DNA of 64,000 nucleotides from a virus. The translations under genes were made by a program, and so were the position numbers. The stretch is from the IMG/VR virus record IMGVR_UViG_3300050030_000022, positions 1 to 64,000 of that record; one strand, written 5' to 3'. This document shows positions 1 through 64,000 of the stretch, piece by piece. Below the pieces are notes generated by a model. It was not told where the DNA came from. It was given only the letters and a program-made list of their open reading frames with translations, and ran no database searches. Position 1 is the stretch's first letter, and every line of letters begins with the position of its first letter.

Positions 1-1227
1 GACCCATGTGCCCTTGAACTTGGCAGTGGATGGCGTCTTCCGACCTCAACTGAATGGGCTAATGTGGATGCAAGTGGAAACTGGACGAACTGGAATGGCC
101 CGTGGAACTCTGCGTTAAAAATGCATCCAGCGGGGCGCTTGATATACAGTACTGGCACACTTGATTCAAGGGGTATAATAGGCGTTTACTGGAGCAATAC
201 TATGACCGGTACAAGTACAGCCTGGAAGTTGGACTTTGGGGCTGCTAATTGTGAAGTATTATCCTGGAATAAGGCATATGGTTCTTCTATCCGTTGTATT
301 AAGGATTCAACACAAACAGGACAGACGTCAACCATCCCTACTATCACTACAACCACCATTTCCAATATCAATCAAACCACGGCAACGGGAGGGGGTAATG
401 TTACCGATGATGGTGGTGCCACCTTGATCACGATGGGGGTCTGTTGGAATACATCTGCCACGCCCACTACTGCGAATGGTCACACCACTCAGGATGCGGA
501 GGAAGGGGTATTTACTTCTGACATCACCGGGCTTACCGAAGGAACCTTGTATTATGTGAGAGCATATGCCACTAATAGTGTCGGGACAGCTTATGGTAAT
601 CAACAAAGTTTTACAACTCTGGACTTGTCTTGTCCTGGAGAACCGACCGTTACATACGGAGGACAGATCTATCATACAGTACAAATAGGCACCCAGTGTT
701 GGTTCAAGGAAAACTTGAATATAGGAACACCTATCGATGTATCACAGGAGCAAACGAACAATGGTACGATTGAAAAATATTGTTATGATAACTTGGTTTC
801 AAATTGTAATGTATACGGTGGGCTTTACCAGTGGAATGAGGTAATGCAATATGTGACGAATGAAGGCGCTCCTGGAATATGTCCTGATGGCTGGCATATA
901 CCGACAGATGCAGAGTGGACTACATTGACAACTTATCTTGGCGGGGAAATTATTGCAGGAGGCAAGATGAAAGAGGCGGGATTGACCCATTGGGCATCAC
1001 CAAATGCTGGTGCTACAAACAGTAGTGGATTCACAGCTCTTCCGGGCGGCTTTCGAGGAGGCAATGGCTGGTTCGGCAATCTTTCCCAAACCGCAGGCCT
1101 CTGGTCGTCATCGCAGTCCGGTGGGGTCAACTCATGGTTCCGGAATCTCTATTGGTATTATGAGTACGTCTACACTAGTGACGGCGACAAGTCTGACGGT
1201 TTGTCTGTACGCTGTGTTCAGGATTAA
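1..1227 (+). CDS. 5'-truncated FN3-like + FISUMP (Fib_succ_major-type, C-lectin-like fold) surface protein; host-like
   Basis: Frame is open from base 1 (DPCALELGSGWRLPT...). Motifs YYVRAYATN, YHTVQIGTQCW..ENLN, YGGLYQW, GICPDGWHIPT, C-terminal GLSVRCVQD. Confidence 0.85.
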   Translation, partial: DPCALELGSGWRLPTSTEWANVDASGNWTNWNGPWNSALKMHPAGRLIYSTGTLDSRGIIGVYWSNTMTGTSTAWKLDFGAANCEVLSWNKAYGSSIRCIKDSTQTGQTSTIPTITTTTISNINQTTATGGGNVTDDGGATLITMGVCWNTSATPTTANGHTTQDAEEGVFTSDITGLTEGTLYYVRAYATNSVGTAYGNQQSFTTLDLSCPGEPTVTYGGQIYHTVQIGTQCWFKENLNIGTPIDVSQEQTNNGTIEKYCYDNLVSNCNVYGGLYQWNEVMQYVTNEGAPGICPDGWHIPTDAEWTTLTTYLGGEIIAGGKMKEAGLTHWASPNAGATNSSGFTALPGGFRGGNGWFGNLSQTAGLWSSSQSGGVNSWFRNLYWYYEYVYTSDGDKSDGLSVRCVQD

Positions 1228-1274
1228 GGATGTGGTGCGTAAGATGTGAAAGGTCATTTAATTGAGAATATCAA

Positions 1275-2885
1275 ATGAAACCAATCAAAATATTTCTGTT
1301 GCTTTGTCTTCTGCTTGTGGTTTCCACGTGCAAGAAGGACCCGGAAACACCATCTGGCAGCAACAAAATAGAATTTGGTGACTCTTCAATTGATTCAATA
1401 TTTTATTTTAATGCCCAAGTCAGCACAAACCTCACCAACACAGGAGGAAAACAAATTTTACAGCATGGACATTGTTGGAGTAAGGAACCACAACCAGAAA
1501 TCAAAGATCATCATTCTTCTTTAGGTAGTCTAATAACCCCTGAAAATTTCACGAGCCAGATCGACAACCTCGATCCAAATGTGAAATACTATTTTCGACC
1601 TTATGTAACGTTACAAAACGATACAATTTACGGCAAACAGGAAGGGTTTACAACATTAAAGACAGGAAAACCAAAACTAACAACAAGTGAAGTTGCTAAT
1701 ATTACAACAATATCAGCGGTATCTGGAGGGACGGTATTGAGTGACAGCGGTTATACTGTTACCATAAGAGGCGTATGCTGGGATACAGTCCATGATTTCA
1801 ATGTTAATATTTGTTTAGGGAAAACATCTGACGGAGCTGGTTCGGGAGCCTTTTCCAGTAACCTTGAAAATCTTAAAGAGGGAAAACATTATTATGTCAA
1901 AGGTTATGCAATAAACCAAGCTGGAACGAATTATGGTGAAATTAAACAATTTTCAACAGTTCCTATAACGCTGCCAACCATCGAGACAAATGCTGTTACC
2001 AGCATTACTGGTAATTCAGCAGTTTGTGGTGGAAATATCACCAGTAGTGGTAATGGTACTGTGACTGTGACCGCCAGGGGTGTTTGCTGGAATACAACAG
2101 GTAATCCCACTCTTGATGATAATTTGGGTTATACTACAAATGGAACCGATATAGGAGCCTTTGTTAGCTATTGTTCAGGACTTACACCAGGAACACCATA
2201 TTATGTCAGGGCTTATGCTACCAATAGCGAGGGAACAGCTTACGGCAGTCAGGTCACATTCATGACCGATTCTATTACTGAATCATCATTTGTCTGTGGC
2301 GATGCGATTATCGTGCAACATACCGCAGGTAGTATCTCGCCCGTTACAAAAGAAGTGGTTTATCAAACTTTAAAAAACATTCCCGGAGATACTTCTAAAT
2401 GTTGGATTGATCGCAATTTAGGCGCGGATAGAGTGGCATTGAATAAAAACGATGCCTCAGAACCTTCCGCCGGGTGGTATTGGCAATTTAACAGAAAACA
2501 AGGCTATCAGCATTCAGGTACGGCTCGCACACCCTCAACTTGGGTAACGACCACGCAGACATCCTCCGATTGGACGACCGCCAATGATCCCTGCACCTTG
2601 ATCGGTGACGGGTGGAGATTACCCACCTCTACTGAGTGGACTGCCGTTGATGCCGGGTGGACTTCGCTGAGTAACGTGTGGAGTTCCCGCCTGAAACTCC
2701 ATGCCGCCGGGTATTTATATTACACCACGGGAGCATTGAACAACCGGGGGGCTTACGGCTGTTATTGGTCGTCTACTCAATACAACACTGCCAAAGGGTA
2801 TAACCTGTACTTTTACTCCGCAAGTAGCGTAGTTGCGAATTACGATAAGAATTTTGGGTTTACCATAAGATGTATACATAATTAA
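1275..2885 (+). CDS. Lipoprotein with three FN3-like repeats and a C-terminal FISUMP-like domain
   Basis: Lipobox-like leader (LLVVSTC-KKD). Repeats YYFRPY/YYVKGY/YYVRAY. GWRLPTSTEW, YWSST, GFTIRC; this domain is paralogous to the start of the preceding ORF. Confidence 0.8.
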   Translation: MKPIKIFLLLCLLLVVSTCKKDPETPSGSNKIEFGDSSIDSIFYFNAQVSTNLTNTGGKQILQHGHCWSKEPQPEIKDHHSSLGSLITPENFTSQIDNLDPNVKYYFRPYVTLQNDTIYGKQEGFTTLKTGKPKLTTSEVANITTISAVSGGTVLSDSGYTVTIRGVCWDTVHDFNVNICLGKTSDGAGSGAFSSNLENLKEGKHYYVKGYAINQAGTNYGEIKQFSTVPITLPTIETNAVTSITGNSAVCGGNITSSGNGTVTVTARGVCWNTTGNPTLDDNLGYTTNGTDIGAFVSYCSGLTPGTPYYVRAYATNSEGTAYGSQVTFMTDSITESSFVCGDAIIVQHTAGSISPVTKEVVYQTLKNIPGDTSKCWIDRNLGADRVALNKNDASEPSAGWYWQFNRKQGYQHSGTARTPSTWVTTTQTSSDWTTANDPCTLIGDGWRLPTSTEWTAVDAGWTSLSNVWSSRLKLHAAGYLYYTTGALNNRGAYGCYWSSTQYNTAKGYNLYFYSASSVVANYDKNFGFTIRCIHN

Positions 2886-2886
2886 T

Positions 2887-3372
2887 ATGAACCAACTCCA
2901 GAGAAACTTCCGCACAGTTATTGAAAATTGGGTGACGACCTGGCGATTGCACCGTAAGAACCGCGCCATCCGCAAGCAAATCCGCAGGCACGGCAAGGAA
3001 TTAAAAGAAGCCATCCGTCAGGCCAATGAAATGCACAAAGCCACGGGGAAGGCGTACTATGTTCTGCCAGACCACAACGGGCAACTGCGGGTGTTGGACA
3101 AAATGGCGGTAAAGAACCTCAAGCGGTTTAAGGTGATGAGCGAACAGGTCACGGTAATGGACTTACTAACGGAGGCGGAATATCATACCATTAATTCGCA
3201 TTTCATTTTACTATTCCATTACAAGCGTAAAAACCTACTTACTTATCAGTTTTTCCGTGGAACCATATTGGAGGCGATGAAATATGTGAAGGATTCTGTG
3301 GCAGATGTGGAAATCCTTGGAGGTTTTGAGCGAGTTTGCACCATTAAAGACGGCAAAGTAATAAAACATTGA
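2887..3372 (+). CDS. Phage hypothetical protein
   Basis: 161-aa ORF. AIRQANEMHKATGKAYYVLP resembles, from memory, a small protein of Bacteroidota phages. Confidence 0.6.
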   Translation: MNQLQRNFRTVIENWVTTWRLHRKNRAIRKQIRRHGKELKEAIRQANEMHKATGKAYYVLPDHNGQLRVLDKMAVKNLKRFKVMSEQVTVMDLLTEAEYHTINSHFILLFHYKRKNLLTYQFFRGTILEAMKYVKDSVADVEILGGFERVCTIKDGKVIKH

Positions 3373-3591
3373 TCGCTTCCATCGCCATATTGTCCCTTGT
3401 TTTGATAATTGAGGTATCATTCCGCCCCCGGTTGGACAAAACCCGTGATGGCAAAACCTTACTCTGGTACGGGAAACGGCATAGGCGGTATATTATCATT
3501 AAAGAATAGTTTAATCTTTATTAAAAATAATTTGCATTTTCTATTGACAAACGGATTTTAATATCGTATATTCGCTGAGTAATTCGACATT

Positions 3592-4320
3592 ATGAACATT
3601 GACATCTACACCTCACTTGCCTTAAATTCCTCACCATACGCTGAGAGATTGCGTAAGAACCTGGAACAATTAAAGTCCGGCAAACACAAAATCAGGTATT
3701 GGGCAATGACGGCACAGTTGGTTTCTGAGCAAAGAGATGCCCCAAGGGGTTGGGCAAGGATTATCATTGACACGGAAAAAATAGAACCGACAGGTGTATT
3801 AAAGCCCTCCGTGAACCACGCCAAACTGCTCAATCAGATTATTAACCACATCCCGGAAGACTCTAACATCGTCATTATTGCCGACTGCGATATGTTCGTC
3901 TTTCCTTATGGTTGGGGCGATTTTCTTGCAAGGAAACTTTTTGACACGATCTTAACGCCCCTGGACTGCATCGGCACGGAAAAGCATGACGGCTCACTCA
4001 GGATGTTCTTCACCGCTTTTGTCACATTCAAATACCGACTTCTCGACCCTGACTTCATGCCGGGCATTGATGAAAAGTACGAAAGCGTGTGGACGACCAA
4101 TAACCGTGGCAATAAAGTGGTTGCCGACACGGGTTGGCGACTGGAAGATCAGGTCAGGGAATGCGGTTTAAAGTACGACAAATTTAAGTTGATCGGCGAT
4201 CAATATTTATACAAAGGACATTTGTTCTGCGCCCATTTGGGCGGGTCACATAAAAAGGACTTCAAAAGCAAGGAAGTCAAGCATTGGTATCGGGTTAATA
4301 AAACTTTAATTTATAGATAA
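3592..4320 (+). CDS. Putative GT-A-fold glycosyltransferase-like protein
   Basis: SVNHAKLLN...IVIIADCDMF (DxD after a hydrophobic strand), DTGW, C-terminal HLGGS. Confidence 0.5.
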   Translation: MNIDIYTSLALNSSPYAERLRKNLEQLKSGKHKIRYWAMTAQLVSEQRDAPRGWARIIIDTEKIEPTGVLKPSVNHAKLLNQIINHIPEDSNIVIIADCDMFVFPYGWGDFLARKLFDTILTPLDCIGTEKHDGSLRMFFTAFVTFKYRLLDPDFMPGIDEKYESVWTTNNRGNKVVADTGWRLEDQVRECGLKYDKFKLIGDQYLYKGHLFCAHLGGSHKKDFKSKEVKHWYRVNKTLIYR

Positions 4321-5069
4321 TGAAACTCTACGCCCTTTTCCTAATCCTATTCTTAACGATTGTCCCGCAGTCACTTCCCAAACGCACTTACATAGACGGG
4401 TATACACAGACCGACCGTTTTGTACTGGTTAAGATTGACCCAAAGGAATCCCATCTGGCGATGTACTATAAGAATAAGTACGGTGAGGTTTTGGGCGATT
4501 TTTACAGGCTGAGCCAATATGTCAAACATCAGGGCAGGCAGTTGGTCTTTGCTTGCAACGGGGGGATGTTCATGGAGGATTTACGACCTTTAGGACTGTA
4601 TATCGAGAACGGCGTACAGATCATGCCACTTAATACCCGAAGTGCCTCCACGAACTTCTACATCAAACCGAATGGGGTATTTTACATTTGCAGTAATGGC
4701 AAGGCGGGGATTTGTAAAACAGAAGAATATAAATTGATTTCCGGTATGTACACTGTCGGTGAAGATATTAAGTATGCAACTCAATCGGGCGGGATGCTGA
4801 CCATTAACGGGGAAATTAATCCTAAGTTTGACCCCAATTCCCTGTCGTGGAAATATCGTAACGGTGTAGGTATTCAGGATGACGGGAAGGTAGTCTTTAT
4901 TTTAAGCAAAGAGCCGGTGAGTTTCTATTGTCTTGCCGCAATGTTTCAGGCTTGCCAGTGTAACAACTCCCTGTTTTTAGACGGGGATATTTCGGACTTT
5001 TATTGCCCGGAGATCGGGTATACACAGATGTTTGGGTATATGAGTGTGATGATTGCGGTAACCAACTAA
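4320..5069 (+). CDS. Exported phosphodiester glycosidase family protein (NAGPA/DUF2233-like)
   Basis: Hydrophobic N-terminus; FACNGGMF, PLGLYIENG, NFYIKPNGVF, YATQSG, RNGVG, LFLDG. Confidence 0.8.
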   Translation: MKLYALFLILFLTIVPQSLPKRTYIDGYTQTDRFVLVKIDPKESHLAMYYKNKYGEVLGDFYRLSQYVKHQGRQLVFACNGGMFMEDLRPLGLYIENGVQIMPLNTRSASTNFYIKPNGVFYICSNGKAGICKTEEYKLISGMYTVGEDIKYATQSGGMLTINGEINPKFDPNSLSWKYRNGVGIQDDGKVVFILSKEPVSFYCLAAMFQACQCNNSLFLDGDISDFYCPEIGYTQMFGYMSVMIAVTN

Positions 5070-5264
5070 ATCATAAAGCCATGAAAACAAATTATGACCA
5101 CACACAGTTAGCATTAAATTTCAGACGACCTCCACGTGCAGAACGCCCGGTAGACCGGATATTAAAAAACTTCCGCAAGTTGCAACGCACTGAATACTTC
5201 CGGAAAATACATTACTTGCGCCGTGATAAATTTATTTCGATGTTTGGCACTCAGATATTTTAAC

Positions 5265-5293
5265 AAAGCCGCCTGATTACTCAGAACGGCTTT
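5265..5293. terminator. Hairpin between convergent operons, probable bidirectional terminator
   Basis: AAAGCCG..CTGA-TTAC-TCAG..CGGCTTT. Confidence 0.55.
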
Positions 5294-5342
5294 GGGCAAC
5301 GGCGAGCCAGCCCACTCAAGGCTAAATGTATGTTGATTGCGC

Positions 5343-5888
5343 TTATAAGCTGGAATTAATCACAGGCTTACGCAAATCAAACAGTCTTTTGCTCTCCATT
5401 TCAATTCTCAATGAGTTGTATTTTGCCAGTTCAATCCCGGCTTCATTTGTGAGGCCGTGAAGTTCCCACCAATCAGCGAGCGTCAGATAGGTAAGCATAT
5501 CCTTTATCCCGTCATCCACGGTTTGAATCGAGTTTTCATTGTAGGCATCGTTATCCTGGATTGAGAAAGCGTACTGATTGGTCAGGTCGCTGTTCGAAGT
5601 ATCCCCGAAATCCACATAACTGTCCAGTATCAAAGCACCCGTTACGGAGAAGGTCATTTTCTTGACCATAACGAATACCTTAGTCGCGGCACGTTTCATA
5701 AATATATCGAATGCGTCCCGTTCCCCGGCGGTCATACCGTATTTGTCAATCGCATCGGAGTCGCCCTGTTCTCCCTTACCAATCATTGCTTTGGATTTAT
5801 AAAGAGTTAGGGATGAAACCCTGCTGAACAAATCTGCCGATGGGTAGTGAAAAACAATCGTGCCGTTGGTGGTGTCTTTGGTGTACAT
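5343..5888 (-). CDS. Putative tail adaptor/ring protein (paralogue 2)
   Basis: Likely start MYTKD at 5888, which avoids overlap with the upstream gene. IKDMLTYLTLADWW matches the neighbour's IQDTIISYVVWRWM. Lies in the structural operon. Confidence 0.5.
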   Translation of the reverse strand: MYTKDTTNGTIVFHYPSADLFSRVSSLTLYKSKAMIGKGEQGDSDAIDKYGMTAGERDAFDIFMKRAATKVFVMVKKMTFSVTGALILDSYVDFGDTSNSDLTNQYAFSIQDNDAYNENSIQTVDDGIKDMLTYLTLADWWELHGLTNEAGIELAKYNSLRIEMESKRLFDLRKPVINSSL

Positions 5889-5898
5889 ATCTGTAAGA

Positions 5899-6411
5899 TT
5901 AAAAAGTTCTGTATTTCGTTTTGGGGCGTGACCCGTAAGTAAATGCCCAGTCAACTCCCGCGAGATTATCAATGAAAGAGGCGTTCTCAGCTTGTGTACC
6001 TTGTTCCTGCCCCAAGCCCTTAGTCAGCATCCAACGCCACACCACGTAAGAGATAATCGTATCTTGTATGGCATTGGTCAGCATGGCACTGTTGCGCCCG
6101 GTAATCCACTTGTCAGGTTCGTCCAAGATGTAAACCAGTTGATTGGGGTAGTCCTCCAGATTCCCGGTTACGTCAAAATTTAAAACAAACGGTTCAATCA
6201 CACTTGAATCCTCGGTGGCATACTTAGCCAGTTTTACCCATATCTTATTAGCGACATCCTTTAAAAAGACGTTGAACATATCCCGGCTCTCGTTATTCAA
6301 TGGTACAATGTCTGATTTGACAGGGTTTTGGTCTATCGTCTGAGATAGATAAACCGTGCGTTGCCACACCAGAAGAAAAATATTGTCCAGTGAAAAAGAA
6401 ATCGTGATCAT
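5899..6411 (-). CDS. Putative tail adaptor/ring protein (paralogue 1)
   Basis: 170 aa in the structural operon; similar layout to the downstream ORF. Confidence 0.5.
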   Translation of the reverse strand: MITISFSLDNIFLLVWQRTVYLSQTIDQNPVKSDIVPLNNESRDMFNVFLKDVANKIWVKLAKYATEDSSVIEPFVLNFDVTGNLEDYPNQLVYILDEPDKWITGRNSAMLTNAIQDTIISYVVWRWMLTKGLGQEQGTQAENASFIDNLAGVDWAFTYGSRPKTKYRTF

Positions 6412-7025
6412 TATTTCAGTCTTAAAATCAGTCCGCCCTTATAAATCAACTTATCAAAGTCAGTTCCAATTCCTGCGGAAAGCCCCCAACCCTCCCGGCG
6501 GATATACATTAACGATACGTCCGCGGAGTTGAATTGCTTGCCCCAGAATCCGGCTCCAATATTAGTATAAAGATGTGACTTTTCACACCTAACATTGGTT
6601 TGATATTGCGTTAAATCTACCGTTTTTTCCTTTGTGATTATGAGTGATTTTATCAAACTCGGTGGATTTATGGTCATGGAGTTTAACACACCTGTTACGT
6701 TGGCAGTCCAATGGAGTTCAAACTGAGGATGAATGTAAGTCCCTGTGTATTCGGATTGTTCTATCGGGCAGTCCAGCCATTCGGTTGTCCTGATATTTAC
6801 CGTATCAATAACCTTGTGGGTAAACGGTAGATAAATCACCTGCTTTAATGTGTCCCTTCTTACAACGGTGTCAGACTTAACGGGTGCATGTACGCAATCG
6901 TATAGTTGTTGCTGTAACGAGGCAATTTGTTTTTCATCCTCCCGGCGGTCACATTTATAGAACAGAAATTGGAACAGGATAATCCCCGCCAGTGCCACAC
7001 AGAAATATAGAGGTGCTTTGTTCAT
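6411..7025 (-). CDS. Spanin-like envelope protein
   Basis: N-terminal TM helix, short coiled coil, DTV/DTL-rich linker and amphipathic C-terminal beta strands; close to the lysis genes. Confidence 0.5.
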   Translation of the reverse strand: MNKAPLYFCVALAGIILFQFLFYKCDRREDEKQIASLQQQLYDCVHAPVKSDTVVRRDTLKQVIYLPFTHKVIDTVNIRTTEWLDCPIEQSEYTGTYIHPQFELHWTANVTGVLNSMTINPPSLIKSLIITKEKTVDLTQYQTNVRCEKSHLYTNIGAGFWGKQFNSADVSLMYIRREGWGLSAGIGTDFDKLIYKGGLILRLK

Positions 7026-7059
7026 TTAAGGTATTGTTATTACCATTATATCTTTTATT

Positions 7060-8403
7060 TTAAGGTGTATCGCATTCCAGTTCAACCACCTCAAAGACCC
7101 CAAAACCTGATATATATGTCATAATCAAATCTCCGTCTTTATTGGTCGTTATGGTACGGTTATATGTTTGATATAAATCTGTTTCATTAATCAGGGAGCA
7201 CCCTACTACGCCGTCTAAGACGGTTAATTTAATAAGATTATCTCCAAATGCAAATGCGCTACAGCTACTCCCGTACGTCATGGTGCTACAGCTACTCCCG
7301 TACGTCATGCCGTTACAGCTACTCCCGTACGTTATAAAAAAACAAAAGGGGTCTAACTTTATTGCATAACAATTCTCTCGAAAAACAATATTGTTCAACC
7401 GTGAAAAAACACCCATATTTTCAGGATCATCCAATGTGCTAATAATCCCTATATCAATATCGTGACAACCTGTTCCAAAGGTGTAGACATCAGAAAAAGA
7501 AGTGACGTCAATGGAAACGGCTACGTTAAAAGCAGTGCTGTCAGTTATCCAAGATAGCAGCGAATCACCTGACACATCTAAGAGATATTGCCAGTAACGG
7601 GTAGAATCAGCAGGGAGTTTATCCGTAGAATCCCCTACAATGCACTTATAAATGACTCCCGAAGACTTACATATTTCATCAACAGAATAAACCGTAGCGG
7701 CGTTATAATCAGGTGCATCACATTCCCACCTTCTGAATTTGACATTTCTAAAATCATATCCCGTTGACAGGTTTTTAATCAAATCTTTTCTAAAGGTAAT
7801 CACTCCCTTAAATCCTGCGACAATAGCGATGGAATCAGCCGAAAAAGAAACATCAGCCAGCCAGTTATCAGGGTTCCAATCGTATTTTATTTCATCCTGT
7901 GGAAATAGTGGCGAATAAACCTGTGAATCTATTGTACTGTCAGAAGTTGCAAGCAGGATCAAAGGTTCTAATGTCCCGGTATTGATAGCCGTGTCTATCG
8001 TTGTTGAACCATCAGTAAAATAATGAACGGTCTGAAAGTCTGTAATCCGATACCAACCGCCAGCAGTTAGTGTTTTGGCACCTATTGCGGTTACTAATGC
8101 AGTATAAATAACATCGGTTATGGTCGCAGCATCTCCTGCCGGGAAATCGGCCCGAATAGCCGAGGCGGTATCATTCACCAAATTCTTTGTTGCATAATTT
8201 GCACTGTCACCAAGCCAGATAGGGTCAGTTTCGCTACCCGTTCCCGAAGAGGGCTTACGGATGTAATCATAAGTTCCCGTGTAGGTGTTAAGTATCATTT
8301 GCAGGGAATCCTTGACATCCCTGAATTTAACCTTTTCCACAGCCTGCCCCCTGATGCCAAAAGCCAGACCCATCAAAGCCAGTACAATAATTAACTTTTT
8401 CAT
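7060..8403 (-). CDS. Tail-fibre-like protein with Sec signal peptide
   Basis: MKKLIIVLALMGLAFGIRG|Q leader. YRITDF...KGVI..RKD..N..YDFRNVKF and TYGSSC repeats resemble Bacteroidota phage fibre proteins. Confidence 0.6.
   Translation of the reverse strand: MKKLIIVLALMGLAFGIRGQAVEKVKFRDVKDSLQMILNTYTGTYDYIRKPSSGTGSETDPIWLGDSANYATKNLVNDTASAIRADFPAGDAATITDVIYTALVTAIGAKTLTAGGWYRITDFQTVHYFTDGSTTIDTAINTGTLEPLILLATSDSTIDSQVYSPLFPQDEIKYDWNPDNWLADVSFSADSIAIVAGFKGVITFRKDLIKNLSTGYDFRNVKFRRWECDAPDYNAATVYSVDEICKSSGVIYKCIVGDSTDKLPADSTRYWQYLLDVSGDSLLSWITDSTAFNVAVSIDVTSFSDVYTFGTGCHDIDIGIISTLDDPENMGVFSRLNNIVFRENCYAIKLDPFCFFITYGSSCNGMTYGSSCSTMTYGSSCSAFAFGDNLIKLTVLDGVVGCSLINETDLYQTYNRTITTNKDGDLIMTYISGFGVFEVVELECDTP
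7261..7335. repeat. 27-bp tandem repeat, about 3 copies (encodes xTYGSSCxx)
   Basis: acagctactcccgtacgt at 7261, 7288 and 7315. Confidence 0.9.
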
Positions 8404-8405
8404 GG

Positions 8406-8633
8406 TTACGTTGTTTTGGTTTCCTTAATTTCAGCGTACTTCTGAATGGCTTTTGGTACGAATGCAGCCACGACAAATAAGGTCACAATGGCGATCACGT
8501 TTGCGTCCAACTGCTTAGTGCCTATGGCGAAACCGGATATTGCTGCGGAGATCAGAAGGGCGATAAAACTTTGCAGCCTCATGGAAGACTTCACGCCTTC
8601 CGCTTCGTAAAAAAATCCTACTTTTGCTTTCAT
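8406..8633 (-). CDS. Holin (two TM helices)
   Basis: 75 aa with SSMRL followed by two hydrophobic helices and a charged tail; next to the endolysin. Confidence 0.65.
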   Translation of the reverse strand: MKAKVGFFYEAEGVKSSMRLQSFIALLISAAISGFAIGTKQLDANVIAIVTLFVVAAFVPKAIQKYAEIKETKTT

Positions 8634-8644
8634 ATATGTAAATA

Positions 8645-9079
8645 TTATGTTTCAATAAGTTCATAATGTGGGCGGTCAACAAGGGATTGGCCTAATAAAA
8701 TTGTGCCGTCATCATTCCAATTTCCGCCCCAACGTATCTTATGGGTGATTTTACCTTGCTCAAAGAGCATATCCGCTACCCCATGAATTAAGCCCGCAAG
8801 ATAACTCAGCGTTTCCTTGTCATAGGAAATGGCATTATTCACCCATGCGTAAATATCTGCTGCCTTTGAGGGCGTGTAATTATGCTTACCGAGTGTTGTT
8901 ATGCCGTCAATTTTGCTTTTGCCTTCTTTAAAGTATTGCTGCTGAAGTTCAACCGAGCGATGACCCTCAGCGATGCCGAAGTCCACATTGGAAATCCTGA
9001 CCGCAGTGTGCATTATTAACTGCAAATCCACATGGCATGTCGCCAACCTTTCCTCTCCGACTTTACTGAAATTTCCCAT
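8645..9079 (-). CDS. Endolysin, M15-family (L-Ala-D-Glu) peptidase
   Basis: EGHRS..Q, KHN...AADI, IRWGGNW, DRPHYEL. Confidence 0.85.
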   Translation of the reverse strand: MGNFSKVGEERLATCHVDLQLIMHTAVRISNVDFGIAEGHRSVELQQQYFKEGKSKIDGITTLGKHNYTPSKAADIYAWVNNAISYDKETLSYLAGLIHGVADMLFEQGKITHKIRWGGNWNDDGTILLGQSLVDRPHYELIET

Positions 9080-9363
9080 TATTTAGTCATTCCTCTTGTG
9101 TCCAATTTTGCGATTTCCCTTAAAATATCTTTGTTGTACGCCGATACGTCCGGGTCAGACCACATAACTCCGGCCATAAACTTAATTTCATTATCATATT
9201 TTGCACATTCCTTCTGCATATCCTGATCGACCTGGTCTAAGGCGTTTATCCGGTCATTGCCCTGTTTAATCAGCCAACCGACACCCCCGGCAATCCAAGT
9301 GAGTAAAACAAAAATAATCGTGACAAGACCGTTGCTGATTTTTTGTTTTGCACTTTCCGTCAT
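9079..9363 (-). CDS. Single-TM coiled-coil protein (holin/antiholin-like)
   Basis: One TM helix then a coiled coil; translationally coupled to the endolysin. Confidence 0.45.
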   Translation of the reverse strand: MTESAKQKISNGLVTIIFVLLTWIAGGVGWLIKQGNDRINALDQVDQDMQKECAKYDNEIKFMAGVMWSDPDVSAYNKDILREIAKLDTRGMTK

Positions 9364-9369
9364 GGTATT

Positions 9370-9621
9370 TTAAGATTTGCGCGTTGAGTAATTCAAATCT
9401 ATGGCACGGTCAGCCCATGCCTGTTTAAAATTAAACGGATCGCTCTCAGCCCATTCTTCCAAGTTGGTGTCCAGTGATACCCTTTTGATGCTGCATTGAG
9501 TTAGCAGTCCCGCACCGGAGTTGGGGGCTTCATAGCCATAGTAAGTATAAGCGGAATCGTCAGCATCTATCACGGTAGGGGTTAATGTCACCCATCGGTT
9601 GACTTTCAGTTCGTTTGCCAT
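9370..9621 (-). CDS. Small putative virion protein
   Basis: 83 aa in the structural operon; YTYYG..A...W.DR..LNY pattern. Confidence 0.45.
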   Translation of the reverse strand: MANELKVNRWVTLTPTVIDADDSAYTYYGYEAPNSGAGLLTQCSIKRVSLDTNLEEWAESDPFNFKQAWADRAIDLNYSTRKS

Positions 9622-9624
9622 TGA

Positions 9625-9870
9625 TTAAAGTTTTAATGTGTTGTCAGAGATGAATTTTTGAACCTGGGCATTGCAGAATTGAGACGCTTGCGTACTTCCC
9701 ACTACCTGTAAGATGTCGGCGGCGGCTTGCCATGCCAATACATCTACTAAACTTTCCGGGAAATCCTCACCCGCTTCAACTTTAGCCACATATAAAGCAT
9801 GGTCAATGGTGTGCGAATCCTCTACCGAGAAGTATTCTAAGGCTTTAATATATGCGGGTGCTTGTGCCAT
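9625..9870 (-). CDS. Head-tail adaptor, C-terminal half (separate ORF)
   Basis: ATG overlaps the upstream stop (TAATG at 9872-9868); LEYFS...LVDVLAWQAAADIL helical end. Confidence 0.5.
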   Translation of the reverse strand: MAQAPAYIKALEYFSVEDSHTIDHALYVAKVEAGEDFPESLVDVLAWQAAADILQVVGSTQASQFCNAQVQKFISDNTLKL

Positions 9871-10484
9871 TATTGTGCGGGTTGGAAGATTGCTGAATTT
9901 ACTTGCCATGTTGTTTGGTCTGAATAAACCCAATAGGTATTGCCTGTGCCAGAAGTGTCGCGGATCAGGAAATTATCGGCAGGCGTATAATTAGTAGCGT
10001 CACCTATGAGTTGGGTAATCTCCGCATTAGTTGGTATATCAGGATAATTACCCGTATAATATCCTGGAGTTAGAAAGCCTTGCCCATCCCCAGATGAATA
10101 GGAAGAATTGTAATACCCTATCACACAAACGGGTTTAGACGGTTTTCCCCGTGTTATGGTGTTCTTTTGCAGGTTGTAAAGGGGATGTTCCTGAGAGATG
10201 GGATGACTTATAGGGCGATCCCATTCAGTCATTTTAAAAGATGACAGTCGTAGGAAGTCAGACGGTAAAGCCACGATACCCGATCCATCCGACCGAGCAT
10301 CTTGGCTCTCAGTAGAAAAATCAGTAGGCGGAATCAGATGCAGGGGTACGGCCATTAAAATCTTCTCAGCCGCAGAGTCTAAAAACGAATCAATCAGGTT
10401 CACCGAGTCCACCTGATAGGCGGTAAACTGCGAAACCTCATCCAGTTTTTGCCTGACAATCTCCGTTATTTCCGCCCGTGTCAT
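9870..10484 (-). CDS. Head-tail adaptor, N-terminal half plus extra domain
   Basis: G.VALPSDFLRL..F.M..W.R and RGKPSKPV motifs; two genes downstream of the MCP. Confidence 0.6.
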   Translation of the reverse strand: MTRAEITEIVRQKLDEVSQFTAYQVDSVNLIDSFLDSAAEKILMAVPLHLIPPTDFSTESQDARSDGSGIVALPSDFLRLSSFKMTEWDRPISHPISQEHPLYNLQKNTITRGKPSKPVCVIGYYNSSYSSGDGQGFLTPGYYTGNYPDIPTNAEITQLIGDATNYTPADNFLIRDTSGTGNTYWVYSDQTTWQVNSAIFQPAQ

Positions 10485-10485
10485 T

Positions 10486-11079
10486 TTATTTGCTTGCTAC
10501 AAATGTTTCCCATTGGGTGAATTGCACCCCTCTTGATTTGGCCTCAGAGATGATCTGTTCATTCTTCTGCACCTGCCGGAAGGTTATGTCTTTAAAGTGT
10601 TCCATCAGGTAATTACGAGCCTGCTGGCCATTAACAACTGAATCACCTACGATGTGTGATACGGGTTCGGTTGTGATTTCCTCCAGGATTTCCTCTACGA
10701 TGTCTGTGGGTAAATCCTCGTCCGTTTCTTCCGGTATGCTCATATCCGGTGGCGTGGCTGTGCCTAAGTCGTCATGATCGGGAGCCTGCGGATGCTTGCC
10801 CGTTAGCACTTTATCGTCATCCACATTGTCCGCTTCAGGCGGATATGTTTTCTTTTCCGCAGGCAGGGGTATGGTGGAGATCAGGCGGTATTTTTTGTTG
10901 TAACCCCCAGAGTTTTCGATCCATTCCTGAATCTTGGGGTTGTTGGTGGTAAATTTGCCCTGGATTTGCCTGGGTGCAGATGTGCCGTTAATAAAAGCGA
11001 CAGGTATGTCCCTTCCTTCGATATTAGCCGTGAGATACCTGTTTAAAATTCCGATTGTTTCGTAAGTCTTGAGTGGCAT
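10486..11079 (-). CDS. Phage hypothetical protein following MCP
   Basis: 197 aa; two small domains joined by an acidic/Pro-rich linker. Confidence 0.6.
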   Translation of the reverse strand: MPLKTYETIGILNRYLTANIEGRDIPVAFINGTSAPRQIQGKFTTNNPKIQEWIENSGGYNKKYRLISTIPLPAEKKTYPPEADNVDDDKVLTGKHPQAPDHDDLGTATPPDMSIPEETDEDLPTDIVEEILEEITTEPVSHIVGDSVVNGQQARNYLMEHFKDITFRQVQKNEQIISEAKSRGVQFTQWETFVASK

Positions 11080-11127
11080 AATAAATGATTTTTGTGAAAA
11101 GTAGTTATAAGTTGTGAAAAATGCTTA

Positions 11128-11160
11128 TATAACCCGGAAGGTTTGAATTTCCGGGTTATA
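11128..11160 (-). terminator. Hairpin downstream of MCP
   Basis: TATAACCCGGAA-N9-TTCCGGGTTATA, a perfect 12-bp stem. Confidence 0.7.
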
Positions 11161-11179
11161 GTTTGCATTTATAGTTTGG

Positions 11180-12541
11180 TTAGCTGCCTGAACCGGCAGA
11201 TGGTTCGATAATAAAATGGGTGGCCGGGTAACGAGTTGCGATGCAGAAGGTTTCATCAATCTTGTACGCATCTGCGTTTTTCTGTCCCGATCCCTTGAGG
11301 TCGATTTTGGTTGAGGCCATTGATTTAAAGACGTGGCGTTCGATGTTGTTCACATCCAGTACCATTCCTTTTGCAGCCCAACCGACATCGTTAAATAAGT
11401 TGTGGTGCTTCACGGCCAGAGTTCCAAAACTGGTCTCGATCATGTTGAATTTGATACCGAATTTGACCTCTGTTCCTTTGGCCTCAATCTGTTTGACAAC
11501 CGAAGATACTGACATCATATCCGTCATCAGGTCTTTCCCGGCGAACAGAACTCTGGTGTCTGAACCTGAATTGCCCGTAAAGACATCCCTTGCCCACTCG
11601 TTAAATCTTTTCTCGGTCATTGCACCGGATGTGTATTCCAAAGCGTTATCGGCATAACGATAGATACCACCTGAGAAGTATTTCCAGTCTTCACCTTCGG
11701 GGTCGTATTTATAACCCCTTGCTCCAAACAGGGAGGTCAGTTCAAATGACCTACGCATATCGTACAAAGCCTGTAAACGATAGTCGGTGATGTCCCAGTT
11801 GACCTCTTTGTTATGCAAGGCCAGGTATGCACCTTCCTCCACCTGCGCCATGTGAATTTGGCAAAAATTGTAGGTTTTCGAGGGGAAGGTCGTGTACGGT
11901 GTGGTCTGAGCGTCATTTTCGTTCTTGGCGTTACCGATACGAATGATGGTCGTGGTCTGTGGGATGTCAGGCACTAAGTCCTCATCGACACCCAAACCGT
12001 TGACCGCAATTACGGAGATCGTTTTCGGCCCGGTATTTTTAGCCACGATATGCAACACCAATTCTTTACCGTCACCTCCGTCAATACCCTGTACCAGTAC
12101 ATTGTCGTCAACGGCGAAGATATGAATGTCGGTTACGGTGATGGTGTTTATATCACCAGTGGAATCAACTGTACCCGAAGCGGAAGTATCAAATGATACA
12201 GCTACGGTAGTGGAGATACCCCTTACATCGGATGAGTACCATTCTGTTTTCCATGCACCTACATCAACGGTGAGTCCGATGTTTCGCAGAATGGTGTCCA
12301 AAGGGGTTGCCGCCGGTTTCATTTCCGTTATTTTCTTGGAAATTTCGGTCAGCAATAGTTCGCTTGATGCGGCTGCGGCAACTGCCGTGTCCGGTGTGGC
12401 CTGTGAGACCGCACCTGCGCCTGCGGCAAATGCCAGGGTTACACCCGCTCCTAAGAGAGCAGGAAGAAAAGCAAAGGCTGCGGCCGATACTAAAATCACC
12501 ACCACAGTCAATACTGCCATGAATATGTCACGTGTTTTCAT
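11180..12541 (-). CDS. Major capsid protein with hydrophobic N-terminal leader
   Basis: 453 aa, after a scaffold-like gene and followed by a hairpin. KITEMKPAATPLD, YNFCQI, MRRSFELTSLFG, FSGGI, IETSFGTL resemble the SU10/DUF5309-like HK97-fold MCP group. Confidence 0.8.
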   Translation of the reverse strand: MKTRDIFMAVLTVVVILVSAAAFAFLPALLGAGVTLAFAAGAGAVSQATPDTAVAAAASSELLLTEISKKITEMKPAATPLDTILRNIGLTVDVGAWKTEWYSSDVRGISTTVAVSFDTSASGTVDSTGDINTITVTDIHIFAVDDNVLVQGIDGGDGKELVLHIVAKNTGPKTISVIAVNGLGVDEDLVPDIPQTTTIIRIGNAKNENDAQTTPYTTFPSKTYNFCQIHMAQVEEGAYLALHNKEVNWDITDYRLQALYDMRRSFELTSLFGARGYKYDPEGEDWKYFSGGIYRYADNALEYTSGAMTEKRFNEWARDVFTGNSGSDTRVLFAGKDLMTDMMSVSSVVKQIEAKGTEVKFGIKFNMIETSFGTLAVKHHNLFNDVGWAAKGMVLDVNNIERHVFKSMASTKIDLKGSGQKNADAYKIDETFCIATRYPATHFIIEPSAGSGS

Positions 12542-12559
12542 TTTCGTTTTGGTTTATGT

Positions 12560-13555
12560 TTATTTAAAGCGTTCGTGTTGTCTGTTATAGCCGTCCACCA
12601 AATTGGTGATCATTCTTGTACCCTCATCTGCTTTCGGGACGGGCTTTGTTTCTCCTCCCTTAGATAAATCGGGTAGACCATCCCCTGTTGGTGTGGCTTT
12701 TGTTACTTTTTCTTTTATGGCTTCGTTGCGTCCTTTTACTTCGGCCACTTTGGAAGCCTGTTGAATTTGAGAGTCTGCCGTCCGTGCCCGGTGCAGGGCG
12801 TTTAAAAATCCCTTATCCACTTTACCATTGTATACATCAGCCAGGATTTGATCGGCGTATTTTGCAAATTCCTCCAACCCAGCCTGATCCAACTTGTTTT
12901 CCTCGGCAAACTCCCGGAGGTTCTGAGCGGCGATCTTGCGGTTCTCGGCGTAACTTTCCGTCCATTTCTGGCGGTCGGTAAATTGCTGCTCCCTCTGTTT
13001 TTTCTGTTCTGCCCACTTTTCGTTTTTAGGGATATAGTCATCGGCTAAAACGACCTCCCTTAATACCTTTCTCTGCTCTGCGTCAAGGTTCAAAGCAAGG
13101 GCTTCGGTGAAGTCCGCCCCCTCGTCCATGTCCTGTAACGCACCTACCAGTTCGGGATGGGCGTTAAACAGGGTCATTACCTTTTGATTGGCCTCCCGGT
13201 TCTTTTGTTGATAAGTTTCCAGGTCTTTGATGTGCCGGTAGGCTTTGCGGTCTGCCTTATCATCATCGTCCAACCCATCGTCTTTGTACTTTTCCCGGAT
13301 GTAATCTTTGACCGGACGGTAATCATCATCCCCCACGACTTCTTTAGTTTCGTGGTTCATCGTATCTGTTCCAGCTTTGTCAAAGGACTGTTGGATGGAT
13401 TCACCACCCTCACCGGCGGGCTGTCCGCCACCTTGTGCTCCCTCAGTTTTACCCTCAGTTACTCCCTCGGTCTGCGCCGGGGCTTGTTGACTTTGTGTTG
13501 ATTCACCTTGACTCCCCGCGTTGCCTGCGGATTGTCCTGCTGCTGATTCGCTCAT
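12560..13555 (-). CDS. Capsid scaffold protein
   Basis: Low-complexity acidic N-terminus and coiled coils; directly upstream of the MCP. Confidence 0.7.
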   Translation of the reverse strand: MSESAAGQSAGNAGSQGESTQSQQAPAQTEGVTEGKTEGAQGGGQPAGEGGESIQQSFDKAGTDTMNHETKEVVGDDDYRPVKDYIREKYKDDGLDDDDKADRKAYRHIKDLETYQQKNREANQKVMTLFNAHPELVGALQDMDEGADFTEALALNLDAEQRKVLREVVLADDYIPKNEKWAEQKKQREQQFTDRQKWTESYAENRKIAAQNLREFAEENKLDQAGLEEFAKYADQILADVYNGKVDKGFLNALHRARTADSQIQQASKVAEVKGRNEAIKEKVTKATPTGDGLPDLSKGGETKPVPKADEGTRMITNLVDGYNRQHERFK

Positions 13556-13603
13556 AAAATAGGTTATTAGTTAGACATTGCGCTACTTGCGTTTAGTGGG
13601 CAG

Positions 13604-13642
13604 TAAAATTAGGGGAGTGTAACCGAAATAAAAGCGATAAAT
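13604..13642 (-). promoter_or_regulatory. Class-2 (putative late) promoter for the capsid/lysis operon
   Basis: Minus strand ATTTATCGC-N22-TAATTTTA. Confidence 0.65.
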
Positions 13643-13652
13643 TCGTACTGTT

Positions 13653-13685
13653 TTGCTAATATTCGTGCAAAATGTGTTACATTTG
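13653..13685 (+). promoter_or_regulatory. Class-1 promoter
   Basis: TTGC-N8-GTGCA-N8-TACATTTG. Confidence 0.7.
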
Positions 13686-13707
13686 CGAGAAACATAATTT
13701 TAATGCT

Positions 13708-14154
13708 ATGAAAAATCGTCCAAGATTTAGAATTTGGGATAAGGAAGAAGGTAGATTCTTTACGCCAATTTACGAGGCATTTGAGGGCAGGTGGTTGGAT
13801 TTGAGCATCGAAACCAACGGTAGGATATTACGGCACACCCTTAAATTTCCCGCCGAAGACGAAAGTCAATTTGAGGATCGTTACGAAATCCAAGAATACG
13901 CCGATTTGAAATCTAAAGATGGTGATAGGATTTTTGAGGGGGATATTCTTGCATTTAAATCACAGTCATTTATCAGTATGTTGGGTGGCGAGGGGTTGAT
14001 TAATCGGATCGGAGTGGTTGAGTGGGACAGGGAAGAATTACAGTGGTGGGTAAGGTGTGGCACTGAGGGCTTTAAACCCAATCGCAAAACAGACAATAAA
14101 CAATTTAAGATTATTGGTAATATTTACCAAAATCCAGACTTAATCAAACCATAA
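13708..14154 (+). CDS. YopX-family phage protein
   Basis: RFRIWDK, DLKSKDGDRIFEGDIL, IIGNIYQNPDL; start placed after the promoter. Confidence 0.8.
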   Translation: MKNRPRFRIWDKEEGRFFTPIYEAFEGRWLDLSIETNGRILRHTLKFPAEDESQFEDRYEIQEYADLKSKDGDRIFEGDILAFKSQSFISMLGGEGLINRIGVVEWDREELQWWVRCGTEGFKPNRKTDNKQFKIIGNIYQNPDLIKP

Positions 14155-14158
14155 CTAT

Positions 14159-14461
14159 ATGTCCAAAACTCAAAACAAACTAAAGCCACTGGCTGTTTTC
14201 CAGACCTACCAGGAACTCATTAAGGAATACCGGGAAAAGCACGGGGAGATCGCCAACCGGGTCGATAAGAACTGGATGTACGAACAAGTAGCCCAAAGAT
14301 TTATGATTTCCGCAAAGTACGCAGGGCAACTCATTCGCTTTGTAATGACCCATCAGAAAGAATTTGAGCCGTACAAACACGATATACTGGAGGTGATGGA
14401 GGCACTCAGGAAGGTTAAAAGCCCGGTTAATAAATTCGACCCAATGGATGCGTGTAAATGA
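14159..14461 (+). CDS. Small helical protein, possibly DNA-binding
   Basis: MYEQVAQRFMISAKYAGQLI is HTH-like. Confidence 0.4.
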   Translation: MSKTQNKLKPLAVFQTYQELIKEYREKHGEIANRVDKNWMYEQVAQRFMISAKYAGQLIRFVMTHQKEFEPYKHDILEVMEALRKVKSPVNKFDPMDACK

Positions 14462-14766
14462 AATTCGATTGTAAGCAATGTGGTCGCTGCTGCCGCCACG
14501 TACAATTCACTACTGAATCGGCACGGCTGTTAATCGCTCAGGGCAACGAAAGTGAGGTAATGAAAGAGTTGGCGGAGTTCCCTTACGGGTGGGATGAAAA
14601 CGGGTGGTGCGAACATTTAAAGGATAATCGTTGCGACATTTATCGCACCCGACCCGACATCTGCAATGTTTATAAGTTCTGGGAAAAGTACCTGAAAGAT
14701 AAAATGACGCTGAAACAATGTTATGAGGTTAATAAACGGGGGTGTGAAATACTGAATAAAGAATGA
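14458..14766 (+). CDS. YkgJ/CxxCxxCC family cysteine-cluster protein
   Basis: CKQCGRCC ... CEHL...CDIYRTRPDIC. Confidence 0.8.
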   Translation: MKFDCKQCGRCCRHVQFTTESARLLIAQGNESEVMKELAEFPYGWDENGWCEHLKDNRCDIYRTRPDICNVYKFWEKYLKDKMTLKQCYEVNKRGCEILNKE

Positions 14767-15413
14767 GGATATTAATAGCCTGTGAAGAAAGTCAGACGGT
14801 ATGCAAGGCATTCCGGGCAAAAGGACACGAAGCCTATTCAAACGATATTATCGAATGTTCAGGTGGACATCCTGAATGGCATTTACAGATGGATGTACTG
14901 GAAGCGATTAAGTTAATGGATTGGGATTTAATAGGGATGCACCCGCCTTGCACGGCTATGACATTATCAGGAAACAGGCATTATGGGCCGGGTAAACCCA
15001 AACACTGGCAAAGAGTTGAGGCGGTCGAATGGACTTATAATTTATGGCGGATTGCTTGCAAAAAATCTGAAAAGGTTTACATGGAAAATCCTATCGGAGC
15101 AATGAATACTGATTCGAGATTCCCTAAACCTCAAATTATACAGCCTTACTATTTTGGTGATGAGTTTCAGAAAACTACCTGTTTATGGTTAAAAGGATTG
15201 TCAATATTATTACACATAAAAGAAGATGATTTATTTGATAATAAAACCCATGTAGGCAAAGGTGAAATGGTGACATTTAAAAGCGGTAAAGTTATGCCTA
15301 AATGGTTTGCAGATTCACCAAGTACGAACAATCCGGATAACGCAAAACTTAGATCAGTTACATTCCCCGGAATTGCGGAAGCTATGGCGGCTCAATGGGG
15401 TTTATTATGTTAA
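14763..15413 (+). CDS. Phage DNA cytosine methyltransferase-like protein
   Basis: ILIACEES, HPPCT (PC motif), ENP, KTTCLWL, RSVTFPGIAEAMAAQW. Confidence 0.7.
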   Translation: MRILIACEESQTVCKAFRAKGHEAYSNDIIECSGGHPEWHLQMDVLEAIKLMDWDLIGMHPPCTAMTLSGNRHYGPGKPKHWQRVEAVEWTYNLWRIACKKSEKVYMENPIGAMNTDSRFPKPQIIQPYYFGDEFQKTTCLWLKGLSILLHIKEDDLFDNKTHVGKGEMVTFKSGKVMPKWFADSPSTNNPDNAKLRSVTFPGIAEAMAAQWGLLC

Positions 15414-17377
15414 ACATCCCCGACATACTCATTGAAAACACCCGCCGTAAAGCGGAACTGTTTGCCCCTTACGACCCGGTATTAGGCACGGGTTCTCCCT
15501 TAGACCGCTATCCTTTAATCATTGACGAAAACACCACTCACAACATCCCGATTCAAATGATGGAAGTGGACTGGATTCGCCAGGTGGATGAGGCGGGTGG
15601 TCTGGTAAAGTCCATGCAGAACATTGAAGGGCTTACCGAGGAATTAATCATTGAACTTTGGGGAGAGTATGTCAATATCCGGTGCAAGTACGATTTTGAG
15701 TATTGGGCGGCGACACAGGCGCATATTAAAGACAAGGAAACGGGAACTCCAGTCTTATTTGTACTTAATAAACCACAACGCAGATACCTTAAACAGTTAG
15801 AGGATTTAAGACTCAACGATCAACCCATTCGTATTGTCATTCTAAAAGCCCGTCAATGGGGTGGGTCAACCTTGACCCAAATTTATATGCTTTGGATTCA
15901 GACTTTTTGGAAAATGGGTTGGTCAAGTGTAGTGTGCGCTGATGTAAAGGACAAGGCAAAACATATTCGCGGGATGTTCTCCTATCTTGCTAAACGGCAC
16001 AATATAGATATTGCTAAAATTACTTTACAACCTTACCAACAATCCCAAGAGCATAAACAATACACAGAACGGGATTGTATGATTGGGGTTGGGAGTGCTG
16101 AAAATCCCACTACCTTTAATGCCTATTCGTTCTATATGGCACACTTGAGCGAGATTGGGCTGTATAAAAAGACGGCTATGACCGACCCAAAAGAATTAGT
16201 GCAATCCATCGCGTCAGTCGTCCCCGATCTACCGTATACCTTAATTGTAAAAGAATCAACTGCCCGTGGAGTGGGTACATTATTCCATGATGAATGGATC
16301 AAGTCAGAAAATGGGACAAGTGGATATGCCCCTGTATTTGTTTCATGGTTTGCTGATCCACGGAACGTGTTGCCCATTTCCAACCTGACGCAATTTGTTA
16401 AAACCATGACCCCGAAAGATTGGGAACGGTGGGAAAAGGGCGCAACCTTAGAGGGCATTCACTGGTATAATGAACAAAAACGGAAAGAAAATTTTGATGA
16501 TGTTTCGATGGGTGAGAACTTCCCGACCGATCCGCAGGAAGCGTTTATGTCGTCCGGCAGAAGGGCGTTCCAATCGGTCTATGTGAACCGCGCCCGTAAG
16601 ACGTGTTGTGACCCGATTTTTGTAGGGGACATTTATGGGGATTCCATGAAGGGCAAGGAAGCATTAAATAACATTCACTTAGAAGAAAAGCCCAACGGGG
16701 AACTCCGTGTATGGCTGATGCCCGATAAGGAACCGGGTGTTACCCAAAGAGGATGTGTTACCGTGGACATCGGGGGCAGGACGCAGGGGGCGGACTGGTC
16801 TGTAATCAAAGGGTTTGATAGGGTATATCAGGCAGAGGGTGGTGTACCGGAGGTTGCGTTTGTGTGGGCGGGGCACATGGATCAAGACCTTGTTTCGTGG
16901 AAGGCGGCGCAACTTGGTATGTTATGGTATAAGAGTTTGTTGATTGTCGAAGTTAATTCCCTGGATTCAGACGAGGATTCCGAGGGCGACCACGCAATGA
17001 CGATACTGGACGAGATTGCAGAATTTTACCCTAATTTGTACGCCCGTGTCGATCCTGAAAAAGTCAAATTAGGTGCACCCGTCTTGTATGGATTTCATAA
17101 TAACAAGAAAACCCGCCCGATGATCATTGACGACTTAAACGGTGCATTAAGAGATCAGATGTATATTGAACATGACTCCCGTGCTTGTGATGAAATGGAT
17201 TGGTTTGTGATGTCTAACAAAGGCAAGTACGAGGCGCAGGAAGGTAAAAATGATGACATGGTTATTACAACCGCACTGGGAACTTGGGCGTGTAATAGCT
17301 ATATGGACACCCCGCACGTTATTAATAAGGAAGCGAAGAAACGGACGGGTAGGGCAGTGTCAGAAGCAACGATGTAA
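15395..17377 (+). CDS. terL: Terminase large subunit
   Basis: Walker A ILKARQWGGST, Walker B AHLSE, ESTA coupling motif, nuclease TVDIGG and NDDMV. Confidence 0.9.
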   Translation: MGFIMLNIPDILIENTRRKAELFAPYDPVLGTGSPLDRYPLIIDENTTHNIPIQMMEVDWIRQVDEAGGLVKSMQNIEGLTEELIIELWGEYVNIRCKYDFEYWAATQAHIKDKETGTPVLFVLNKPQRRYLKQLEDLRLNDQPIRIVILKARQWGGSTLTQIYMLWIQTFWKMGWSSVVCADVKDKAKHIRGMFSYLAKRHNIDIAKITLQPYQQSQEHKQYTERDCMIGVGSAENPTTFNAYSFYMAHLSEIGLYKKTAMTDPKELVQSIASVVPDLPYTLIVKESTARGVGTLFHDEWIKSENGTSGYAPVFVSWFADPRNVLPISNLTQFVKTMTPKDWERWEKGATLEGIHWYNEQKRKENFDDVSMGENFPTDPQEAFMSSGRRAFQSVYVNRARKTCCDPIFVGDIYGDSMKGKEALNNIHLEEKPNGELRVWLMPDKEPGVTQRGCVTVDIGGRTQGADWSVIKGFDRVYQAEGGVPEVAFVWAGHMDQDLVSWKAAQLGMLWYKSLLIVEVNSLDSDEDSEGDHAMTILDEIAEFYPNLYARVDPEKVKLGAPVLYGFHNNKKTRPMIIDDLNGALRDQMYIEHDSRACDEMDWFVMSNKGKYEAQEGKNDDMVITTALGTWACNSYMDTPHVINKEAKKRTGRAVSEATM

Positions 17378-17388
17378 ATTGAAAATAA

Positions 17389-17421
17389 TTGTCAAACCGT
17401 GTGCAAATCTTAGTATATTCG
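17389..17421 (+). promoter_or_regulatory. Class-1 promoter for the glycan cluster
   Basis: TTGT-N8-GTGCA-N8-TATATTCG. Confidence 0.7.
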
Positions 17422-17437
17422 CAACAAAATTAAGGAT

Positions 17438-17641
17438 ATGAAAATTTTATTATTACTGATTATCTTAATGTTATTCGGATGTAATTATGCGCCCGTTAAA
17501 CCTCTGATCGTGACTAAGGTAGAATACGATTTTCGTTCGATGAGTTATACGGTAATTGATGGTCGCGATGCCACTTTCCATTATCAAATCCCATACAATG
17601 ACGGTGACGAGATATTCAAGATTGGAGATACCTTAAAATAA
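17438..17641 (+). CDS. Small lipoprotein
   Basis: MKILLLLIILMLFG|C lipobox. Confidence 0.65.
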   Translation: MKILLLLIILMLFGCNYAPVKPLIVTKVEYDFRSMSYTVIDGRDATFHYQIPYNDGDEIFKIGDTLK

Positions 17642-17649
17642 CCAAACCC

Positions 17650-18768
17650 ATGATTTGCAAAAGATGTTTATATTCTGACGACATACTTGGTGTGACTTTA
17701 AACGCCGAATCCGTCTGCAACTTTTGTCAACTCCACGACCGCCTTGAAAAGCAATATCCTATTTCGTGGGCTGACCTAAGTACAACCTTTGAACGGGTAA
17801 AGTCCCGTGGCAAAGGTCACAAGTACGACTGCCTGGTGGGTATCTCCGGTGGGATTGATTCTACCTTTATGCTACATTTATGCAAGGTTCACCAGGTAAG
17901 GGTATTGCCGTTCCACATGGACAACGGTTTCAACACCGAGCAGGCTGAACACAACATGCGAGCCATTTGCGAGTATACTGGCTATAAAATGGAACGCTTT
18001 ATTGTCCCGTCTGAAAAATGGCGCAAGGTTAATGTCGCTGTTTTAATGGCCGGAGTGAGTGACGCAGACATCCCCAATGATATTGCGATGGCAAAACTGA
18101 TGTTGGACACCGCACACGCCCAGGATTGCCCTATTATTTTAAACGGTCACTCATTCCGCAACGAAGGCTCAGTGCCGATTGGTTGGACTTACATGGACGG
18201 TGCTTACCTGAAAGATATGTACCGCCGTTACTGGCATGAGGAATTAACCGGCTTTCCTATTCTGACGGTATGGGATCAGATCAAAGCATCCCTGAGAGGA
18301 ATCAAACATGAACGCCCGTTGTATCATTTGGGGCTGACCAAAGAGGAGCAAATTATAATACTGGAGGGTGTCATTGATTTTAAGCGGTATCAGGGCAGGC
18401 ATTGCGAGAACGATTACACCGCTTTCGCCGGGTGGCTCACATACCAACGGTTCGGGATTGACAAGCGCATCATCGACCTTTCGGCTCAAATCAGGTCGGG
18501 TCGTATCAGCAAGTGGGATGCGCAGGTCGTGTTAAAAAGTAGCCCCGGAAGACTTGCCCAACACACAATAGATCGGGTAACACATTTTCTATCCGTGGAT
18601 GAACTCATGGTTATCCCGTTTGTAACCGGGATTCGCAAGATGTTTTACGAGTTCCACACCTATCAAAAGACGTTCCGGCGTTACAGGTGGTTGGTGAAAA
18701 TCGGGGTTGTTTTGCGATTCCTTCCTGAAACCTTCTTAAAAAAGTATTGTCAGAAACTTAAATATTAA
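17650..18768 (+). CDS. N-acetyl-sugar amidotransferase (WbuX/WbpG-like, PP-loop)
   Basis: CKRC..VCNFC, KYDCLVGISGGIDST, HMDNGFN, GHSFRNEG, RFGIDKR..LSAQIRSG. Confidence 0.85.
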   Translation: MICKRCLYSDDILGVTLNAESVCNFCQLHDRLEKQYPISWADLSTTFERVKSRGKGHKYDCLVGISGGIDSTFMLHLCKVHQVRVLPFHMDNGFNTEQAEHNMRAICEYTGYKMERFIVPSEKWRKVNVAVLMAGVSDADIPNDIAMAKLMLDTAHAQDCPIILNGHSFRNEGSVPIGWTYMDGAYLKDMYRRYWHEELTGFPILTVWDQIKASLRGIKHERPLYHLGLTKEEQIIILEGVIDFKRYQGRHCENDYTAFAGWLTYQRFGIDKRIIDLSAQIRSGRISKWDAQVVLKSSPGRLAQHTIDRVTHFLSVDELMVIPFVTGIRKMFYEFHTYQKTFRRYRWLVKIGVVLRFLPETFLKKYCQKLKY

Positions 18769-18772
18769 AGAT

Positions 18773-19060
18773 ATGATAATGCAAAAATCATCCGTAAGGC
18801 GTACACTCAGAACCATCCGGCGTGAATATAGTCAGGAAATATCCAACATCGAAAAGTTAATCAAGGACGCGATCAAAGAAGGCAAAGACCATATTGAGTA
18901 TACCACCCCTGATTTTCTTACCAAAAAGAACTATACGCATGGCGGTGAATATCAAGATTACGGAGTTATCGCCAAAATCAAGTATTATTTTTATAAGCAT
19001 GATTATACGGTGAATAATCAAAGTGGTTATAACGATTTTCGCATTGTAATATCGTGGTAA
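18773..19060 (+). CDS. Phage hypothetical protein
   Basis: 95 aa ending IVISW; similar layout to 21572-21787. Confidence 0.5.
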   Translation: MIMQKSSVRRTLRTIRREYSQEISNIEKLIKDAIKEGKDHIEYTTPDFLTKKNYTHGGEYQDYGVIAKIKYYFYKHDYTVNNQSGYNDFRIVISW

Positions 19061-19061
19061 A

Positions 19062-19796
19062 ATGACCAAAACCATTGCCATAATACCGATTAAGGGCAGG
19101 GAAACCCTCGCCTACCACACAATCAAACGATTGGTCAATGATAATATCCGTACCGTTTGTGTGGGTCACACGATGGCTGAGAAGTGTGTGGTGGAATGCG
19201 CCGGTGGGGACTTTATTAAAGTGAAAGACCGCATAACTTTGGGCGCAAAATGGCAACTTGCTTTAGATAAAGCCCGTGAACTTTCTCCCGACCAAATACT
19301 TTACATGGGCAGTAGTGATTTCGTTTCCCATAACTGGGTAAAAGTCATCCAGCAAGACCTTGATAATGGTTACGCCATGACGGGGACTAAAGGTATTTAC
19401 TTTCTGGACATCCAACCCCAAAATAAAAAGAGGATGATCTGGTGGGAAGGTTATCTGAAAGACCGCAGTGATGAACCTATCGGAACGGGGAGGTTGTTTT
19501 CGGCTAAGATGCTGGACTTGATGAATTGGAGATTATTTGATACAACACAGGATCACTCGATTGATTTCTACCAACTGCAATCACTACGGGCATATACTGA
19601 GATGTGGCCGAAGGATAAACTGATTTGCTACAATGATTCCAAAGAGATCGCCAGTTTGTCCATTTCGACTTATCGTTGGGAAAACAAACATAACTTTGCC
19701 GGTGAATCCAAATACCCGACCGCAAAGATAATGCAGTCCCCGGATAATGTTCTGAATAAGTATTTTAAGGAAGTAATAAATTTGTTCAATGAATGA
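19062..19796 (+). CDS. Glycosyltransferase family 2-like protein
   Basis: IAIIPIKGR, LGAKWQ, ILYMGSSDF, PIGTGR. Confidence 0.65.
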   Translation: MTKTIAIIPIKGRETLAYHTIKRLVNDNIRTVCVGHTMAEKCVVECAGGDFIKVKDRITLGAKWQLALDKARELSPDQILYMGSSDFVSHNWVKVIQQDLDNGYAMTGTKGIYFLDIQPQNKKRMIWWEGYLKDRSDEPIGTGRLFSAKMLDLMNWRLFDTTQDHSIDFYQLQSLRAYTEMWPKDKLICYNDSKEIASLSISTYRWENKHNFAGESKYPTAKIMQSPDNVLNKYFKEVINLFNE

Positions 19797-20793
19797 AATA
19801 ACCCGTGAGGCGCACGAAAAATACATTGCCACTCATCCGCCGTACATAACAATCTATCCTACCGATCATTGTTCGCATCACTGTTGGTATTGCTGTTCGC
19901 ATGAAGGCAACCGTAATCCGGTGAAATCGGTAATTGATGAAATGGGATGGCATAGTTTTATAAATAGGATTTTAAAACTTAGCAATGGTATTCCGTGCGA
20001 ATATCGTATATCGGGAGGGGAGCCACTGGAACACCCGGCAACCTTATTAATTATAGAAAGATTATTGGAAAATGGGCATACGGTTTGTTTGGGTACAAAT
20101 GGCGTGCATATTGAACATTTACAAAGATTGCAGGGTAAAATTAAATTTGAAACCTCTTTTCATTTAGGGCAATACCTGAAAGAACCTACCCGTGGCCGTG
20201 CGGATGATTGGATTGACGTGTACCTTCCTCAGATGTTAAACCACGCCTCAGGCATAGGAATAGTTATTCCCATGACCTTAGATGTTTTATACCATCCCGA
20301 CACCGAGAGTTATCTCGACCGGATTGAGGAGAAACTAAAGCCGTACAATTTCCCCTCCCATGCGTTTTCGTTCACCGAACTGTACGGTAATTTCAACGGG
20401 CGGACAATGCCACGGGATTACACTGAGGCTGACAGAAACCGTATTGTCGAGTTAATCCACAAATATTTAGACCCGGAATACAAAAGGACGATTGATGAAC
20501 TGAGTACAATTAACAAATCCCTGAAATTAAAGGGGGTTCCCTGTTATTATATGAGCCGTATGCTTCAGATCAACTCCATTGGAGATGTGATCGTATGCGG
20601 GGCGGGACTACCTGATAAGAAAATGGGCAACATTAAAAGCGACACATTAAACGTAAAGATCACTGATGAACCCCAACCGTGTGAATTTGAATCCTGCGGC
20701 TGTCCCCCGATGGCTTATTCAGCTTGCCTCGAACCGCATGGTATGACGTTTGAAGATTATAACAAAATAGGCAATGAGAATCCTGGTAATTGA
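19789..20793 (+). CDS. Radical SAM protein with C-terminal Cys cluster (SPASM/Twitch-like)
   Basis: CSHHCWYC (CxxxCxxC), ISGGEP, TNG; C-terminal C..INSIGDVIVC..PC...CGC. Confidence 0.85.
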   Translation: MNEITREAHEKYIATHPPYITIYPTDHCSHHCWYCCSHEGNRNPVKSVIDEMGWHSFINRILKLSNGIPCEYRISGGEPLEHPATLLIIERLLENGHTVCLGTNGVHIEHLQRLQGKIKFETSFHLGQYLKEPTRGRADDWIDVYLPQMLNHASGIGIVIPMTLDVLYHPDTESYLDRIEEKLKPYNFPSHAFSFTELYGNFNGRTMPRDYTEADRNRIVELIHKYLDPEYKRTIDELSTINKSLKLKGVPCYYMSRMLQINSIGDVIVCGAGLPDKKMGNIKSDTLNVKITDEPQPCEFESCGCPPMAYSACLEPHGMTFEDYNKIGNENPGN

Positions 20794-21565
20794 TAAATTC
20801 TTTCAACCCCGTGACCCGGCGCAAACGGATATGTACCGTGTGATGGCGGACGGTCATTATTGCACCTTCTCCGAAAACCCGATGGAGGACATAATGATTG
20901 ACAATTACGACATTCTCTATTTAGGGATTTATCACCCGAACCTCGACCTGGATTTATCGCAACTGCTTTTATACAATCACAAACCCGTAATTATAGATCA
21001 GGCGGACAACGAAGAGTTTGTGCAGAGAAATAAAATCCCCATGAGTCCGAATGTGAAATGGGTATTATCGCGCTATTTGCCGAATGAAACATTGGAAACC
21101 TATTGCACTCAGAACGGATTTCCGCTGGCGTTTCTGCCGTGGTATGTTAATCCCGACCGCTTTTATGTAACAAAGGAAAAACTTTACGACATATCATTCG
21201 TTTGCTCTATGTACGGCAAGCGGAAGGATATTGCCAATCACATCAAAGGTTATTGCGAACTGTCTGAAAACAAAAGTAGCAAGGTCGGAGAATTTTATGG
21301 CCGGGAGTATGTTGATATTATGGCTAAATCCTACATGGTTTACATGGAATGCGGGAGAAAATGCGTAACCCAAAAGTATATCGAGGCTTCTGTTTGCGAC
21401 TGCGTACTGGTAGGCGACAAACCGCTTTACCCGGAGAATGAATTGATCGTTTACCCGGATGTACCCAATGACTATACCAATATGGGGGGCAACCGGGAAT
21501 ATATTTTAAAGACTTTTGCTAATAAGAATTGGTTTATGGAGAAGTTTAACGAACTGTTAAAATAA
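20774..21565 (+). CDS. GT-B-like glycosyltransferase (CgeB/Glyco_trans_1_2-like)
   Basis: LPWYVNPDRF, KLYDISF, R..IA, EYVDIMAKS, KYIEA. Confidence 0.6.
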   Translation: MRILVIDKFFQPRDPAQTDMYRVMADGHYCTFSENPMEDIMIDNYDILYLGIYHPNLDLDLSQLLLYNHKPVIIDQADNEEFVQRNKIPMSPNVKWVLSRYLPNETLETYCTQNGFPLAFLPWYVNPDRFYVTKEKLYDISFVCSMYGKRKDIANHIKGYCELSENKSSKVGEFYGREYVDIMAKSYMVYMECGRKCVTQKYIEASVCDCVLVGDKPLYPENELIVYPDVPNDYTNMGGNREYILKTFANKNWFMEKFNELLK

Positions 21566-21571
21566 AATATT

Positions 21572-21787
21572 ATGAAAGCAAGCGATGCCAGGGATTTATC
21601 CAGGTTAACCGTCTCTAAAGAAATAGAGGAGATTGAAATTTTAATAAAAACAGCCTGCGATAATGGCGAAGTATCAGTGTCCACGACACGGTTATCCCCT
21701 GCCGCCGAGAGGGTATTAAAAGAGGGGGGTTTTTTGGTTGAGTATTGTGGTGTATCGGGATATTCATATTGGACAATCAAATGGTAA
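21572..21787 (+). CDS. Phage hypothetical protein
   Basis: 71 aa, MKASDAR...TIKW. Confidence 0.5.
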   Translation: MKASDARDLSRLTVSKEIEEIEILIKTACDNGEVSVSTTRLSPAAERVLKEGGFLVEYCGVSGYSYWTIKW

Positions 21788-21788
21788 A

Positions 21789-22334
21789 ATGACCCAACTG
21801 CTCCAGGAAATACGCCTTAAACAAGCCATGAAGGAAAAGGGCGTGGACTTACCCTACACCATTGATCACGCTACACCCAAAACCGCGGTCGGTGATAAAG
21901 AATATCCTTTGGTCTTTCCCCGCTTTTTAATCAACACCGATCAGCCCAAGACGATCAACACGCTCTTTATCGGTTTAATCACGGACAAACGCAAACAGTG
22001 GCTCACAAGGTTCCCTGATGCTGTAATCATCAATTCCCTTCGCGGCAGAAGTGAGGCGACTAAGGTGTATGACAAGACCTATTTTGACAAAATGGCACAA
22101 TCTAAGTTTGTCCTTTGCCCGGATGGAGATTTTGTCTGGACGTACCGATTCTTTGAGGCCATACTAAGTGGCGCAATCCCGGTCATTCAGAATCATTGCA
22201 GTCTGTACCGGGGATATATGTATGTAGTGGGTAGGAAATATAACAAGAATTTTTACAATATAGTTTATAGAGAAGTAGGACAGGAGTGGTCGGAGGCAAA
22301 TCTTGCCAAGATGGAAAAGGAGATGATGCTATGA
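21789..22334 (+). CDS. Exostosin (GT47)-like glycosyltransferase
   Basis: SKFVLCPDGDFVWTYRFFEAILSGAIPVI; start placed at MTQLL. Confidence 0.75.
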   Translation: MTQLLQEIRLKQAMKEKGVDLPYTIDHATPKTAVGDKEYPLVFPRFLINTDQPKTINTLFIGLITDKRKQWLTRFPDAVIINSLRGRSEATKVYDKTYFDKMAQSKFVLCPDGDFVWTYRFFEAILSGAIPVIQNHCSLYRGYMYVVGRKYNKNFYNIVYREVGQEWSEANLAKMEKEMML

Positions 22335-23017
22335 ACGCCTACTGGTACACCGACAACCCTTTATCTGACGTAGGCAATGTAGGCGATATGCTTGCGCCCA
22401 TCATCATTGAGCATTACATGGGCAAGCGTCCTGTTTTTGTCCCCTCTTATGCTAAAGGTAAACTGTTGTCCTGTGGGTCGATCGCTGAATTTATCCAAGA
22501 TGGAGATACTGTTTGGGGCAGTGGACTGATTCAGGCGATGAATTTAACCAAGAAGATGGATGTAAATATCTTAGCCGTCAGGGGACAACTCACGGCACAA
22601 CGTCTTTCAGAAACAGGTTACGAGGTTCCTAAAGTGTACGGCGACCCCGCCAGTTTAATGCCCCGGATTTACTACCCTATGGTAAAGCGAAAGTACAAGA
22701 TGGGTTATGTGCCTCACTATGTAGAAAAACTGGAGTTCTTGAGCCTGTTTGGCTATCATGGGTTAGTCTTTTCTATTATAGACACGCCTCAGCACTTTAT
22801 AGATACGCTTCTGTCTTGTGAGCAGATAACCACCTCGTCACTTCATGCGCTTATCCTGGCTGATGCTTATGGCATTCCCTGTCATTATTTACAGGTGACG
22901 GATAAGATCATCGGGGGGTATTTTAAATACGAGGATTACATCTCAGGTCGGGGGAGTGAGGATAAATTGGAAAATGTTTTTAAGGAGTATTGTCAGAAGG
23001 TGTGCAAAACGGAGTAA
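22331..23017 (+). CDS. Polysaccharide pyruvyl transferase family protein
   Basis: NVGDML, GSI, VWGSG, AVRGQLT, YGDPA, VPHY, TSSLHALILADAYGIP, FKYEDY; start placed at MNAYWY. Confidence 0.85.
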   Translation: MNAYWYTDNPLSDVGNVGDMLAPIIIEHYMGKRPVFVPSYAKGKLLSCGSIAEFIQDGDTVWGSGLIQAMNLTKKMDVNILAVRGQLTAQRLSETGYEVPKVYGDPASLMPRIYYPMVKRKYKMGYVPHYVEKLEFLSLFGYHGLVFSIIDTPQHFIDTLLSCEQITTSSLHALILADAYGIPCHYLQVTDKIIGGYFKYEDYISGRGSEDKLENVFKEYCQKVCKTE

Positions 23018-23022
23018 ATTTA
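22990..23022 (+). promoter_or_regulatory. Class-1 promoter
   Basis: TTGT-N8-GTGCA-N8-TAAATTTA. Confidence 0.6.
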
Positions 23023-23045
23023 CATTAAACTTTCAATCATAGATT

Positions 23046-23261
23046 ATGAGAAAAATTATTGGGATTATTGCTATGTGGGTTATTATTTGCCAAATCCCAG
23101 CATTAATTGGGACTCTGGTCACTATGAGTCCTGAATATAAAAATACCCCTTGGTGGCAAGGTTATTTGATGGGTTTGGCGATCCCGGCCTTTATCGCAAC
23201 TGGTGTAGGTATAGTGATATTAGCTCTTGTTGTCAGGGGTTGGATTAATGGTAGGGGCTGA
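23046..23261 (+). CDS. Small two-TM membrane protein
   Basis: Two hydrophobic helices. Confidence 0.55.
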   Translation: MRKIIGIIAMWVIICQIPALIGTLVTMSPEYKNTPWWQGYLMGLAIPAFIATGVGIVILALVVRGWINGRG

Positions 23262-23292
23262 TTTTAAAATAATATAGATTAAACTTACGATT

Positions 23293-23544
23293 ATGAAATT
23301 GGAAAATTTTGATCGGGTAAAAGAAATAGTTGATTTAATATCTTATAATGAGAGGCAAATTAACCGCATCCAGTCGTCCACTTATGTGGCTTTCACAACG
23401 CCTACGGGTCACGCTCAGTTCGAGATCGCCGTTCATACATTGGGAGAACCTTATTATGAATTGGCTAATAATTTTTTAGTTGACGTGGTTGCAAAAATAC
23501 AATCTCAAATTGAGGATTTAAAAAGGGAACTCGAAACCTTATGA
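23293..23544 (+). CDS. Phage hypothetical protein
   Basis: 83 aa with a C-terminal coiled coil. Confidence 0.55.
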   Translation: MKLENFDRVKEIVDLISYNERQINRIQSSTYVAFTTPTGHAQFEIAVHTLGEPYYELANNFLVDVVAKIQSQIEDLKRELETL

Positions 23545-23714
23545 CTTTCACCGTCTACTTTGAAATCTTTGGCAAGAAACTCAAGACTACCATTGAGGCC
23601 AACTCGGAAGAGGATGCTAAATATAAGGTGATGGGTAAGATCAAATGGCACAAGATCACGCCGGGGAGTGAAGATACTTTTGATTGGTTGAAACATCAAA
23701 TGGGAATAAAATAA
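23541..23714 (+). CDS. Small phage protein (57 aa, below the ORF-track cutoff)
   Basis: MTFTVYFEIFGKKLKTTIEANSEEDAK...; ATGA overlap with the upstream stop. Confidence 0.6.
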   Translation: MTFTVYFEIFGKKLKTTIEANSEEDAKYKVMGKIKWHKITPGSEDTFDWLKHQMGIK

Positions 23715-23735
23715 CATCCATTAAATATAAACAAT

Positions 23736-24041
23736 ATGCCATTTTACAGATCAAAAAAAGACTCAGATATAGTGGAATTTTTCGGCGTACCACCAGACCC
23801 TATGTATTGGGATTTGATTATTGATGAGCAACCACCCTCCGCCCTCTCCAATCAAATCGGCGGTACGCATTACAAAGACTTTAAGATTCAGCCTGCACAG
23901 TTTTTCTTTGCCAATAACACCCCTTACTTAGAGGGCTCCGCCTGTCTGTATATTCTACGATGGCGCAAAAAGAACGGTATCGAGGACTTGCGAAAAGCTA
24001 TCCATACGATTGAAATGCTTATTGAGATGGAGGAAAAATGA
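23736..24041 (+). CDS. DUF3310-like (T7 gp1.7-related) protein
   Basis: QIGGTHYK..IQP, YILRWRKKNGIEDLRKAIH. Confidence 0.75.
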   Translation: MPFYRSKKDSDIVEFFGVPPDPMYWDLIIDEQPPSALSNQIGGTHYKDFKIQPAQFFFANNTPYLEGSACLYILRWRKKNGIEDLRKAIHTIEMLIEMEEK

Positions 24042-24259
24042 AATCCCACAAGAAACTCAAAAGAAAAATCACACGATTGACGCACCTGAATAATTCCTTA
24101 CAAAAGGAAATACAGGTTTTGGTATTTGAGCCAAACTCCATGCGAGCCACGGAGATTAAAGTGATGTACAATGTGTTGCGGGATATGGAAAACGCAGTAT
24201 TATTCGGCACTGTCGAATGGCATAATACCAATATGGAAACTGAATCTACTCTGCCATAA
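24038..24259 (+). CDS. Phage hypothetical protein
   Basis: ATGA-coupled 73-aa ORF. Confidence 0.5.
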   Translation: MKSHKKLKRKITRLTHLNNSLQKEIQVLVFEPNSMRATEIKVMYNVLRDMENAVLFGTVEWHNTNMETESTLP

Positions 24260-24307
24260 GGGTACGGTACGTTACGCATCCTTTGTTTTGAAATTTAAAA
24301 TAGCGTT

Positions 24308-24673
24308 ATGATAAAGGTTTACATAGCCGGTGCTTATTCGGACGACAACGTAATCGGCGTGTTAAAAAACATTGGTCGTGGGGAAGAAATCGCAGCCCAG
24401 GTTTTTAAATTGGGGTTTGCGCCCTTTACCCCGTGGCACGATAAAAGTTTTGTGATGCTGAACTGGAGGGATGAATTTACCGTAAAACAGTTTTATGATT
24501 ATTCGATTGCTTGGTTAAAAGTTTCGGACGCAGTATTAGTGGTTCCCAATATTAAGAATGTTAAAAATTGGGAGGATTCAAGTGGAACACGTTATGAATT
24601 AGAGCAAGCCCGCGAACTACAAATACCCATATTTTATTCCATATATGCCTTGCGGAAACATTACAATAATTAG
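24308..24673 (+). CDS. Nucleoside deoxyribosyltransferase-fold protein (DUF4406-like)
   Basis: KVYIAGAY, PFTPW, WLKVSDAV, WEDSSGTRYE..A..L.IPIF. Confidence 0.7.
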   Translation: MIKVYIAGAYSDDNVIGVLKNIGRGEEIAAQVFKLGFAPFTPWHDKSFVMLNWRDEFTVKQFYDYSIAWLKVSDAVLVVPNIKNVKNWEDSSGTRYELEQARELQIPIFYSIYALRKHYNN

Positions 24674-24686
24674 TATTCTTTGCCCG

Positions 24687-24725
24687 ATTTATCGCACTAT
24701 AAAATTTGCATTATGGTTATCTTCG
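24687..24725 (+). promoter_or_regulatory. Class-2 promoter
   Basis: ATTTATCGC-N22-TATCTTCG. Confidence 0.6.
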
Positions 24726-24745
24726 CTTCCCTTTCCAAAAATAAG

Positions 24746-25129
24746 ATGATCGAACAAATCAATGACCACGTATTCAGGGTTTCCCGCACGGATTTACGGC
24801 AGACCCCCGGTGCAATCTTTGAGCAAATCCAGGACATCGTACAGTGCGATGCTTCCTATTTGACAGCCCGTAAGCGAAGCGATGCAAACATTAACGGCTC
24901 ACTGAAGCTGATAGAGGATATTGAGAACGACTACCGAAGTCATGCCTTAGTGATCGTCCATCGGAACACACGCTACCCTGTAATCTTCAGGAGGAGAAGT
25001 TTTGCCGTGATCACAGACCGATACAACCGGATTATCTCAGTTCTGCATTCAGTGACCGGCAGGGAAACGATTACCCGCAAGATCGGTCGGGAAGTTTTAA
25101 AAGTTTATCACCATGCCCACCCCGACTAA
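24746..25129 (+). CDS. Phage hypothetical protein
   Basis: Start MIEQIND just after the class-2 promoter. Confidence 0.55.
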   Translation: MIEQINDHVFRVSRTDLRQTPGAIFEQIQDIVQCDASYLTARKRSDANINGSLKLIEDIENDYRSHALVIVHRNTRYPVIFRRRSFAVITDRYNRIISVLHSVTGRETITRKIGREVLKVYHHAHPD

Positions 25130-25307
25130 ACATATCTCCCGCAAGATAGCGGGTAAATTTAAATTGGTCGCCGTCCGGGACACCGATTGTTCACGCCGGG
25201 ACTGCCTTAGACTGATGATAAAAGCCAATAGTGAATACTGCTGTAAGACACGGGAACTATTTGGGTGTCCGGCAAGGTCGAAATTACCGTTAGCTAAAAG
25301 AGATTAA
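25113..25307 (+). CDS. Small Cys-rich protein
   Basis: 64 aa with five Cys. Confidence 0.45.
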   Translation: MPTPTKHISRKIAGKFKLVAVRDTDCSRRDCLRLMIKANSEYCCKTRELFGCPARSKLPLAKRD

Positions 25308-25308
25308 T

Positions 25309-25911
25309 ATGAATGACTGGACTGGAAATAGCAATAGCATTTACAAAACACTTGGGAGCTCTCACCACTCTGAGCACAACCGACAGTCGCATGATTATTA
25401 CGCCACAGAACCTCGTGCTGGTGAGATGCTATTAAAATTAGAATCGTTCCACCATGATATCTGGGAATGTGCTTGCGGTGAAGGGCATTTAAGTAAGGTG
25501 TTCATTAATAATGGGTATTCTGTTAGGAGTACTGATTTAATTGATCGAGGTTTTGGTGAATCGGGGATTGATTTTTTGGGTATTGATAATCAAATTTGGA
25601 GCGGTGATATTATTACCAACCCACCTTATATTTATGCAAAAGAGTTTGTTGAAAAGGCATTACAAATTATATCTAATGGTAATAAGGTTGCGATGTTTCT
25701 TAAGGTGCAATTTATGGAGGGTAAGGGAAGAAAACAACTATTCGTTAAATATCCACCTAAAACAATATGGGTATCATCATCCCGATTAAATTGTGCCAAA
25801 AATGGGGACTTTCACGGATTGAGGATATCGGGCGGGTCAGCGGTCGCTTATGCGTGGTGGATTTGGGAGAAGGGGTTTAATGGTGACACGACTTTAAAAT
25901 GGTTTAATTAA
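25309..25911 (+). CDS. Phage amino (N6A/N4C) DNA methyltransferase-like protein
   Basis: DYYATEP, WECACGEG (SAM binding), ITNPPY (catalytic). Confidence 0.75.
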   Translation: MNDWTGNSNSIYKTLGSSHHSEHNRQSHDYYATEPRAGEMLLKLESFHHDIWECACGEGHLSKVFINNGYSVRSTDLIDRGFGESGIDFLGIDNQIWSGDIITNPPYIYAKEFVEKALQIISNGNKVAMFLKVQFMEGKGRKQLFVKYPPKTIWVSSSRLNCAKNGDFHGLRISGGSAVAYAWWIWEKGFNGDTTLKWFN

Positions 25912-25922
25912 TATATTTTGAT

Positions 25923-26510
25923 ATGTACCGCACACAAGTCATTCAAAAGGCCATTGACCACCTCCAAGCAACAAGTTACCTCGAAATCGGGGTCTGCGGA
26001 GGAAAGAACTTTAAGGAAAATGTAACTTATCTTCAGGAAACGAGTGATTTTTTCTTTGAGAATTTCCCGTATCAAAGATATGACGTAATCTTCATTGACG
26101 GTCTCCACACGAAAGAACAAGCATGGAAGGACTTTTTAAACGCCCTGACGGTTCTTAATCCCGGTGGTGCGGTTATATTCCACGACTGTAACCCAACCTC
26201 TGAGGCGATGCAGAGAGTTCCACAGACGCAGAAACGATGGACGGGGGATGTGTGGAAATGTTGGGTAAATGTGGTGGAATTGGCTTATGATTTTTCGTTA
26301 GGCGAAACGTATTGTGTCGAAGGTGATTATGGGTTGGGTGTATTACTCACTGATCGTGACGCAAGTGTTAAGACATTTCTGGAATTGAATAATTTACAAT
26401 CAACTGATTACCCTGATTGGGTAAGGTTGGATTATGATGAATTGATTGAAGATCGGATTGATTTATTGCACCTGATCTCCGATGCTGAACTTAACCTGCT
26501 GACCCAATAG
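25923..26510 (+). CDS. Class I SAM methyltransferase (Methyltransf_24-like)
   Basis: YLEIGV, TSDFFF, DVIFIDGLH, LNPGG.VIFHD, WTGDVWK. Confidence 0.8.
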   Translation: MYRTQVIQKAIDHLQATSYLEIGVCGGKNFKENVTYLQETSDFFFENFPYQRYDVIFIDGLHTKEQAWKDFLNALTVLNPGGAVIFHDCNPTSEAMQRVPQTQKRWTGDVWKCWVNVVELAYDFSLGETYCVEGDYGLGVLLTDRDASVKTFLELNNLQSTDYPDWVRLDYDELIEDRIDLLHLISDAELNLLTQ

Positions 26511-26724
26511 TTCCTTCGTGCGCTTGAACTACATACGGCTCAGTCCGTGAAGGTTTACCATGACGTGTCCACCCCAAAGTTTTAAATCCCGGTTTAGTCA
26601 GTTCGTATCGGTAGCGTTCCAAATCCTTAGAGATAGCGAGATGCTTTTGGGCAATGTTATTGTATTCCAACGCTAAATCACGGTGGCGTTCAATGAGAAG
26701 TTCGACCGCTTTTACCCGACTCAT
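26491..26724 (-). CDS. Phage hypothetical protein
   Basis: MSRVKAVELL..., coupled to the upstream small ORF. Confidence 0.45.
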   Translation of the reverse strand: MSRVKAVELLIERHRDLALEYNNIAQKHLAISKDLERYRYELTKPGFKTLGWTRHGKPSRTEPYVVQAHEGTIGSAG

Positions 26725-26888
26725 ACCCTCCACTTTTTAATATCCAGAAAGAAGTCACATTCAAACTTGCGTCCTACCCATTTGCCGGGAGGATTGATGT
26801 AGGATTGGTGTTCGCTTGCCAAAGCGGTGAAGCGGTAACACTTATTTCTAATCGGGCAGGAATAGCCCGAACACTTGCTTATATCCAT
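26721..26888 (-). CDS. Small Cys-rich phage protein (55 aa, not in the ORF track)
   Basis: MDISKCSGYSCPIRNKCYRF...ECDFF. Confidence 0.6.
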   Translation of the reverse strand: MDISKCSGYSCPIRNKCYRFTALASEHQSYINPPGKWVGRKFECDFFLDIKKWRV

Positions 26889-26891
26889 AAT

Positions 26892-27881
26892 TTAGGCTGT
26901 TATTTCCCTGACTTGCACCCAACTAATCCCATCAATCACGACAATATACCCAAACGAACAATCTTGATCGCCGTAAGGCGAGTAATCCTGTGGCGCACAC
27001 ATACTTCCGAGAGAGTACGTTCTGATCTGTCCGCCGTTAAGCGTGTTGCCCATGTGCGAAGAGGTGCGGTGAAAATGATTGATTAAGGTATTCGACCGTG
27101 CCTTCAAAAAGATATTACGGGCAGGGTTTACATTCCCCGCACCACCGTTGTATTCGTGACCGTGTAAGATATTTAAGTCACCACAGACAATCCGGCGTTC
27201 ATCTTTGACCACGATAATATTCATTTCATTAACAGGGATCACATCATCCAGGTTCATCGTGCCAACCATATAATGCAGGGGTGCGTTAGTCTTAAAGTAA
27301 GAATCCCATCGCTTTTCGTGGTTTCCGAACTTCCATACGATTAATACATTCGGGAAGGTTGCCCTGAGATTCAGCAGGAACTCATACCCCATCTCTATGT
27401 CGTACTCTATATTGGGTTTCCTGCCGTCTTTAGTAAACTTGGAATCCTGGTACAAGTCAATCAGGTCGCCGTTTAAAATAATGCAATTTACCTCCTTGTG
27501 TAATCCGTACTCAATGGCTTTTAAGATAGCGACATTACTCTGGTAAGGGAAGTGGGTATCTCCAAATACCAAAATCCGGTCATTGACTTTTGGAATAATG
27601 TACGGCGGTCGCGGAGTGGTCGCTGGGCAAGGTAGAGAGAATTTATCCCGCAAGGCTTTATCCAAATCTTTAACATGGGTAAGATCAGCGAGTTTCTGCC
27701 GCCCCCTTTCCCCTATTGCGCCACGGTAATACCTGACTACATTACGGGCGTGTTCAACTGTTTCAAAATGTTCCGGGAATTGTTGGTACAATCTTTTAGC
27801 TAAGGTGAGGTTTCCGGCGGTCGGGTATTCGTCCATTAAGGCTTTAGCGAGACGGCCTGATGACTTTGCGGGGTTACTCAT
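26892..27881 (-). CDS. Calcineurin-like metallophosphoesterase
   Basis: GDTHFP, LNGDLID, GNHE, HGHE, HFHR motifs. Confidence 0.85.
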   Translation of the reverse strand: MSNPAKSSGRLAKALMDEYPTAGNLTLAKRLYQQFPEHFETVEHARNVVRYYRGAIGERGRQKLADLTHVKDLDKALRDKFSLPCPATTPRPPYIIPKVNDRILVFGDTHFPYQSNVAILKAIEYGLHKEVNCIILNGDLIDLYQDSKFTKDGRKPNIEYDIEMGYEFLLNLRATFPNVLIVWKFGNHEKRWDSYFKTNAPLHYMVGTMNLDDVIPVNEMNIIVVKDERRIVCGDLNILHGHEYNGGAGNVNPARNIFLKARSNTLINHFHRTSSHMGNTLNGGQIRTYSLGSMCAPQDYSPYGDQDCSFGYIVVIDGISWVQVREITA

Positions 27882-28164
27882 TATGATTTTTTTTGGTTAA
27901 TACTGTCGGGCCACAATCCAGGTCGATTGACCAGAAACCAAGTTGGGCGTGTTTAATAGATATTCCATTATCTTTTGCCGCCTGCTTTACTGCCCACTCT
28001 TTCCATTCGGCATACTGTTCGTCAGTACATGGGTATAAAGCAAACCATTTGCCCGACTTACATTCTTCGGGGTGCTTCTCCCCAACTTCTTTAATGGTCG
28101 TGTTGTGGAATTTTTTCAGCCACCATTCCCGGTAAAAGTTTGCATCGTTTTGTGGTACTCTCAT
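27874..28164 (-). CDS. Phage hypothetical protein
   Basis: 96 aa, directly after a class-1 promoter. Confidence 0.55.
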   Translation of the reverse strand: MRVPQNDANFYREWWLKKFHNTTIKEVGEKHPEECKSGKWFALYPCTDEQYAEWKEWAVKQAAKDNGISIKHAQLGFWSIDLDCGPTVLTKKNHNE

Positions 28165-28183
28165 AAAAACGAGATTTATTCAT

Positions 28184-28204
28184 CAAATGTAAGTGATTTT
28201 GCAC
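28184..28204 (-). promoter_or_regulatory. Class-1 promoter
   Basis: Minus strand GTGCA-N8-TACATTTG. Confidence 0.65.
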
Positions 28205-28207
28205 AAC

Positions 28208-30235
28208 TTAATTCGGTTGTGCCATTAATTGTTGTACCATTTGCATCGCCTGTGGGTTTCCATTCTTGGATGCCTGTTGCTGTACCTGCTGCGCAAGGGC
28301 AGGGTCAATAACTCCGCCTTGCGGGATTGCGCCCTGTTGCATCATTTCCTGCTGCTTCTGCTTGATTTGCTCTAAGAGACGGTCCGCAAATGGCAGAGAT
28401 GAGTTCTCCAGGAACATGGAAATATCTATCATCTGCGCCTGTAACAACTGGAATAGCATATCGTCAATAATCTGGCGGTAAACCGGGGTGTCCATCGAGG
28501 GTGCGACCTTGAGTTCAATCTCCAAATTCCTGACCTTTTCGGGATCATAAACCATCTTTTCCGCATCGGCACTTACCCCGCTTGAGGCGAAATACCGCTT
28601 ATCGTTGTAATATTGTCTTAGAACTTTTAGGGCTTTTAAGTCTCTTTGTTCTTTAAAGAAGGCGAAGAACTCCAGGTATTCTTTCAGGTTAGTCAAGGAA
28701 TACTGCGCCTGTTGAGCGTACAGTGAGGACGGTGTACCAGCTTTGGGGGCCTGACCTTGCAGGGCTTCATGTACCCCTGCGATGTCCTGAATGAGTTTCA
28801 TCTGCATACTGATCATTTCCCACAGTCCGGGAAGATTGGCGCGGGAGGTAATCTGTTGAGGTATCTGAACGCCCTGTTTGGTTTTGATCTTGATAATACC
28901 GTTGAACTTTGTCCATTCCTCGGCGATGTCTTCCATAGGAAAATCGTCTGAAATGGCTTCCTCCGGTACAAGTAAAACGCCTTTTGCCGAAGCACCCATA
29001 ATGAAATCCTGTAAAGAAATCAAACGATTGATATATCTTTGCTGATCCAAAATGTCCTCTACAAAGCCCCACACCTCACCGTCCAATAAGGGATAAAGCG
29101 CCATGCAATACGGATGGGAGTCATGCCCGTAAGGGGTCTCACCTTCGGCCAGTGTTTGTCCCCAGGGAGTAAGATACTTAAAGCACCAGAATTGTTCATA
29201 TTTTCTCGTTGCCTCCATTAAAGGAACCTGTTCGGTAGGAATCCCCTGAGTGGCTGCATAAGCGATACGTTGAGCATTAGCCTGGGCAATTTTATCAATA
29301 GAAAAGGGAACGATATTATAGGTTCCGTCCAAAGTGTCGTGAACGTAAGTCCTCCACTCGCTTTTAATGTACCATATTTCGATAACGCGGTACTTGGTCG
29401 TGTCGTAAGTCATGTAAAAATCCACTGCGTCCAGATGCTCGGTAGATAAAGTATTGCCCATCACCGTGGGGACTTGCTCGGCGGAATGGGTATACCACTG
29501 CCTGATCTTTTCCGCATCCGCTTCCGAAGCCGCGAAAGCACCTATGATATTGTCCAGGTCGTCATCAATCAACTCTCCGATGGTGTTTAAATCGGTCATG
29601 CGAATATCGGCCAGCCCTGAGTTATAGAATGTCCTCGCGGGCGATGTGTTTTCAATCCACACGTCTTCAGTATTTCGTTCCTTCCAATATTTATATCTGA
29701 CCTTTCCAATGATAGCACCACTGACCAGGTATTCCTCAAAATTTCTTACGTCCAGTTCCGTTACCTTATTAATATCCAATACGGAACGTAAGGCATTGGT
29801 GAGCATATCCGATTCCGTTCCTTTTCCAAAAGCACGGGCAACCACCATAGACTTCATCGGGTTCATTCTGTATTGACCCAACACATTTTTAATCACCTGG
29901 CGGATCATATTCTGCTTGAAGGGAATTTTACCCTGATTCTTAATATAGTTTTCCTCGGTAATACTCTCCCCGGTGTCGGGGTCTTCGATGAGTTCGTGCC
30001 ACTGATCGCCACGGTAATACAGACGGTTCTTTTTCCTTCTATCTCTGAAATCTTGTAAGGCAGACCAATACTGAAAAGCCATTTCCAATAACTTGCGGTT
30101 GTCATTTACCGTAGTGGGGTCTTCTTTTAAGGTGCTTTTCTGCTGCCGGAATGTCAAAGCCTTCACCTGTTTGGCCGGCATCAGGTTTTGAACATTCATC
30201 ACAGAGAAGTCTACACCGTCATAATTGGTTTTCAT
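28208..30235 (-). CDS. Portal protein (P22-like podoviral type)
   Basis: 675 aa; YYRGDQW, N.IRQVIKNVLG, VEDILDQQRYINR, IQDIAGV, Gln-rich C-terminal barrel-like helix. Confidence 0.85.
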   Translation of the reverse strand: MKTNYDGVDFSVMNVQNLMPAKQVKALTFRQQKSTLKEDPTTVNDNRKLLEMAFQYWSALQDFRDRRKKNRLYYRGDQWHELIEDPDTGESITEENYIKNQGKIPFKQNMIRQVIKNVLGQYRMNPMKSMVVARAFGKGTESDMLTNALRSVLDINKVTELDVRNFEEYLVSGAIIGKVRYKYWKERNTEDVWIENTSPARTFYNSGLADIRMTDLNTIGELIDDDLDNIIGAFAASEADAEKIRQWYTHSAEQVPTVMGNTLSTEHLDAVDFYMTYDTTKYRVIEIWYIKSEWRTYVHDTLDGTYNIVPFSIDKIAQANAQRIAYAATQGIPTEQVPLMEATRKYEQFWCFKYLTPWGQTLAEGETPYGHDSHPYCMALYPLLDGEVWGFVEDILDQQRYINRLISLQDFIMGASAKGVLLVPEEAISDDFPMEDIAEEWTKFNGIIKIKTKQGVQIPQQITSRANLPGLWEMISMQMKLIQDIAGVHEALQGQAPKAGTPSSLYAQQAQYSLTNLKEYLEFFAFFKEQRDLKALKVLRQYYNDKRYFASSGVSADAEKMVYDPEKVRNLEIELKVAPSMDTPVYRQIIDDMLFQLLQAQMIDISMFLENSSLPFADRLLEQIKQKQQEMMQQGAIPQGGVIDPALAQQVQQQASKNGNPQAMQMVQQLMAQPN

Positions 30236-30244
30236 TGTGCCTCC

Positions 30245-33200
30245 TTATTTATTGTAATCATCCACGATCATTTGCATAATCGCCTTGCGCTGAGTGTTGA
30301 GTTCGTCATAAGTTTTATTGTCCCCCATATCCAGAGCGTCTTTCATTTTGTTTTGTAAATCCCACACTATATCGCCGGGGACTTTCTTTGCCGAATGGGT
30401 AAAGTCAATGACCATTAAGGACTTTTCAAATTCAGGGGTCTTGGAAATCGCTTCCGCCTTGTCAAACTCATTGTGATTCATGGCATCATGGTACATCCTT
30501 TGGGACAGTGTTGCGGCATCGTAAACCTTTTTGTATTCCGCCTCGATGTCATAGCCCTTGATTCTATTTGTATTTACATGAAATCCAACTCCGTGAGTGA
30601 CCATATCGAAAGCAGACGTTTCGCCCATTGCAAAGGCGACAGAGTTCTGTAAAGGAATAGGCAACCAATCCCTGCCGTTGGCAAGGATAAAGGACAGCAT
30701 TTCATCCGAGTTCACGCCCCCGGTTTCATTCGGTGGAGGCCACTTGGTCAGTTTGCCTTTTAATTTACCGCCTTTAGGTTCACCTACCCGGTAGCCTAAC
30801 TTCTCGTTGGTGGACATATAAACGCCCTTATCGTCATACCCTAAGACTTCCGCTAAGGTGGTATAGCGTTTTCCCTGCCAGTTATTACCTTCCATTAAGT
30901 CAAATACCGTCCGGGCGAAGATGCTGCCTTTATTTTTAATAGGTGTTGTCCATGAACCCGTTACGGCTTGTTCTGTCCACTTGTAGGGGTCTTTAAAGTG
31001 ACCTGCGATGTTAAAATACTTGCGGACTTCGTTGCCCTGTTGGTCAACTTCTTCACCTCCCATTAAACGATTAACGGGGGTTACGTCCATACTCAGCCAG
31101 TTTAATTGCCCCGGCTTGTCAAAAGCGTCCTTATACTGGTGTGTTAGGGTTTCCAAATAAGTTTCCTGATCGTCCGGGTCGTTAAAGACTGCCATCATCA
31201 GGTTTAGTCCTACACTTAAAAATGCAACTCGCGAAATAGCCCTGAGCCAATATCTGCGGTACATACGAGTTTCGGCTTTACTTCCAGAGTGAATCGCCTT
31301 CACCATAAGCCTTACATTTGATAGCGTCCAATCCCTTGCTAACAACCATAAACCATTAAAATCCAACCATGTTTTACTAATACCCATACGTTCATAATGC
31401 AACCCCCCAAAGTTGTCATTGGCGATACGGGCGATCATTCCTAAAATTACTTTATCATCTAACTTGGGGTTTAGTTTGCGTTGTTTGGCGAGTTCAAGTA
31501 AAGCAAACTTGACTTTCAATCCCGCCCCGTAACGCTTAAACAGGAAATCAGTATGGGCTTCATGCAGTTTGTGAATCTTATCCCTGACATCTTTTGTAAC
31601 TTTTAATTGATCGAGCCATCCATCTACCAAAGTTTTACTTCTGAGCAAATCCTCTTCCCAATCCTGCATCCTTCCGATGGTCATCCCGGCACGAATTAGA
31701 CTTTCCACATCGGGGGTCATGTGAAAATAGGCATCCAATCCTGCTTTATAGGATTTACGGATATTCAAATCTGAGAATTGGTGTAGTGCTGAACCTAATA
31801 AGTAGGCGCGGGTGAAGGCTAAATGATGGAAGAACGACCAACTTAGTACATTTCTTTTCAGTAAAGCGTTGATAAATATAAGTTGTTTGGCGGCAGGTTG
31901 TTCCCTGAACCACGAGGTACTCAAAATATCATTTAGATTTTTGGCTACCGGCGCAGGTGCATAAACCTGTTTCCTGCGCATCACCGTACCGTTTTCAGTG
32001 ATGAAAATATCCCGGTTATGATACTCAATATCTTTGAACTTGCCCGTGGATTCGTCAAATTTGTAATCCACCTCGTCATTATACTGACTGTTGGCTTCTT
32101 TTTTATGCTTTAACTTGCCGTCATATCCCCAAATCTTAAAAGAAGGATGTTCTACCATCTTGTAACCGGGGAGTTGCTGAGTTGCAAACAAAGGGTTGCC
32201 ATCTTCGTCTTTGACCTGTTTACCTGAGTTGATCAGGTTGCGGTTCTCAATGACGTTGTGTATTTCGTTTTTAAGGATTTCCAGACTATTGGACGCACCC
32301 TCGACTTTTAAGTTATATCCTTTCGCCATTCCCTCGATGATCGTTCCAAATACCCTCTTTTTGCTGTGGCGGGTGGTTAAACTAAATTTCTTCCATGCGT
32401 CATGTCCCGCCTGCCCTGAGATGTCCCAAATACGATTGACATAGTTTTCAAGTACGTTGGCAATAACCATATTGTCTAAGGCCAGTTGCCCCATCTTGGT
32501 ATATTCTGCCCCGATGCGGTCAGCGATTGCCTTCATGGACGGCGTAAGTTCCTCTGAGGCGGTAACAAGTGCCTGCTGACGTGGGGTGAGATCATTCCAA
32601 TACTGCTGTATATGTTCAGGGTGCGCCTGGGTGTCAATGTGAATCTGAATCGCACGGTCGATGTCCTGCCACGTCTTAGCCCACTTAGGTTTCTCGGTGG
32701 TGAAAATCTTTTGAATCTCGGTCTGAGTGTTGAACGCCTCGACATTGGCTTTGGCTTTAGCTACGTCCCGGTTTCCAAACCAAGTGTCCCTGACCTCTGA
32801 GTAGATGTCCTTCATCTTTCTGGGCTTGCCTTCCATGTCGGGTTCGGTTTCCTGGGACATCAGGATATTGGGTTTATCATAAGGATATTGCACCTCCCAC
32901 AACTGCTGTCTTTCATTACCACCCATTTTAACCTGATTTAAAGCGTGGGATGTTTCGGTTTTAGTATTAATTATATCCAACACATAATCAGGCACGGTCA
33001 CGCTTTCACCCATATCCTCCCCAAAAATACCATCGTGCAGAATAATCAGATTGTGACCTAACTTTTCATCCTTAACCCGTTCCATACCATAATTAATAAC
33101 ACCCTGTAAATCCAGATTTTCTGGCGGTACATCATAGGCATTAATATTAAGATTGGGTGATAAATAGATAATGGCGGCATGATAGCCTTTATCGGTCAAT

Positions 33201-36200
33201 AACGCCTTCCCAATCTCAACCATTCGCGTTTGAGCATTCCGGCCATTGTTAGAACCCAATGCCTCCCGTTCGGTAAATAAGCGGGGTTTGGCATTTTTAT
33301 ATTCATTGGACTGGCTGTAATTGTCGATTTGCTCATTGGCGATTCCCCTAAATGAAATATTAGACTTATACTGATTATAGTAATCAAGTGCTCGTTCAGG
33401 GGATATGAAAGTAAATTTTTCATGATCAATAACCACATGACCTAACATCTCCACAGGTTCTTTGCCCCATGTTTCTCCATTCATAAGGTTCTGTACTATT
33501 CGACCAGTGACAAAAATATCCGCAGCCGAGGCGTTATGATTACCACTTGGATGATTATGGACAAGATAGAATTGATTTGCACCAAAACCTATTGCGAGAT
33601 CGCGGATTTCCGGCGATTCCGGGAATTGCGTGGAACCGGGTTTATTAAGTGTGTAAGCGGCTGTACCTACAATATCGCCATCCTTTAAGAATACAACGTG
33701 GGCTTTTTCAATATAAGGTGAACGATGGATCGACCACAACTCAGCCACATCTTGAGGATTATTTATTTTTAATCCGGTGAAATCAACATAACCCTGTTCG
33801 GCAAAAGTATCAATAACAGTGCGTGGCTTTATCTTATCACCACTTGTTTTAGACTTGTCCGCATATTGTTCATTTACTTCCTGCACTAATTTCCTAATCG
33901 CTTCATCTTTAGCCTGAATACTGCCGTAAGCGCGTTCCGCTTCATTTTGTTCCATCAGGATATTTTCAGGTGTCGCCCCGGCGGTTTCTGCACTCATCCT
34001 CAGATACTCCCCTTCGGCAAGCAACCCATCCCGGCGTAATGCAGCCTTCTCTCCCAGAATATCCCCGACAAACTCGGTTTCCGGTGCGGTTTCACGTAGG
34101 TTTTCCCTTGACCGCCTTAAAAGATCGTTGATGTCGTTGTCCGTCCACTTGACAAACTTGCCAAAAGCCTGACGAAGCAGGTTGCGAAGTCCGGCAATGA
34201 ACCGTCCCCACCAGGTAGGCTTCACCCCGCCCTGTGCTTTCTGTGCCACATACTCATCAGCCAGTAGTTGTTTGTAAGATATTCCCGTCTTAGGTCTTGG
34301 GTAGCGTTTAGCCATATATCTTTTTTCCTCTTCGGTCATGGAATCGTAAACCTGATCCATCAACTTGTTAAAGCCTTTGACATTGTGTTCAAACAACGCC
34401 CTTAATCCGTGGTGGGCGACAATTTCATGTAAGAGTACCGTTGCTGCGCGGTCACTTGAGGTTATGTTGTTTAAGATTAAGGTGACTTCCTTACTGTCTA
34501 AATCATAGAAGCCGTCCGTTTTATTCCCGGCTTTCTCTATTGCGGCACGGGTGCGGTCGTCCAGATTGTTCTTAGACTTTACTATGTTTACCTTAACCCC
34601 CGTTTCCTTAGAGATGTCGGAAGCCATCTGACGGACGGTAGTTTCAAATTCCTTGCTCCCGGTTGTTAATTCGGAGTACATATCTCCGATGTAGTCGTAC
34701 TTTTTAAACAGGGGGTTCTCGACATTGACGCTTTGATCGGGTAAGATGTCTTCGGATTGGGTGGACTGCAATATATTCGGTTCGGAGGGAGGCTTTTCCT
34801 GAACATCCATCGGCATCTCAATCTGCTTTTCAGCCAATGCCACTTCCGACCGCATATCCTTTTCAAGTTGGGCGATGGTTTCATTAACTTGCTTATTGTA
34901 GGCTTTAACCTGATCGGCGATGTTCTTGCGGATAGTGGTTTCGTTTGTGCCAAATGCACCTTCCCCGACAAACATATCCTTTTCGCCCAATGATCCCGCC
35001 TGCCCAAATAGACTAATCTTTTTATTGGCTGCTCTTACTGCCTCGTTCTGCCGGTTGCGAAGTTGCGAATCGGAAACGAGTGTCTCCTTTAAGTCTTTAA
35101 TTTGCCTGGTGTAATCGGCTTTTATTCGGGCGATTTCTCTTTGTCGGGCTGTGGCTTCTGGCTTTCCTTCCACTCTTTTGCCCTCGCCAGGGTGTTCTGC
35201 AACGCCCTCCAGAGTTTCTTCTGTTCCTCTGGAGTAGCTAATCGTTTCTTCATAACCTTTGTTGTTTAAGTAATCCTGTATGTCAATGTAATCCTGATCG
35301 GTCATCCAACCCTCACTGATAGCGTCATCTTTAAAGGATGCCAGGTAATCGGGGTTGTCGATTATGGAAATATCTGTAAAATTAGCGATTTCTGCACCAA
35401 GTTCGTCTGAAATATTTATTTGCCCAACATTTTTTTCATTCCATTCCCTGTATTTATTAATGGAATAACCTGTTAATTTTTTGAATCGGTACGCCAAATC
35501 AAGTTGATCGTCCGTGGTTTTACGGATAATATCGGAATTATTCACGACATCTACCATAAATTGCGCCACTTCCCCAGGGGTCACATCTATTCCATCCTCG
35601 AATTTTTCGGCAGCTATCCGGTCAAGGGGTGTACCATTTTTATCCGTAAATCGTTTAATTAAACCCTGTGTAATATTGTTTTTATCGTTATGATCGGTAA
35701 AACTTTTAATCGTAGTGCGGGTTTCAAGTGTGGCTAACTGCCAATCGTGTAATTTATCATAGGGTATGTTATGTTCGCGTTCCTGCTGCCAGGCAATGTG
35801 TATATCTTGCGGGTTGGTAGAGTACAGTCGCACCCAACCTATCCATTCATTCAGGTTTTCCCCTGTCGGCATTGGTGGTGCATCCGGGTTCTCTTTAATG
35901 GGGATGGAAAAGTCAAGTTTTCTATATTGATCCCTGAGTTTAGCAAGGTCTTTTTTGAGATCAGCTTCCCTTTCGGTCGGGATTCCTTTATTTTTACGCT
36001 GCTTTTTCAGGTAGTCAATTTCTTGTTTAACCTTACTTATTTGCGAGCCTAAGTCCGTTAATCGGTCTTCGGGAGTGGTTGGTTTAGGCTTCAATACTTC
36101 ACCCACAAACTCTTTAGGTTTGGATTTCGGCTTTAGTGCGTTCCCGACAAATTCATCAGGGGGTTTCTGCTTTATTTCTATTCCCCCACCTTTTTGCGGA

Positions 36201-39200
36201 GAAACGGAAACGGGTGTCGGCTTTTCCGACATACCACCCTCTTTTGGCAGTCGTTCTCCCGTGTTCCCAACAAACAGGAAGTCGTATTTTCTATACCAAT
36301 CCCTTAACTGCTGAGCGGTCATATCCGAAGATACTTCCGGCACGGCTTTTAATTTGAGGGTAATGCCCAACTCGTCGGCTTTATCGGTAATGTCACGCAT
36401 CGCCGCATTTGCCTGACCCTTCTGGCGTTGTTTCAATGGAACTTTGATAGATTCCAATGTCACCGCTTCGGGGGTGTGTTGCGCCACGACAATAGTTGCA
36501 TCGCCAATTTTACCTGTCTTTGCATCACCGCCGATTACGTCAACGGGTTCAGTCAGCCCTAAATCTTTGGCGAAGCGGTCGTAAGGTTTTGACTCTACCC
36601 CTGACTCTACCCCTTTAGGTTTTTCAGGTTGTGGCTTTAAATTGGTCGTTGGTTTTTCAGGGTTTACCCTTAAATCAGGATAGTCGGCAAGTACGTTTTC
36701 GGGGACGGGCTTGCCTTCGGAGAGGGCTTGTGTTATTGATTCACGATGTTGCTTTGAGAGTTCTATCTTACGATTAACTCCCGCAATAGCCTTATCGAAA
36801 GCAGGAATGTTATATTTTTCCTTATCGGCTTCATTTTTAATCTTCTGCCATTTGTTCAACTCCATATTCAGGGAACGATCTGTCTGATCGAAAGTGTACC
36901 CTTCGCCAACAAACTTCTCCCTGGTCATCTCCCACGGTTGCAGCTCATGCTGTGACTCTTGCTGCAACTCTGGCTGTGGATTCGTTTCAGATATTGGCTG
37001 TAAGTCAGGTGGTTGTTCCGATGCGGGGATTCCCGTTTCGGGTACTTCAGCCTGTGGTACAACTTCCGCCTGATCGGGTGCAATAGGGGGTTCATTTACT
37101 TTTTCTTCATGTGTTTGAACATCTCCACTTCCTGTAACCTGTCCTGTGCCTCCACGTAACTCAGGTCGTCCTTGCTCAACGGCTTCCCCTTGTGGCTCAC
37201 CACCTGGTAGCCCTTCGATGTTTTCTTGATCATGTTGAATTTCCTCCTGCGGTTTAGTGATTACTTCCCCTTCTTGGGGTTGGACTTCTTGGGTTGCGGC
37301 ACTTTCTTTGCCTGCTTCCGGGCTGGCTTTTTCTTTGACTTGCTCATTTTGCTTGGATTTTAATGTGAAACCACTGCCTTTTGCGGTGGCTAAGATCATA
37401 TCGCTTGCTCCACTGTCAGACCATGCTCCGTCTAAAAAGGCTTGCACCTTTCCCTTGTTGTCAATCCTGAAAGTGGTATTGGTTTCATCGCCGTTAATGA
37501 CAAACTCCGCACCTTTTGCGGGTAATCCCGTTGGTTTCTCCGCAGGTTTAGGACGCGAAACAATAACAAAGTTGTTTTCTGCCAACGCATCGCTTGGGTC
37601 TGCCGTATTGACAGGGGTAAATTCACTCTGGCTGTACTTATCTCCCAGGGCTTTGGCTACCTTATTGGCTTCTGATTCTTTGGCGAAGGAAGGGTTGCTT
37701 TGCAGACTCCCGTCTGGAAGTGCAGTAAATGGCACTGGTACGTCTTTTCCGTTCAGATTGGCTTTTAAAACTGTCTTTTGTGCAGTAGGTTGCACATTTT
37801 CTGGTGCATTTTGTGCAACAGGCGGAACATTTGGTGCGGTAACTTCCCCGGCTTGTTCGGGTGTAGTCTTTTCTACACTGCCAAATTCAGATTCAGGGAT
37901 AGTAACTTGCGTCCCGTCCTCGTAAATTGCCTTCACAAAATCTTTCCCGGTTTCAATAATATCTGCCTGCCTGCCGTTATAGGTAATACTTTCACCCATT
38001 CTCAGGGTAGTCTCCGGCGGGTTCTGTACTTCGTCCAGTTTTTGCAGGATTTGTTCACCAATCTTATTTTGCTGTTGACGTTGGGCTACATTGGACGCTG
38101 ACACCCCGCCAAGTTCGCTCAGGGAGGTCGCCCGGACACCTACGACATCATCAAAGGGTATCATCATAGCCTCGCCTCCGCCATCGGGGACGACAATCAA
38201 AGGCTTCTTACCTAATTTCCACGTGCCATCTTCCGGGTTAATCGTTACGTCACCATCTTTTACCCACCAATGATTACCTTCTCTATCTACAATTTGGACT
38301 AAATGCTCATTGTCTTTATAAGTAAAGGGTGCATATTGCGCTTTTACCTGATCGGCGGCGGCAAGTTGTTCGTCTTTATCAATCCTGACCCTACCTAATT
38401 CCTGATCAAATTGAGCCTTAATCTTTTGTTGGCCGGGACTTAAAATAGATTCGGGCGTGTTTAAAACCTCGGCAATCTTTTCTTCCGGTACGCCTTGCGC
38501 TTTTAAATTCTCAACTGCCTGCGGTTTTAAAGGTTCATCCGCTTTTTGTTTTTCCTGTTCTGCCAAAGTTGATAATAAACTTTCACCCATCCCTCGGCGC
38601 ATAGCGTTGTTCCAAGCATAGGTAATAATATTCAATCCTTGTTGATCCGTCACTCCTGATTTGTGCAAAATATCGCTTAGACTGGATGACACATCGGCGG
38701 GCTTGTCCTGTTTTAACGCATCAATGACACTGGATTTGGTTTCTTTTGGCAGATCTGACAGATATTTATTTCTTAATATCTGCTCATCCAATGACTTATA
38801 GGCAACATTGGAAGCGTAAAATCCACCGCCAACGGCAGCCAGTGTAATGGTAGTCGTTAAAATGTTCTGGCCTGTCCATACATCCGATGCCTTTGTGTCG
38901 GGATCAATCATTGGGGTAATCACGTTGGACATCATTTCTTCTGAAAATTCCTCCGGGAATGAACCGAACATCGCCGCACCCTTGAATTTCTGTACTGGAG
39001 TAAGCCAACGGCTTACGCCTTGTGCCGCTTTCTTACCTAATAATGTACCGATGCGAGGAATTGAAGCGATGATATGCGTACCCATAGATTCCGTCAGAAT
39101 ATCCGGGAATGAATTAGCCAAACCCTTCATCATCCCGACAGGAAGCGAGGATTGGGAGATAATATTACCTTCGGGGTCTACCTGACCTGCGATCTTTTCA

Positions 39201-40270
39201 CCCATATTAGTATACACCATTGGCATTGTAGCGGTCTGCACTGCACCTTTGGCTACCAATCCTGGCATTTCACGGCCAACCTGTGCCAGTTTAGGCATAA
39301 ATTGTTTGATTTCTCCCAAATTCTTTCCCACTATGCCTAACATAGAGTTCATTCCCTCTTTAGCAATCGTTCCCGCGCCATTGGTTGCAGCAAACTGAAC
39401 CATATAAGGTATCTGCATGGTAATTTGCTGACCGATGTTGTATGGTAGGCTACCCGGTTGACTTAATATCGTTTGATAAATGCCGTAACAGGCTAATAAT
39501 GCCTGTTCTTTATCGTTCAACTGTTCACCTTTGCCCGCCTTCTGAGCCACACCCGCCACATCAAACTGGCGGTTCATTTCGGTAAGACCCATAGTGAAGA
39601 AGTCTTTAGCCAACGGCGACAATAATCCTTTAGTGAATTGCTGAAAGACATTGGGTGTGTTTAATTCGGTACGTTTCTCTGCAATTTTCAGCCAATCTTT
39701 TGCATCGGTCAGGTATTGTTTTTCCCGTAATAAATTATCGTAATCGGGGTTGTGCAGTTCGGGGTCATAATTGGTTTCACTGACCTTCCCGGCGCTATAT
39801 CCGCCCGTTAATGGTGGTGCGGGCGGTTGCGATACAACATTCAACTTCTGCGTGACATCATTGATCATGGTGTCGAGGAGTTGGTTATCATTGGTAAAAT
39901 CATATTGAATGCCCTGTGGGGTAGGCACTCCCTTATTTAACATGGACAACCCTAAAAATGGGATATTACCGGGTATTCCTCCCGATTCTGCAATTTCCCG
40001 CATTCTTTCTGATGGTTTTTTTCGCTCAGTAGGTAGTGCGGCTGTGGGGATGTAAGACTGAACGCTTTTATAGAACGTATCAAAGTCCCCTATTTCTGCT
40101 TGGCTGAACTTGTATTTGCCCGTCAGGTCGTTGTATAAATACTGTGCCTTTGTGGGGTCGGTAATGTTGGTGCGGAATATGTCATACGTCCCCAACTGGC
40201 TCTGGCCTATCCGGTTCGATCCTAAGATGTTGTTATACAACTGTAATAATAAATCTGGTCTATCAGGCAT
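30245..40270 (-). CDS. Giant internal virion/ejection polyvalent protein (GNAT-like, zincin metallopeptidase, JAB/RadC-like domains)
   Basis: About 3340 aa, likely start MPDRPD. HEIVAHHG, HNHPSG..S.AD and RQKGQA..WYRKYDF motifs. Confidence 0.8.
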   Translation of the reverse strand: MPDRPDLLLQLYNNILGSNRIGQSQLGTYDIFRTNITDPTKAQYLYNDLTGKYKFSQAEIGDFDTFYKSVQSYIPTAALPTERKKPSERMREIAESGGIPGNIPFLGLSMLNKGVPTPQGIQYDFTNDNQLLDTMINDVTQKLNVVSQPPAPPLTGGYSAGKVSETNYDPELHNPDYDNLLREKQYLTDAKDWLKIAEKRTELNTPNVFQQFTKGLLSPLAKDFFTMGLTEMNRQFDVAGVAQKAGKGEQLNDKEQALLACYGIYQTILSQPGSLPYNIGQQITMQIPYMVQFAATNGAGTIAKEGMNSMLGIVGKNLGEIKQFMPKLAQVGREMPGLVAKGAVQTATMPMVYTNMGEKIAGQVDPEGNIISQSSLPVGMMKGLANSFPDILTESMGTHIIASIPRIGTLLGKKAAQGVSRWLTPVQKFKGAAMFGSFPEEFSEEMMSNVITPMIDPDTKASDVWTGQNILTTTITLAAVGGGFYASNVAYKSLDEQILRNKYLSDLPKETKSSVIDALKQDKPADVSSSLSDILHKSGVTDQQGLNIITYAWNNAMRRGMGESLLSTLAEQEKQKADEPLKPQAVENLKAQGVPEEKIAEVLNTPESILSPGQQKIKAQFDQELGRVRIDKDEQLAAADQVKAQYAPFTYKDNEHLVQIVDREGNHWWVKDGDVTINPEDGTWKLGKKPLIVVPDGGGEAMMIPFDDVVGVRATSLSELGGVSASNVAQRQQQNKIGEQILQKLDEVQNPPETTLRMGESITYNGRQADIIETGKDFVKAIYEDGTQVTIPESEFGSVEKTTPEQAGEVTAPNVPPVAQNAPENVQPTAQKTVLKANLNGKDVPVPFTALPDGSLQSNPSFAKESEANKVAKALGDKYSQSEFTPVNTADPSDALAENNFVIVSRPKPAEKPTGLPAKGAEFVINGDETNTTFRIDNKGKVQAFLDGAWSDSGASDMILATAKGSGFTLKSKQNEQVKEKASPEAGKESAATQEVQPQEGEVITKPQEEIQHDQENIEGLPGGEPQGEAVEQGRPELRGGTGQVTGSGDVQTHEEKVNEPPIAPDQAEVVPQAEVPETGIPASEQPPDLQPISETNPQPELQQESQHELQPWEMTREKFVGEGYTFDQTDRSLNMELNKWQKIKNEADKEKYNIPAFDKAIAGVNRKIELSKQHRESITQALSEGKPVPENVLADYPDLRVNPEKPTTNLKPQPEKPKGVESGVESKPYDRFAKDLGLTEPVDVIGGDAKTGKIGDATIVVAQHTPEAVTLESIKVPLKQRQKGQANAAMRDITDKADELGITLKLKAVPEVSSDMTAQQLRDWYRKYDFLFVGNTGERLPKEGGMSEKPTPVSVSPQKGGGIEIKQKPPDEFVGNALKPKSKPKEFVGEVLKPKPTTPEDRLTDLGSQISKVKQEIDYLKKQRKNKGIPTEREADLKKDLAKLRDQYRKLDFSIPIKENPDAPPMPTGENLNEWIGWVRLYSTNPQDIHIAWQQEREHNIPYDKLHDWQLATLETRTTIKSFTDHNDKNNITQGLIKRFTDKNGTPLDRIAAEKFEDGIDVTPGEVAQFMVDVVNNSDIIRKTTDDQLDLAYRFKKLTGYSINKYREWNEKNVGQINISDELGAEIANFTDISIIDNPDYLASFKDDAISEGWMTDQDYIDIQDYLNNKGYEETISYSRGTEETLEGVAEHPGEGKRVEGKPEATARQREIARIKADYTRQIKDLKETLVSDSQLRNRQNEAVRAANKKISLFGQAGSLGEKDMFVGEGAFGTNETTIRKNIADQVKAYNKQVNETIAQLEKDMRSEVALAEKQIEMPMDVQEKPPSEPNILQSTQSEDILPDQSVNVENPLFKKYDYIGDMYSELTTGSKEFETTVRQMASDISKETGVKVNIVKSKNNLDDRTRAAIEKAGNKTDGFYDLDSKEVTLILNNITSSDRAATVLLHEIVAHHGLRALFEHNVKGFNKLMDQVYDSMTEEEKRYMAKRYPRPKTGISYKQLLADEYVAQKAQGGVKPTWWGRFIAGLRNLLRQAFGKFVKWTDNDINDLLRRSRENLRETAPETEFVGDILGEKAALRRDGLLAEGEYLRMSAETAGATPENILMEQNEAERAYGSIQAKDEAIRKLVQEVNEQYADKSKTSGDKIKPRTVIDTFAEQGYVDFTGLKINNPQDVAELWSIHRSPYIEKAHVVFLKDGDIVGTAAYTLNKPGSTQFPESPEIRDLAIGFGANQFYLVHNHPSGNHNASAADIFVTGRIVQNLMNGETWGKEPVEMLGHVVIDHEKFTFISPERALDYYNQYKSNISFRGIANEQIDNYSQSNEYKNAKPRLFTEREALGSNNGRNAQTRMVEIGKALLTDKGYHAAIIYLSPNLNINAYDVPPENLDLQGVINYGMERVKDEKLGHNLIILHDGIFGEDMGESVTVPDYVLDIINTKTETSHALNQVKMGGNERQQLWEVQYPYDKPNILMSQETEPDMEGKPRKMKDIYSEVRDTWFGNRDVAKAKANVEAFNTQTEIQKIFTTEKPKWAKTWQDIDRAIQIHIDTQAHPEHIQQYWNDLTPRQQALVTASEELTPSMKAIADRIGAEYTKMGQLALDNMVIANVLENYVNRIWDISGQAGHDAWKKFSLTTRHSKKRVFGTIIEGMAKGYNLKVEGASNSLEILKNEIHNVIENRNLINSGKQVKDEDGNPLFATQQLPGYKMVEHPSFKIWGYDGKLKHKKEANSQYNDEVDYKFDESTGKFKDIEYHNRDIFITENGTVMRRKQVYAPAPVAKNLNDILSTSWFREQPAAKQLIFINALLKRNVLSWSFFHHLAFTRAYLLGSALHQFSDLNIRKSYKAGLDAYFHMTPDVESLIRAGMTIGRMQDWEEDLLRSKTLVDGWLDQLKVTKDVRDKIHKLHEAHTDFLFKRYGAGLKVKFALLELAKQRKLNPKLDDKVILGMIARIANDNFGGLHYERMGISKTWLDFNGLWLLARDWTLSNVRLMVKAIHSGSKAETRMYRRYWLRAISRVAFLSVGLNLMMAVFNDPDDQETYLETLTHQYKDAFDKPGQLNWLSMDVTPVNRLMGGEEVDQQGNEVRKYFNIAGHFKDPYKWTEQAVTGSWTTPIKNKGSIFARTVFDLMEGNNWQGKRYTTLAEVLGYDDKGVYMSTNEKLGYRVGEPKGGKLKGKLTKWPPPNETGGVNSDEMLSFILANGRDWLPIPLQNSVAFAMGETSAFDMVTHGVGFHVNTNRIKGYDIEAEYKKVYDAATLSQRMYHDAMNHNEFDKAEAISKTPEFEKSLMVIDFTHSAKKVPGDIVWDLQNKMKDALDMGDNKTYDELNTQRKAIMQMIVDDYNK

Positions 40271-40281
40271 AATGTTTATTA

Positions 40282-41616
40282 TTAGCGTTGATACCACGGA
40301 ACATCTGATTCCTCTTTCTGTTCGCCTGAAGTCGTATTAGCGTTCTGTTGATCGGATGTTTTAGGCAGAAAAGATGGGTTAGTTAAATCGGTCATAACCT
40401 CCGGCAATGCCTCCCATGATTGGAACTTCCCGGTTGCGTCATAAATAGGCTTGTAATATTTCTGATACTCCGAAGCGATCATTCCATCCACAATCTGCTT
40501 TGATTGTTCATAATTTGCACCAACCAAATCTTTCATCCTTTTAGAGATTTCAGCCGTTGGATGGTTCATAATCTTTTGGTACACATCAAAATAGAGTTCC
40601 TTTGGAATCGTCAACGTGGCATGGGTCTGCTGATCCACTACCGGCACGTTATCCCCGGCTAACTTAAACTGATCGGTCACAACCTTATCTGCTGCCCTTG
40701 CGTTTTCAGCACCAATCCTCTTACCCAACAAATCCAGGTCGTACCCGTATTTCTTTTTCATCTTTTCCAAGTCGTTCGCCTGTTTATCCTTCATTGTTTC
40801 ATCGCCCAATTCATGCTTTGCACCCATTAAGGCAGCATTGTAACCGGCTTTATTCTTCTGCAATTCCTCAGCATTGGTAGCCCTTTGGTTCATCATCGCC
40901 AATGTATCGTTGTACTTTCGCTGATATTGCTCGTCCCCATACGCATACTTAAAGGCATTTTGCATCGTATTGGTCTTCATCAGGTCGTAACGGTCTTTCC
41001 TCTGTTGGTACTCGTCATGTTCCTTTTCGTACTGCGCCAAGAGTTGCTGGGTCGTCACATTGGGTTCGGGATTAATTGGAGAGCCGTGTTTTGCCCCGTA
41101 ATGATAATCAACAACCTGCCTTATCATCTGTCCTAAAGCGTTGATGGCAGCTACCGTGGCGAGTTGGTTGCGCTTTTTCTTATCCAGTTCCGGTTCGGCG
41201 GGCAGGGTGTTCTTAAAGATTTTCATATATTCCTCATAACCTGTGGGTAGGGAGGATTGTGTACTTGGCTGAGCGGCAGGTGGTGGAGTAGCGTTACTTT
41301 TGTTTTGTTTTGCAGCCTCAGTGAAGGTGGTGTAAGGTGGTATTTTCCCTGCTTTGACCGCTAAATCTCCCGGCGATCCCTTCAGATAGCCGGCGTTTAA
41401 ATCATAATCATTGGATGTGGCTACTGGTTGCGTGGGGTCTAATGGTGCTGCTGCCGGGTTATTAACCAACTCAGACACATAACGGGGGTCGTAGTTCTGC
41501 GCCGATGGGTCGCCCGGTCGCTGGTACTGAGCCAATATCTGCCCGACTATATCGGGTTGCTCAAGTTTTTTCTGTGCCATATTGAGCCAAAAGTTCGGGT
41601 CTATTATTGGTGTCAT
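40282..41616 (-). CDS. Putative DNA ejection protein
   Basis: Q/A/K-rich coiled coil upstream of the giant protein. Confidence 0.55.
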   Translation of the reverse strand: MTPIIDPNFWLNMAQKKLEQPDIVGQILAQYQRPGDPSAQNYDPRYVSELVNNPAAAPLDPTQPVATSNDYDLNAGYLKGSPGDLAVKAGKIPPYTTFTEAAKQNKSNATPPPAAQPSTQSSLPTGYEEYMKIFKNTLPAEPELDKKKRNQLATVAAINALGQMIRQVVDYHYGAKHGSPINPEPNVTTQQLLAQYEKEHDEYQQRKDRYDLMKTNTMQNAFKYAYGDEQYQRKYNDTLAMMNQRATNAEELQKNKAGYNAALMGAKHELGDETMKDKQANDLEKMKKKYGYDLDLLGKRIGAENARAADKVVTDQFKLAGDNVPVVDQQTHATLTIPKELYFDVYQKIMNHPTAEISKRMKDLVGANYEQSKQIVDGMIASEYQKYYKPIYDATGKFQSWEALPEVMTDLTNPSFLPKTSDQQNANTTSGEQKEESDVPWYQR

Positions 41617-41618
41617 GG

Positions 41619-42551
41619 TTACTTGTTTTTCAATTTGTAAACCTCATCATATATGCGTTGTATTTCGGGCGTGTTTTTAAATTCGTTGGCCAAAGATGTG
41701 ATTACCTTACCATAAACAGGATTAGTCATTACATCCAGTGGATTATCCTGAGTCACCGGAATACCATAAAAGGCGTTGACTATACCCCCGTGATAGCCCT
41801 GCTCTGTTGTGGGATAAAGCGGTTGAGTTCCATTGTAAGCCTGCAATCGGTAAAGATTATCCTGTTCGGCAGGCCAATCGGTGTAACCACGACCCCGTTT
41901 CCACCTGTCTTTATACTCTGCGTTTGATTTCACCAATGATTGAGCCAAGCGTTCATACCCATTCATCCAGGGGTCTTCGATATTTAAAACATGCCCGATA
42001 TTCCCGACACGTGCCGCATCAGGATTGTTTGCCTCTATGCGCAATTTGCCCGATTCGTCCCGGCTTGCCTTTCCTAACCGGGTTTCCTGCATCGCTATCG
42101 CAAGAAGCTCATAAGGATCGACATTGTATTGTTTTGAATACTGAATAATCTTTCGGATTACGTTGGGGTCATACTCTCCGGTATACAAATCACTGTTAGG
42201 GTTTATTGGCAATCCACTGCCCGGGTTCTGAGTCCGCCTATCGGTTAATCTGATTAAACTGTTTTGATAATCCCTCATTCTTTGCTGTTGGTTTGCGGCC
42301 TCGGCGCGATAACTGTCGTTGTTTCTAATATCATTGAATCTATCGGCGAGCGATTGGGGCGCTGGTGGTGGAACCTGTAATGCAACGGGCGATGTAGGTA
42401 ACTGGGTATGGGGTTTAAACACATCGGAAAGATTTGCCAAAGTAGTAAACCCCCGCTTTTTGGGCTTATCCTGCGGCATCAGCCCGGTAATATTCGGGTA
42501 TTCCTTCTTCGGTGGCTTAGTGTCGAATATCCACGTTGGATCGTAGTACAT
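41619..42551 (-). CDS. Virion-associated lytic transglycosylase-like protein
   Basis: YNVDPYELLAIAMQETRLG and LQAYNG (SLT/lysozyme-like motifs). Confidence 0.65.
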   Translation of the reverse strand: MYYDPTWIFDTKPPKKEYPNITGLMPQDKPKKRGFTTLANLSDVFKPHTQLPTSPVALQVPPPAPQSLADRFNDIRNNDSYRAEAANQQQRMRDYQNSLIRLTDRRTQNPGSGLPINPNSDLYTGEYDPNVIRKIIQYSKQYNVDPYELLAIAMQETRLGKASRDESGKLRIEANNPDAARVGNIGHVLNIEDPWMNGYERLAQSLVKSNAEYKDRWKRGRGYTDWPAEQDNLYRLQAYNGTQPLYPTTEQGYHGGIVNAFYGIPVTQDNPLDVMTNPVYGKVITSLANEFKNTPEIQRIYDEVYKLKNK

Positions 42552-42567
42552 CGGTTATGGTTTAAAA

Positions 42568-43302
42568 TTAATACACCCCTACACCCTGCCCCCAACTTGG
42601 GTTGCCACTGATGTAAGCCCCGCCCGTATCACCTGCCCCACCATAACCCGAAAACCCCATCCCCTGTTGCCGTTTCTTCAATAAATCCTCCCAGTCAATC
42701 ATCCCTGCGGCGGTGCTGACTGCATTGCCCGCATTGGAGACGTTCTGATTATAGTTTGCCCAGTCCCCGATCTTCTGTTGACTGAGTTGATCCATCGGTG
42801 CGTATAGTGATTGTAAGCGGTAGTCGTATTGATCTCTTAAACCCTGTTTGTACTGTGTGCCATAACCTAACAATCGGGCGATAGCATCAGAAAAGTTCTC
42901 GTTTAGTTTCCCTTTGGCCGCGATGTTGGCTTCCTGAGTGGCTCCACCGGCGACACTGGCGTTATTCAGTGCGTTTATCTGTCTGTCCTGCTGACCCAGA
43001 AGCCCCGATACGGCAGATTGCGCCACGTCTGTCTGTAAAAAATCCTTGTTGTTTTCGCCATTAAACCAACTATTCAGATCATCAATCCTACCCTGGAGTT
43101 GGTTTTGGTAACGCTTTCTCTCTATCCCGGCCCGTTGATTACCGGCTGCCTGTAAACCCTGTTGGGCAATCATGGAGGCAAGAGCCACAATCAAACTGAT
43201 AAATTCGCAACTTTGCAGTTGTTTGCCGGGTATCTGGACGGATGGAATGAATGCAAGTGCAATAAGAACCAAAAGTGCGGTGAAAATCAAAGTCTTTCGC
43301 AT
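42568..43302 (-). CDS. Putative pilot/ejection protein with signal-like leader
   Basis: G/A/Q/N-rich; first gene of the ejection/portal operon. Confidence 0.55.
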   Translation of the reverse strand: MRKTLIFTALLVLIALAFIPSVQIPGKQLQSCEFISLIVALASMIAQQGLQAAGNQRAGIERKRYQNQLQGRIDDLNSWFNGENNKDFLQTDVAQSAVSGLLGQQDRQINALNNASVAGGATQEANIAAKGKLNENFSDAIARLLGYGTQYKQGLRDQYDYRLQSLYAPMDQLSQQKIGDWANYNQNVSNAGNAVSTAAGMIDWEDLLKKRQQGMGFSGYGGAGDTGGAYISGNPSWGQGVGVY

Positions 43303-43322
43303 GGCTTTAGGAATTAAACCGC

Positions 43323-43361
43323 CAAAGTTCGCTGTTATTTGATGAGGTTTAAGCGATAAAT
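43323..43361 (-). promoter_or_regulatory. Class-2 (putative late) promoter for the ejection/portal operon
   Basis: Minus strand ATTTATCGC-N22-GAACTTTG. Confidence 0.65.
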
Positions 43362-43392
43362 TGGCAGAATAATACTAAAAATCTATACAAAG

Positions 43393-43425
43393 TTGTGAAA
43401 GGGTGTGCAAAATGATGTAAATTTG
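43393..43425 (+). promoter_or_regulatory. Class-1 promoter
   Basis: TTGT-N8-GTGCA-N8-TAAATTTG. Confidence 0.7.
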
Positions 43426-43447
43426 GACAGTCAAATACTGTAAAATT

Positions 43448-43693
43448 ATGACAAAGAAGGATAAAAAACCCACACCGACCGTTGCAAAATTGGCAAGAAA
43501 GATTATGGACATTCAAGCAAAATCCACACTTCCGGTATTAATAATGCTGGGTAATGAGGATGGTAACTACCTGTTTGCCGGTGGTGGTAAAAATAGTGAT
43601 ATTATTAAAATGCTTACGCGAATGCTTGATGATCCTGATTATACCAGGCTATTGAAGGAGGCCGCACTGATGTCACTTAAAAAATCTTTATGA
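43448..43693 (+). CDS. Phage hypothetical protein
   Basis: First ORF after the promoter. Confidence 0.55.
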   Translation: MTKKDKKPTPTVAKLARKIMDIQAKSTLPVLIMLGNEDGNYLFAGGGKNSDIIKMLTRMLDDPDYTRLLKEAALMSLKKSL

Positions 43694-43890
43694 TCCACTA
43701 CCCCAGCGAAACGGAAGCTCGCCAAGCGGTCGCCAGAGTGATGAAGCAATACCCGGAAGCCTGGATTGACGAAATCCACGTGGACAAACGGGAACACCGG
43801 ACGTGGTATATCTTTATCACCGCACCCACCGAAAGGCATCAGGTGCTACTCAGGTGTACGTGGAGTAGTCCAATAATCAAATTCAAATGA
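43690..43890 (+). CDS. Phage hypothetical protein
   Basis: ATGA-coupled. Confidence 0.5.
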   Translation: MIHYPSETEARQAVARVMKQYPEAWIDEIHVDKREHRTWYIFITAPTERHQVLLRCTWSSPIIKFK

Positions 43891-43995
43891 TATGGATAAA
43901 CAACGATTGGGTAAAATAGGATGTTATGCGATTGTGTTATTATGTGTGGCATTGCCAATATGGTTATTTTTTATCTTCTTAATTATAAAATATTT

Positions 43996-44199
43996 ATGAA
44001 AGCAAAAATCAAAACAACCGAAGAACCCAAAACTTTCAAACCGTTCACCATTGAAATCACGTGCGAAACCATATGGGACGCACGTAATATACGGGAGGCA
44101 ATAAGACAAACGGAGTATACGCCTGAGTTGGGGAAACTCCTTTCGGATATTGACAATTGGATTAAATCTCAAGGATTTGAGATTTCGCCATGTCCCTAA
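43996..44199 (+). CDS. Phage hypothetical protein
   Basis: MKAKIK...FKPFTIEIT; start moved to the ATG after the AT-rich leader. Confidence 0.5.
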   Translation: MKAKIKTTEEPKTFKPFTIEITCETIWDARNIREAIRQTEYTPELGKLLSDIDNWIKSQGFEISPCP

Positions 44200-44320
44200 T
44201 CTACCTACTCATCATCAGTCAGGTTCGCTATTGGGACGACCACCGGCGACTCAAGTGGAGCGTGTTGGCGATACCCATTGCGCTCTTTATTGATGTACCG
44301 TTGATACAAATGCTGATAAA

Positions 44321-44488
44321 ATGATCGGAATAAAGTACATTTGGTTTTTATTTATGATAACACTGCTGTCATCTTGCGCCCCCATCCCGGTTGAATCTTA
44401 CCAGGATTACCACCCGGATGGTGCGGTATACACACAATGCGACACGGTGATCAACGGCGACACGCTTTATTATTGGGTGAAGGAATAA
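44321..44488 (+). CDS. Small lipoprotein (55 aa, not in the ORF track)
   Basis: MIGIKYIWFLFMITLLSS|C...CDTVINGDTLYYWVKE. Confidence 0.55.
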   Translation: MIGIKYIWFLFMITLLSSCAPIPVESYQDYHPDGAVYTQCDTVINGDTLYYWVKE

Positions 44489-44516
44489 TATTAACTTTGC
44501 GTCCAAATATTTAACT

Positions 44517-45044
44517 ATGCCAGGTGGAGCAAACCTAAAAGTTTACGATGATTTGTTTAAGTACGAGGTTATTCGTACTTACGTTGATCTCAAACACAGC
44601 GTTAATCAAGCCGCGCAGAAACATGGCGTCCCCGTCCCCACATTGAACACATGGTTGGCTAAAGGTTGGGCTAAAGCGTATGTGAGGGACTATGAACTTA
44701 AAATACGTGATGTCAAAAGCCAATCGGCTATTCAAACCATAGAAGAGGCAAAGATTGAATCCTTAGTATTAGATTATAACTATAATATTAATTCTAATAC
44801 TATTCTCTCTATGATAGAGGATCGTGCAATAGAGATTATACCCAAATGCAAATCCCTCCGTGAACTATCCGCCATGTACAAAGTAGTGTCCGATGTTAAG
44901 CTGAAGTTACTTGGCATAAAGGAAAGCCCTGACGGCAAGCAAATGAGCGACAAAGCCACAATGATCTTAAATATAATCGACAAACAACTCACCGTAACCC
45001 CAGAGATGATCAAAAAGTATTTCCCAATGCGATACAAAGAATGA
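44517..45044 (+). CDS. HTH protein, candidate terminase small subunit or regulator
   Basis: SVNQAAQKHGVPVPTLNTW HTH followed by long helices. Confidence 0.45.
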   Translation: MPGGANLKVYDDLFKYEVIRTYVDLKHSVNQAAQKHGVPVPTLNTWLAKGWAKAYVRDYELKIRDVKSQSAIQTIEEAKIESLVLDYNYNINSNTILSMIEDRAIEIIPKCKSLRELSAMYKVVSDVKLKLLGIKESPDGKQMSDKATMILNIIDKQLTVTPEMIKKYFPMRYKE

Positions 45045-45061
45045 TTCTAAATTATTGCCAT

Positions 45062-45094
45062 TTGTAAAAGGATGTGCAGATCGGGTTAATTTTG
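45062..45094 (+). promoter_or_regulatory. Class-1 promoter for the replication operon
   Basis: TTGT-N8-GTGCA-N8-TAATTTTG. Confidence 0.7.
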
Positions 45095-45135
45095 CGGTAC
45101 TGAAATATGATGAAATGCAAAAGACATTAAGATAT

Positions 45136-45206
45136 AACCCTTTAATTGAATTTCCGGGAGTGGGCATCATCACCCTTCAGTCTCCCGGATTTTCTTTTAA
45201 GGGGTT
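45136..45206 (+). promoter_or_regulatory. Long imperfect hairpin in the leader of the replication initiator
   Basis: 25-nt arms 45136-45160 and 45182-45206, including perfect TCCGGGAG/CTCCCGGA. Confidence 0.6.
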
Positions 45207-45218
45207 TGATTTTATATT

Positions 45219-45902
45219 ATGAAAGACCCCGCATTTTTATATTATGATGGCGATGCCGCTAAAGATGTTTCTCATATGAACAGGCTCGAAAGGGGATGTT
45301 ATTTTGACCTTATTCAAGCCCAACGCAAATTCCGTGGTTTTACCGTGGAACAAGCCCGGAAAATACTTGGTAAAGACTTTAGTGAATGTTGGGATGCTAT
45401 TACTTTGATTTTGGAATGTGAAAATGATGTTTATTTTATTCCCTGGGTTCGTGAATCTTTATTAAAACGTGCTGAATTTAAAGAGATACAGAGGGAAAGA
45501 ATCCAAAATTACTGGGATAAAAAAAATAATCCTGAATTAAACCGTGGTAATTCCACGGATATACCTTCTGAAAATGAAATTGTAAATGAATATTCTTTAT
45601 TAGATTATAATACTATAACTAATATATTACTAAAAGAAGAGAGTTGGATTTCTGTAATTTGTATGAATTATAAATTAAACGAAAAACAAGTCGCAAATTA
45701 TCTGAATCGCTATATAAATGATCAGCGAGTATCAAAACCCGGCAATCGTACTTTGGTTGATGTTCGCAATCATTTCAATAACTGGTTGCGGATAAAGCAG
45801 GAGAATGCGGTTACTCGACCGCCATTAAAACAAATCACAGAAGAAAGCATTAAACGCGAGCGTGAAGAACGCCTGAAAAACTGGAAACCACTTGAAGAAT
45901 AA
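45219..45902 (+). CDS. Phage replication initiator / replisome organiser (DUF1376-like N-terminus)
   Basis: MKDPAFLYY..D...M..LERGCYFDL; C-terminal HFNNWL; upstream of DnaB. Confidence 0.7.
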   Translation: MKDPAFLYYDGDAAKDVSHMNRLERGCYFDLIQAQRKFRGFTVEQARKILGKDFSECWDAITLILECENDVYFIPWVRESLLKRAEFKEIQRERIQNYWDKKNNPELNRGNSTDIPSENEIVNEYSLLDYNTITNILLKEESWISVICMNYKLNEKQVANYLNRYINDQRVSKPGNRTLVDVRNHFNNWLRIKQENAVTRPPLKQITEESIKREREERLKNWKPLEE

Positions 45903-47319
45903 CTCGCCATCGGAATTAGGCAAGATTCAACCGCAGGCCGTGGAGTTGGAAGAGGCGGTATTGGGCGCTATTATGCTCGAACCTGCGGCTTTGGCGTTGG
46001 CGTTGGTGTCCATCCAATCTGAGACCATCTTTTATAAAACTAACCATCAGGTTATCTTTAAAGCCATACTGGGGTTGTACGCCGAGAATAAGCCCGTGGA
46101 TATAATGACCGTCACGGAAAGGTTAAAGATTAACGGCGACCTGGAACTGGCCGGTGGTGGCTATGGTGTGACCCAACTTACCAATAGGGTAGCATCTTCG
46201 GCTAATATTGAATATCACATAGCCATCATTAAACAAAAATGGCTGCGCCGGGAGATGATCCGGCTGAGTAGTACATTGATAAAGCAATCCTTTGAGGATG
46301 ATGAGGATGTGTTTGACGCAATAGATTCCCACATGTTGGGATTAATGGGGCTGTATAACACAATTAATATTACCTCTGCCGAACAGGTGGGAACAATAGC
46401 CCAACGCAACGCCGTCATTATTAAAAACACAAACCAGTCTGACTTCATAGGTCTGGCGAGTGGGTATAGATTGATAGATGCAGTCACAAATGGATTTCAG
46501 AATGGCGATCTGATTATTGTAGCTGGTCGTCCGGGGATGGGTAAAACCGCTTTTGGAATATCTATGATTTATCATATGGCGGTCACTTCGGGTATTCCGG
46601 TAGGGTTTATAAGTCTGGAGATGACTAAATTCCAGGTGGTGTTGCGCCTGCAATCCATTATGATCAACCTACCCTACCAGGATTTAAGAAGCGGGGCGTT
46701 GAGTGAATCTCAGCAGGTTTTATTGGATGCGGATGTGCAGAAGCTATTAAAGACGAGGGCTTTCGTGGATGACACACCCTCGCTTACCATCATTCAGCTT
46801 CGGGCAAAGGCAATAGATATGGTCAGGTCTCATCAGGTTAAAATGATTATGGTGGACTACCTGCAACTTATGTCCGGGGTCAAGAAAGGACAGAACCGTG
46901 AGCAGGAAGTCAGTGAAATATCCCGTGGACTAAAGGCATTGGCTAAAGAGTTAGACATCCCCATTATTGCTTTCTCTCAATTATCCAGGAAGGTGGAGGA
47001 CAGGGGCAATGATAAAAAACCCATTTTGAGCGACCTACGTGAATCCGGTGCAATCGAACAGGATGCGGACATGGTTATCTTTTTATACCGGCCTGAGTAT
47101 TACGGGAAAACCCAGGACGAGCAGGGCAATACTTATGAGAACGTGGGTATTGCTTTGATAGAAAAGCACCGGAACGGATCAACGGGTGAATTTCGCCTTA
47201 CTTTTGACAAGAGAACCATGTTTTATAAGAACTATAATTGGGATGATGGGGTTGTAGTACAAAAACAAACCCCACCGTATAAACAATTTAAAGACGAGGA
47301 CGATGAAATGCCATTTTGA
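45892..47319 (+). CDS. dnaB: Replicative DNA helicase DnaB
   Basis: PQAVELEEAVLG, AGRPGMGKT, SLEM, VDYLQL, SQLSR, SDLRESGAIEQDAD, KHRNG. Confidence 0.95.
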   Translation: MKNNSPSELGKIQPQAVELEEAVLGAIMLEPAALALALVSIQSETIFYKTNHQVIFKAILGLYAENKPVDIMTVTERLKINGDLELAGGGYGVTQLTNRVASSANIEYHIAIIKQKWLRREMIRLSSTLIKQSFEDDEDVFDAIDSHMLGLMGLYNTINITSAEQVGTIAQRNAVIIKNTNQSDFIGLASGYRLIDAVTNGFQNGDLIIVAGRPGMGKTAFGISMIYHMAVTSGIPVGFISLEMTKFQVVLRLQSIMINLPYQDLRSGALSESQQVLLDADVQKLLKTRAFVDDTPSLTIIQLRAKAIDMVRSHQVKMIMVDYLQLMSGVKKGQNREQEVSEISRGLKALAKELDIPIIAFSQLSRKVEDRGNDKKPILSDLRESGAIEQDADMVIFLYRPEYYGKTQDEQGNTYENVGIALIEKHRNGSTGEFRLTFDKRTMFYKNYNWDDGVVVQKQTPPYKQFKDEDDEMPF

Positions 47320-47459
47320 TATAGTGCTATTTCTACATATTACCAACTTAATTATTTGTAGATTGGTTGTAAATAATAATTTAACAGTGCCGGAAAAGGA
47401 ATTGAGATTAAGGGAAATTGTGAGACGGGATGAAAAACTACTTAAACCGAGATGATAAA

Positions 47460-47855
47460 ATGAAAACCTCAAAAGCTGACAAATATTTCTCTCTCTATAT
47501 CCGTTTAAGGGATGTTGATGAAAACGGCCTTGCGAAGTGTTGTACCTGTGGAAAGATCGGGGATGTCAAATATATGGATTGCGGCCACTTTATTAAGCGT
47601 CAACACATGGCAACCCGGTTTGATGTGTATAATTGTGCAACTCAATGCAAAAAATGCAATGCTTTTGAGCAAGGACGGGATGCTGATTTTGAGAAATATA
47701 TTCTGAATCGCTGGGGAGAAATGAACTTAAATCATTTGAAAGTCCAAAAGCATATTACACGAAAATATGGCAAATTCGAGTTAGAAAACTTAGCAATCTA
47801 TTTCAAACAAAAGGCCGAACAACTGGCAAAAGAAAAGAATTTAAAGCTGTGGTGA
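47460..47855 (+). CDS. ninG: NinG/Rap-family recombination endonuclease
   Basis: FSLYIRLRD, CCTCG, DCGHF..R..TRF, NC..QC..CN. Confidence 0.85.
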   Translation: MKTSKADKYFSLYIRLRDVDENGLAKCCTCGKIGDVKYMDCGHFIKRQHMATRFDVYNCATQCKKCNAFEQGRDADFEKYILNRWGEMNLNHLKVQKHITRKYGKFELENLAIYFKQKAEQLAKEKNLKLW

Positions 47856-47856
47856 T

Positions 47857-48498
47857 ATGAAAGAGCATCCAATATTATTCAGTCCCCCAATGGTACAGGC
47901 AATCCTGGCCGGGCGGAAAACAATGACAAGGAGGATTATTAAACCGCAACCACCTGATGACATCTTTGAAACAGGATTATACTGTCCAACAATGGTAGAC
48001 CGGCACGGGGAAGAATATCCAGGATCAGAAAGATATGGCATTTCAAATGAGGCGTGGAGTATTAAATTTCCTTACGGTCAACCCGGTGATAAACTTTGGG
48101 TACGGGAAACATTTCAGATAGTTCCGCCAAATTTTATTTTTTACAAAGCAGACCCGGAGAATAAAGCTAAAACGGGATGGAAACCCTCAATCTTCATGCC
48201 CCGATCCGCTTCCCGGATTGACTTAGTTATTAAGTCGGTCAGGGTGGAAAGGCTAAATGATATATCTAATACTGATGCCCTTAATGAAGGAATTGAAAGA
48301 AAGATAAAGTTTCCAGATGAGGAACCCGATACTTTGTTTTATCGGGATTATTCTTTTAAAAGGGAAAGATTTGCAAGAGGGATTTTATTCGGGCCAAAAG
48401 AATCATTTAAAACTCTTTGGGAATCCATCAACGGCAAAGAATCCTGGCAATCGAATCCTTGGGCATGGTGCATAATTTTTGAAAGGATATACGGATGA
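47857..48498 (+). CDS. Conserved phage ASCH/PUA-like protein
   Basis: PILFS.PMVQAILAGRKTMTRR, PYGQPGDKLWVRET, WKPSIFMPR, W.SNPW.W. Confidence 0.7.
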   Translation: MKEHPILFSPPMVQAILAGRKTMTRRIIKPQPPDDIFETGLYCPTMVDRHGEEYPGSERYGISNEAWSIKFPYGQPGDKLWVRETFQIVPPNFIFYKADPENKAKTGWKPSIFMPRSASRIDLVIKSVRVERLNDISNTDALNEGIERKIKFPDEEPDTLFYRDYSFKRERFARGILFGPKESFKTLWESINGKESWQSNPWAWCIIFERIYG

Positions 48499-48746
48499 AA
48501 CCAAACACAAAGAACTATCTAATCTTCTGGCTTGCCGTGGTGATCACGTCTATTTTTATGGCGGTTGCCTGCCAGAAACCCGACCAACCGGAATATTGTT
48601 TCGAGTGCCACAGCCCTCAAATGACAAAACTCGTCCAGTGCGGGATAAGCGAAACCGATATGCAGACCGTAATCGACAAGCGCATTGAATTATTTGGAGA
48701 TACCATGAAGTGCGAAAAGAAATTTAATTTAAATATTGAGCCATGA
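48495..48746 (+). CDS. Small Cys-rich lipoprotein
   Basis: Hydrophobic leader ending MAVA|C; CFEC, GDTMKC. Confidence 0.55.
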   Translation: MKPNTKNYLIFWLAVVITSIFMAVACQKPDQPEYCFECHSPQMTKLVQCGISETDMQTVIDKRIELFGDTMKCEKKFNLNIEP

Positions 48747-49452
48747 AAGAACTAATCTTATGCGATGTGCCGGATGGGTACCATTTGATTGATGGGTGCA
48801 TTATTGCCGTCCCCACTGATTCAGATGAAACAGAAAAGTCCTGTGAGTTCACCGAAATCACCCTGCCGAGTGAGGACAAGATTGATGACAAAATACAAGA
48901 CATCGGCAAAGGATTAGGAATTGAGGGTATGGCAGGGGCAAGGTTAATGATTGAATGGTATTGTGAAAACTTAAATAAAATAAATCCATGAAAACTACAG
49001 AAATATATTTACTTATGTGTGTCAGCTTTATTGCCGGTATCTGCATTGCTTTAGCGGTGTCAGCATTGATATATAATATTTATGATGATATTCGAACGAA
49101 AAGAGAAATTCAGTATATGAACGAAGAAATCCGATTTTTAAAATGGCATAATTCCGTTAGTTTAAGGATTTCCAGAAAAAACGCCATGCAAAAATCAGGA
49201 TGCAGAAACTTTCCAGAAGAATAAACCGTAAAGTTGCATAATATGTACCTCTTAACAGATAAAAAGACACATCCCTACCTATTGGAAGATACCGATTTTA
49301 CTGAACCAGAGGTAAAGTGTGAAATTTGTGAGTTACCAGCAACTGAAAGAGTGGATTTAGACCCTGCAAATCCTGGGATATATCTGATTGATCTTTGCAA
49401 GGGTTGCGCTATGTTTGAGAAAGTAAGAATTAATAAAGAAATAAGATCATGA
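48743..49452 (+). other. Three small phage ORFs (48743-48991, 48988-49224 with TM, 49234-49452 Zn-ribbon-like)
   Basis: Closely packed same-strand ORFs; no recognisable family. Confidence 0.45.
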
Positions 49453-50012
49453 AAACCTACACAAAAGAAGAATTAACGGAAATCCTTAAACTACACGGAT
49501 TATGGATACATAATGAAGGCGGAAGCCGTGCGAACTTGTCCGGTGCGGACTTGTCCGGTGCGGACTTGTTCGGTGCGAACTTGTCCGGTGCGGACTTGTT
49601 CGGTGCGAACTTGTCCGGTGCGAACTTGTCCGGTGCGGACTTGTCCGGTGCGAACTTGTCCGGTGCGTACTTGTCCGGTGCGGACTTGTTCGGTGCGAAC
49701 TTGTCCCGTGCGTACTTGTCCGGTGCGAACTTGTCCGGTGCGTACTTAAATTTAACAAAAATATCCGATACGGAATATTTAGTCAAAACGTTTTTCATTA
49801 ATGGTACACGGCATTCAGTATGTTGGTGGGGATTAAATCAAATCCAAATCGGATGCCATAAAAAAGACATTCCTTGGTGGAAAGCAAATTACAAGATGAT
49901 CGGCAAACGGGAAGGTTACACACCGGAACAAGTCAAAGAATACTATCAATATATCCTGATGTGTGAGAAAATGCAGAAATCAGTTGACCCTATAAACAAG
50001 GTGAAATCATGA
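49449..50012 (+). CDS. Pentapeptide repeat protein
   Basis: A(N/D/Y)L(S/F)G x about 15; IQIGCH C-terminal domain. Confidence 0.9.
49528..49748. repeat. 15-bp tandem repeat, 14 full copies plus a partial copy
   Basis: gtgcgDacttgtYcg unit, almost invariant. Confidence 0.95.
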
Positions 50013-51998
50013 TCTTACAAAAATTAGCACAAGCACGTTCCATTATTAAAGCGATGGATTTATACCGCTCCCAGCCCGCCACGGATGAAAACCATCCTGT
50101 TGCTGACATGAAAGTCATTAATGACTATGTAAATAAGTCCGTCCCGGATGCGGGGGTGTGCGAGTGGAAAAAGATAGAGTCCATGCTTATTACATTTCAT
50201 GCGGAATGTAGAGATAGGCAAACTACTGATGTCAATATCGAATACAAATTTTGCCCCTTTTGCGGCAAACTCATCAAACGTAACCAATAGAAAGGAATAA
50301 CATGAAAGACCTGATAAACAAATTCAAAACGTTGAAAAGTGCCATTCCGCAGTCACCAACGGAAATAGAGGTAAATAAGGCTATCGACCAGTGTATTGAC
50401 ATTGTGGAATCTTTGCCTATAATCCACGCTAAGGCACTCCGTAAACGGGGGACGGATGAATGGTATTACTATTCAACCTTTAATCAGGGGTGGTTTGCTA
50501 ATAAAAAAAGTCTATTCAGATCAATGGAAACTTATAGTGGTATAGCAAATTTACCTCCCGATGCCGAAGAAGTCGAACTGTTAATCATCGAAAAACCTAA
50601 AACTTAAATAAAATGCCTAAAGGATATTGCCCTGTTTGTGGAAGTAAAATATGTCCACTTAGAATGAAAGACTTTTTAACCAAGAAAAAAAAACCAGAAA
50701 AACCAAAGGAGGGGTAAATGCTAAATTCAAATAGAAAAGGGTACGCTGTTATGACAGAGGATTTGCAGGCATATTCACTCGAAGATGAAAGTTTAGGAGT
50801 TTGTAAAAAATATTGTTACGAAGGTTATGTCGTCTGTGAACGTATTCCCGTTAAGGTTGGTTTTTCTATTAGAATTTACTGGTGCAAATTCTGGAAACCT
50901 ATCTATTTCAAATATGCGCCTCATAACTTATTATGGCTGCATTTCCAAATAGAACCTATTTATCTTCATAAAACAGGAAAAATTATATTTAAACCAAAGG
51001 AGGGGATATGACAAGTAAAGAAAAAAAAGAAATCGCACTTGATTTGTCAAAAGTAATGGAAACCGTATTGAGTGAATATGCATACCCGGTGGATATTGCT
51101 AATGCTTCGATAGAATTTTACGTTAAACTATTCAACAAATTTCCTGATTTAAAACCTATTGTTGAGGAATGGCTCGGTAAATCATATCATAAAGAATGGT
51201 TACAATGGGAAGAATCAATTAAACCAAAGGACAAATGAAGACAGAAGAATTGAAACAGGAATTTAAAAACTATTGGTTCCGCCTTGCTGATGCACGCCTT
51301 GATGAATATGGATATGCAGATTTTATAAAAGATGATGACGCTGAGATAAAATTTGATGCTGATCTCAAATCCCTTATCACCGCCGCCATCGCCGAACACG
51401 AAGCGAAACTATTAATCGCTACCACGGCACTTGACCATATAGCACATACGATTGATTATTTGCGTAAAGAAGCAGAAAAGGAAGGTGGACGACTTAACAG
51501 AATGGTTGCCTTAGAACTATCCCAAAATGCAAATTATTTAAAGGAAATGGCCGAAAGGGCATTATGTGAACTTCCCAAACCCTACCAACCGAAAAAGGAG
51601 GAAGGGAAATGAGAACATTAACTGAAGAACGTGAATTAGGATATTATTGGGTCGAATGGGAAACTAAGGACAACTGGTTGATATTTTGGTTTAATGGTGG
51701 GAGTTGGCAATGTGTTGCTATGGGAAATATTGACCTAAACGATAATAATATTTTATCTGTCGATGAAAGTAAACCCAAGCACAGAAAACTCAGCGAAGGC
51801 ACTCTATGTAAAGCAGTCCAGAACCCCACATCAAAGCAATACTATGAGTATGTCGCTATCGGTATGGGGGAATCTTTCTGGTTTAAAGTTGATTTACCCG
51901 GTCTCCTGACTGACAAGGATTTGGAAGACTTAAAGGGCATTAAACTACCTGAAGGTGCGAAGGTTGTTGAATTAATAATCATGCCAAAAGAGAAATAA
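50009..51998 (+). other. Run of small coupled phage hypothetical ORFs (50009-50290, 50302-50607, 50718-51011, 51008-51238, 51235-51612, 51609-51998)
   Basis: ATGA overlaps, same strand; several share KPKxx ends. Confidence 0.55.
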
Positions 51999-52041
51999 AT
52001 TAATCAAATCTTACCAAAAAGTTGGCAAAAAGAGCATACGC

Positions 52042-52074
52042 TTGTTTAAACCTGTGCATTTTCACTTATATTTG
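52042..52074 (+). promoter_or_regulatory. Class-1 promoter for the tail operon
   Basis: TTGT-N8-GTGCA-N8-TATATTTG. Confidence 0.7.
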
Positions 52075-52091
52075 TTGCCAATTATTCTAAC

Positions 52092-55000
52092 ATGACTAAC
52101 GAGGGTCTTCTTCCGCAAAATCAAAAACTTACCATCATCCCAACGGGGATAAAACGCCATCAGCACGATCTGAATTGTGAAGATGCGGGATGTGAGGAAG
52201 TTGTGAACCTGCGTTTTAAGAACGGCAGTTGGCGCACGGTGGGTGAAAAAACCGCTGTATGGTCATGGGATCACGGGTGTGCTTTACTTTATTACCATGC
52301 TTACATCAATGAAAAGAATGGTACGGATTACTATGTGGGTGTGGCTTATGAGGGGTTGGGCTTACCTAATCTTTATTTAGTTAAGCCAACAGCCCAAACC
52401 AAAACCTCCATCAAGGGCATTTCCACCGATCCAAGTGAAACCGTATTATCCGTTACCAGTCTAAACTCGATCCTAATTGTCACCACTGCGGATAAAGAAC
52501 TGATATTTAATTGGGACAATGACACCTCGGCTTATGTGGAACTCTCAAAAGACATTTGCCCGGACATTTCATTTCAGTACCAGGTCAGCCCTGATGCTAC
52601 CGACTGGATTATTATTACCGGCGGAGATTATAAGGAGTTTGACACTCAAGCTGAATTGTTCGACCAAATCCTGATTGAAAAGTATAAGAAACGCCAAAAG
52701 GGTTTATTCTCTCACTGTTGGATCATGATTCAGTGGGCTTTTCGGTTATGGGACGGCTCTTACATACGACATTCCCAACCATTTTTACTCAAATTAAGCA
52801 ACGGAACTCCGGACTATTGGCAGACCTTAGTGGAGGCCGCAAAATACCATACGATACTTGAAACGGGGATTCCAAAGTTTTACATCAATATGCCCACGGC
52901 GGTACGTGCCAATTTAGAGCATTACAAGGGGCTTATTTCAGACCTGTGTGTATTTATGTCACAGGACGTGTCCCAATACCTGTGTGAGTACAACGGTTCA
53001 CCGTACACCACGGATGGAGTTGGACACCGTTACGCTTTCTCAGACAACACCGACTCCCTGCACCAACTTGTTAATCTTTATCCGTATTACCTTGCCAAAG
53101 AGGTAAAGTATTCCGAATTAATGGAATCGGATAACACCACTAAGTTTGAGATTAATCTGAATGAAGTTATTAATAAACTGAATTTCTCAGGGGATGGCGG
53201 TGAAAATATCGACACGGTAGAAAAAATACCCGTCAGGCACAATACTTATTCATTTAAGAGATTGGGCGGTGGTAATTGGCTGAATCTGCTATATGGTGGT
53301 TTTGGTGCTTTAACTAAAAATGGAAATTGGAATAAAGTATGGTACACCCAAGACGATGCTGAACAAACCGTTGAGGCTACCGATGAGGCCGGGTCGTTCA
53401 TTTTGCAATCACAACCCGAACTACCCGTTGACGACTTTTCCAATCACACCCTTATAGGTAACGCCACCCCGTATATTTACAATGCCAAATTACATAAGGG
53501 CAATATCAACGTCAGGTTTGGTAACGCACCCCAATTCTCCGAATGGAATGCCTTTACAGGTTATACTTTGATGCCTGCCGGAGATATGCCAGGTATATGG
53601 ACTTTTTACCGGGAGGTCAAGATAGTGACCGATTTGGGCGACCGCTATGTTAGGGAAGTCTTTACTCCCTATCTCCAGGTAAATATATCGAGCGATATGT
53701 TGCGCATACCCCCGATTGTGTCCTATCCTGACGCAAGGGCTACGCGAATAAGAATTATCATCAAGAAAACCGGGGATGCTAATTATTACGAAATGGCATC
53801 CTTTGAACTTAAATCCCACAAGATTTACAATTACGCTTACTGCATAACCAACGAAACCACGACTGGCGCAGACCCGGAATACCTGCTTTTTGATTTTACA
53901 AATATCGTTTTTACCAATAATTTCCCCGCCTCTTTCCCGAATGTCTGCGGGGTAAACGGTATAGACGCAATGGCAACCGATGATCGTTACTACTTGGATA
54001 AAAACCGGGTGCAGGTGTCAAGGATTAACAACGCTCTATATTACCCCTCGATGTATTCCTACCAGTTTGGAAACTCTGAAACCGTTATTTTGGCTTTCGG
54101 GAGCCAGTCTGCCCCCATATCCCCAGGACAGTTCGGGCAGTTCCCGCTAAGTGTTTTCACTTCTCAAGGTATATTTTTAATGCAGCAGGGCGGCGGGGAT
54201 GTTATCTACTCAGCTATTGTTCCCTTAAACAACGAAGTTGCGTTTAAAAACTCCATCTGTGAATTAGGCGGGGCAATAGTATACGCCAGCCGGGATGGAT
54301 TAAAGATACTTTCAGGCAACCGGCTGCAACACATCTCCCGTGAAGTGGAGGGCGTACCTTCGGATAAATTAATCAATGATAGTTACTATATTAACTTCAT
54401 AACCAACGCGGACGGTCATTTGGTCAATCTGTACCAATACCTGAGCGAAGAAGATTTTCTAACCTATCTGGATGAGAACGTCAGGGTGTGTTATGACAAA
54501 ATGAATAAAGAACTCATTATCTCTAACCGGGATTTATTTACCGATCAGGGGAGGAATAGTTCTTCGGGGTATTCTTACGTTTACAATTTACCTTACAAGA
54601 CCTGGCACAAGATCACCGACACCTGGCATCAGTTTATCTTAGTAAATAGCCGTTGGGTGGGGTTAAAGAATTACCGGGCGGGGTACACCACGGGATTGGG
54701 CGCACAATATATGGACGGCGAAACCTCTGTTTTACAAGACTGCATGATTCAATCCAGACCTATGAAGTGGGGCAGTTATGAGTTTAAAAAAATGCGCACG
54801 ATTGTTCAGCGATCCCTTTGTTGTGTTGGTGATATACTGGATTCCCCACAAGATGCCGATGATAAATTTGGGATGTATATGTTCGCCAGTTTGGAAAATA
54901 ACATCTGGAAATTTGTCAAAGGCATTAAAGTATCTCAGACTTTTGGCATGATACAGCACCCCACTTTGGGAAGTAATGAAGCCTCCGTGCGCCAGATCGT

Positions 55001-55187
55001 TTTACTGACGGCTGTAAAGAGCAAGGATATGGTGTTTTCCCATTGGGAAATCCTGCGGGGGCTTACCAACCCTGATAAGTTGGGAACCGAAGCTCGCCAT
55101 GATACCGAAAACCTTTTAGGGGAATACGATGCCCAGCAGTACGGCGAAAGTTATGATATTGGAATTTCAACAGAAAATCTACCATGA
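52092..55187 (+). CDS. Putative tail nozzle/hub (stabilisation) protein
   Basis: 1031 aa, beta-rich. N-terminal GI.R..DL..G.CEEVVNLR; ISPGQFGQFPL.VFT..GI; SYVYNL...WHK; QSRPMK. Confidence 0.65.
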   Translation: MTNEGLLPQNQKLTIIPTGIKRHQHDLNCEDAGCEEVVNLRFKNGSWRTVGEKTAVWSWDHGCALLYYHAYINEKNGTDYYVGVAYEGLGLPNLYLVKPTAQTKTSIKGISTDPSETVLSVTSLNSILIVTTADKELIFNWDNDTSAYVELSKDICPDISFQYQVSPDATDWIIITGGDYKEFDTQAELFDQILIEKYKKRQKGLFSHCWIMIQWAFRLWDGSYIRHSQPFLLKLSNGTPDYWQTLVEAAKYHTILETGIPKFYINMPTAVRANLEHYKGLISDLCVFMSQDVSQYLCEYNGSPYTTDGVGHRYAFSDNTDSLHQLVNLYPYYLAKEVKYSELMESDNTTKFEINLNEVINKLNFSGDGGENIDTVEKIPVRHNTYSFKRLGGGNWLNLLYGGFGALTKNGNWNKVWYTQDDAEQTVEATDEAGSFILQSQPELPVDDFSNHTLIGNATPYIYNAKLHKGNINVRFGNAPQFSEWNAFTGYTLMPAGDMPGIWTFYREVKIVTDLGDRYVREVFTPYLQVNISSDMLRIPPIVSYPDARATRIRIIIKKTGDANYYEMASFELKSHKIYNYAYCITNETTTGADPEYLLFDFTNIVFTNNFPASFPNVCGVNGIDAMATDDRYYLDKNRVQVSRINNALYYPSMYSYQFGNSETVILAFGSQSAPISPGQFGQFPLSVFTSQGIFLMQQGGGDVIYSAIVPLNNEVAFKNSICELGGAIVYASRDGLKILSGNRLQHISREVEGVPSDKLINDSYYINFITNADGHLVNLYQYLSEEDFLTYLDENVRVCYDKMNKELIISNRDLFTDQGRNSSSGYSYVYNLPYKTWHKITDTWHQFILVNSRWVGLKNYRAGYTTGLGAQYMDGETSVLQDCMIQSRPMKWGSYEFKKMRTIVQRSLCCVGDILDSPQDADDKFGMYMFASLENNIWKFVKGIKVSQTFGMIQHPTLGSNEASVRQIVLLTAVKSKDMVFSHWEILRGLTNPDKLGTEARHDTENLLGEYDAQQYGESYDIGISTENLP

Positions 55188-57760
55188 AAAAACTATTATT
55201 GTTTTGTTTTATAGCATTAATTAGTTGTTCGGTTTTTGCTCAGGTCAAGTCAGATGCGGACATGAACACCTATAACAATACTTATATCAAACCCAACAAT
55301 ACAGGCGCGATAAAGGCGACTATGCACAACACCCTGAATAAGTATATCATCAACTCCAAAATCAACCGGGACTCGATTGGTAATGTGCAGGTATTGGGTG
55401 ATACGGCTTTGGTGGTCATTTATAAGAATAACCCGCCTGATACGGTACAAATAGTTAATGCCTCCACAAGCGGATGGGCGACTTCTGGAGATTACGTTTA
55501 TTTAATCAATGTCGGCGATAGTGTAGGGATTGGAACAGCCTCTCCGGGTTATAAATTATTTGTCAACGGTGGTTTTGGCGGGTCAACTTATATGGTTTTA
55601 CAACCTACTGCAAAATCAGGGGCACGTGACGGGCAGATTTATAATGATGTAGATAATCATTTATATTATTATAATGGATTGGCGTGGAAACAACTGGACA
55701 ACGCTTCAGGGGAGGTGGACATCTCAGGTGATACGTTATTTGTCAACGGCGATACGATAATCGTAAGCCCAAACTACTGGGCTAAGGACATAGCCGGCAA
55801 TATTACCAATAACAATACCGGAGATGTACGGATAGCTAACGACATCCAATTTGTCGCCGGTCAAACGCACGCTATCGGGATTACAAATAACACACCTTAT
55901 CCCGGCAATCACCTGTTAATCCAGTCTGGTATAGGGACGATAACAGGAACTTCCATTGCGGGAAACATCTACATAACGCCTCCTTTAGCGGACACGCCCG
56001 GCAATGTTATTCTAAACGTGGACACAGCCGGAAACAAAAATGGATTCACCGGGATTGGCGTGGCAGTGCCGCAGCAAATGTTAGACGTTGGCGGACAGAT
56101 CAAGGTTCATTCGTTGGACACCTTAATCGGGAAGCATCTTATTTTGGTATTTGACGAAACGGATAGCACTCTGGCAGTGATTCCATTTGATTCTGTGGGG
56201 GGTGGGGGTGCTTCCCTGTGGTATCTCTCCGGTGATACCGCTAATACTGTTTATAACGTGAAGTTGGATTCTAATTTATTCCTGAATAAAAACCTTAATC
56301 TTGTCACAACAACCGCAACAGACGGGCAGATAAAGCAAAATGGAACGACAGTATTTCATACTTATCACGAAAAGGGGGACAATAACTTATTTATCGGACA
56401 GGGTGCGGGAAATTTTACAGCTGATTCAAGTGGTAATATAGGAATAGGTGCAAGTGTATTAGATGCTTTAACTATAGGATATAGAAATGTTGCAGTTGGT
56501 TATAAGGCACTTGATAAATGTTATAAAGGTTTTGAAAATGTAGCAATAGGGTTTGAATCATTGTATAATGATACAAGTGGTACTAAAAACACAGCAATAG
56601 GTGCATATGCACTTGCTGGAAATTTAAAAGGAAGTACTAATACGGCTATTGGAAGTGCAGCATTATATTTAAATTCTATTGGTATTAGTAATACCGCATT
56701 AGGTTTTGCGACTTTGTATAATAATGCAGGAGGTTATAATTCTGTAGCACTTGGATATATGGCTATGTATAATGCATATAATGGAACAAGCCTTCGTGGT
56801 ACTTATAATACCGCTATTGGCTATGAAGCCATGAAAGGTAGTGCAATCCCTGCAAACAATACTGGTCAATATAATACAGCTATTGGCTATCAGGCATTAG
56901 ATGCAATGACATCAGGCGAAAAAAATACCGCCATTGGTGTAGATGCATTGGGCGCAAATACAACCGGCTCCAATAATATCGGCATAGGTTACAACGCAGG
57001 CAATACAGCAGCTTATGCAACCCTTTCTAATCGCATCTACATTGGAACCGGTGACACTGCGACCGCACCGATTTATGTGAATGCGGGTATCGGTAAGACA
57101 ACCATCAACGGCGACCTTCATGTCACCGGCAACCTGACAGTAGACGGCACCTCTCCCGGCGGTGCTGAAAGTGATCCCGTCTGGATAGCAGATAGTTCGG
57201 CTTTTCTTAGAACGATTGACACCAATACTTATGTCGCTTCGCACAAATGGGTAACGGATAAAGGGTATTTAACCGCTTTACCGGCTTCCGCTTTGGAATG
57301 GTCGGACACCACAGCAAGTGCAGGGGTAGGGGTAGGCACCTTTGACGACATAAGAGATACGGCAGCCGCTATCCGGGCAGACTTCCCCGCTCCCGGTGGG
57401 GGTGTACCGCCTGTAATCATTTCCTGGGACGGTCAGGGTGGTGTTGTTGGAACCGGAAATACAGTTTACCGGACAATGGCTTATGCCGGGACGATAACGG
57501 GCTGGTCAATCACAGCAACGGGGACTTCGCCGACTTGTACGATTGACATTTGGCGGGTGGCAACGGGTGGAACGACTTTGCCGGCGGTCGGTAATACAAT
57601 CATGGGGACAAAGCCGGCTCTATCTACCGGGAATATCATACGAAGCACCACTTTAACGGCGTGGAACCCTGTGGCTTTTTCAGCCGGGGACACTTTCGGG
57701 TTTAATATAGGCGCCTGTGCGGCTGCTTTAAAAATAACATTTTCTTTAACGATACAATAA
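55184..57760 (+). CDS. Tail-fibre/adhesin-like protein with Sec signal peptide and NTAIG beta-roll repeats
   Basis: MKKLLLFCFIALISCSVFA|Q; VGIGT..P; 14-aa N(T/V)A(I/L/V)G..AL repeats; ESDPVW; coupled to the nozzle gene. Confidence 0.7.
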   Translation: MKKLLLFCFIALISCSVFAQVKSDADMNTYNNTYIKPNNTGAIKATMHNTLNKYIINSKINRDSIGNVQVLGDTALVVIYKNNPPDTVQIVNASTSGWATSGDYVYLINVGDSVGIGTASPGYKLFVNGGFGGSTYMVLQPTAKSGARDGQIYNDVDNHLYYYNGLAWKQLDNASGEVDISGDTLFVNGDTIIVSPNYWAKDIAGNITNNNTGDVRIANDIQFVAGQTHAIGITNNTPYPGNHLLIQSGIGTITGTSIAGNIYITPPLADTPGNVILNVDTAGNKNGFTGIGVAVPQQMLDVGGQIKVHSLDTLIGKHLILVFDETDSTLAVIPFDSVGGGGASLWYLSGDTANTVYNVKLDSNLFLNKNLNLVTTTATDGQIKQNGTTVFHTYHEKGDNNLFIGQGAGNFTADSSGNIGIGASVLDALTIGYRNVAVGYKALDKCYKGFENVAIGFESLYNDTSGTKNTAIGAYALAGNLKGSTNTAIGSAALYLNSIGISNTALGFATLYNNAGGYNSVALGYMAMYNAYNGTSLRGTYNTAIGYEAMKGSAIPANNTGQYNTAIGYQALDAMTSGEKNTAIGVDALGANTTGSNNIGIGYNAGNTAAYATLSNRIYIGTGDTATAPIYVNAGIGKTTINGDLHVTGNLTVDGTSPGGAESDPVWIADSSAFLRTIDTNTYVASHKWVTDKGYLTALPASALEWSDTTASAGVGVGTFDDIRDTAAAIRADFPAPGGGVPPVIISWDGQGGVVGTGNTVYRTMAYAGTITGWSITATGTSPTCTIDIWRVATGGTTLPAVGNTIMGTKPALSTGNIIRSTTLTAWNPVAFSAGDTFGFNIGACAAALKITFSLTIQ

Positions 57761-57761
57761 C

Positions 57762-58967
57762 ATGAAAAAATACTTATTGATATTAATGATATTGCCCCTG
57801 CTTAGTTTTGGCGGCAAACGCTATTGGGTCGGCGGGGGGGCCTCGGCCAACTGGAGTGCAACCGGTAATACTAATTGGTCATTGACTTCCGGCGGGGCAG
57901 GTAATGCAGCCGTCCCGGGTACGAGTGATTCAGTTTATTTTGACGGGGCGGGAAGTGGAAATTCCGCTTCGACCATCTCGGCAACGATAACGGTAATGAG
58001 ATTTGAGATTACATCAGGTTACACGAATACGATAACTCACAATGCCGTTCTGACCTGCTCAGGTGATTTCACCCTTAACACCTCTTACACTATTGCGGGG
58101 AGTTCACCTGTCACGCTTTCGGGTACTTGTACCATTACATCTGGCGGCAAAACATGGCCTAATGCAATGACATTTTCTGGAGCGAACACAAAAACACTTT
58201 CTGGTAATTTAGTAATTTCAGGAGATTTAACTCTTTCAACTGCGAATAGTATTATTAATTGGACGACAAATGAAACCTTATCATGTGCGGGACTAATGAT
58301 CAGTGGAAGTCAAGCAGCTGGCACGGCTAAAATTATAGTAACTGGCGGAATACTTTATATGAACTCTTCAGGTTATATGGCTGGAAATAATATAGATATT
58401 CAGGGAAATGTAACGATTGGAGTAAATTTTGGGTTCGGAAATTCGAAAACATTAACTTATGTAAGCGGAACAGTCACAACTACTTCATCAACATTTTATA
58501 TATTAGGGAGTTGTACTTTAAATACTGCCGGAATTGCGTGGAATAATATTTATGTTAACTCAGATGCGACTATTACTAATAATTCTTTATTAACGGTTAC
58601 CGGAACATATACAATGGCATCATGGAATGTTTCATGGCAAGGAAACTATGGGTTTACCGTTGGAACTTTAGTCATGTCGTCAACTTCAAATTCAAGTGCC
58701 CTTACCCTAAATGATGGGGTGACTTATACCGTAACAACTGTCTTGCAGGCATATCTTTCCAGAAAGGGTTCTATTGTGACAATCACATCAGACGATGCAA
58801 CGAATAAAGCAATATTAACCCTTAATCAGGGAGCGACCTGTAACGTTTTGGCGAACCTTACAAGGATAGACGCCTCGGCGGGCAGAACGATTTTCACATT
58901 TAACGGAACAATAACAAACTGCCTGAATGTGGTCGAAATGCACGACCGGGCAACGGTAGGAAACTAA
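57762..58967 (+). CDS. Exported beta-helix/passenger-like protein
   Basis: Signal peptide; RYWVGG...NWS..SGG...VP...D.VYFD; T/S/G/N-rich beta strands. Confidence 0.65.
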   Translation: MKKYLLILMILPLLSFGGKRYWVGGGASANWSATGNTNWSLTSGGAGNAAVPGTSDSVYFDGAGSGNSASTISATITVMRFEITSGYTNTITHNAVLTCSGDFTLNTSYTIAGSSPVTLSGTCTITSGGKTWPNAMTFSGANTKTLSGNLVISGDLTLSTANSIINWTTNETLSCAGLMISGSQAAGTAKIIVTGGILYMNSSGYMAGNNIDIQGNVTIGVNFGFGNSKTLTYVSGTVTTTSSTFYILGSCTLNTAGIAWNNIYVNSDATITNNSLLTVTGTYTMASWNVSWQGNYGFTVGTLVMSSTSNSSALTLNDGVTYTVTTVLQAYLSRKGSIVTITSDDATNKAILTLNQGATCNVLANLTRIDASAGRTIFTFNGTITNCLNVVEMHDRATVGN

Positions 58968-59050
58968 CATTTAAAACTGGCAAAAGAACACTGGAACCTG
59001 AAAAGATACCAACCTAAAATTATAGACGATTAACACTTAAAACTAACAAT

Positions 59051-59935
59051 ATGAAAACAATTAAAACACTTTTCTTAATTTCTTTACTGACTTTTGCTTT
59101 GGCAAGTCAGGGGCAGACAACGCAATTATACTATAAGGGTTGCGGCAAAGTGCAATCAAAAACGTTTGATCTGACTTATGGAACCAACGGTCAAGATAAA
59201 CCCGTGGGCAACCATTTTAAATTCTGTCTTTTAAAAGACGGGAACTATTTGTATGGTCAGGATGCACTTACTGAGGCTGAAAAACCTGTTTGGGGTGATA
59301 ATCAAAATCGAACAATCGAAGAGTTGTTACCTCATTTGACGCCCGATGTCGGCGTGAAATTCTTATACAGTAATAACTGGCATCCAATAGCCGTGGATAG
59401 CCTGCCAACTACACTGGGTACTACCTATCAACTAAGAGTTTGGAGTGGGAATTATTCTGGTGGTCAAAAAACATATTACAAATCCAGTGAAATGCCCTTT
59501 GAGTCGGTACAGTATTGGCTCAGCATTGGTTTTTTTACGGAATGGAAACAATATAATTTGCCTGACCGAACTGCTTCAATAAACCCTGACTGGATCAATA
59601 ACGAAGCGATCCGTACCGTTGAACGTGCGGAATACAAACAGATTGTACAGGAATACTTTGCCCTCATGGGCGACTACTCGTTTCCGACTTTTCCAACTAA
59701 CCCTTCTGCGTTAGGTGGCTGTGACAGTTGGGTATGGAAAATCCAGTATAGCGGAGAATCCTGGCAAACCTTAACAGTTGATCCGACCTTTTGGCTTGCA
59801 TCACCAAATGGATTCCCTATAATTCTTTACAGGGAAATTCCGATAAGTTGCAAATACTATAATTTGCAATGGGATAGCAAGATAAATAATACGATATCGG
59901 GCGAAGATCGAGTGAAAAGACTTTTAGGAATGTAG
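59051..59935 (+). CDS. Exported protein of unknown function
   Basis: MKTIKTLFLISLLTFALASQG|Q signal peptide. Confidence 0.6.
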   Translation: MKTIKTLFLISLLTFALASQGQTTQLYYKGCGKVQSKTFDLTYGTNGQDKPVGNHFKFCLLKDGNYLYGQDALTEAEKPVWGDNQNRTIEELLPHLTPDVGVKFLYSNNWHPIAVDSLPTTLGTTYQLRVWSGNYSGGQKTYYKSSEMPFESVQYWLSIGFFTEWKQYNLPDRTASINPDWINNEAIRTVERAEYKQIVQEYFALMGDYSFPTFPTNPSALGGCDSWVWKIQYSGESWQTLTVDPTFWLASPNGFPIILYREIPISCKYYNLQWDSKINNTISGEDRVKRLLGM

Positions 59936-59958
59936 CGTCCGTCACAACATAGATTTTC

Positions 59959-59984
59959 AAACCCCGTATTTAACGGGGTTTTTT
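59959..59984 (+). terminator. Rho-independent terminator ending the tail operon
   Basis: AAACCCCGT-ATTTA-ACGGGGTTTTTT. Confidence 0.85.
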
Positions 59985-60023
59985 ATTATACCTTATATTA
60001 TTATTAAATATATTTTATAGTTT

Positions 60024-60056
60024 TTGTAAAATGTTGTGCAAAACGACTTACCTTCG
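60024..60056 (+). promoter_or_regulatory. Class-1 promoter for the recombination operon
   Basis: TTGT-N8-GTGCA-N8-TACCTTCG. Confidence 0.7.
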
Positions 60057-60084
60057 TATTCTATTTTTCATGGTTGGGTTGAAC

Positions 60085-60118
60085 AGGGCGGGTGCAATAC
60101 GGGGGTATTCCCCGCCCT
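60085..60118 (+). promoter_or_regulatory. GC-rich 5' leader hairpin before ssb
   Basis: AGGGCGGG..AATAC-GGGG-GTATT..CCCGCCCT. Confidence 0.5.
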
Positions 60119-60137
60119 TAATTTAAAAACTGATATT

Positions 60138-60599
60138 ATGGCTTCTGTAAATAGCATCACATTATTAGGCAGGGTTGGAAAAGACCCTGAAACACGACAG
60201 TTGAACGGCGGAAAGAAGGTCTGCAACCTTACTGTTGCTACATCCGAAACCTTTAAGGATAAGGATGGAAATAAAAAAGAAGCAACCCAATGGCATCAGG
60301 TGACGGCATGGGGCGCAACGGCTGACATTATTGAAAAGTACGTCCATAAAGGCGATCAACTTTATGTTCAGGGGCAGTTGATATATGAACAATGGGAAGA
60401 TAAGGACGGCGTTAAACACACAACCGCCAAGATTCGTGCTGGCCAGGTGGTTTTGTTGGGTAGCAAAAAACCTGACAATATGAGTCAGCCGACCAATGAG
60501 GCAATATCCGAACCAACAAATAATGAAACCGGGGACGACTTACCCTTCATTATAACCATCCTTCTGGCGGTAGGCACACTATTACCATTTATGATATAA
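60138..60599 (+). CDS. ssb: Single-stranded DNA-binding protein with hydrophobic C-terminal extension
   Basis: MASVNSITLLGRVGKDPE, TQWHQV..W, KGDQLYVQG; DDLPF followed by 16 extra residues. Confidence 0.9.
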   Translation: MASVNSITLLGRVGKDPETRQLNGGKKVCNLTVATSETFKDKDGNKKEATQWHQVTAWGATADIIEKYVHKGDQLYVQGQLIYEQWEDKDGVKHTTAKIRAGQVVLLGSKKPDNMSQPTNEAISEPTNNETGDDLPFIITILLAVGTLLPFMI

Positions 60600-60603
60600 A
60601 TAT

Positions 60604-60792
60604 ATGCCACAGAAAATGCCATCGGGACTAAAGAGGCTCATCCGCCAACGCACCGGAAAGAGTTGGTACATCATTACCAGAACGCTGAACGGGAAACGTG
60701 TGGACGACACTCTGCTGCAACAGATTAAATCCATTGTCGCTGAATACGCTGCATCTAAGGACGATGTAATGCAACAAATAAAGGAATTATGA
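60604..60792 (+). CDS. Small Cro-like HTH protein
   Basis: LKRLIRQRTGKSWYIITRTLNG. Confidence 0.45.
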   Translation: MPQKMPSGLKRLIRQRTGKSWYIITRTLNGKRVDDTLLQQIKSIVAEYAASKDDVMQQIKEL

Positions 60793-60928
60793 TCTGGCTC
60801 TACGTCATCGGCTCACTTCTGATCGGTGCAGCAATCGGCTGGTACATCCGTGGAAAAGTGGATGAATTTGAACGCGACATTGAGAAAATATTTGAAGATG
60901 CTTTGAAAGAATTGTAAAAATTAACATT

Positions 60929-61918
60929 ATGCCTGAATTAACCTTGCCTTACATTTCCGCACCCAACGAAATCCCCAACGACACTTACCACAACAGGGAA
61001 GAATACGCTAAGTTTATCAGTTCCTCCGAACTAAAACAAATGATCATCTCCCCCAAGTGGTTCCGGTATTTCCAGGACAACCCCAACGACACCCGGACTA
61101 TCTCATTAGAAAACTCAATGAAGGGTAGTGTTTACCATGATATGCTTTGTTCAATTACCAATGTGGGTAACTTGTCGGGTTTTGAAAAGGATTGGGCGAT
61201 ATTTAACCCGCCTGTAAATTTAAAGACAGGCAATCCCTTTGGTTTTGATTCACAGGCTTATTTGGGTGCATACCAGGAATTTGTTGCGTTAAACCCCGGC
61301 AAGCAAATCTGTGGACAACCTGAGATTGATCTTGCGAATGCAATGATAAAAGAACTGCGTTACGGCAACAAACACCTGTCCGATGATATTAACTTTCTGA
61401 TCAAGAACGGCAAGGCGGAACAGTCCCATTTCTGCGAATATGAGGGCGGGTTTTTTAAATTCCGCACGGACTTAAAGACGACTACTAAAATTGTCGATTG
61501 GAAATCCTGCCAGGCGGAAACCCCTAAAATAGAAAATTGGTCAAAGCAAGTGGTCAAGATGGGTTACGATTTATCAGCCGCCTTCTATCAGTTCTTTGAC
61601 TTTATCATCACTGGCAAATGGAAAACCTATTATTGGGTTGCACAGGAGAAAGTGCCTCCCTTCGACTTCAATATCATTGATGCCTCGAATTGGGCGTTTG
61701 AAATCACCAGAGATGCAGAAACGGGCGAACAAATTCCCATACCGCATTCCGGGGCGCAGAAATTCATTAAATTAATGGAGATTTACCTGCAATGTGCCGA
61801 AAAGGATGATTGGCCGGGGTACAGCGTCTTTACCCAACCAGACTACCGGGGACGTAGAATAGCCGTGTCACAAGTGCCAGGATATGAAAGCTCAAAAATG
61901 CTTAACTTCTATTTATAA
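60929..61918 (+). CDS. RecE/DUF3799-like PD-(D/E)xK exonuclease
   Basis: YH....ISSSELK, GSVYH, AEQS, KFRTD....IVDWKS, GYDLSAAFY, QEKVPPF, WPGY. Confidence 0.8.
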   Translation: MPELTLPYISAPNEIPNDTYHNREEYAKFISSSELKQMIISPKWFRYFQDNPNDTRTISLENSMKGSVYHDMLCSITNVGNLSGFEKDWAIFNPPVNLKTGNPFGFDSQAYLGAYQEFVALNPGKQICGQPEIDLANAMIKELRYGNKHLSDDINFLIKNGKAEQSHFCEYEGGFFKFRTDLKTTTKIVDWKSCQAETPKIENWSKQVVKMGYDLSAAFYQFFDFIITGKWKTYYWVAQEKVPPFDFNIIDASNWAFEITRDAETGEQIPIPHSGAQKFIKLMEIYLQCAEKDDWPGYSVFTQPDYRGRRIAVSQVPGYESSKMLNFYL

Positions 61919-61936
61919 ATTTAACACTTAAATCAC

Positions 61937-62821
61937 ATGAACGAATCAACAGACATCCAAATCGTACACAGCGACATCACGACCTACGAACAATCCGTAA
62001 GGGCGGAGGTGGACATTCAGATCACCACGGCAAAGAAATACCCCCGTGATCTGGAGCGCTTTATGAAAAACTCCATGTTCGCCGCTACCCATACCGATGC
62101 GGCAGCGATCAAATGCGGGTACACCCTGCCCCGTGGCGACAAAAAGATTCAGGGTGCTTCGGTTCATCTTGCCCGAATCCTGGCGCAGAACTTCGGCAAC
62201 ATCCGTATTGCGGCCAAAGGGTTGTCCATTTCGGATAATTATGTAACCGCCGAAGCGGTCTGCATGGATTTGGAAACCAATATGGCAGTCCGTGTGGAAA
62301 CCCGGCAAAAGATTCTGGACAAAACCGGAAAGCGGTTCAATGAGGACATGATTGGAATAACCATGCTGGCCTGTATCGCAAAGGCTGAACGCAACGCCAT
62401 CTTGCATGTTATTCCATCCTCATTCACGGATGAAATCTACCTGGCAGCACAAAAGAAGCTGATCGGGGACGTGAAAAAGAATCCGAAATCATTACAGGAA
62501 ACCCGCACGACCGCCCTGAAAGCATTTGAGGACAAGTACGGTGTCAAGCAAGACATGATCCTTAAATACTTCGGCAAACAGAAGGTGGAACAGTTGGATG
62601 CCGAGGATGTCGTATCTTTGCGCGGACTTTACCAGGCTTTGCATGACGGTGACGCAACCGTGGAGGGCACATTCGGCGAGGGTGAGAACCCGGATGGTGA
62701 AAAAGTAAAGGAAAAGGCGGATAAGTTTGCCGAGGAAGAATTACCTCCCGACCAGAAGGACAACGCCGTGCCGGGACGCACTGAGGAAAAGCCCGCCGGG
62801 GATTTATTCGACAAAAAGTAA
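61937..62821 (+). CDS. Putative ssDNA-annealing recombinase
   Basis: Follows the exonuclease; AEVDIQITTAKKYPRD, YTLPRG..IQGASVHLA, AKAERNAIL.VIP; acidic tail. Confidence 0.55.
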   Translation: MNESTDIQIVHSDITTYEQSVRAEVDIQITTAKKYPRDLERFMKNSMFAATHTDAAAIKCGYTLPRGDKKIQGASVHLARILAQNFGNIRIAAKGLSISDNYVTAEAVCMDLETNMAVRVETRQKILDKTGKRFNEDMIGITMLACIAKAERNAILHVIPSSFTDEIYLAAQKKLIGDVKKNPKSLQETRTTALKAFEDKYGVKQDMILKYFGKQKVEQLDAEDVVSLRGLYQALHDGDATVEGTFGEGENPDGEKVKEKADKFAEEELPPDQKDNAVPGRTEEKPAGDLFDKK

Positions 62822-62827
62822 AACCCC

Positions 62828-62848
62828 GTGCAGAATTGTTTACCTTTA
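62828..62848 (+). promoter_or_regulatory. Class-1 promoter upstream of the tRNA-like element
   Basis: GTGCA-N8-TACCTTTA. Confidence 0.55.
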
Positions 62849-62879
62849 ATTAATAATTAGTGTTCTTTATTTAATGGTT

Positions 62880-62953
62880 TCCGGTAATGATTGGATGGTT
62901 ATCGCTACGGCTTTAAGCCACAAAACCTGCATGTTCGACCCATGCTACCGGAG
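62880..62953 (+). tRNA. Degenerate tRNA-like element, anticodon UUA
   Basis: Acceptor TCCGGTA/TACCGGA+G; T-arm GCATG-TTCGACC-CATGC; D-arm GAT-TGGATGGTT-ATC; anticodon loop CT-TTA-AG on a stem with two mismatches; no encoded CCA. Confidence 0.55.
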
Positions 62954-62968
62954 CAAATAAATGAAAAT

Positions 62969-63673
62969 ATGACATATCGTAAAAATTGTTTCGTCTGTGG
63001 GGGTGAATTTGAAGGTTTCGCAAATCAATACCTTTGCGGAAGCAGGCAATGTGAGAACGAAAGACGCTATCAGACTGAAAACTTCCCCAATACCGCATTC
63101 ATCTTTACTTGTAAATGGTGCGGTCACGAATTTGAAAAGCGCGGTCAGATTTATTCTGTCTGTGACGACCCCTTGTGTCAATCACTACAAAAACGCGCAA
63201 CTTCAACATGGTATTGGAAAAAGGCGTATCGCAAACAGAAGAATGCTTATTTGGAATTAATGCTGAGAATGGGGCAAAAGCAAGTCCCTCGATTAGATAG
63301 TGGCAAAGACCCGACAAGATATTGCGATGAATTGTTTGCCACGCAAGACCTACAAGATTACCACCATCTGATCGCTAAAATAATCTGCAATAAGTTTGCC
63401 ATGACCGAAAATATGTTATGGCTCAAAACAAAAATTTACCCCATCCAAACCGCCCGGCAACTATGCCATTACTTTGGTCGGAAGTTCAACAAAGGCACTC
63501 AGGAATTTACGGGCAAGGTTTTCGGCGGACGCAGTTATTCTACCGTCAGAAATAACGCTTTAGTCATGTCGGGGTTAGCTGAATACGGAAGTAACAATAA
63601 ACCGGCGGATATGTTTTATCATAAACTTGTTTGTGAAATTCAGGGCGAATTAGCCCATAAAATATTAAATTGA
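62969..63673 (+). CDS. Zn-finger protein with C-terminal DnaA domain-IV-like HTH
   Basis: CFVCG..CGSRQC and CKWCG..CDDPLC; ARQLCHYF.......GKVFGGRSYSTV; start placed after the tRNA-like element. Confidence 0.65.
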   Translation: MTYRKNCFVCGGEFEGFANQYLCGSRQCENERRYQTENFPNTAFIFTCKWCGHEFEKRGQIYSVCDDPLCQSLQKRATSTWYWKKAYRKQKNAYLELMLRMGQKQVPRLDSGKDPTRYCDELFATQDLQDYHHLIAKIICNKFAMTENMLWLKTKIYPIQTARQLCHYFGRKFNKGTQEFTGKVFGGRSYSTVRNNALVMSGLAEYGSNNKPADMFYHKLVCEIQGELAHKILN

Positions 63674-63855
63674 TGGCATACAAGTATAGTAATTTTGGTT
63701 ACGACGGGTGTTCCTGTATGGAAGAAGTGCCTGACTTTTGCATAATCTGTGGCGAAGTCTGCGGGGACGATCCTGATTACTGCGATAAGCATTTGGCTGA
63801 GAAGCAGCAAGAGAGGGAGTATCCATTATTTAATGAAATTTTATCTAATCTTTAA
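63670..63855 (+). CDS. Small Cys-rich protein
   Basis: CIICGEVC...YCDKH. Confidence 0.45.
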   Translation: MMAYKYSNFGYDGCSCMEEVPDFCIICGEVCGDDPDYCDKHLAEKQQEREYPLFNEILSNL

Positions 63856-63866
63856 ATACTAATATT

Positions 63867-64000
63867 ATGTGTAAATTTTATTCAGCTATCATCAGACCCA
63901 ACGGGGATGTCTTACATGACATTCACACATCTTCGCACGAAGATATTATTGATTTATACGGTCTAAATGATGACAAAACGGGTCGTTTTGCTAAACTGGA
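63867..64000 (+). CDS. 3'-truncated phage ORF
   Basis: MCKFYSAII...SSHEDII open to the window end. Confidence 0.5.
   Translation, partial: MCKFYSAIIRPNGDVLHDIHTSSHEDIIDLYGLNDDKTGRFAKL

Follow-up and report, generated by a model that had tools for sequence, protein, structure and literature searches.

A Tail-Fibre-Family Protein of a Phage with a Predicted Bacteroidota-Type Signal Peptide and an Excess of Host-Type O-Glycosylation Sequons

Introduction

Exported phage proteins that adjoin receptor-binding functions in the genome include T5 Llp and Cor of lambdoid phages, which are small lipoproteins proposed to act on the envelope receptor and whose genes lie next to receptor-binding genes. 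Glycans are carried by certain virion proteins of mycobacteriophages, to which they are added in the cytoplasm by phage-encoded glycosyltransferases. A CBM5/12-like module is found in the β-rich fibre body of several solved phage fibres and spikes (i.e., the Pa193 baseplate/fibre 9b45, the Agrobacterium phage 7-7-1 fibres 9rkv, the cyanophage Pam1 tailspike 7eea and the phiAB6 tailspike 5js4).

Among the Bacteroidota, substrates of the general O-glycosylation system, which include heavily glycosylated proteins of the cell surface such as the Tannerella S-layer proteins, combine extracytoplasmic targeting by a signal peptide or membrane anchor with D-(S/T)-(A/I/L/V/M/T) sequons in soluble regions. 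Glu is not tolerated in this sequon and a hydrophobic residue is preferred at +1 (PMC12871550). As described in the same review, engineered sequons become glycosylated and glycosylation works across species; therefore, an exported foreign protein with such sequons should be a substrate. The word "phage" is absent from that review. A Gln following the cleavage site is described as a Bacteroidetes-specific feature of signal peptidase I (SPI) substrates (PMC5837995). Leaders that likewise expose an N-terminal Gln have been noted in Porphyromonas gingivalis phages, in genes of unknown function, and were read as an adaptation to the host secretion system (Matrishin et al. 2023, PMC10367356); the main text of that study does not mention glycosylation and is not known to describe fibre homology for these genes. 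Our search of openly accessible main-text literature found no report of phage proteins as substrates of Bacteroidota O-glycosylation.

Here, we analyze P0001, the product of one ORF in a 64,000-nt stretch (hereinafter the window) of a 73-kb virus record. Like the Bacteroidota substrates, it has a leader and the same sequons in soluble regions, but it is phage-encoded and belongs to a tail-fibre family. It differs from Llp and Cor in its length, in having no lipobox Cys (there is no Cys in residues 1–25) and in being itself a homologue of receptor-binding modules. While its model contains a counterpart of the small CBM5/12-like module of the above fibres and spikes (Z 5.5–7.0), it has a predicted leader in place of the virion anchor, a gene in a lysis cassette and a core domain lacking a solved counterpart. 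Its predicted route, i.e., Sec export followed by modification by the host's periplasmic sequon-directed system, also sets it apart from the mycobacteriophage virion proteins. A fibre protein with a host-style leader and an excess of host sequons, which is probably exported and glycosylated, has probably not been described before among phage fibres.

Results

The leader and the sequons of P0001

An earlier reading of the window from sequence alone (hereinafter the sequence-only reading) had called a signal-peptide leader followed by Q and ten D-[ST]-[AILVMT] motifs in this ORF. Both are present in the translation: the leader, MKKLIIVLALMGLAFGIRG, directly precedes Q20, and exactly those ten motifs occur in the protein (Table 1). 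The leader is of the n-h-c type, with an in silico hydropathy of 3.17 over 10 residues and a core free of charged residues; here and in the homologues, leaders were called with our own hydropathy rule, which is not a SignalP-grade prediction. The predicted SPI cleavage at IRG|Q20 places Gln at +1, in keeping with the Q-rule. The same reading had named a true start downstream of the leader as a finding that would overturn it. This is not borne out: the ATG is coupled to the upstream gene, lying 2 nt past its TAA stop, and the leader is kept in the two closest homologues, with leader-bearing relatives at 46–50% identity. The next in-frame Met codons are at residues 11 and 36. By these in silico indications P0001 would be extracytoplasmic, as the Bacteroidota O-glycosylation substrates are. 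None of the 12 leader-bearing family members has a type IX secretion C-terminal sorting domain family in Pfam or NCBIfam, and NCBIfam gave no match of any kind for them.

We infer a Bacteroidota host for the phage from the Q-rule leaders, with Gln at the likely +1 in seven of the eight non-lipoprotein leaders of the 73-kb record (as read from the N-termini), and from the relatives of P0001 in Bacteroidota MAGs, which account for four of its seven genome-contig relatives.

The ten motifs of P0001 compare with 3.4 expected (sd 1.7; P(≥10) = 0.001, from shuffling the mature protein 20,000 times). The 78 non-nested ORFs of the window together hold 64 motifs in 20,523 aa, or 3.1 per 1000 aa; the value for the rest of the window is about 2. 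The two large outliers are P0001 (22.4 per 1000 aa) and the product of the ORF at 55184..57760 (16.3 per 1000 aa), both of which have a leader; however, four of the seven leader-bearing proteins of the window, P0001 counted, lack motif enrichment. Among 42 leader+Q ORFs taken from a single Bacteroidota MAG, 41 have a lower density than P0001. In the structural model, eight of the ten sequons fall in coil or disordered segments, as compared to 58% coil overall, a loop preference that we regard as too weak to serve as evidence, and none lies beyond residue 290.

Table 1. Coordinates of P0001, its predicted parts, its neighbours and the second sequon-rich, leader-bearing protein in the window
Feature	Coordinates	Strand	Remarks
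Whole ORF, predicted exported fibre-family protein P0001	7060..8403	-	447 aa, ATG start
Predicted signal peptide, residues 1-19 (MKK + hydrophobic core + IRG)	8347..8403	-	Gln20 at predicted +1
Helix (27-41) and low-confidence linker, residues 20-89	8137..8346	-	AF2, pLDDT <50 at 41-84; DSL32, DSA66, DTA78
Sequon-bearing 14-aa linker motif, residues 76-89	8137..8178	-	11/14 identical in 55184..57760
Family-defining conserved beta domain, residues 90-228	7720..8136	-	DTA137, DST155, DSI190
CBM5/12-like small domain, residues 229-278	7570..7719	-	DST258, DST266; VIA match
Beta-helix-like C-terminal region, residues 279-447	7063..7569	-	9-residue TYGSSC-type repeats; DSL280, DST288
Holin-like, 75 aa, two hydrophobic segments	8406..8633	-	upstream of P0001; no Pfam/PHROG match
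Endolysin, 144 aa, no hydrophobic segment	8645..9079	-	phrog_465, E 4.6e-31
Downstream neighbour, 204 aa, one N-terminal hydrophobic segment (membrane anchor)	6411..7025	-	no family match
Spike/fibre-like protein, 858 aa, leader ...SVFA|Q	55184..57760	+	phrog_4636 tail spike, E 1.2e-27

Domain architecture and family

In the model, no virion-anchoring N-terminal domain is seen in P0001, the first 89 residues being taken up by the leader, a helix and a low-confidence linker. The conserved β domain that follows is modelled with a pLDDT of 90.8 when taken alone; it has no fold match in the PDB (VIA best Z 3.0; Foldseek best E 0.41), and its prediction as a three-copy complex, with a score of 0.01, decides neither for nor against a homotrimer. 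The next domain superimposes on the chitin-binding domain of Serratia marcescens ChiB (VIA Z 8.6, rmsd 0.9 Å over 47 residues); Pfam CBM_5_12 (PF02839) matches three of the 12 relatives, while P0001 itself has no match at E ≤ 0.01. The C-terminal region resembles the left-handed β-helix acyltransferases (Z ~7), a likeness at the fold level only. For the whole model, Foldseek against the PDB returned nothing at E ≤ 0.001. Leads from a Protein Atlas comparison were weak, the highest feature score being 0.75, with TM ≤ 0.37. No catalytic fold was detected in the structure comparisons of the whole model and the core domain.

The sequence-only reading had likened the body of the protein to fibre proteins of Bacteroidota phages. 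The strings that it cited (YRITDF, KGVI, YDFRNVKF and three TYGSSC repeats) occur in the translation and the family is indeed fibre-like, but its 1478 representatives span a variety of phage types and are only weakly linked to annotated tail fibres. Many of these representatives have fibre-type N-termini, and the leaderless relatives resemble tail fibres. For P0001 itself, tblastn recovers the tail fibre of Clostridium phage phiCT453A with weak homology (26% identity, E 7e-4), PHROGs give phrog_6278 alone (E 0.002), Pfam gives no match, and megablast of 5000..13000 against cultured phages none either. The loci of relatives were found by a search with a 12-row alignment; one member (P0012) yielded no locus when searched against viral contigs.

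The gene had been placed between a holin and a spanin-like gene. The position fits, though both labels rest on topology only (Table 1). P0001 is thus encoded between the endolysin and holin-like genes on one side and a membrane-anchored protein on the other rather than in a tail module. The 204-aa neighbour has three sequons against 0.57 expected (p = 0.015). On other contigs, the relatives of P0001 occupy structural modules, one of them (L085) following the capsid gene. In the 73-kb record, the family is present as a single copy.

Leader presence and sequon density among homologues

If the sequon excess were tied to export, leader presence should co-vary with sequon density, as the sequence-only reading had predicted. 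This is what we observe in 218 family members (Mann–Whitney p = 7e-8): motif density is 14.8 per 1000 aa in the 12 homologues with a leader (2.79 observed/expected), as compared to 4.2 (0.96) in the 206 leaderless ones. Equal densities in leaderless homologues, which that reading had accepted as a refutation, are thereby contradicted, and its view of the exported, sequon-rich signature as non-random gains support from the contrast. In all 12 leader-bearing members, Q directly follows the small residue that ends the hydrophobic core. The nearest leaderless relatives (P0014, P0006 and P0017) have 2.1–4.7 motifs per 1000 aa. The range is 1.5–5.2 in four leaderless homologues from Bacteroidota MAGs and 0–3.8 in three spike/fibre proteins, also leaderless, that a cultured Flavobacterium phage encodes.

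The two groups are not separated in this way by control tripeptides, for which observed/expected in members with and without a leader is 0.61 and 0.82 (E[ST]X), 1.30 and 1.34 (the motif reversed), 0.75 and 0.73 (D[ST][other]), and 1.54 and 1.28 (D[AILVMT][ST]), respectively. The specificity mirrors that of the known sequon, i.e., Asp and not Glu, with a hydrophobic +1. Particular positions follow the same trend, with a sequon at alignment column 137 in 6/12 leader-bearing as compared to 2/205 leaderless members; for column 155, the figures are 5/12 and 2/205. An apparent avoidance of the sequon at a buried conserved DT[ILV] in column 207 (1/12 vs. 114/205, Fisher p = 0.002) was rejected as evidence; DTK/DTR is likewise present in the nearest leaderless relatives, which confounds the comparison. 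The idea of a role for disulfides was likewise dropped, Cys content being 1.32% in leader-bearing and 1.45% in leaderless members (p = 0.86).

The association has exceptions on both sides: three leader-bearing members are weak cases (P0082, 4.1; L085, 5.3; L086, 6.6 motifs per 1000 aa), and eight leaderless members have at least 10 per 1000 aa, some lying at 10–16. The core-domain tree (FastTree) shows eight changes of leader state, but the supported branches hold two contrasts; an independent-contrast test cannot reach significance with only two supported pairs, and the phylogenetic independence of the association is thus only partly shown. Across 13 retrieved loci with at least one leader+Q ORF, the 20 ORFs of this kind have 2.37 times the expected motifs, as compared to 1.06 times in 67 leaderless ORFs. 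In a 400-kb portion of a single Cytophagaceae MAG, motif enrichment is 1.24 in leader+Q ORFs and 1.24 in cytoplasmic ORFs; therefore, the motif excess is no general mark of export there.

A second sequon-rich, leader-bearing protein and a shared linker motif

The sequence-only reading had treated P0001 as one of two independent cases, and the other is real. The 858-aa protein has 14 sequons against 3.8 expected, a count that none of 5000 shuffles reaches, and tblastn matches it to annotated tail fibres and spikes. It is not homologous to P0001 beyond the 14-aa linker motif (Table 1), whose DNA pattern matches 8141..8172 and 57356..57387 only, with 0 matches expected. Within the P0001 family, the motif is found in three of the 12 leader-bearing members and in none of the 206 leaderless ones.

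The 14 viral loci found via this motif have 7.4–41.4 sequons per 1000 aa, and the proteins show shuffling of N-terminal and C-terminal modules, as is typical of fibres. To judge from these sequences, the linker motif marks a wider class of fibre-like proteins on viral contigs that are rich in sequons and probably exported, some of them in tail-module slots. On two contigs (L097 and L100), a sequon-rich leader+Q protein of 772 and 1013 aa, respectively (phrog_356, minor tail), follows the genes for the tape measure, a structural protein and a Tal-like protein; on the latter contig, the next gene codes for a leader-bearing 417-aa protein that matches PHROGs of tail fibres (E 2e-21). Neither contig, each of them a fragment, shows a leaderless fibre gene. 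When the L097 protein was searched by tblastn against cultured phages, a Synechococcus phage fibre was the sole match.

Discussion

The reading that we consider probable is that P0001 is an off-virion protein of a fibre family, which is exported by Sec and O-glycosylated by the general system of the host; both its glycosylation and its function are predictions from the sequence. Under this proposal, P0001 would belong to a very extensive family of distal, receptor-binding-type tail-fibre proteins; in P0001, the usual N-terminal virion-attachment part may have been swapped for a Bacteroidota-type Sec/SPI Q-rule leader. Its gene would be a late one, transcribed along with those of the endolysin and the holin-like protein. 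Following Sec export, cleavage before Gln20 would expose this residue to a host glutaminyl cyclase for conversion to pyroglutamate, and the general O-glycosylation system may add glycans at the Ser/Thr of up to ten sequons, eight of them in predicted loops or the disordered linker. The mature form would thus be a heavily glycosylated protein of a carbohydrate-binding type, comprising a novel β domain, the CBM5/12-like domain and the β-helix, that acts outside the cytoplasm, be it in the periplasm, the envelope, cell debris or vesicles. As for its role, we infer that it most likely serves as an off-virion copy of a receptor-binding protein, which might bind envelope glycans near the time of lysis and mask receptors or exclude related phages. 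With respect to receptor masking, P0001 is far larger than the known exclusion proteins, which counts against such a function. The leader-bearing relatives in tail-module slots elsewhere fit a virion role better.

Such a virion role would make P0001 a true fibre that takes a periplasmic route: exported, capped by pyroglutamate and O-glycosylated, it would join particles assembled in the cytoplasm upon the holin breach or after lysis, with the glycan coat protecting or disguising the fibre. We consider this possible but doubtful. The leader+Q proteins encoded right after tail-module genes on contigs lacking a visible leaderless fibre gene speak for it, as do the family member next to a capsid gene, the fibre-type shuffling of modules and the absence of any other member of the P0001 family from the 73-kb record; co-location with lysis genes would, moreover, time its production to lysis. 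Those contigs are, however, fragmentary, such that leaderless fibre genes may lie off-contig, and the cultured Flavobacterium phage has leaderless fibres. The model of P0001 offers a helix and a disordered linker in place of a folded N-terminal anchor, and its gene lies in the lysis cassette, outside a tail module. We know of no precedent for a virion fibre of this kind, and no report of a periplasm-matured fibre in tailed phages was found in the openly accessible literature searched. An equally doubtful extension is that a class of Bacteroidota phages sends its fibres via Sec, with a pyroglutamate cap, host O-glycans and late mounting; both P0001 and the 858-aa protein would then be fibres of this kind, and the linker D-T-A-x-A-I-R-x-D-F-P would be a dedicated glycosylation module.

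The tail-fibre-like family could also be taken to mean that P0001 is a conventional cytoplasmic fibre, with a leader that is unused (owing to a downstream start or a structural function) and a motif excess that reflects chance or fold preference. A p of 0.001 among 78 ORFs is, by itself, not overwhelming, and some leaderless members reach comparable densities. Nevertheless, we hold this to be very improbable: the start lies immediately past the upstream stop, the leader persists in relatives at about half identity, the 206 leaderless proteins of the same fold are at expectation, the control tripeptides are flat and unrelated leader-bearing proteins show the same signature. Comparably slim is the chance that P0001 is a lysis accessory factor directed at the outer membrane or an envelope polysaccharide. 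Tight operon packing between the holin-like and membrane-anchored genes, predicted exported domains of a carbohydrate-binding type and the sequon enrichment of the 204-aa neighbour would suit such a factor, but P0001 has no similarity to any lysis family in Pfam, PHROGs or NCBIfam, its homologues elsewhere are in structural modules and its structure comparisons point to no catalytic fold.

If P0001 is indeed exported and glycosylated as predicted, phage-encoded relatives of receptor-binding proteins would be substrates of the general O-glycosylation system of Bacteroidota, linking two fields that the searchable literature keeps separate. Three sequence marks would serve to find the class in viromes: leaders that obey the Q-rule, an excess of sequons and the linker motif. 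In Bacteroidota of the gut, the mouth and the environment, a host-derived glycan coat on such proteins could then be one of the factors influencing phage–host recognition, resistance to proteases and visibility to the immune system.

Genomic Context

The window, spanning bases 1 to 64,000 of a 73,181-base virus record (estimated completeness ~80%), codes for a SU10-type major capsid protein (PF17236, E 5e-29) and a P22-like portal and has a 3350-aa ORF. The gene for the 447-aa fibre-family protein P0001 begins with an ATG 2 nt past the stop of a 75-aa gene with two hydrophobic segments, the next gene before which encodes an endolysin (phrog_465, E 4.6e-31); downstream lies a 204-aa gene with one N-terminal hydrophobic segment. 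A sequence-only reading had labelled these neighbours holin and spanin-like; their topology fits those labels, although neither has a family match in Pfam or PHROG. The 204-aa protein is itself rich in the Bacteroidota O-glycosylation sequon, D-[ST]-[AILVMT], which fits a periplasmic C-terminal domain.

Features of the virus record, with sequon counts (expectation in parentheses)
Feature	Position	Strand	Sequons
Fib_succ_major protein	64..1227
Leader-bearing lipoprotein	1275..2885		4 (2.1)
NAGPA phosphodiester glycosidase, leader-bearing	4320..5069	+	0
204-aa membrane-anchored neighbour	6411..7025	-	3 (0.57; p=0.015)
P0001, 447 aa	7060..8403	-	10
Capsid ORF	11180..12541	-
Glycan-related cluster	17650..26510	+
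Radical SAM (cluster)	19789..20793	+
GT47-like (cluster)	21738..22334	+
Polysaccharide pyruvyl transferase (cluster)	22286..23017	+
Methyltransferase (cluster)	25923..26510	+
3350-aa ORF	30245..40297	-	2 (8.9; lower-tail p=0.005)
Leader-bearing protein	42568..43302		0
858-aa spike/fibre-like protein, leader-bearing	55184..57760	+	14 (3.8; 0/5000 shuffles reach 14)
Leader-bearing protein	57762..58967		1
Leader-bearing protein	59051..59935		1
Leader-bearing protein (record)	68421..69338
Leader-bearing protein (record)	70063..71052

Leader-bearing proteins are unusually numerous for a phage record, most with a Gln past the leader, and one, a lipoprotein, contains Fn3 and Fib_succ_major-like parts; the record ends may represent host-like cargo or flanking DNA. 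The glycan-related genes may serve to remodel glycans on the host surface. The capsid ORF, whose first ATG lies 18 nt past the upstream gene, starts with ~45 strongly hydrophobic residues in two segments (hydropathy 2.77 and 1.69), and its Pfam match begins only at residue 65, past this stretch; signal-peptide-like N-termini are mentioned for P. gingivalis phage capsid proteins by Matrishin et al. (PMC10367356). The sequon depletion of the 3350-aa ORF, which adjoins the portal gene, could reflect avoidance in a protein crossing the periplasm on ejection, or chance.

Domain Architecture of P0001

The AlphaFold model of P0001 (mean pLDDT 80) comprises an N-terminal leader helix, a single helix (residues 27-41), a low-confidence linker (41-84), a conserved β core (90-228), a small domain (229-278) and a β-helix-like C-terminal part. 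The small domain of the model aligns structurally with CBM5/12 modules that bind chitin (Z 8.6, rmsd 0.9 Å, 47 residues); the same CBM5/12-like module is found in solved phage fibres and spikes, and Pfam CBM_5_12 matches 3 of the 12 leader-bearing relatives. The predicted C-terminal part resembles left-handed β-helices at the fold level only (Z about 7). Modelled separately (pLDDT 90.8), the core matched nothing in the searched PDB libraries (best Z 3.0; best Foldseek E 0.41). One cultured-phage match to P0001 carries a tail fibre annotation. Leaderless relatives possess varied, fibre-type N-termini, and in P0001 the leader stands in place of this part. No type IX sorting domain was detected in the 12 leader-bearing members with Pfam or NCBIfam.

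Sequon Density Tracks the Leader

The leader, the ten sequons and the body strings quoted in the sequence-only reading are exactly as given there. The mature protein's 10 motifs compare with 3.4 ± 1.7 in shuffles (p=0.001), and the ORF has 22.4 per 1000 aa; the window as a whole has 64 motifs in 20,523 aa (3.1 per 1000; 78 non-nested ORFs). Together with the 858-aa protein (16.3 per 1000), P0001 accounts for 24 of these 64, and both carry leaders. Enrichment is not universal among the remaining leader-bearing proteins of the window.

The P0001 family has 1478 representatives at E≤1e-3, of which 127 remain at E≤1e-30, and an additional search gave 102 matches. Among 218 members compared, with leaders called by our own hydropathy rule, 12 are leader-bearing, all with Gln just past the hydrophobic core. 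The proposal that signal peptides co-vary with sequon density was borne out: leader-bearing members have 118 motifs in 7,949 aa (14.8 per 1000; 2.79x the composition expectation) as compared to 471 in 112,845 aa (4.2 per 1000; 0.96x) for the 206 leaderless ones (Mann-Whitney p=7e-8). Only the canonical sequon, among the tripeptides compared, separates the two groups; observed/expected ratios in leader-bearing versus leaderless members are 0.61 and 0.82 for E[ST]X, 1.30 and 1.34 for the reversed motif, 0.75 and 0.73 for D[ST][other], 0.80 and 0.89 for [ST]DX, and 0.91 and 0.87 for N-x-S/T. This contrast matches the published specificity (PMC12871550): the site needs an Asp, in place of which B. 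fragilis does not accept Glu, and the residue that follows is hydrophobic.

Sequons occupy alignment column 137 in 6/12 leader-bearing versus 2/205 leaderless members, and column 155 in 5/12 versus 2/205. Beyond the shared core, in regions that are not homologous, two distant long members have 16 (P0172) and 25 (P0215) motifs. Ancestry confounds the apparent avoidance of DT[ILV], a conserved triplet at column 207, and this avoidance was not counted as evidence. Among leaderless relatives, those closest to P0001's clade show 2.1-4.7 motifs per 1000. Exceptions occur on both sides: three leader-bearing members show little excess (P0082, 4.1; metagenomic L085 and L086, 5.3 and 6.6 per 1000), and eight leaderless ones reach 10-16. 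The core-domain phylogeny (FastTree) implies eight leader-state changes with only two contrasts on supported branches; therefore, phylogenetic independence of the association is suggested, not proven. A partial leader+Q member (L094; 9.7 per 1000) comes from a 3-kb contig that was binned with a Cellvibrionaceae MAG; either the binning misplaced a phage contig or a Q-type leader exists beyond Bacteroidota.

Within the phylum, leaderless homologues in Bacteroidota MAGs (n=4) have 1.5-5.2 motifs per 1000, and three fibre/spike proteins without leaders from a cultured Flavobacterium phage have 0-3.8. Across 13 fetched loci with at least one complete leader+Q ORF, some chosen via a motif itself containing one sequon, 20 leader+Q ORFs stand at 2.37x expectation versus 1.06x for 67 leaderless ORFs. 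Across 400 kb from a Cytophagaceae MAG, a baseline of crude ORF calls on a single genome, not necessarily the host's, 42 leader+Q ORFs equal 145 cytoplasmic ORFs (both 1.24x), and only one of the 42 reaches P0001's density. Hence, relative to this single baseline, the leader-bearing phage proteins are hyper-enriched rather than merely 'exported-like'.

A Shared Linker Motif

P0001 and the 858-aa protein are unrelated apart from a 14-aa linker motif containing a sequon (residues 76-89 and 723-736; 11/14 identical), whose DNA pattern occurs in the window only in these two genes (0 expected). It is present in 3/12 leader-bearing versus 0/206 leaderless family members; the family member P0012 has five copies in tandem 21-aa repeats (residues about 40-140), each repeat holding further sequon-type triplets. 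Scanning IMG/VR for the pattern yielded 14 loci, including the near-duplicates L101 and L109, of which 10 encode a protein passing our leader rule, two (L098, L105) have an evident leader missed by it, and two (L104, L106) lack one. Their proteins, which exchange N- and C-terminal modules in a fibre-like manner, show 7.4-41.4 motifs per 1000; the highest density seen is that of L107 (35 sequons in 845 aa; 41 per 1000).

Proposed Role

Neither the O-glycosylation system nor the Q-rule (Gln at +1 after signal peptidase I cleavage) is new. Q-rule leaders have been noted in P. gingivalis phages on genes of unknown function, with no mention of glycosylation (PMC10367356), and the literature searched, which took in few subscription journals and no supplements, holds no report of phage fibre-type proteins being exported or serving as O-glycosylation substrates. 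P0001 combines a leader with Gln at +1, a tight operon start and a sequon excess that is specific and goes with the leader. It would be exported via Sec and cut by signal peptidase I before Gln20, which, going by the Q-rule (PMC5837995, PMC10653852), would then be cyclised; O-glycosylation would follow in the periplasm. According to a review (PMC12871550), glycosylation extends to engineered sequons and to Bacteroidota proteins that are foreign to the cell.

A virion fibre taking a periplasmic route is retained as the main rival because the genes of relatives occupy tail-module positions, though we consider it improbable. In L097 and L100, the linker-motif gene comes after those for a tape measure, a structural protein and a Tal-like protein, and L100 has two more leader-bearing genes downstream, one matching tail-fibre PHROGs (E 2e-21). 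In L085, the P0001-family gene comes after a capsid gene and one other gene with a leader; in L052 it comes after a giant protein. Most likely, P0001 is an envelope-acting, off-virion glycoprotein with a putative receptor-binding-type role.

Follow-up and report, generated by a model that had tools for sequence, protein, structure and literature searches.

Fibre-like proteins of a tailed phage with predicted Sec signal peptides and a dense host O-glycosylation motif

Late phage proteins exported through Sec are well known, SAR endolysins and spanins among them, and exclusion lipoproteins such as T5 Llp and Cor are encoded beside receptor-binding genes. No tailed phage known to us equips its virions with fibres matured in the periplasm, and our search of the literature found none. 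For genes of Bacteroidota phages, signal peptides of the Q-rule type are already in print; the published literature that we searched yielded no report of fibre identity or motif enrichment for such proteins. In Bacteroidota proteins outside the cytoplasm, the motif in question, D-[ST]-[AILVMT], is almost completely glycosylated, and engineered copies gain glycosylation, as given in the portions of a review used here (PMC12871550). The fibre-like proteins described below combine secretion signals with a high density of this host sugar-attachment motif and are therefore probably exported and glycosylated before use.

The window, i.e., the whole 64,000-nt stretch of viral DNA analysed, encodes a portal 36-37% identical to portals of related phages, which infect Bacteroides. 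The features of principal concern are as follows.

52067-52074, plus strand: -7 promoter-like element TATATTTG, 18 nt 5' of the 1031-aa gene
52092-55187, plus strand: gene that opens the unit; its 1031-aa product lacks a signal peptide and matches only phrog_32516 (unknown function)
55184-55240, plus strand: residues 1-19 of the 858-aa protein, a predicted Sec/SPI signal peptide (cut between VFA and Q; own heuristic)
55241-55588, plus strand: conserved N-terminal domain of the mature 858-aa protein (residues 20-135; Q-VKSDADMNTYNNTYI...SKINRDS)
55241-56263, plus strand: motif-rich N-terminal third of the 858-aa protein (residues 20-360; 11 of its 14 D-[ST]-[AILVMT] motifs)
56264-57103, plus strand: fibre shaft of the 858-aa protein, N-T-A-I-G-type repeats (residues about 361-640)
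57413-57757, plus strand: C-terminal beta-rich domain of the 858-aa protein (residues 744-858; strands 744-857, pLDDT about 55-73)
57762-58967, plus strand: 401-aa beta-helix protein; residues 1-17 predicted as a signal peptide, followed at once by a conserved R-Y-W-V-G-G-G start
59051-59935, plus strand: 294-aa protein of no recognisable family, predicted to carry a signal peptide
59959-59981, plus strand: strong intrinsic terminator ending the four-gene unit (9-bp stem, 5 G-C pairs, then a T run)

With the 858-aa ORF at 55184-57760, its ATG overlapping the stop of the 1031-aa gene, the stretch 52092-59935 looks like a single transcription unit of four genes. The element TATATTTG matches what we take to be the Bacteroidota -7 promoter consensus; because this motif is not enriched window-wide (58 matches vs 61.6 expected), the lone site at 52067 is only suggestive of a promoter. 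A previous sequence-only reading had proposed a tail operon opening with a tail nozzle gene. The proposal holds in part, and the nozzle assignment is not confirmed: the surroundings are replication and recombination genes, and the first gene has no Pfam, PDB or NCBIfam match. Its homologues are a 1007-aa protein of L217 (52% identity), gp26 of Bacteroides phage BS-TP4 (22%) and gp33 of BF1-TP2. A unit that has a promoter-like site and a terminator to itself and lies apart from the structural gene blocks resembles accessory "moron" genes. This layout suits proteins that are exported and glycosylated and never join the virion, acting during infection in the periplasm or after release; e.g., they might bind or cleave the glycan that serves the phage as receptor, sparing progeny from debris and excluding rival phages, or work as unattached, soluble binding proteins or depolymerases built to withstand the outside. 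We consider such a non-virion role rather unlikely, even with the above-mentioned precedents among Sec-exported late proteins and exclusion lipoproteins and with all of the export and glycosylation evidence below fitting it.

Signal peptides were called by our own hydrophobicity and cleavage-site heuristic, which flags the N-termini of the 858-, 401- and 294-aa proteins, as the sequence-only reading had held for all three. Cleavage is predicted between MKKLLLFCFIALISCSVFA and Q in the 858-aa protein, between MKKYLLILMILPLLSFG and GKRYW in the 401-aa protein, and between either MKTIKTLFLISLLTFALA and SQGQ or ...SQG and QTT in the 294-aa protein, for which the Atlas model is poor (pLDDT 0.31). 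Of the two Gln +1 residues claimed, that of the 858-aa protein is clear (Gln20, invariant in alignments A1 and A5 and nearly so in A7) and that of the 294-aa protein possible but ambiguous; the 401-aa protein has none. As the heuristic also flags major capsid proteins of related phages, a hydrophobic N-terminus by itself is no proof of export. Capsids assemble in the cytoplasm. The fibre N-termini could be assembly or membrane-tethering segments, or be cut by another protease, leaving cytoplasmic proteins like ordinary fibres in which D-[ST]-hydrophobic is a structural feature of the fold. Signal-like N-termini occur on capsid proteins of this phage group, and the consulted part of a study of P. 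gingivalis phages describes such calls there too, ascribing them to protease-removed N-termini (PMC10367356). Non-functional signals are nonetheless very unlikely in our estimation: the capsid segments span about 35 residues, unlike the fibre signals, which are short and canonical (K-K n-region, 12-14-residue h-region, small -3/-1 residues, invariant Gln +1).

The 858-aa protein has PHROG matches to phrog_4636 (tail spike, 1.2e-27), phrog_6002 and phrog_23837, and tblastn matches it to genes annotated as tail fibre or spike in 83 phage records. Its shaft is the best-modelled region (pLDDT 60-90); the AlphaFold2 model of residues 1-370 has a mean pLDDT of 63, and the C-terminal domain is possibly the distal tip. 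The protein contains 14 motifs where 3.8 are expected, a count reached in 0/3000 shuffles (mature part, 1/4000; Poisson P = 4.5e-5, or about 0.004 corrected for 98 ORFs). Within residues 20-360, 11 motifs are found vs 1.53 expected (0/4000 shuffles), the reversed motif occurs 0 times vs 1.54, and D-[ST]-non-[AILVMT] once vs 2.16; thus, 11 of the 12 D-[ST] dipeptides there form the full three-residue motif. The excess goes beyond what composition predicts, and neither control motif is enriched. The enrichment proposed in the sequence-only reading is borne out, as are its counts for the 858-aa protein and for the 401-aa (1), 294-aa (1), 1031-aa (2), 675-aa portal (2) and giant (2) ORFs, the last reading 3350 aa from GTG and not the 3340 aa given for an ejection protein. 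A structural origin of the motif would draw on the model, in which D63-S64 and D86-T87, both invariant columns in A5 and A7, lie at beta-strand starts, and on the G-D-T-hydrophobic that recurs along the sequence; against it, enrichment is specific to the full motif, with none for its reverse.

Three fibre-like families of the studied phage occur with and without an N-terminal signal peptide, and sequence comparison supports motif enrichment tracking the signal in two of them (858 N-domain, 447). A signal is present in 16/16 proteins aligning from residue 1 with the 858-aa N-domain, 15 flagged by the heuristic and P0357, with its upstream start call, judged by eye; Gln +1 and the two invariant motifs typify this family. 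Pooled, the 16 contain 128 motifs vs 45.7 expected, compared with 255 vs 392 in 70 viral proteins of a signal-less fibre set.

The signal and motif pattern also extends outside 55184-59935, to a 447-aa protein near an endolysin gene (8645-9079, phrog_465).

7060-8403, minus strand: 447-aa protein with a signal peptide (cleavage between IRG and QA), just downstream of the lysis genes
6411-7025, minus strand: gene following that of the 447-aa protein; product of 204 aa with a membrane anchor at its N-terminus; 3 motifs vs 0.57 expected (G403 homologue, 3 vs 0.7)

The C-terminal 70% of the 447-aa protein, which has 10 motifs vs 3.3 expected, is homologous to signal-less phage fibre-like proteins, and its N-terminal quarter consists of the signal and unrelated sequence in place of the relatives' N-terminus. 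Presumably the N-termini of the 91 signal-less relatives are typical phage-fibre ends, and loss of a quarter resembling a virion-attachment end is a further point for a non-virion role. Signal-bearing members (8, including the query) have 55 motifs vs 22.9 expected, and the 91 signal-less members 187 vs 216. At aligned columns 137 and 155, the motif is kept in 4/6 signal-bearing homologues and in 0/52 and 2/52 signal-less ones, respectively; because the signal-bearers could be one clade, the link may partly be shared ancestry. Enrichment in two unrelated families only where a signal is present, and its absence at the same columns of signal-less homologues, argue against a merely structural motif. 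Across the genome, 10 predicted exported ORFs hold 37 motifs vs 15.5 expected and the 81 others 35 vs 45.7. Export is not always joined by enrichment, as the 401-aa family (79 vs 215 expected) and a large Fn3 signal protein (0 vs 3.9) are depleted.

The 401-aa protein is modelled (Atlas) as a beta-helix, and the three top-ranked clusters of its structural neighbours are viral throughout (100%). A signal stands directly before R-Y-W-V-G-G in 42/120 database homologues, the rest starting M-A-x-R-Y-W, as do all of the 80 IMG/VR ORFs of the family, none with a signal; signal-less homologues begin exactly at the predicted mature start of signal-bearing ones. When 80 of the 120 rows were placed on a tree (the 40 lacking the conserved start were dropped), the signal label required 13 changes, of which supported branches force at least 7; 0/500 shuffles were as low. 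The signal has been gained or lost at least seven times in this family. In IMG/VR loci L132, L136, L140 and L137, the 401-family gene is preceded directly, or in 3/4 across a small ORF, by a gene for a signal-less fibre-repeat protein; we read these same-strand gene runs as structural modules. Sequence and comparison show fibre homology, a modular signal and signal-tied enrichment, support fibre N-termini behaving as separable export signals, and lend good support to the earlier proposal that the fibre-like proteins would be exported and O-glycosylated.

Fibre-shaped adhesins or envelope proteins from, or shared with, a cellular Bacteroidota pool, carried as host or lysogen cargo, would also be exported. 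Signal-bearing proteins occur at 36/42 Bacteroidota-genome loci encoding the same repeat subfamily, where neighbours match only fibre-repeat or Fib_succ_major proteins and not phage head or tail genes. Like those loci, the studied phage has several Fn3/Fib_succ_major signal proteins; these cell-surface-type domains show that it also invests in exported non-virion proteins. The unrelated phage G404 is temperate, and no other large gene lies between its fibre gene and the integrase region, where "moron" genes classically sit. The P. gingivalis phage study, in the part consulted, proposes that Q-rule signal proteins may modify the host outer membrane (PMC10367356). We judge a cargo origin distinctly unlikely. 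The N-domain family was seen only on contigs of at most 66 kb (10 proteins looked up), with no match among 50,697 phage records; the cellular proteins have another N-terminal domain and a Peptidase_S74 end absent from the 858-aa protein; and the 401-aa protein has only weak, partial matches in 5/401 Bacteroidales genomes. No integrase was noticed in a casual look at the contig's ORFs. The lysogen-surface alternative of the sequence-only reading is further weakened in that no type IX secretion C-terminal domain was detected, leaving no known route to the cell surface, and a lipoprotein signal is unlikely since Cys15 is not conserved across the family (A5).

Fibres usually evolve by exchanging the distal part while keeping the N-terminus. 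In the close relative G403 (L217), a signal-bearing fibre with the same N-domain and a different distal part directly follows the 1031 homologue. G404 (L218) is a siphophage whose 34-kb genome is complete and has terminal repeats; in it, the tape measure and a 694-aa structural protein precede, by 4 nt, an 854-aa signal-bearing fibre sharing the N-domain, and no second fibre candidate was found among ORFs over 350 aa; L003 has the same layout. Both the L217 and L218 fibres retain the signal, Gln +1 and conserved motifs; overall enrichment is clear only in the former (9 vs 3.5 expected; latter, 5 vs 3.2). Since the fibre adjoins tail genes in G404 and L003, gene position favours a virion location, and from position only we infer attachment to virions, a possibility that we rate as somewhat short of probable. 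A non-virion role would leave G404 with one 694-aa protein as its entire tail tip; it also sits poorly with how tightly the fibre gene abuts the structural gene before it in four phages (overlap or 4-11 nt) and with a constant N-domain bearing swapped distal parts, the pattern of docking on a conserved structure. As the N-domain follows two unrelated families, 1031 and 694/708 (BLAST 1031 vs 694, E = 1.1), the upstream gene is no obvious common docking partner. G403 encodes signal-less proteins of 150, 388 and 262 aa at the 447-aa position, in addition to its signal-bearing fibre; therefore, a signal-less receptor binder can coexist with such a fibre, which favours the non-virion role. Against a virion role, no fibre gene follows the 1031 homologues of BS-TP4 and BF1-TP2; for it, the head-tail genes of cultured BS-TP4 are followed by a fibre-like gene of 2645 aa, signal-less and with no counterpart in the studied phage. 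All fibre-homologous proteins of the studied genome are signal-bearing, with no signal-less paralogue or fibre-like gene found; decoy or masking action predicts a signal-less paralogue with the same binding part.

The course that we tentatively prefer, while holding it to be less than probable, is that phage tail-fibre-type proteins of 858, 401, 294 and 447 aa took on host-type Sec signal peptides and are matured outside the cytoplasm before joining virions at lysis. After synthesis, they would pass the inner membrane, and signal peptidase I would cleave them, exposing the Gln of the 858-aa protein for cyclisation to pyroglutamate by the host. The host general O-glycosylation system would then fill D-[ST]-[AILVMT], chiefly in the N-terminal third of the 858-aa protein and in the 447-aa protein; we infer cleavage, pyroglutamate and glycosylation from established host biology. 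The matured pool would be held in the periplasm, binding cytoplasm-built particles only once holin and endolysin join the compartments, or later in the lysate, to act as receptor-binding fibres of the phage. Exported, glycosylated fibres would be unusual for a tailed phage.

The four proteins considered here, together with the gene that precedes three of them, lie as follows:

52092-55187, plus strand, 1031-aa protein
55184-57760, plus strand, 858-aa fibre
57762-58967, plus strand, 401-aa protein
59051-59935, plus strand, 294-aa protein
7060-8403, minus strand, 447-aa protein

ORF positions and counts of D-[ST]-[AILVMT], the Bacteroidota O-glycosylation sequon, were reproduced as first noted from the sequence alone; for the giant ORF the motif count also stood, but its length is 3350 aa from a GTG start, not 3340. 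The sequon richness claimed for the 858-aa fibre survives comparison with the composition-shuffled protein, with 14 motifs versus 3.8 expected (0 of 3000 shuffles reaching 14; Poisson P = 4.5e-5). Within residues 20-360, 11 motifs stand against 1.53 expected (0 of 4000 shuffles), and because the control motifs there are flat (reversed motif, 0 versus 1.54 expected; D-[ST]-non-hydrophobic, 1 versus 2.16), the enrichment is specific to the full three-residue motif; an N-[ST]-hydrophobic excess elsewhere in the protein stems from its N-T-A-I-G shaft repeat. The 447-aa protein has 10 motifs versus 3.3 expected (P about 0.001). Contig-wide, 10 predicted exported ORFs hold 37 motifs versus 15.5 expected, and the 81 other ORFs hold 35 versus 45.7. 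When its top two proteins are set aside, the enrichment of the exported set is mild (13 versus 8.3), and since a large Fn3 signal protein has 0 motifs, enrichment is not universal among exported proteins. Separately, membrane-anchored proteins encoded beside lysis genes are rich in the motif in this phage (6411-7025, minus strand; 3 versus 0.57 expected), in the siphophage G404 (23351-24007; 5 versus 1.1), and in the cultured Bacteroides phage BS-TP4 (gp22, L001 13297-13845; 7 versus 0.8); with the last, it could be easy to test by experiment whether phage proteins are glycosylated.

Signal peptides were called by our own heuristic, which is not a validated predictor and also flags capsid proteins. 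It flagged the N-termini of the 858-, 401-, 294-, and 447-aa proteins, on a positive n-region, a 7-15-residue hydrophobic core, and small residues at -3/-1. Of the Gln residues at +1 that the sequence-only reading had ascribed to two of the three adjacent proteins, that of the 858-aa fibre is certain (VFA/Q), the 294-aa protein is ambiguous, and the 401-aa protein has none; the fibre Gln is invariant in one alignment of its N-terminal domain family (A5) and nearly so in another (A7). The 447-aa protein, encoded on the minus strand directly after the lysis genes, starts MKKLIIVLALMGLAFGIRG followed by QA, with heuristic cleavage at IRG/Q. A lipoprotein (SPII) signal in the 858-aa fibre was considered, as "LISC" fits a lipobox, and was set aside: in 10 family members the Cys is not conserved, while Gln20 is. 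In none of the four proteins did Pfam or NCBIfam (E up to 0.01) match the Por_Secre_tail C-terminal sorting domain; with neither a type IX secretion domain nor a conserved lipobox, the proteins thus have no known route to the cell surface.

The 858-, 401-, and 447-aa products are phage fibre-type proteins by their PHROG and fibre matches, by the structure and context of the 401-aa protein, and by the relatives of the 447-aa protein. The central repeats of the 858-aa protein match tail spike and virion-protein PHROGs (phrog_4636, phrog_6002, phrog_23837), and 83 phage records contain annotated fibre genes that match the protein. The 401-aa protein, with >400 homologues, is modelled as a beta-helix, and the three clusters that rank as its nearest structural neighbours contain viral proteins only. 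At four IMG/VR loci (L132, L136, L140, L137), one or two 401-family genes come directly after the gene for a signal-less fibre-repeat protein (a small ORF intervening in 3 of the 4), in same-strand runs that we take to be structural modules. The 447-aa protein shares its C-terminal 70% with about 100 proteins, most of whose N-termini are presumably of typical phage-fibre type. Many 401-family relatives (P0137, P0138, P0140, P0159, P0164, and others) add an N-terminal Hint-type (self-cleaving) domain, PF07591, which in some is preceded by a signal peptide.

Other searches were negative. The 294-aa protein had no match in Pfam, PHROG, NCBIfam, or structure-model searches, and the PDB contained no sequence match to the 858-, 1031-, or 447-aa protein or to a 401-family profile. 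The 1031-aa gene, amid replication genes, has a product without assigned function, for which a single-sequence IMG/VR search gave no close relatives. The full-length 858-aa model has a mean pLDDT of 56 (N-terminal third <50), and no fold claims rest on it. Residues 1-370 modelled with the family alignment (pLDDT 63) had no Foldseek match in the PDB at E up to 0.001 and, against viral models, weak, low-TM matches to fibre-like proteins only, with no fold assigned.

Tailed-phage fibres and tailspikes of cyanophages, pelagiphages, and Flavobacterium phages contain homologous N-T-A-I-G shaft repeats. They resemble the window fibre in layout (N-terminal domain, shaft, distal domain), in a conserved N-terminus with swapped distal parts, and in adjoining tail genes, as seen in G404 and at the IMG/VR loci L003 and L217. 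However, 70 of 71 complete viral fibre-repeat ORFs in IMG/VR are without a signal (the one exception is in L003) and motif-poor (observed/expected 0.65), whereas the proteins described here combine a Sec signal, Gln at +1, threefold motif enrichment, and an unrelated N-terminal domain.

Motif counts by family and signal status (number of proteins; motifs observed versus expected)
Fibre-repeat ORFs, IMG/VR, signal-less: n=70; 255 versus 392
Database hits with signal: n=73; 344 versus 258
Database hits without signal: n=40; 176 versus 211
N-terminal domain family, all with signal: n=16; 128 versus 45.7
447 family with signal, query included: n=8; 55 versus 22.9
447 family without signal: n=91; 187 versus 216
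401 family, both forms: n=120; 79 versus 215

The 401 family stands apart, as it is poor in the motif with or without a signal. The N-terminal domain family, defined on residues 20-135 of the fibre, comprises the 16 proteins that aligned from residue 1 when residues 1-370 were used in an exhaustive HMMER search; all have a signal and then Q-VKSD...TYNNTYI...SK(I/V)xKDS. Two sites, D63-S64 and D86-T87, are invariant in 10- and 13-member alignments, and in the former the third residue fits the motif in 10 of 10 and 9 of 10 members, respectively. In the 447 family, aligned columns 137 and 155 keep the motif in 4 of 6 signal-bearing homologues, versus 0 of 52 and 2 of 52 signal-less ones, a contrast that may partly reflect common descent of the signal-bearing members. 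A metagenome scan with alignment A1 of fibre homologues gave 6 loci only, none informative; a first genome scan gave no matches, and a second, with A2, did. The observation is real, statistically strong, and reproducible in relatives. Enrichment of a motif useless in the cytoplasm only in signal-bearing members, in two independent families, would be expected from selection on exported glycoproteins.

A rival explanation is that these N-termini do not function as export signals. Major capsid proteins of this phage group have a 30-40-residue hydrophobic, Ala/Gly/Val-rich N-terminus that the heuristic also flags:

11180-12541, minus strand, capsid protein of this phage
L219 24293-25735, BS-TP4 gp11
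10808-12262, capsid protein of G404
L224 11786-13150, capsid protein of G403, a close uncultured relative

Capsid proteins of P. gingivalis phages are also signal-like, with removal by prohead protease suggested in passages of PMC10367356. Such capsid N-termini call for caution against taking every one of the kind as an export signal. Set against the motif distribution, we regard non-functional signals in the fibre-like proteins as very unlikely, and their export and glycosylation, predicted from sequence, as quite probable.

The signal also behaves as a module. Among the 120 best database homologues in the 401 family, 42 carry it directly before R-Y-W-V-G-G-G; other homologues start M-A-(A/D/N)-R-Y-W, exactly at the predicted mature start, and 0 of 80 IMG/VR ORFs of the family have a signal. 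A quick maximum-likelihood tree was built from the 80 rows with an R-Y-W start (40 of the 120 being dropped). On it the signal label requires 13 changes, of which well-supported branches force 7 or more, and 0 of 500 label shuffles were as low as 13. The count is approximate, since P0132, one of the "signal-less" rows, probably owes that label to a truncated start call.

A single virus contig of 73,181 bp, of which the window covers the first 64 kb, carries the following assigned genes:

8645-9079, endolysin
11180-12541, minus strand, major capsid protein
15395-17377, terminase
28208-30235, P22-type portal (PF16510, PHROG match)
30245-40297, minus strand, 3350-aa polyvalent protein with RadC-like JAB (PF04002) and LPD14 domains, adjoining the portal
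Plus strand, long replication/recombination block, with SSB at 60036, then an exonuclease and a RecT-like gene

The 3350-aa protein, with homologues of 5391 aa in BS-TP4 and 4590 aa in G403, is probably packaged and ejected; a fibre role for it was dropped, RadC-like JAB and LPD14 being polyvalent-protein domains. Likewise dropped were the phage's own sugar genes as fibre glycosylators (17650-21565, plus strand, the run after the terminase): these were guessed glycosyltransferases without a family match, the sole Pfam-confirmed domain in the run being a radical SAM at 19789-20793. The closest cultured relatives are three temperate Bacteroides phages (portal identity 36-37%), described in passages of PMC12694917; G403 (locus L217) is much closer (portal 80%, capsid 78%, terminase 70%). 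The fibre-repeat subfamily is nearly restricted to Bacteroidota genomes, and the host of the nearest cultured relatives is Bacteroides. Fn3-repeat signal-peptide proteins with Fib_succ_major/Lcl_C ends also occur:

Window 1-1227
Window 1275-2885
Contig 68421-69338 (L002 5421-6338)
Contig 71083-73179 (L002 8083-10179)

An exact repeat of at least 100 nt joins positions 1 and 69029, and as the contig begins and ends inside ORFs, the assembly probably broke in the Fn3-protein repeats.

Genes 52092-59935 look like one transcription unit. A promoter-like TATATTTG lies 18 nt before its first ATG, the end of the 1031-aa gene and the start of the 858-aa gene share ATGA, the 858-aa stop is followed 2 nt later by the 401-aa gene, and a strong predicted terminator follows the 294-aa gene; the unit sits between replication genes and SSB. 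G403 encodes a 1007-aa homologue of the 1031-aa protein (52% identity); the gene for an 811-aa fibre begins 11 nt further on, and SSB comes after it. The pairing of signal and sequons recurs in this fibre (signal-bearing; 9 motifs versus 3.5 expected), whose N-terminal domain is 47% identical over 108 residues and whose distal part is different. BS-TP4 and the phage BF1-TP2 have no fibre behind the 1031-aa homologue. G404, a complete 33,973-bp temperate siphophage with terminal repeats, encodes a tape measure (791 aa), a 694-aa structural protein, and, 4 nt later, an 854-aa signal-bearing fibre with the window-fibre N-terminal domain, followed by a membrane protein and the integrase region; among its ORFs >350 aa there is no other fibre candidate. 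L003 has the same order, with a 708-aa protein 26% identical to the 694-aa one and a signal-bearing fibre whose N-terminus differs from this domain. Between the same flanking genes, G403 (L224 6326-9052) has signal-less 150-, 388-, and 262-aa genes in place of the 447-aa gene (7060-8403), a cassette swap. Among 50,697 phage records the N-terminal domain had no match, no cultured phage carrying the family, and the 401-aa protein had two distant matches only; against 401 Bacteroidales genomes, the latter gave no prophage copies and 5 weak partial matches to large cellular proteins.

Most likely, judging from sequence, these proteins are phage fibres that mature in the periplasm. The host Sec pathway would carry receptor-binding fibres out of the cytoplasm, host periplasmic machinery would add a pyroglutamate cap and O-glycans, and finished fibres would attach to cytoplasm-built particles once lysis merges the compartments. 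To our knowledge, tail fibres studied so far are made and attached in the cytoplasm. We put the return of fibres to the virion at lysis at somewhat short of an even chance. In its favor, (i) in G404 and L003 a signal-bearing fibre gene stands at the place of a tail fibre gene, (ii) coupling to the preceding gene is tight in four phages, and the N-terminal domain is kept as distal parts are swapped, (iii) all fibre-like proteins of this genome are signal-bearing, none with a signal-less paralogue, (iv) BS-TP4's signal-less 2645-aa fibre-like gene has no counterpart here, and (v) the proteins lack a known route to the surface. A complex prediction for the G404 694-aa protein and the fibre N-terminal domain gave no support and carries no weight either way.

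Against a virion role, the N-terminal domain follows two unrelated upstream proteins, the unit is bracketed moron-like by its promoter-like site and terminator, capsid proteins of the group are themselves signal-like, the literature search gave no precedent, and the G403 150-, 388-, and 262-aa genes indicate that signal-less candidates can coexist with a signal-bearing fibre. The proteins could instead act outside the virion during infection, a reading that we judge unlikely. Phages do use the host Sec pathway to put lysis proteins (SAR endolysins, spanins) into the envelope ahead of lysis, and exclusion lipoproteins (Llp of T5, Cor) adjoin receptor-binding genes, but such lysis and exclusion proteins are small and without fibre homology, whereas the window proteins are 400-860-aa fibre homologues; likewise, small lipoproteins of the Llp/Cor kind are unlike window proteins of 294-858 aa without a conserved lipobox cysteine. 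PblA and PblB of Streptococcus phage SM1 are tail proteins that act outside the virion too, are not known to have signal peptides, and exit by lysis, and structural proteins of mycobacteriophage virions are glycosylated by the phage's own cytoplasmic glycosyltransferases; here, by comparison, a host periplasmic system and the Sec pathway would act.

Cargo that serves the host is another candidate role. Many signal-bearing fibre-like proteins are encoded on Bacteroidota chromosomes in non-phage contexts, and this phage has Fn3/Fib_succ_major signal proteins resembling neighbours of cellular fibre-like genes. Cellular "tail fiber domain-containing proteins" belong to the same repeat subfamily and usually have a signal with Gln at +1; they have an A-Q-V-G-I-N-T N-terminal domain, repeats, and a Peptidase_S74 end, and occur in chromosomal paralogue clusters without phage genes. 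However, they are mostly not motif-enriched, and their N- and C-terminal domains differ from those of the 858-aa protein: PF26696 and PF13884 are common among database hits to it, but it has neither, nor any Pfam family at E up to 0.01. We consider a host-serving role quite unlikely. At Bacteroidota genome loci L090-L131, cellular signal-bearing fibre-like proteins form paralogue clusters, several beside Fib_succ_major proteins, and these neighbourhoods contain no phage head or tail genes.

Parts of this picture have precedents. Q-rule signals on Bacteroidota phage genes without assigned function are already published: in the passages of PMC10367356 used here, Matrishin et al. (2023) describe P. 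gingivalis phage genes, five in number, in which a predicted signal-peptidase-I cut exposes Gln and which are interpreted as host-membrane modifiers. Those passages draw no fibre link, and the string "glycosylat" is absent from the main text. The Q-rule itself is documented in PMC5837995 and PMC10653852. For O-glycosylation, passages of the review PMC12871550 give the same motif (D-S/T-A/L/V/I/M/T), state that only non-cytoplasmic proteins are modified, with signal-peptide or membrane proteins as known substrates, and report that sites are generally nearly fully occupied and that engineered motifs are glycosylated; "phage" is absent from its main text. Compared with those substrates, the predicted ones here are virus-encoded fibres of unusual density (11 sites/340 residues). 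Our literature search, with supplementary files outside its scope, found no fibre identity for Q-rule phage genes, no modular signal gain in fibre families, and no O-glycosylation motif enrichment in phage fibres.

Tail fibres determine which bacteria a phage infects. We tentatively propose, at slightly less than even confidence, a two-compartment assembly that would yield host-glycosylated virions, several fibre families having acquired the signal on repeated occasions in adapting to Bacteroidota. If so, one step of virion assembly would take place outside the cytoplasm, the particle surface would bear host-strain-specific sugars that could affect gut stability, mucus sticking, immune recognition, and host range, and production of such phages or fibres in E. 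coli would give the wrong product. The pyroGlu-VKSD... peptide and the two invariant sites are direct mass spectrometry targets, and the signal-plus-motif signature can be screened across viromes. Even without a virion role, these proteins would form a class not recognised before: exported glycoproteins, encoded by phages and made of parts of fibres.
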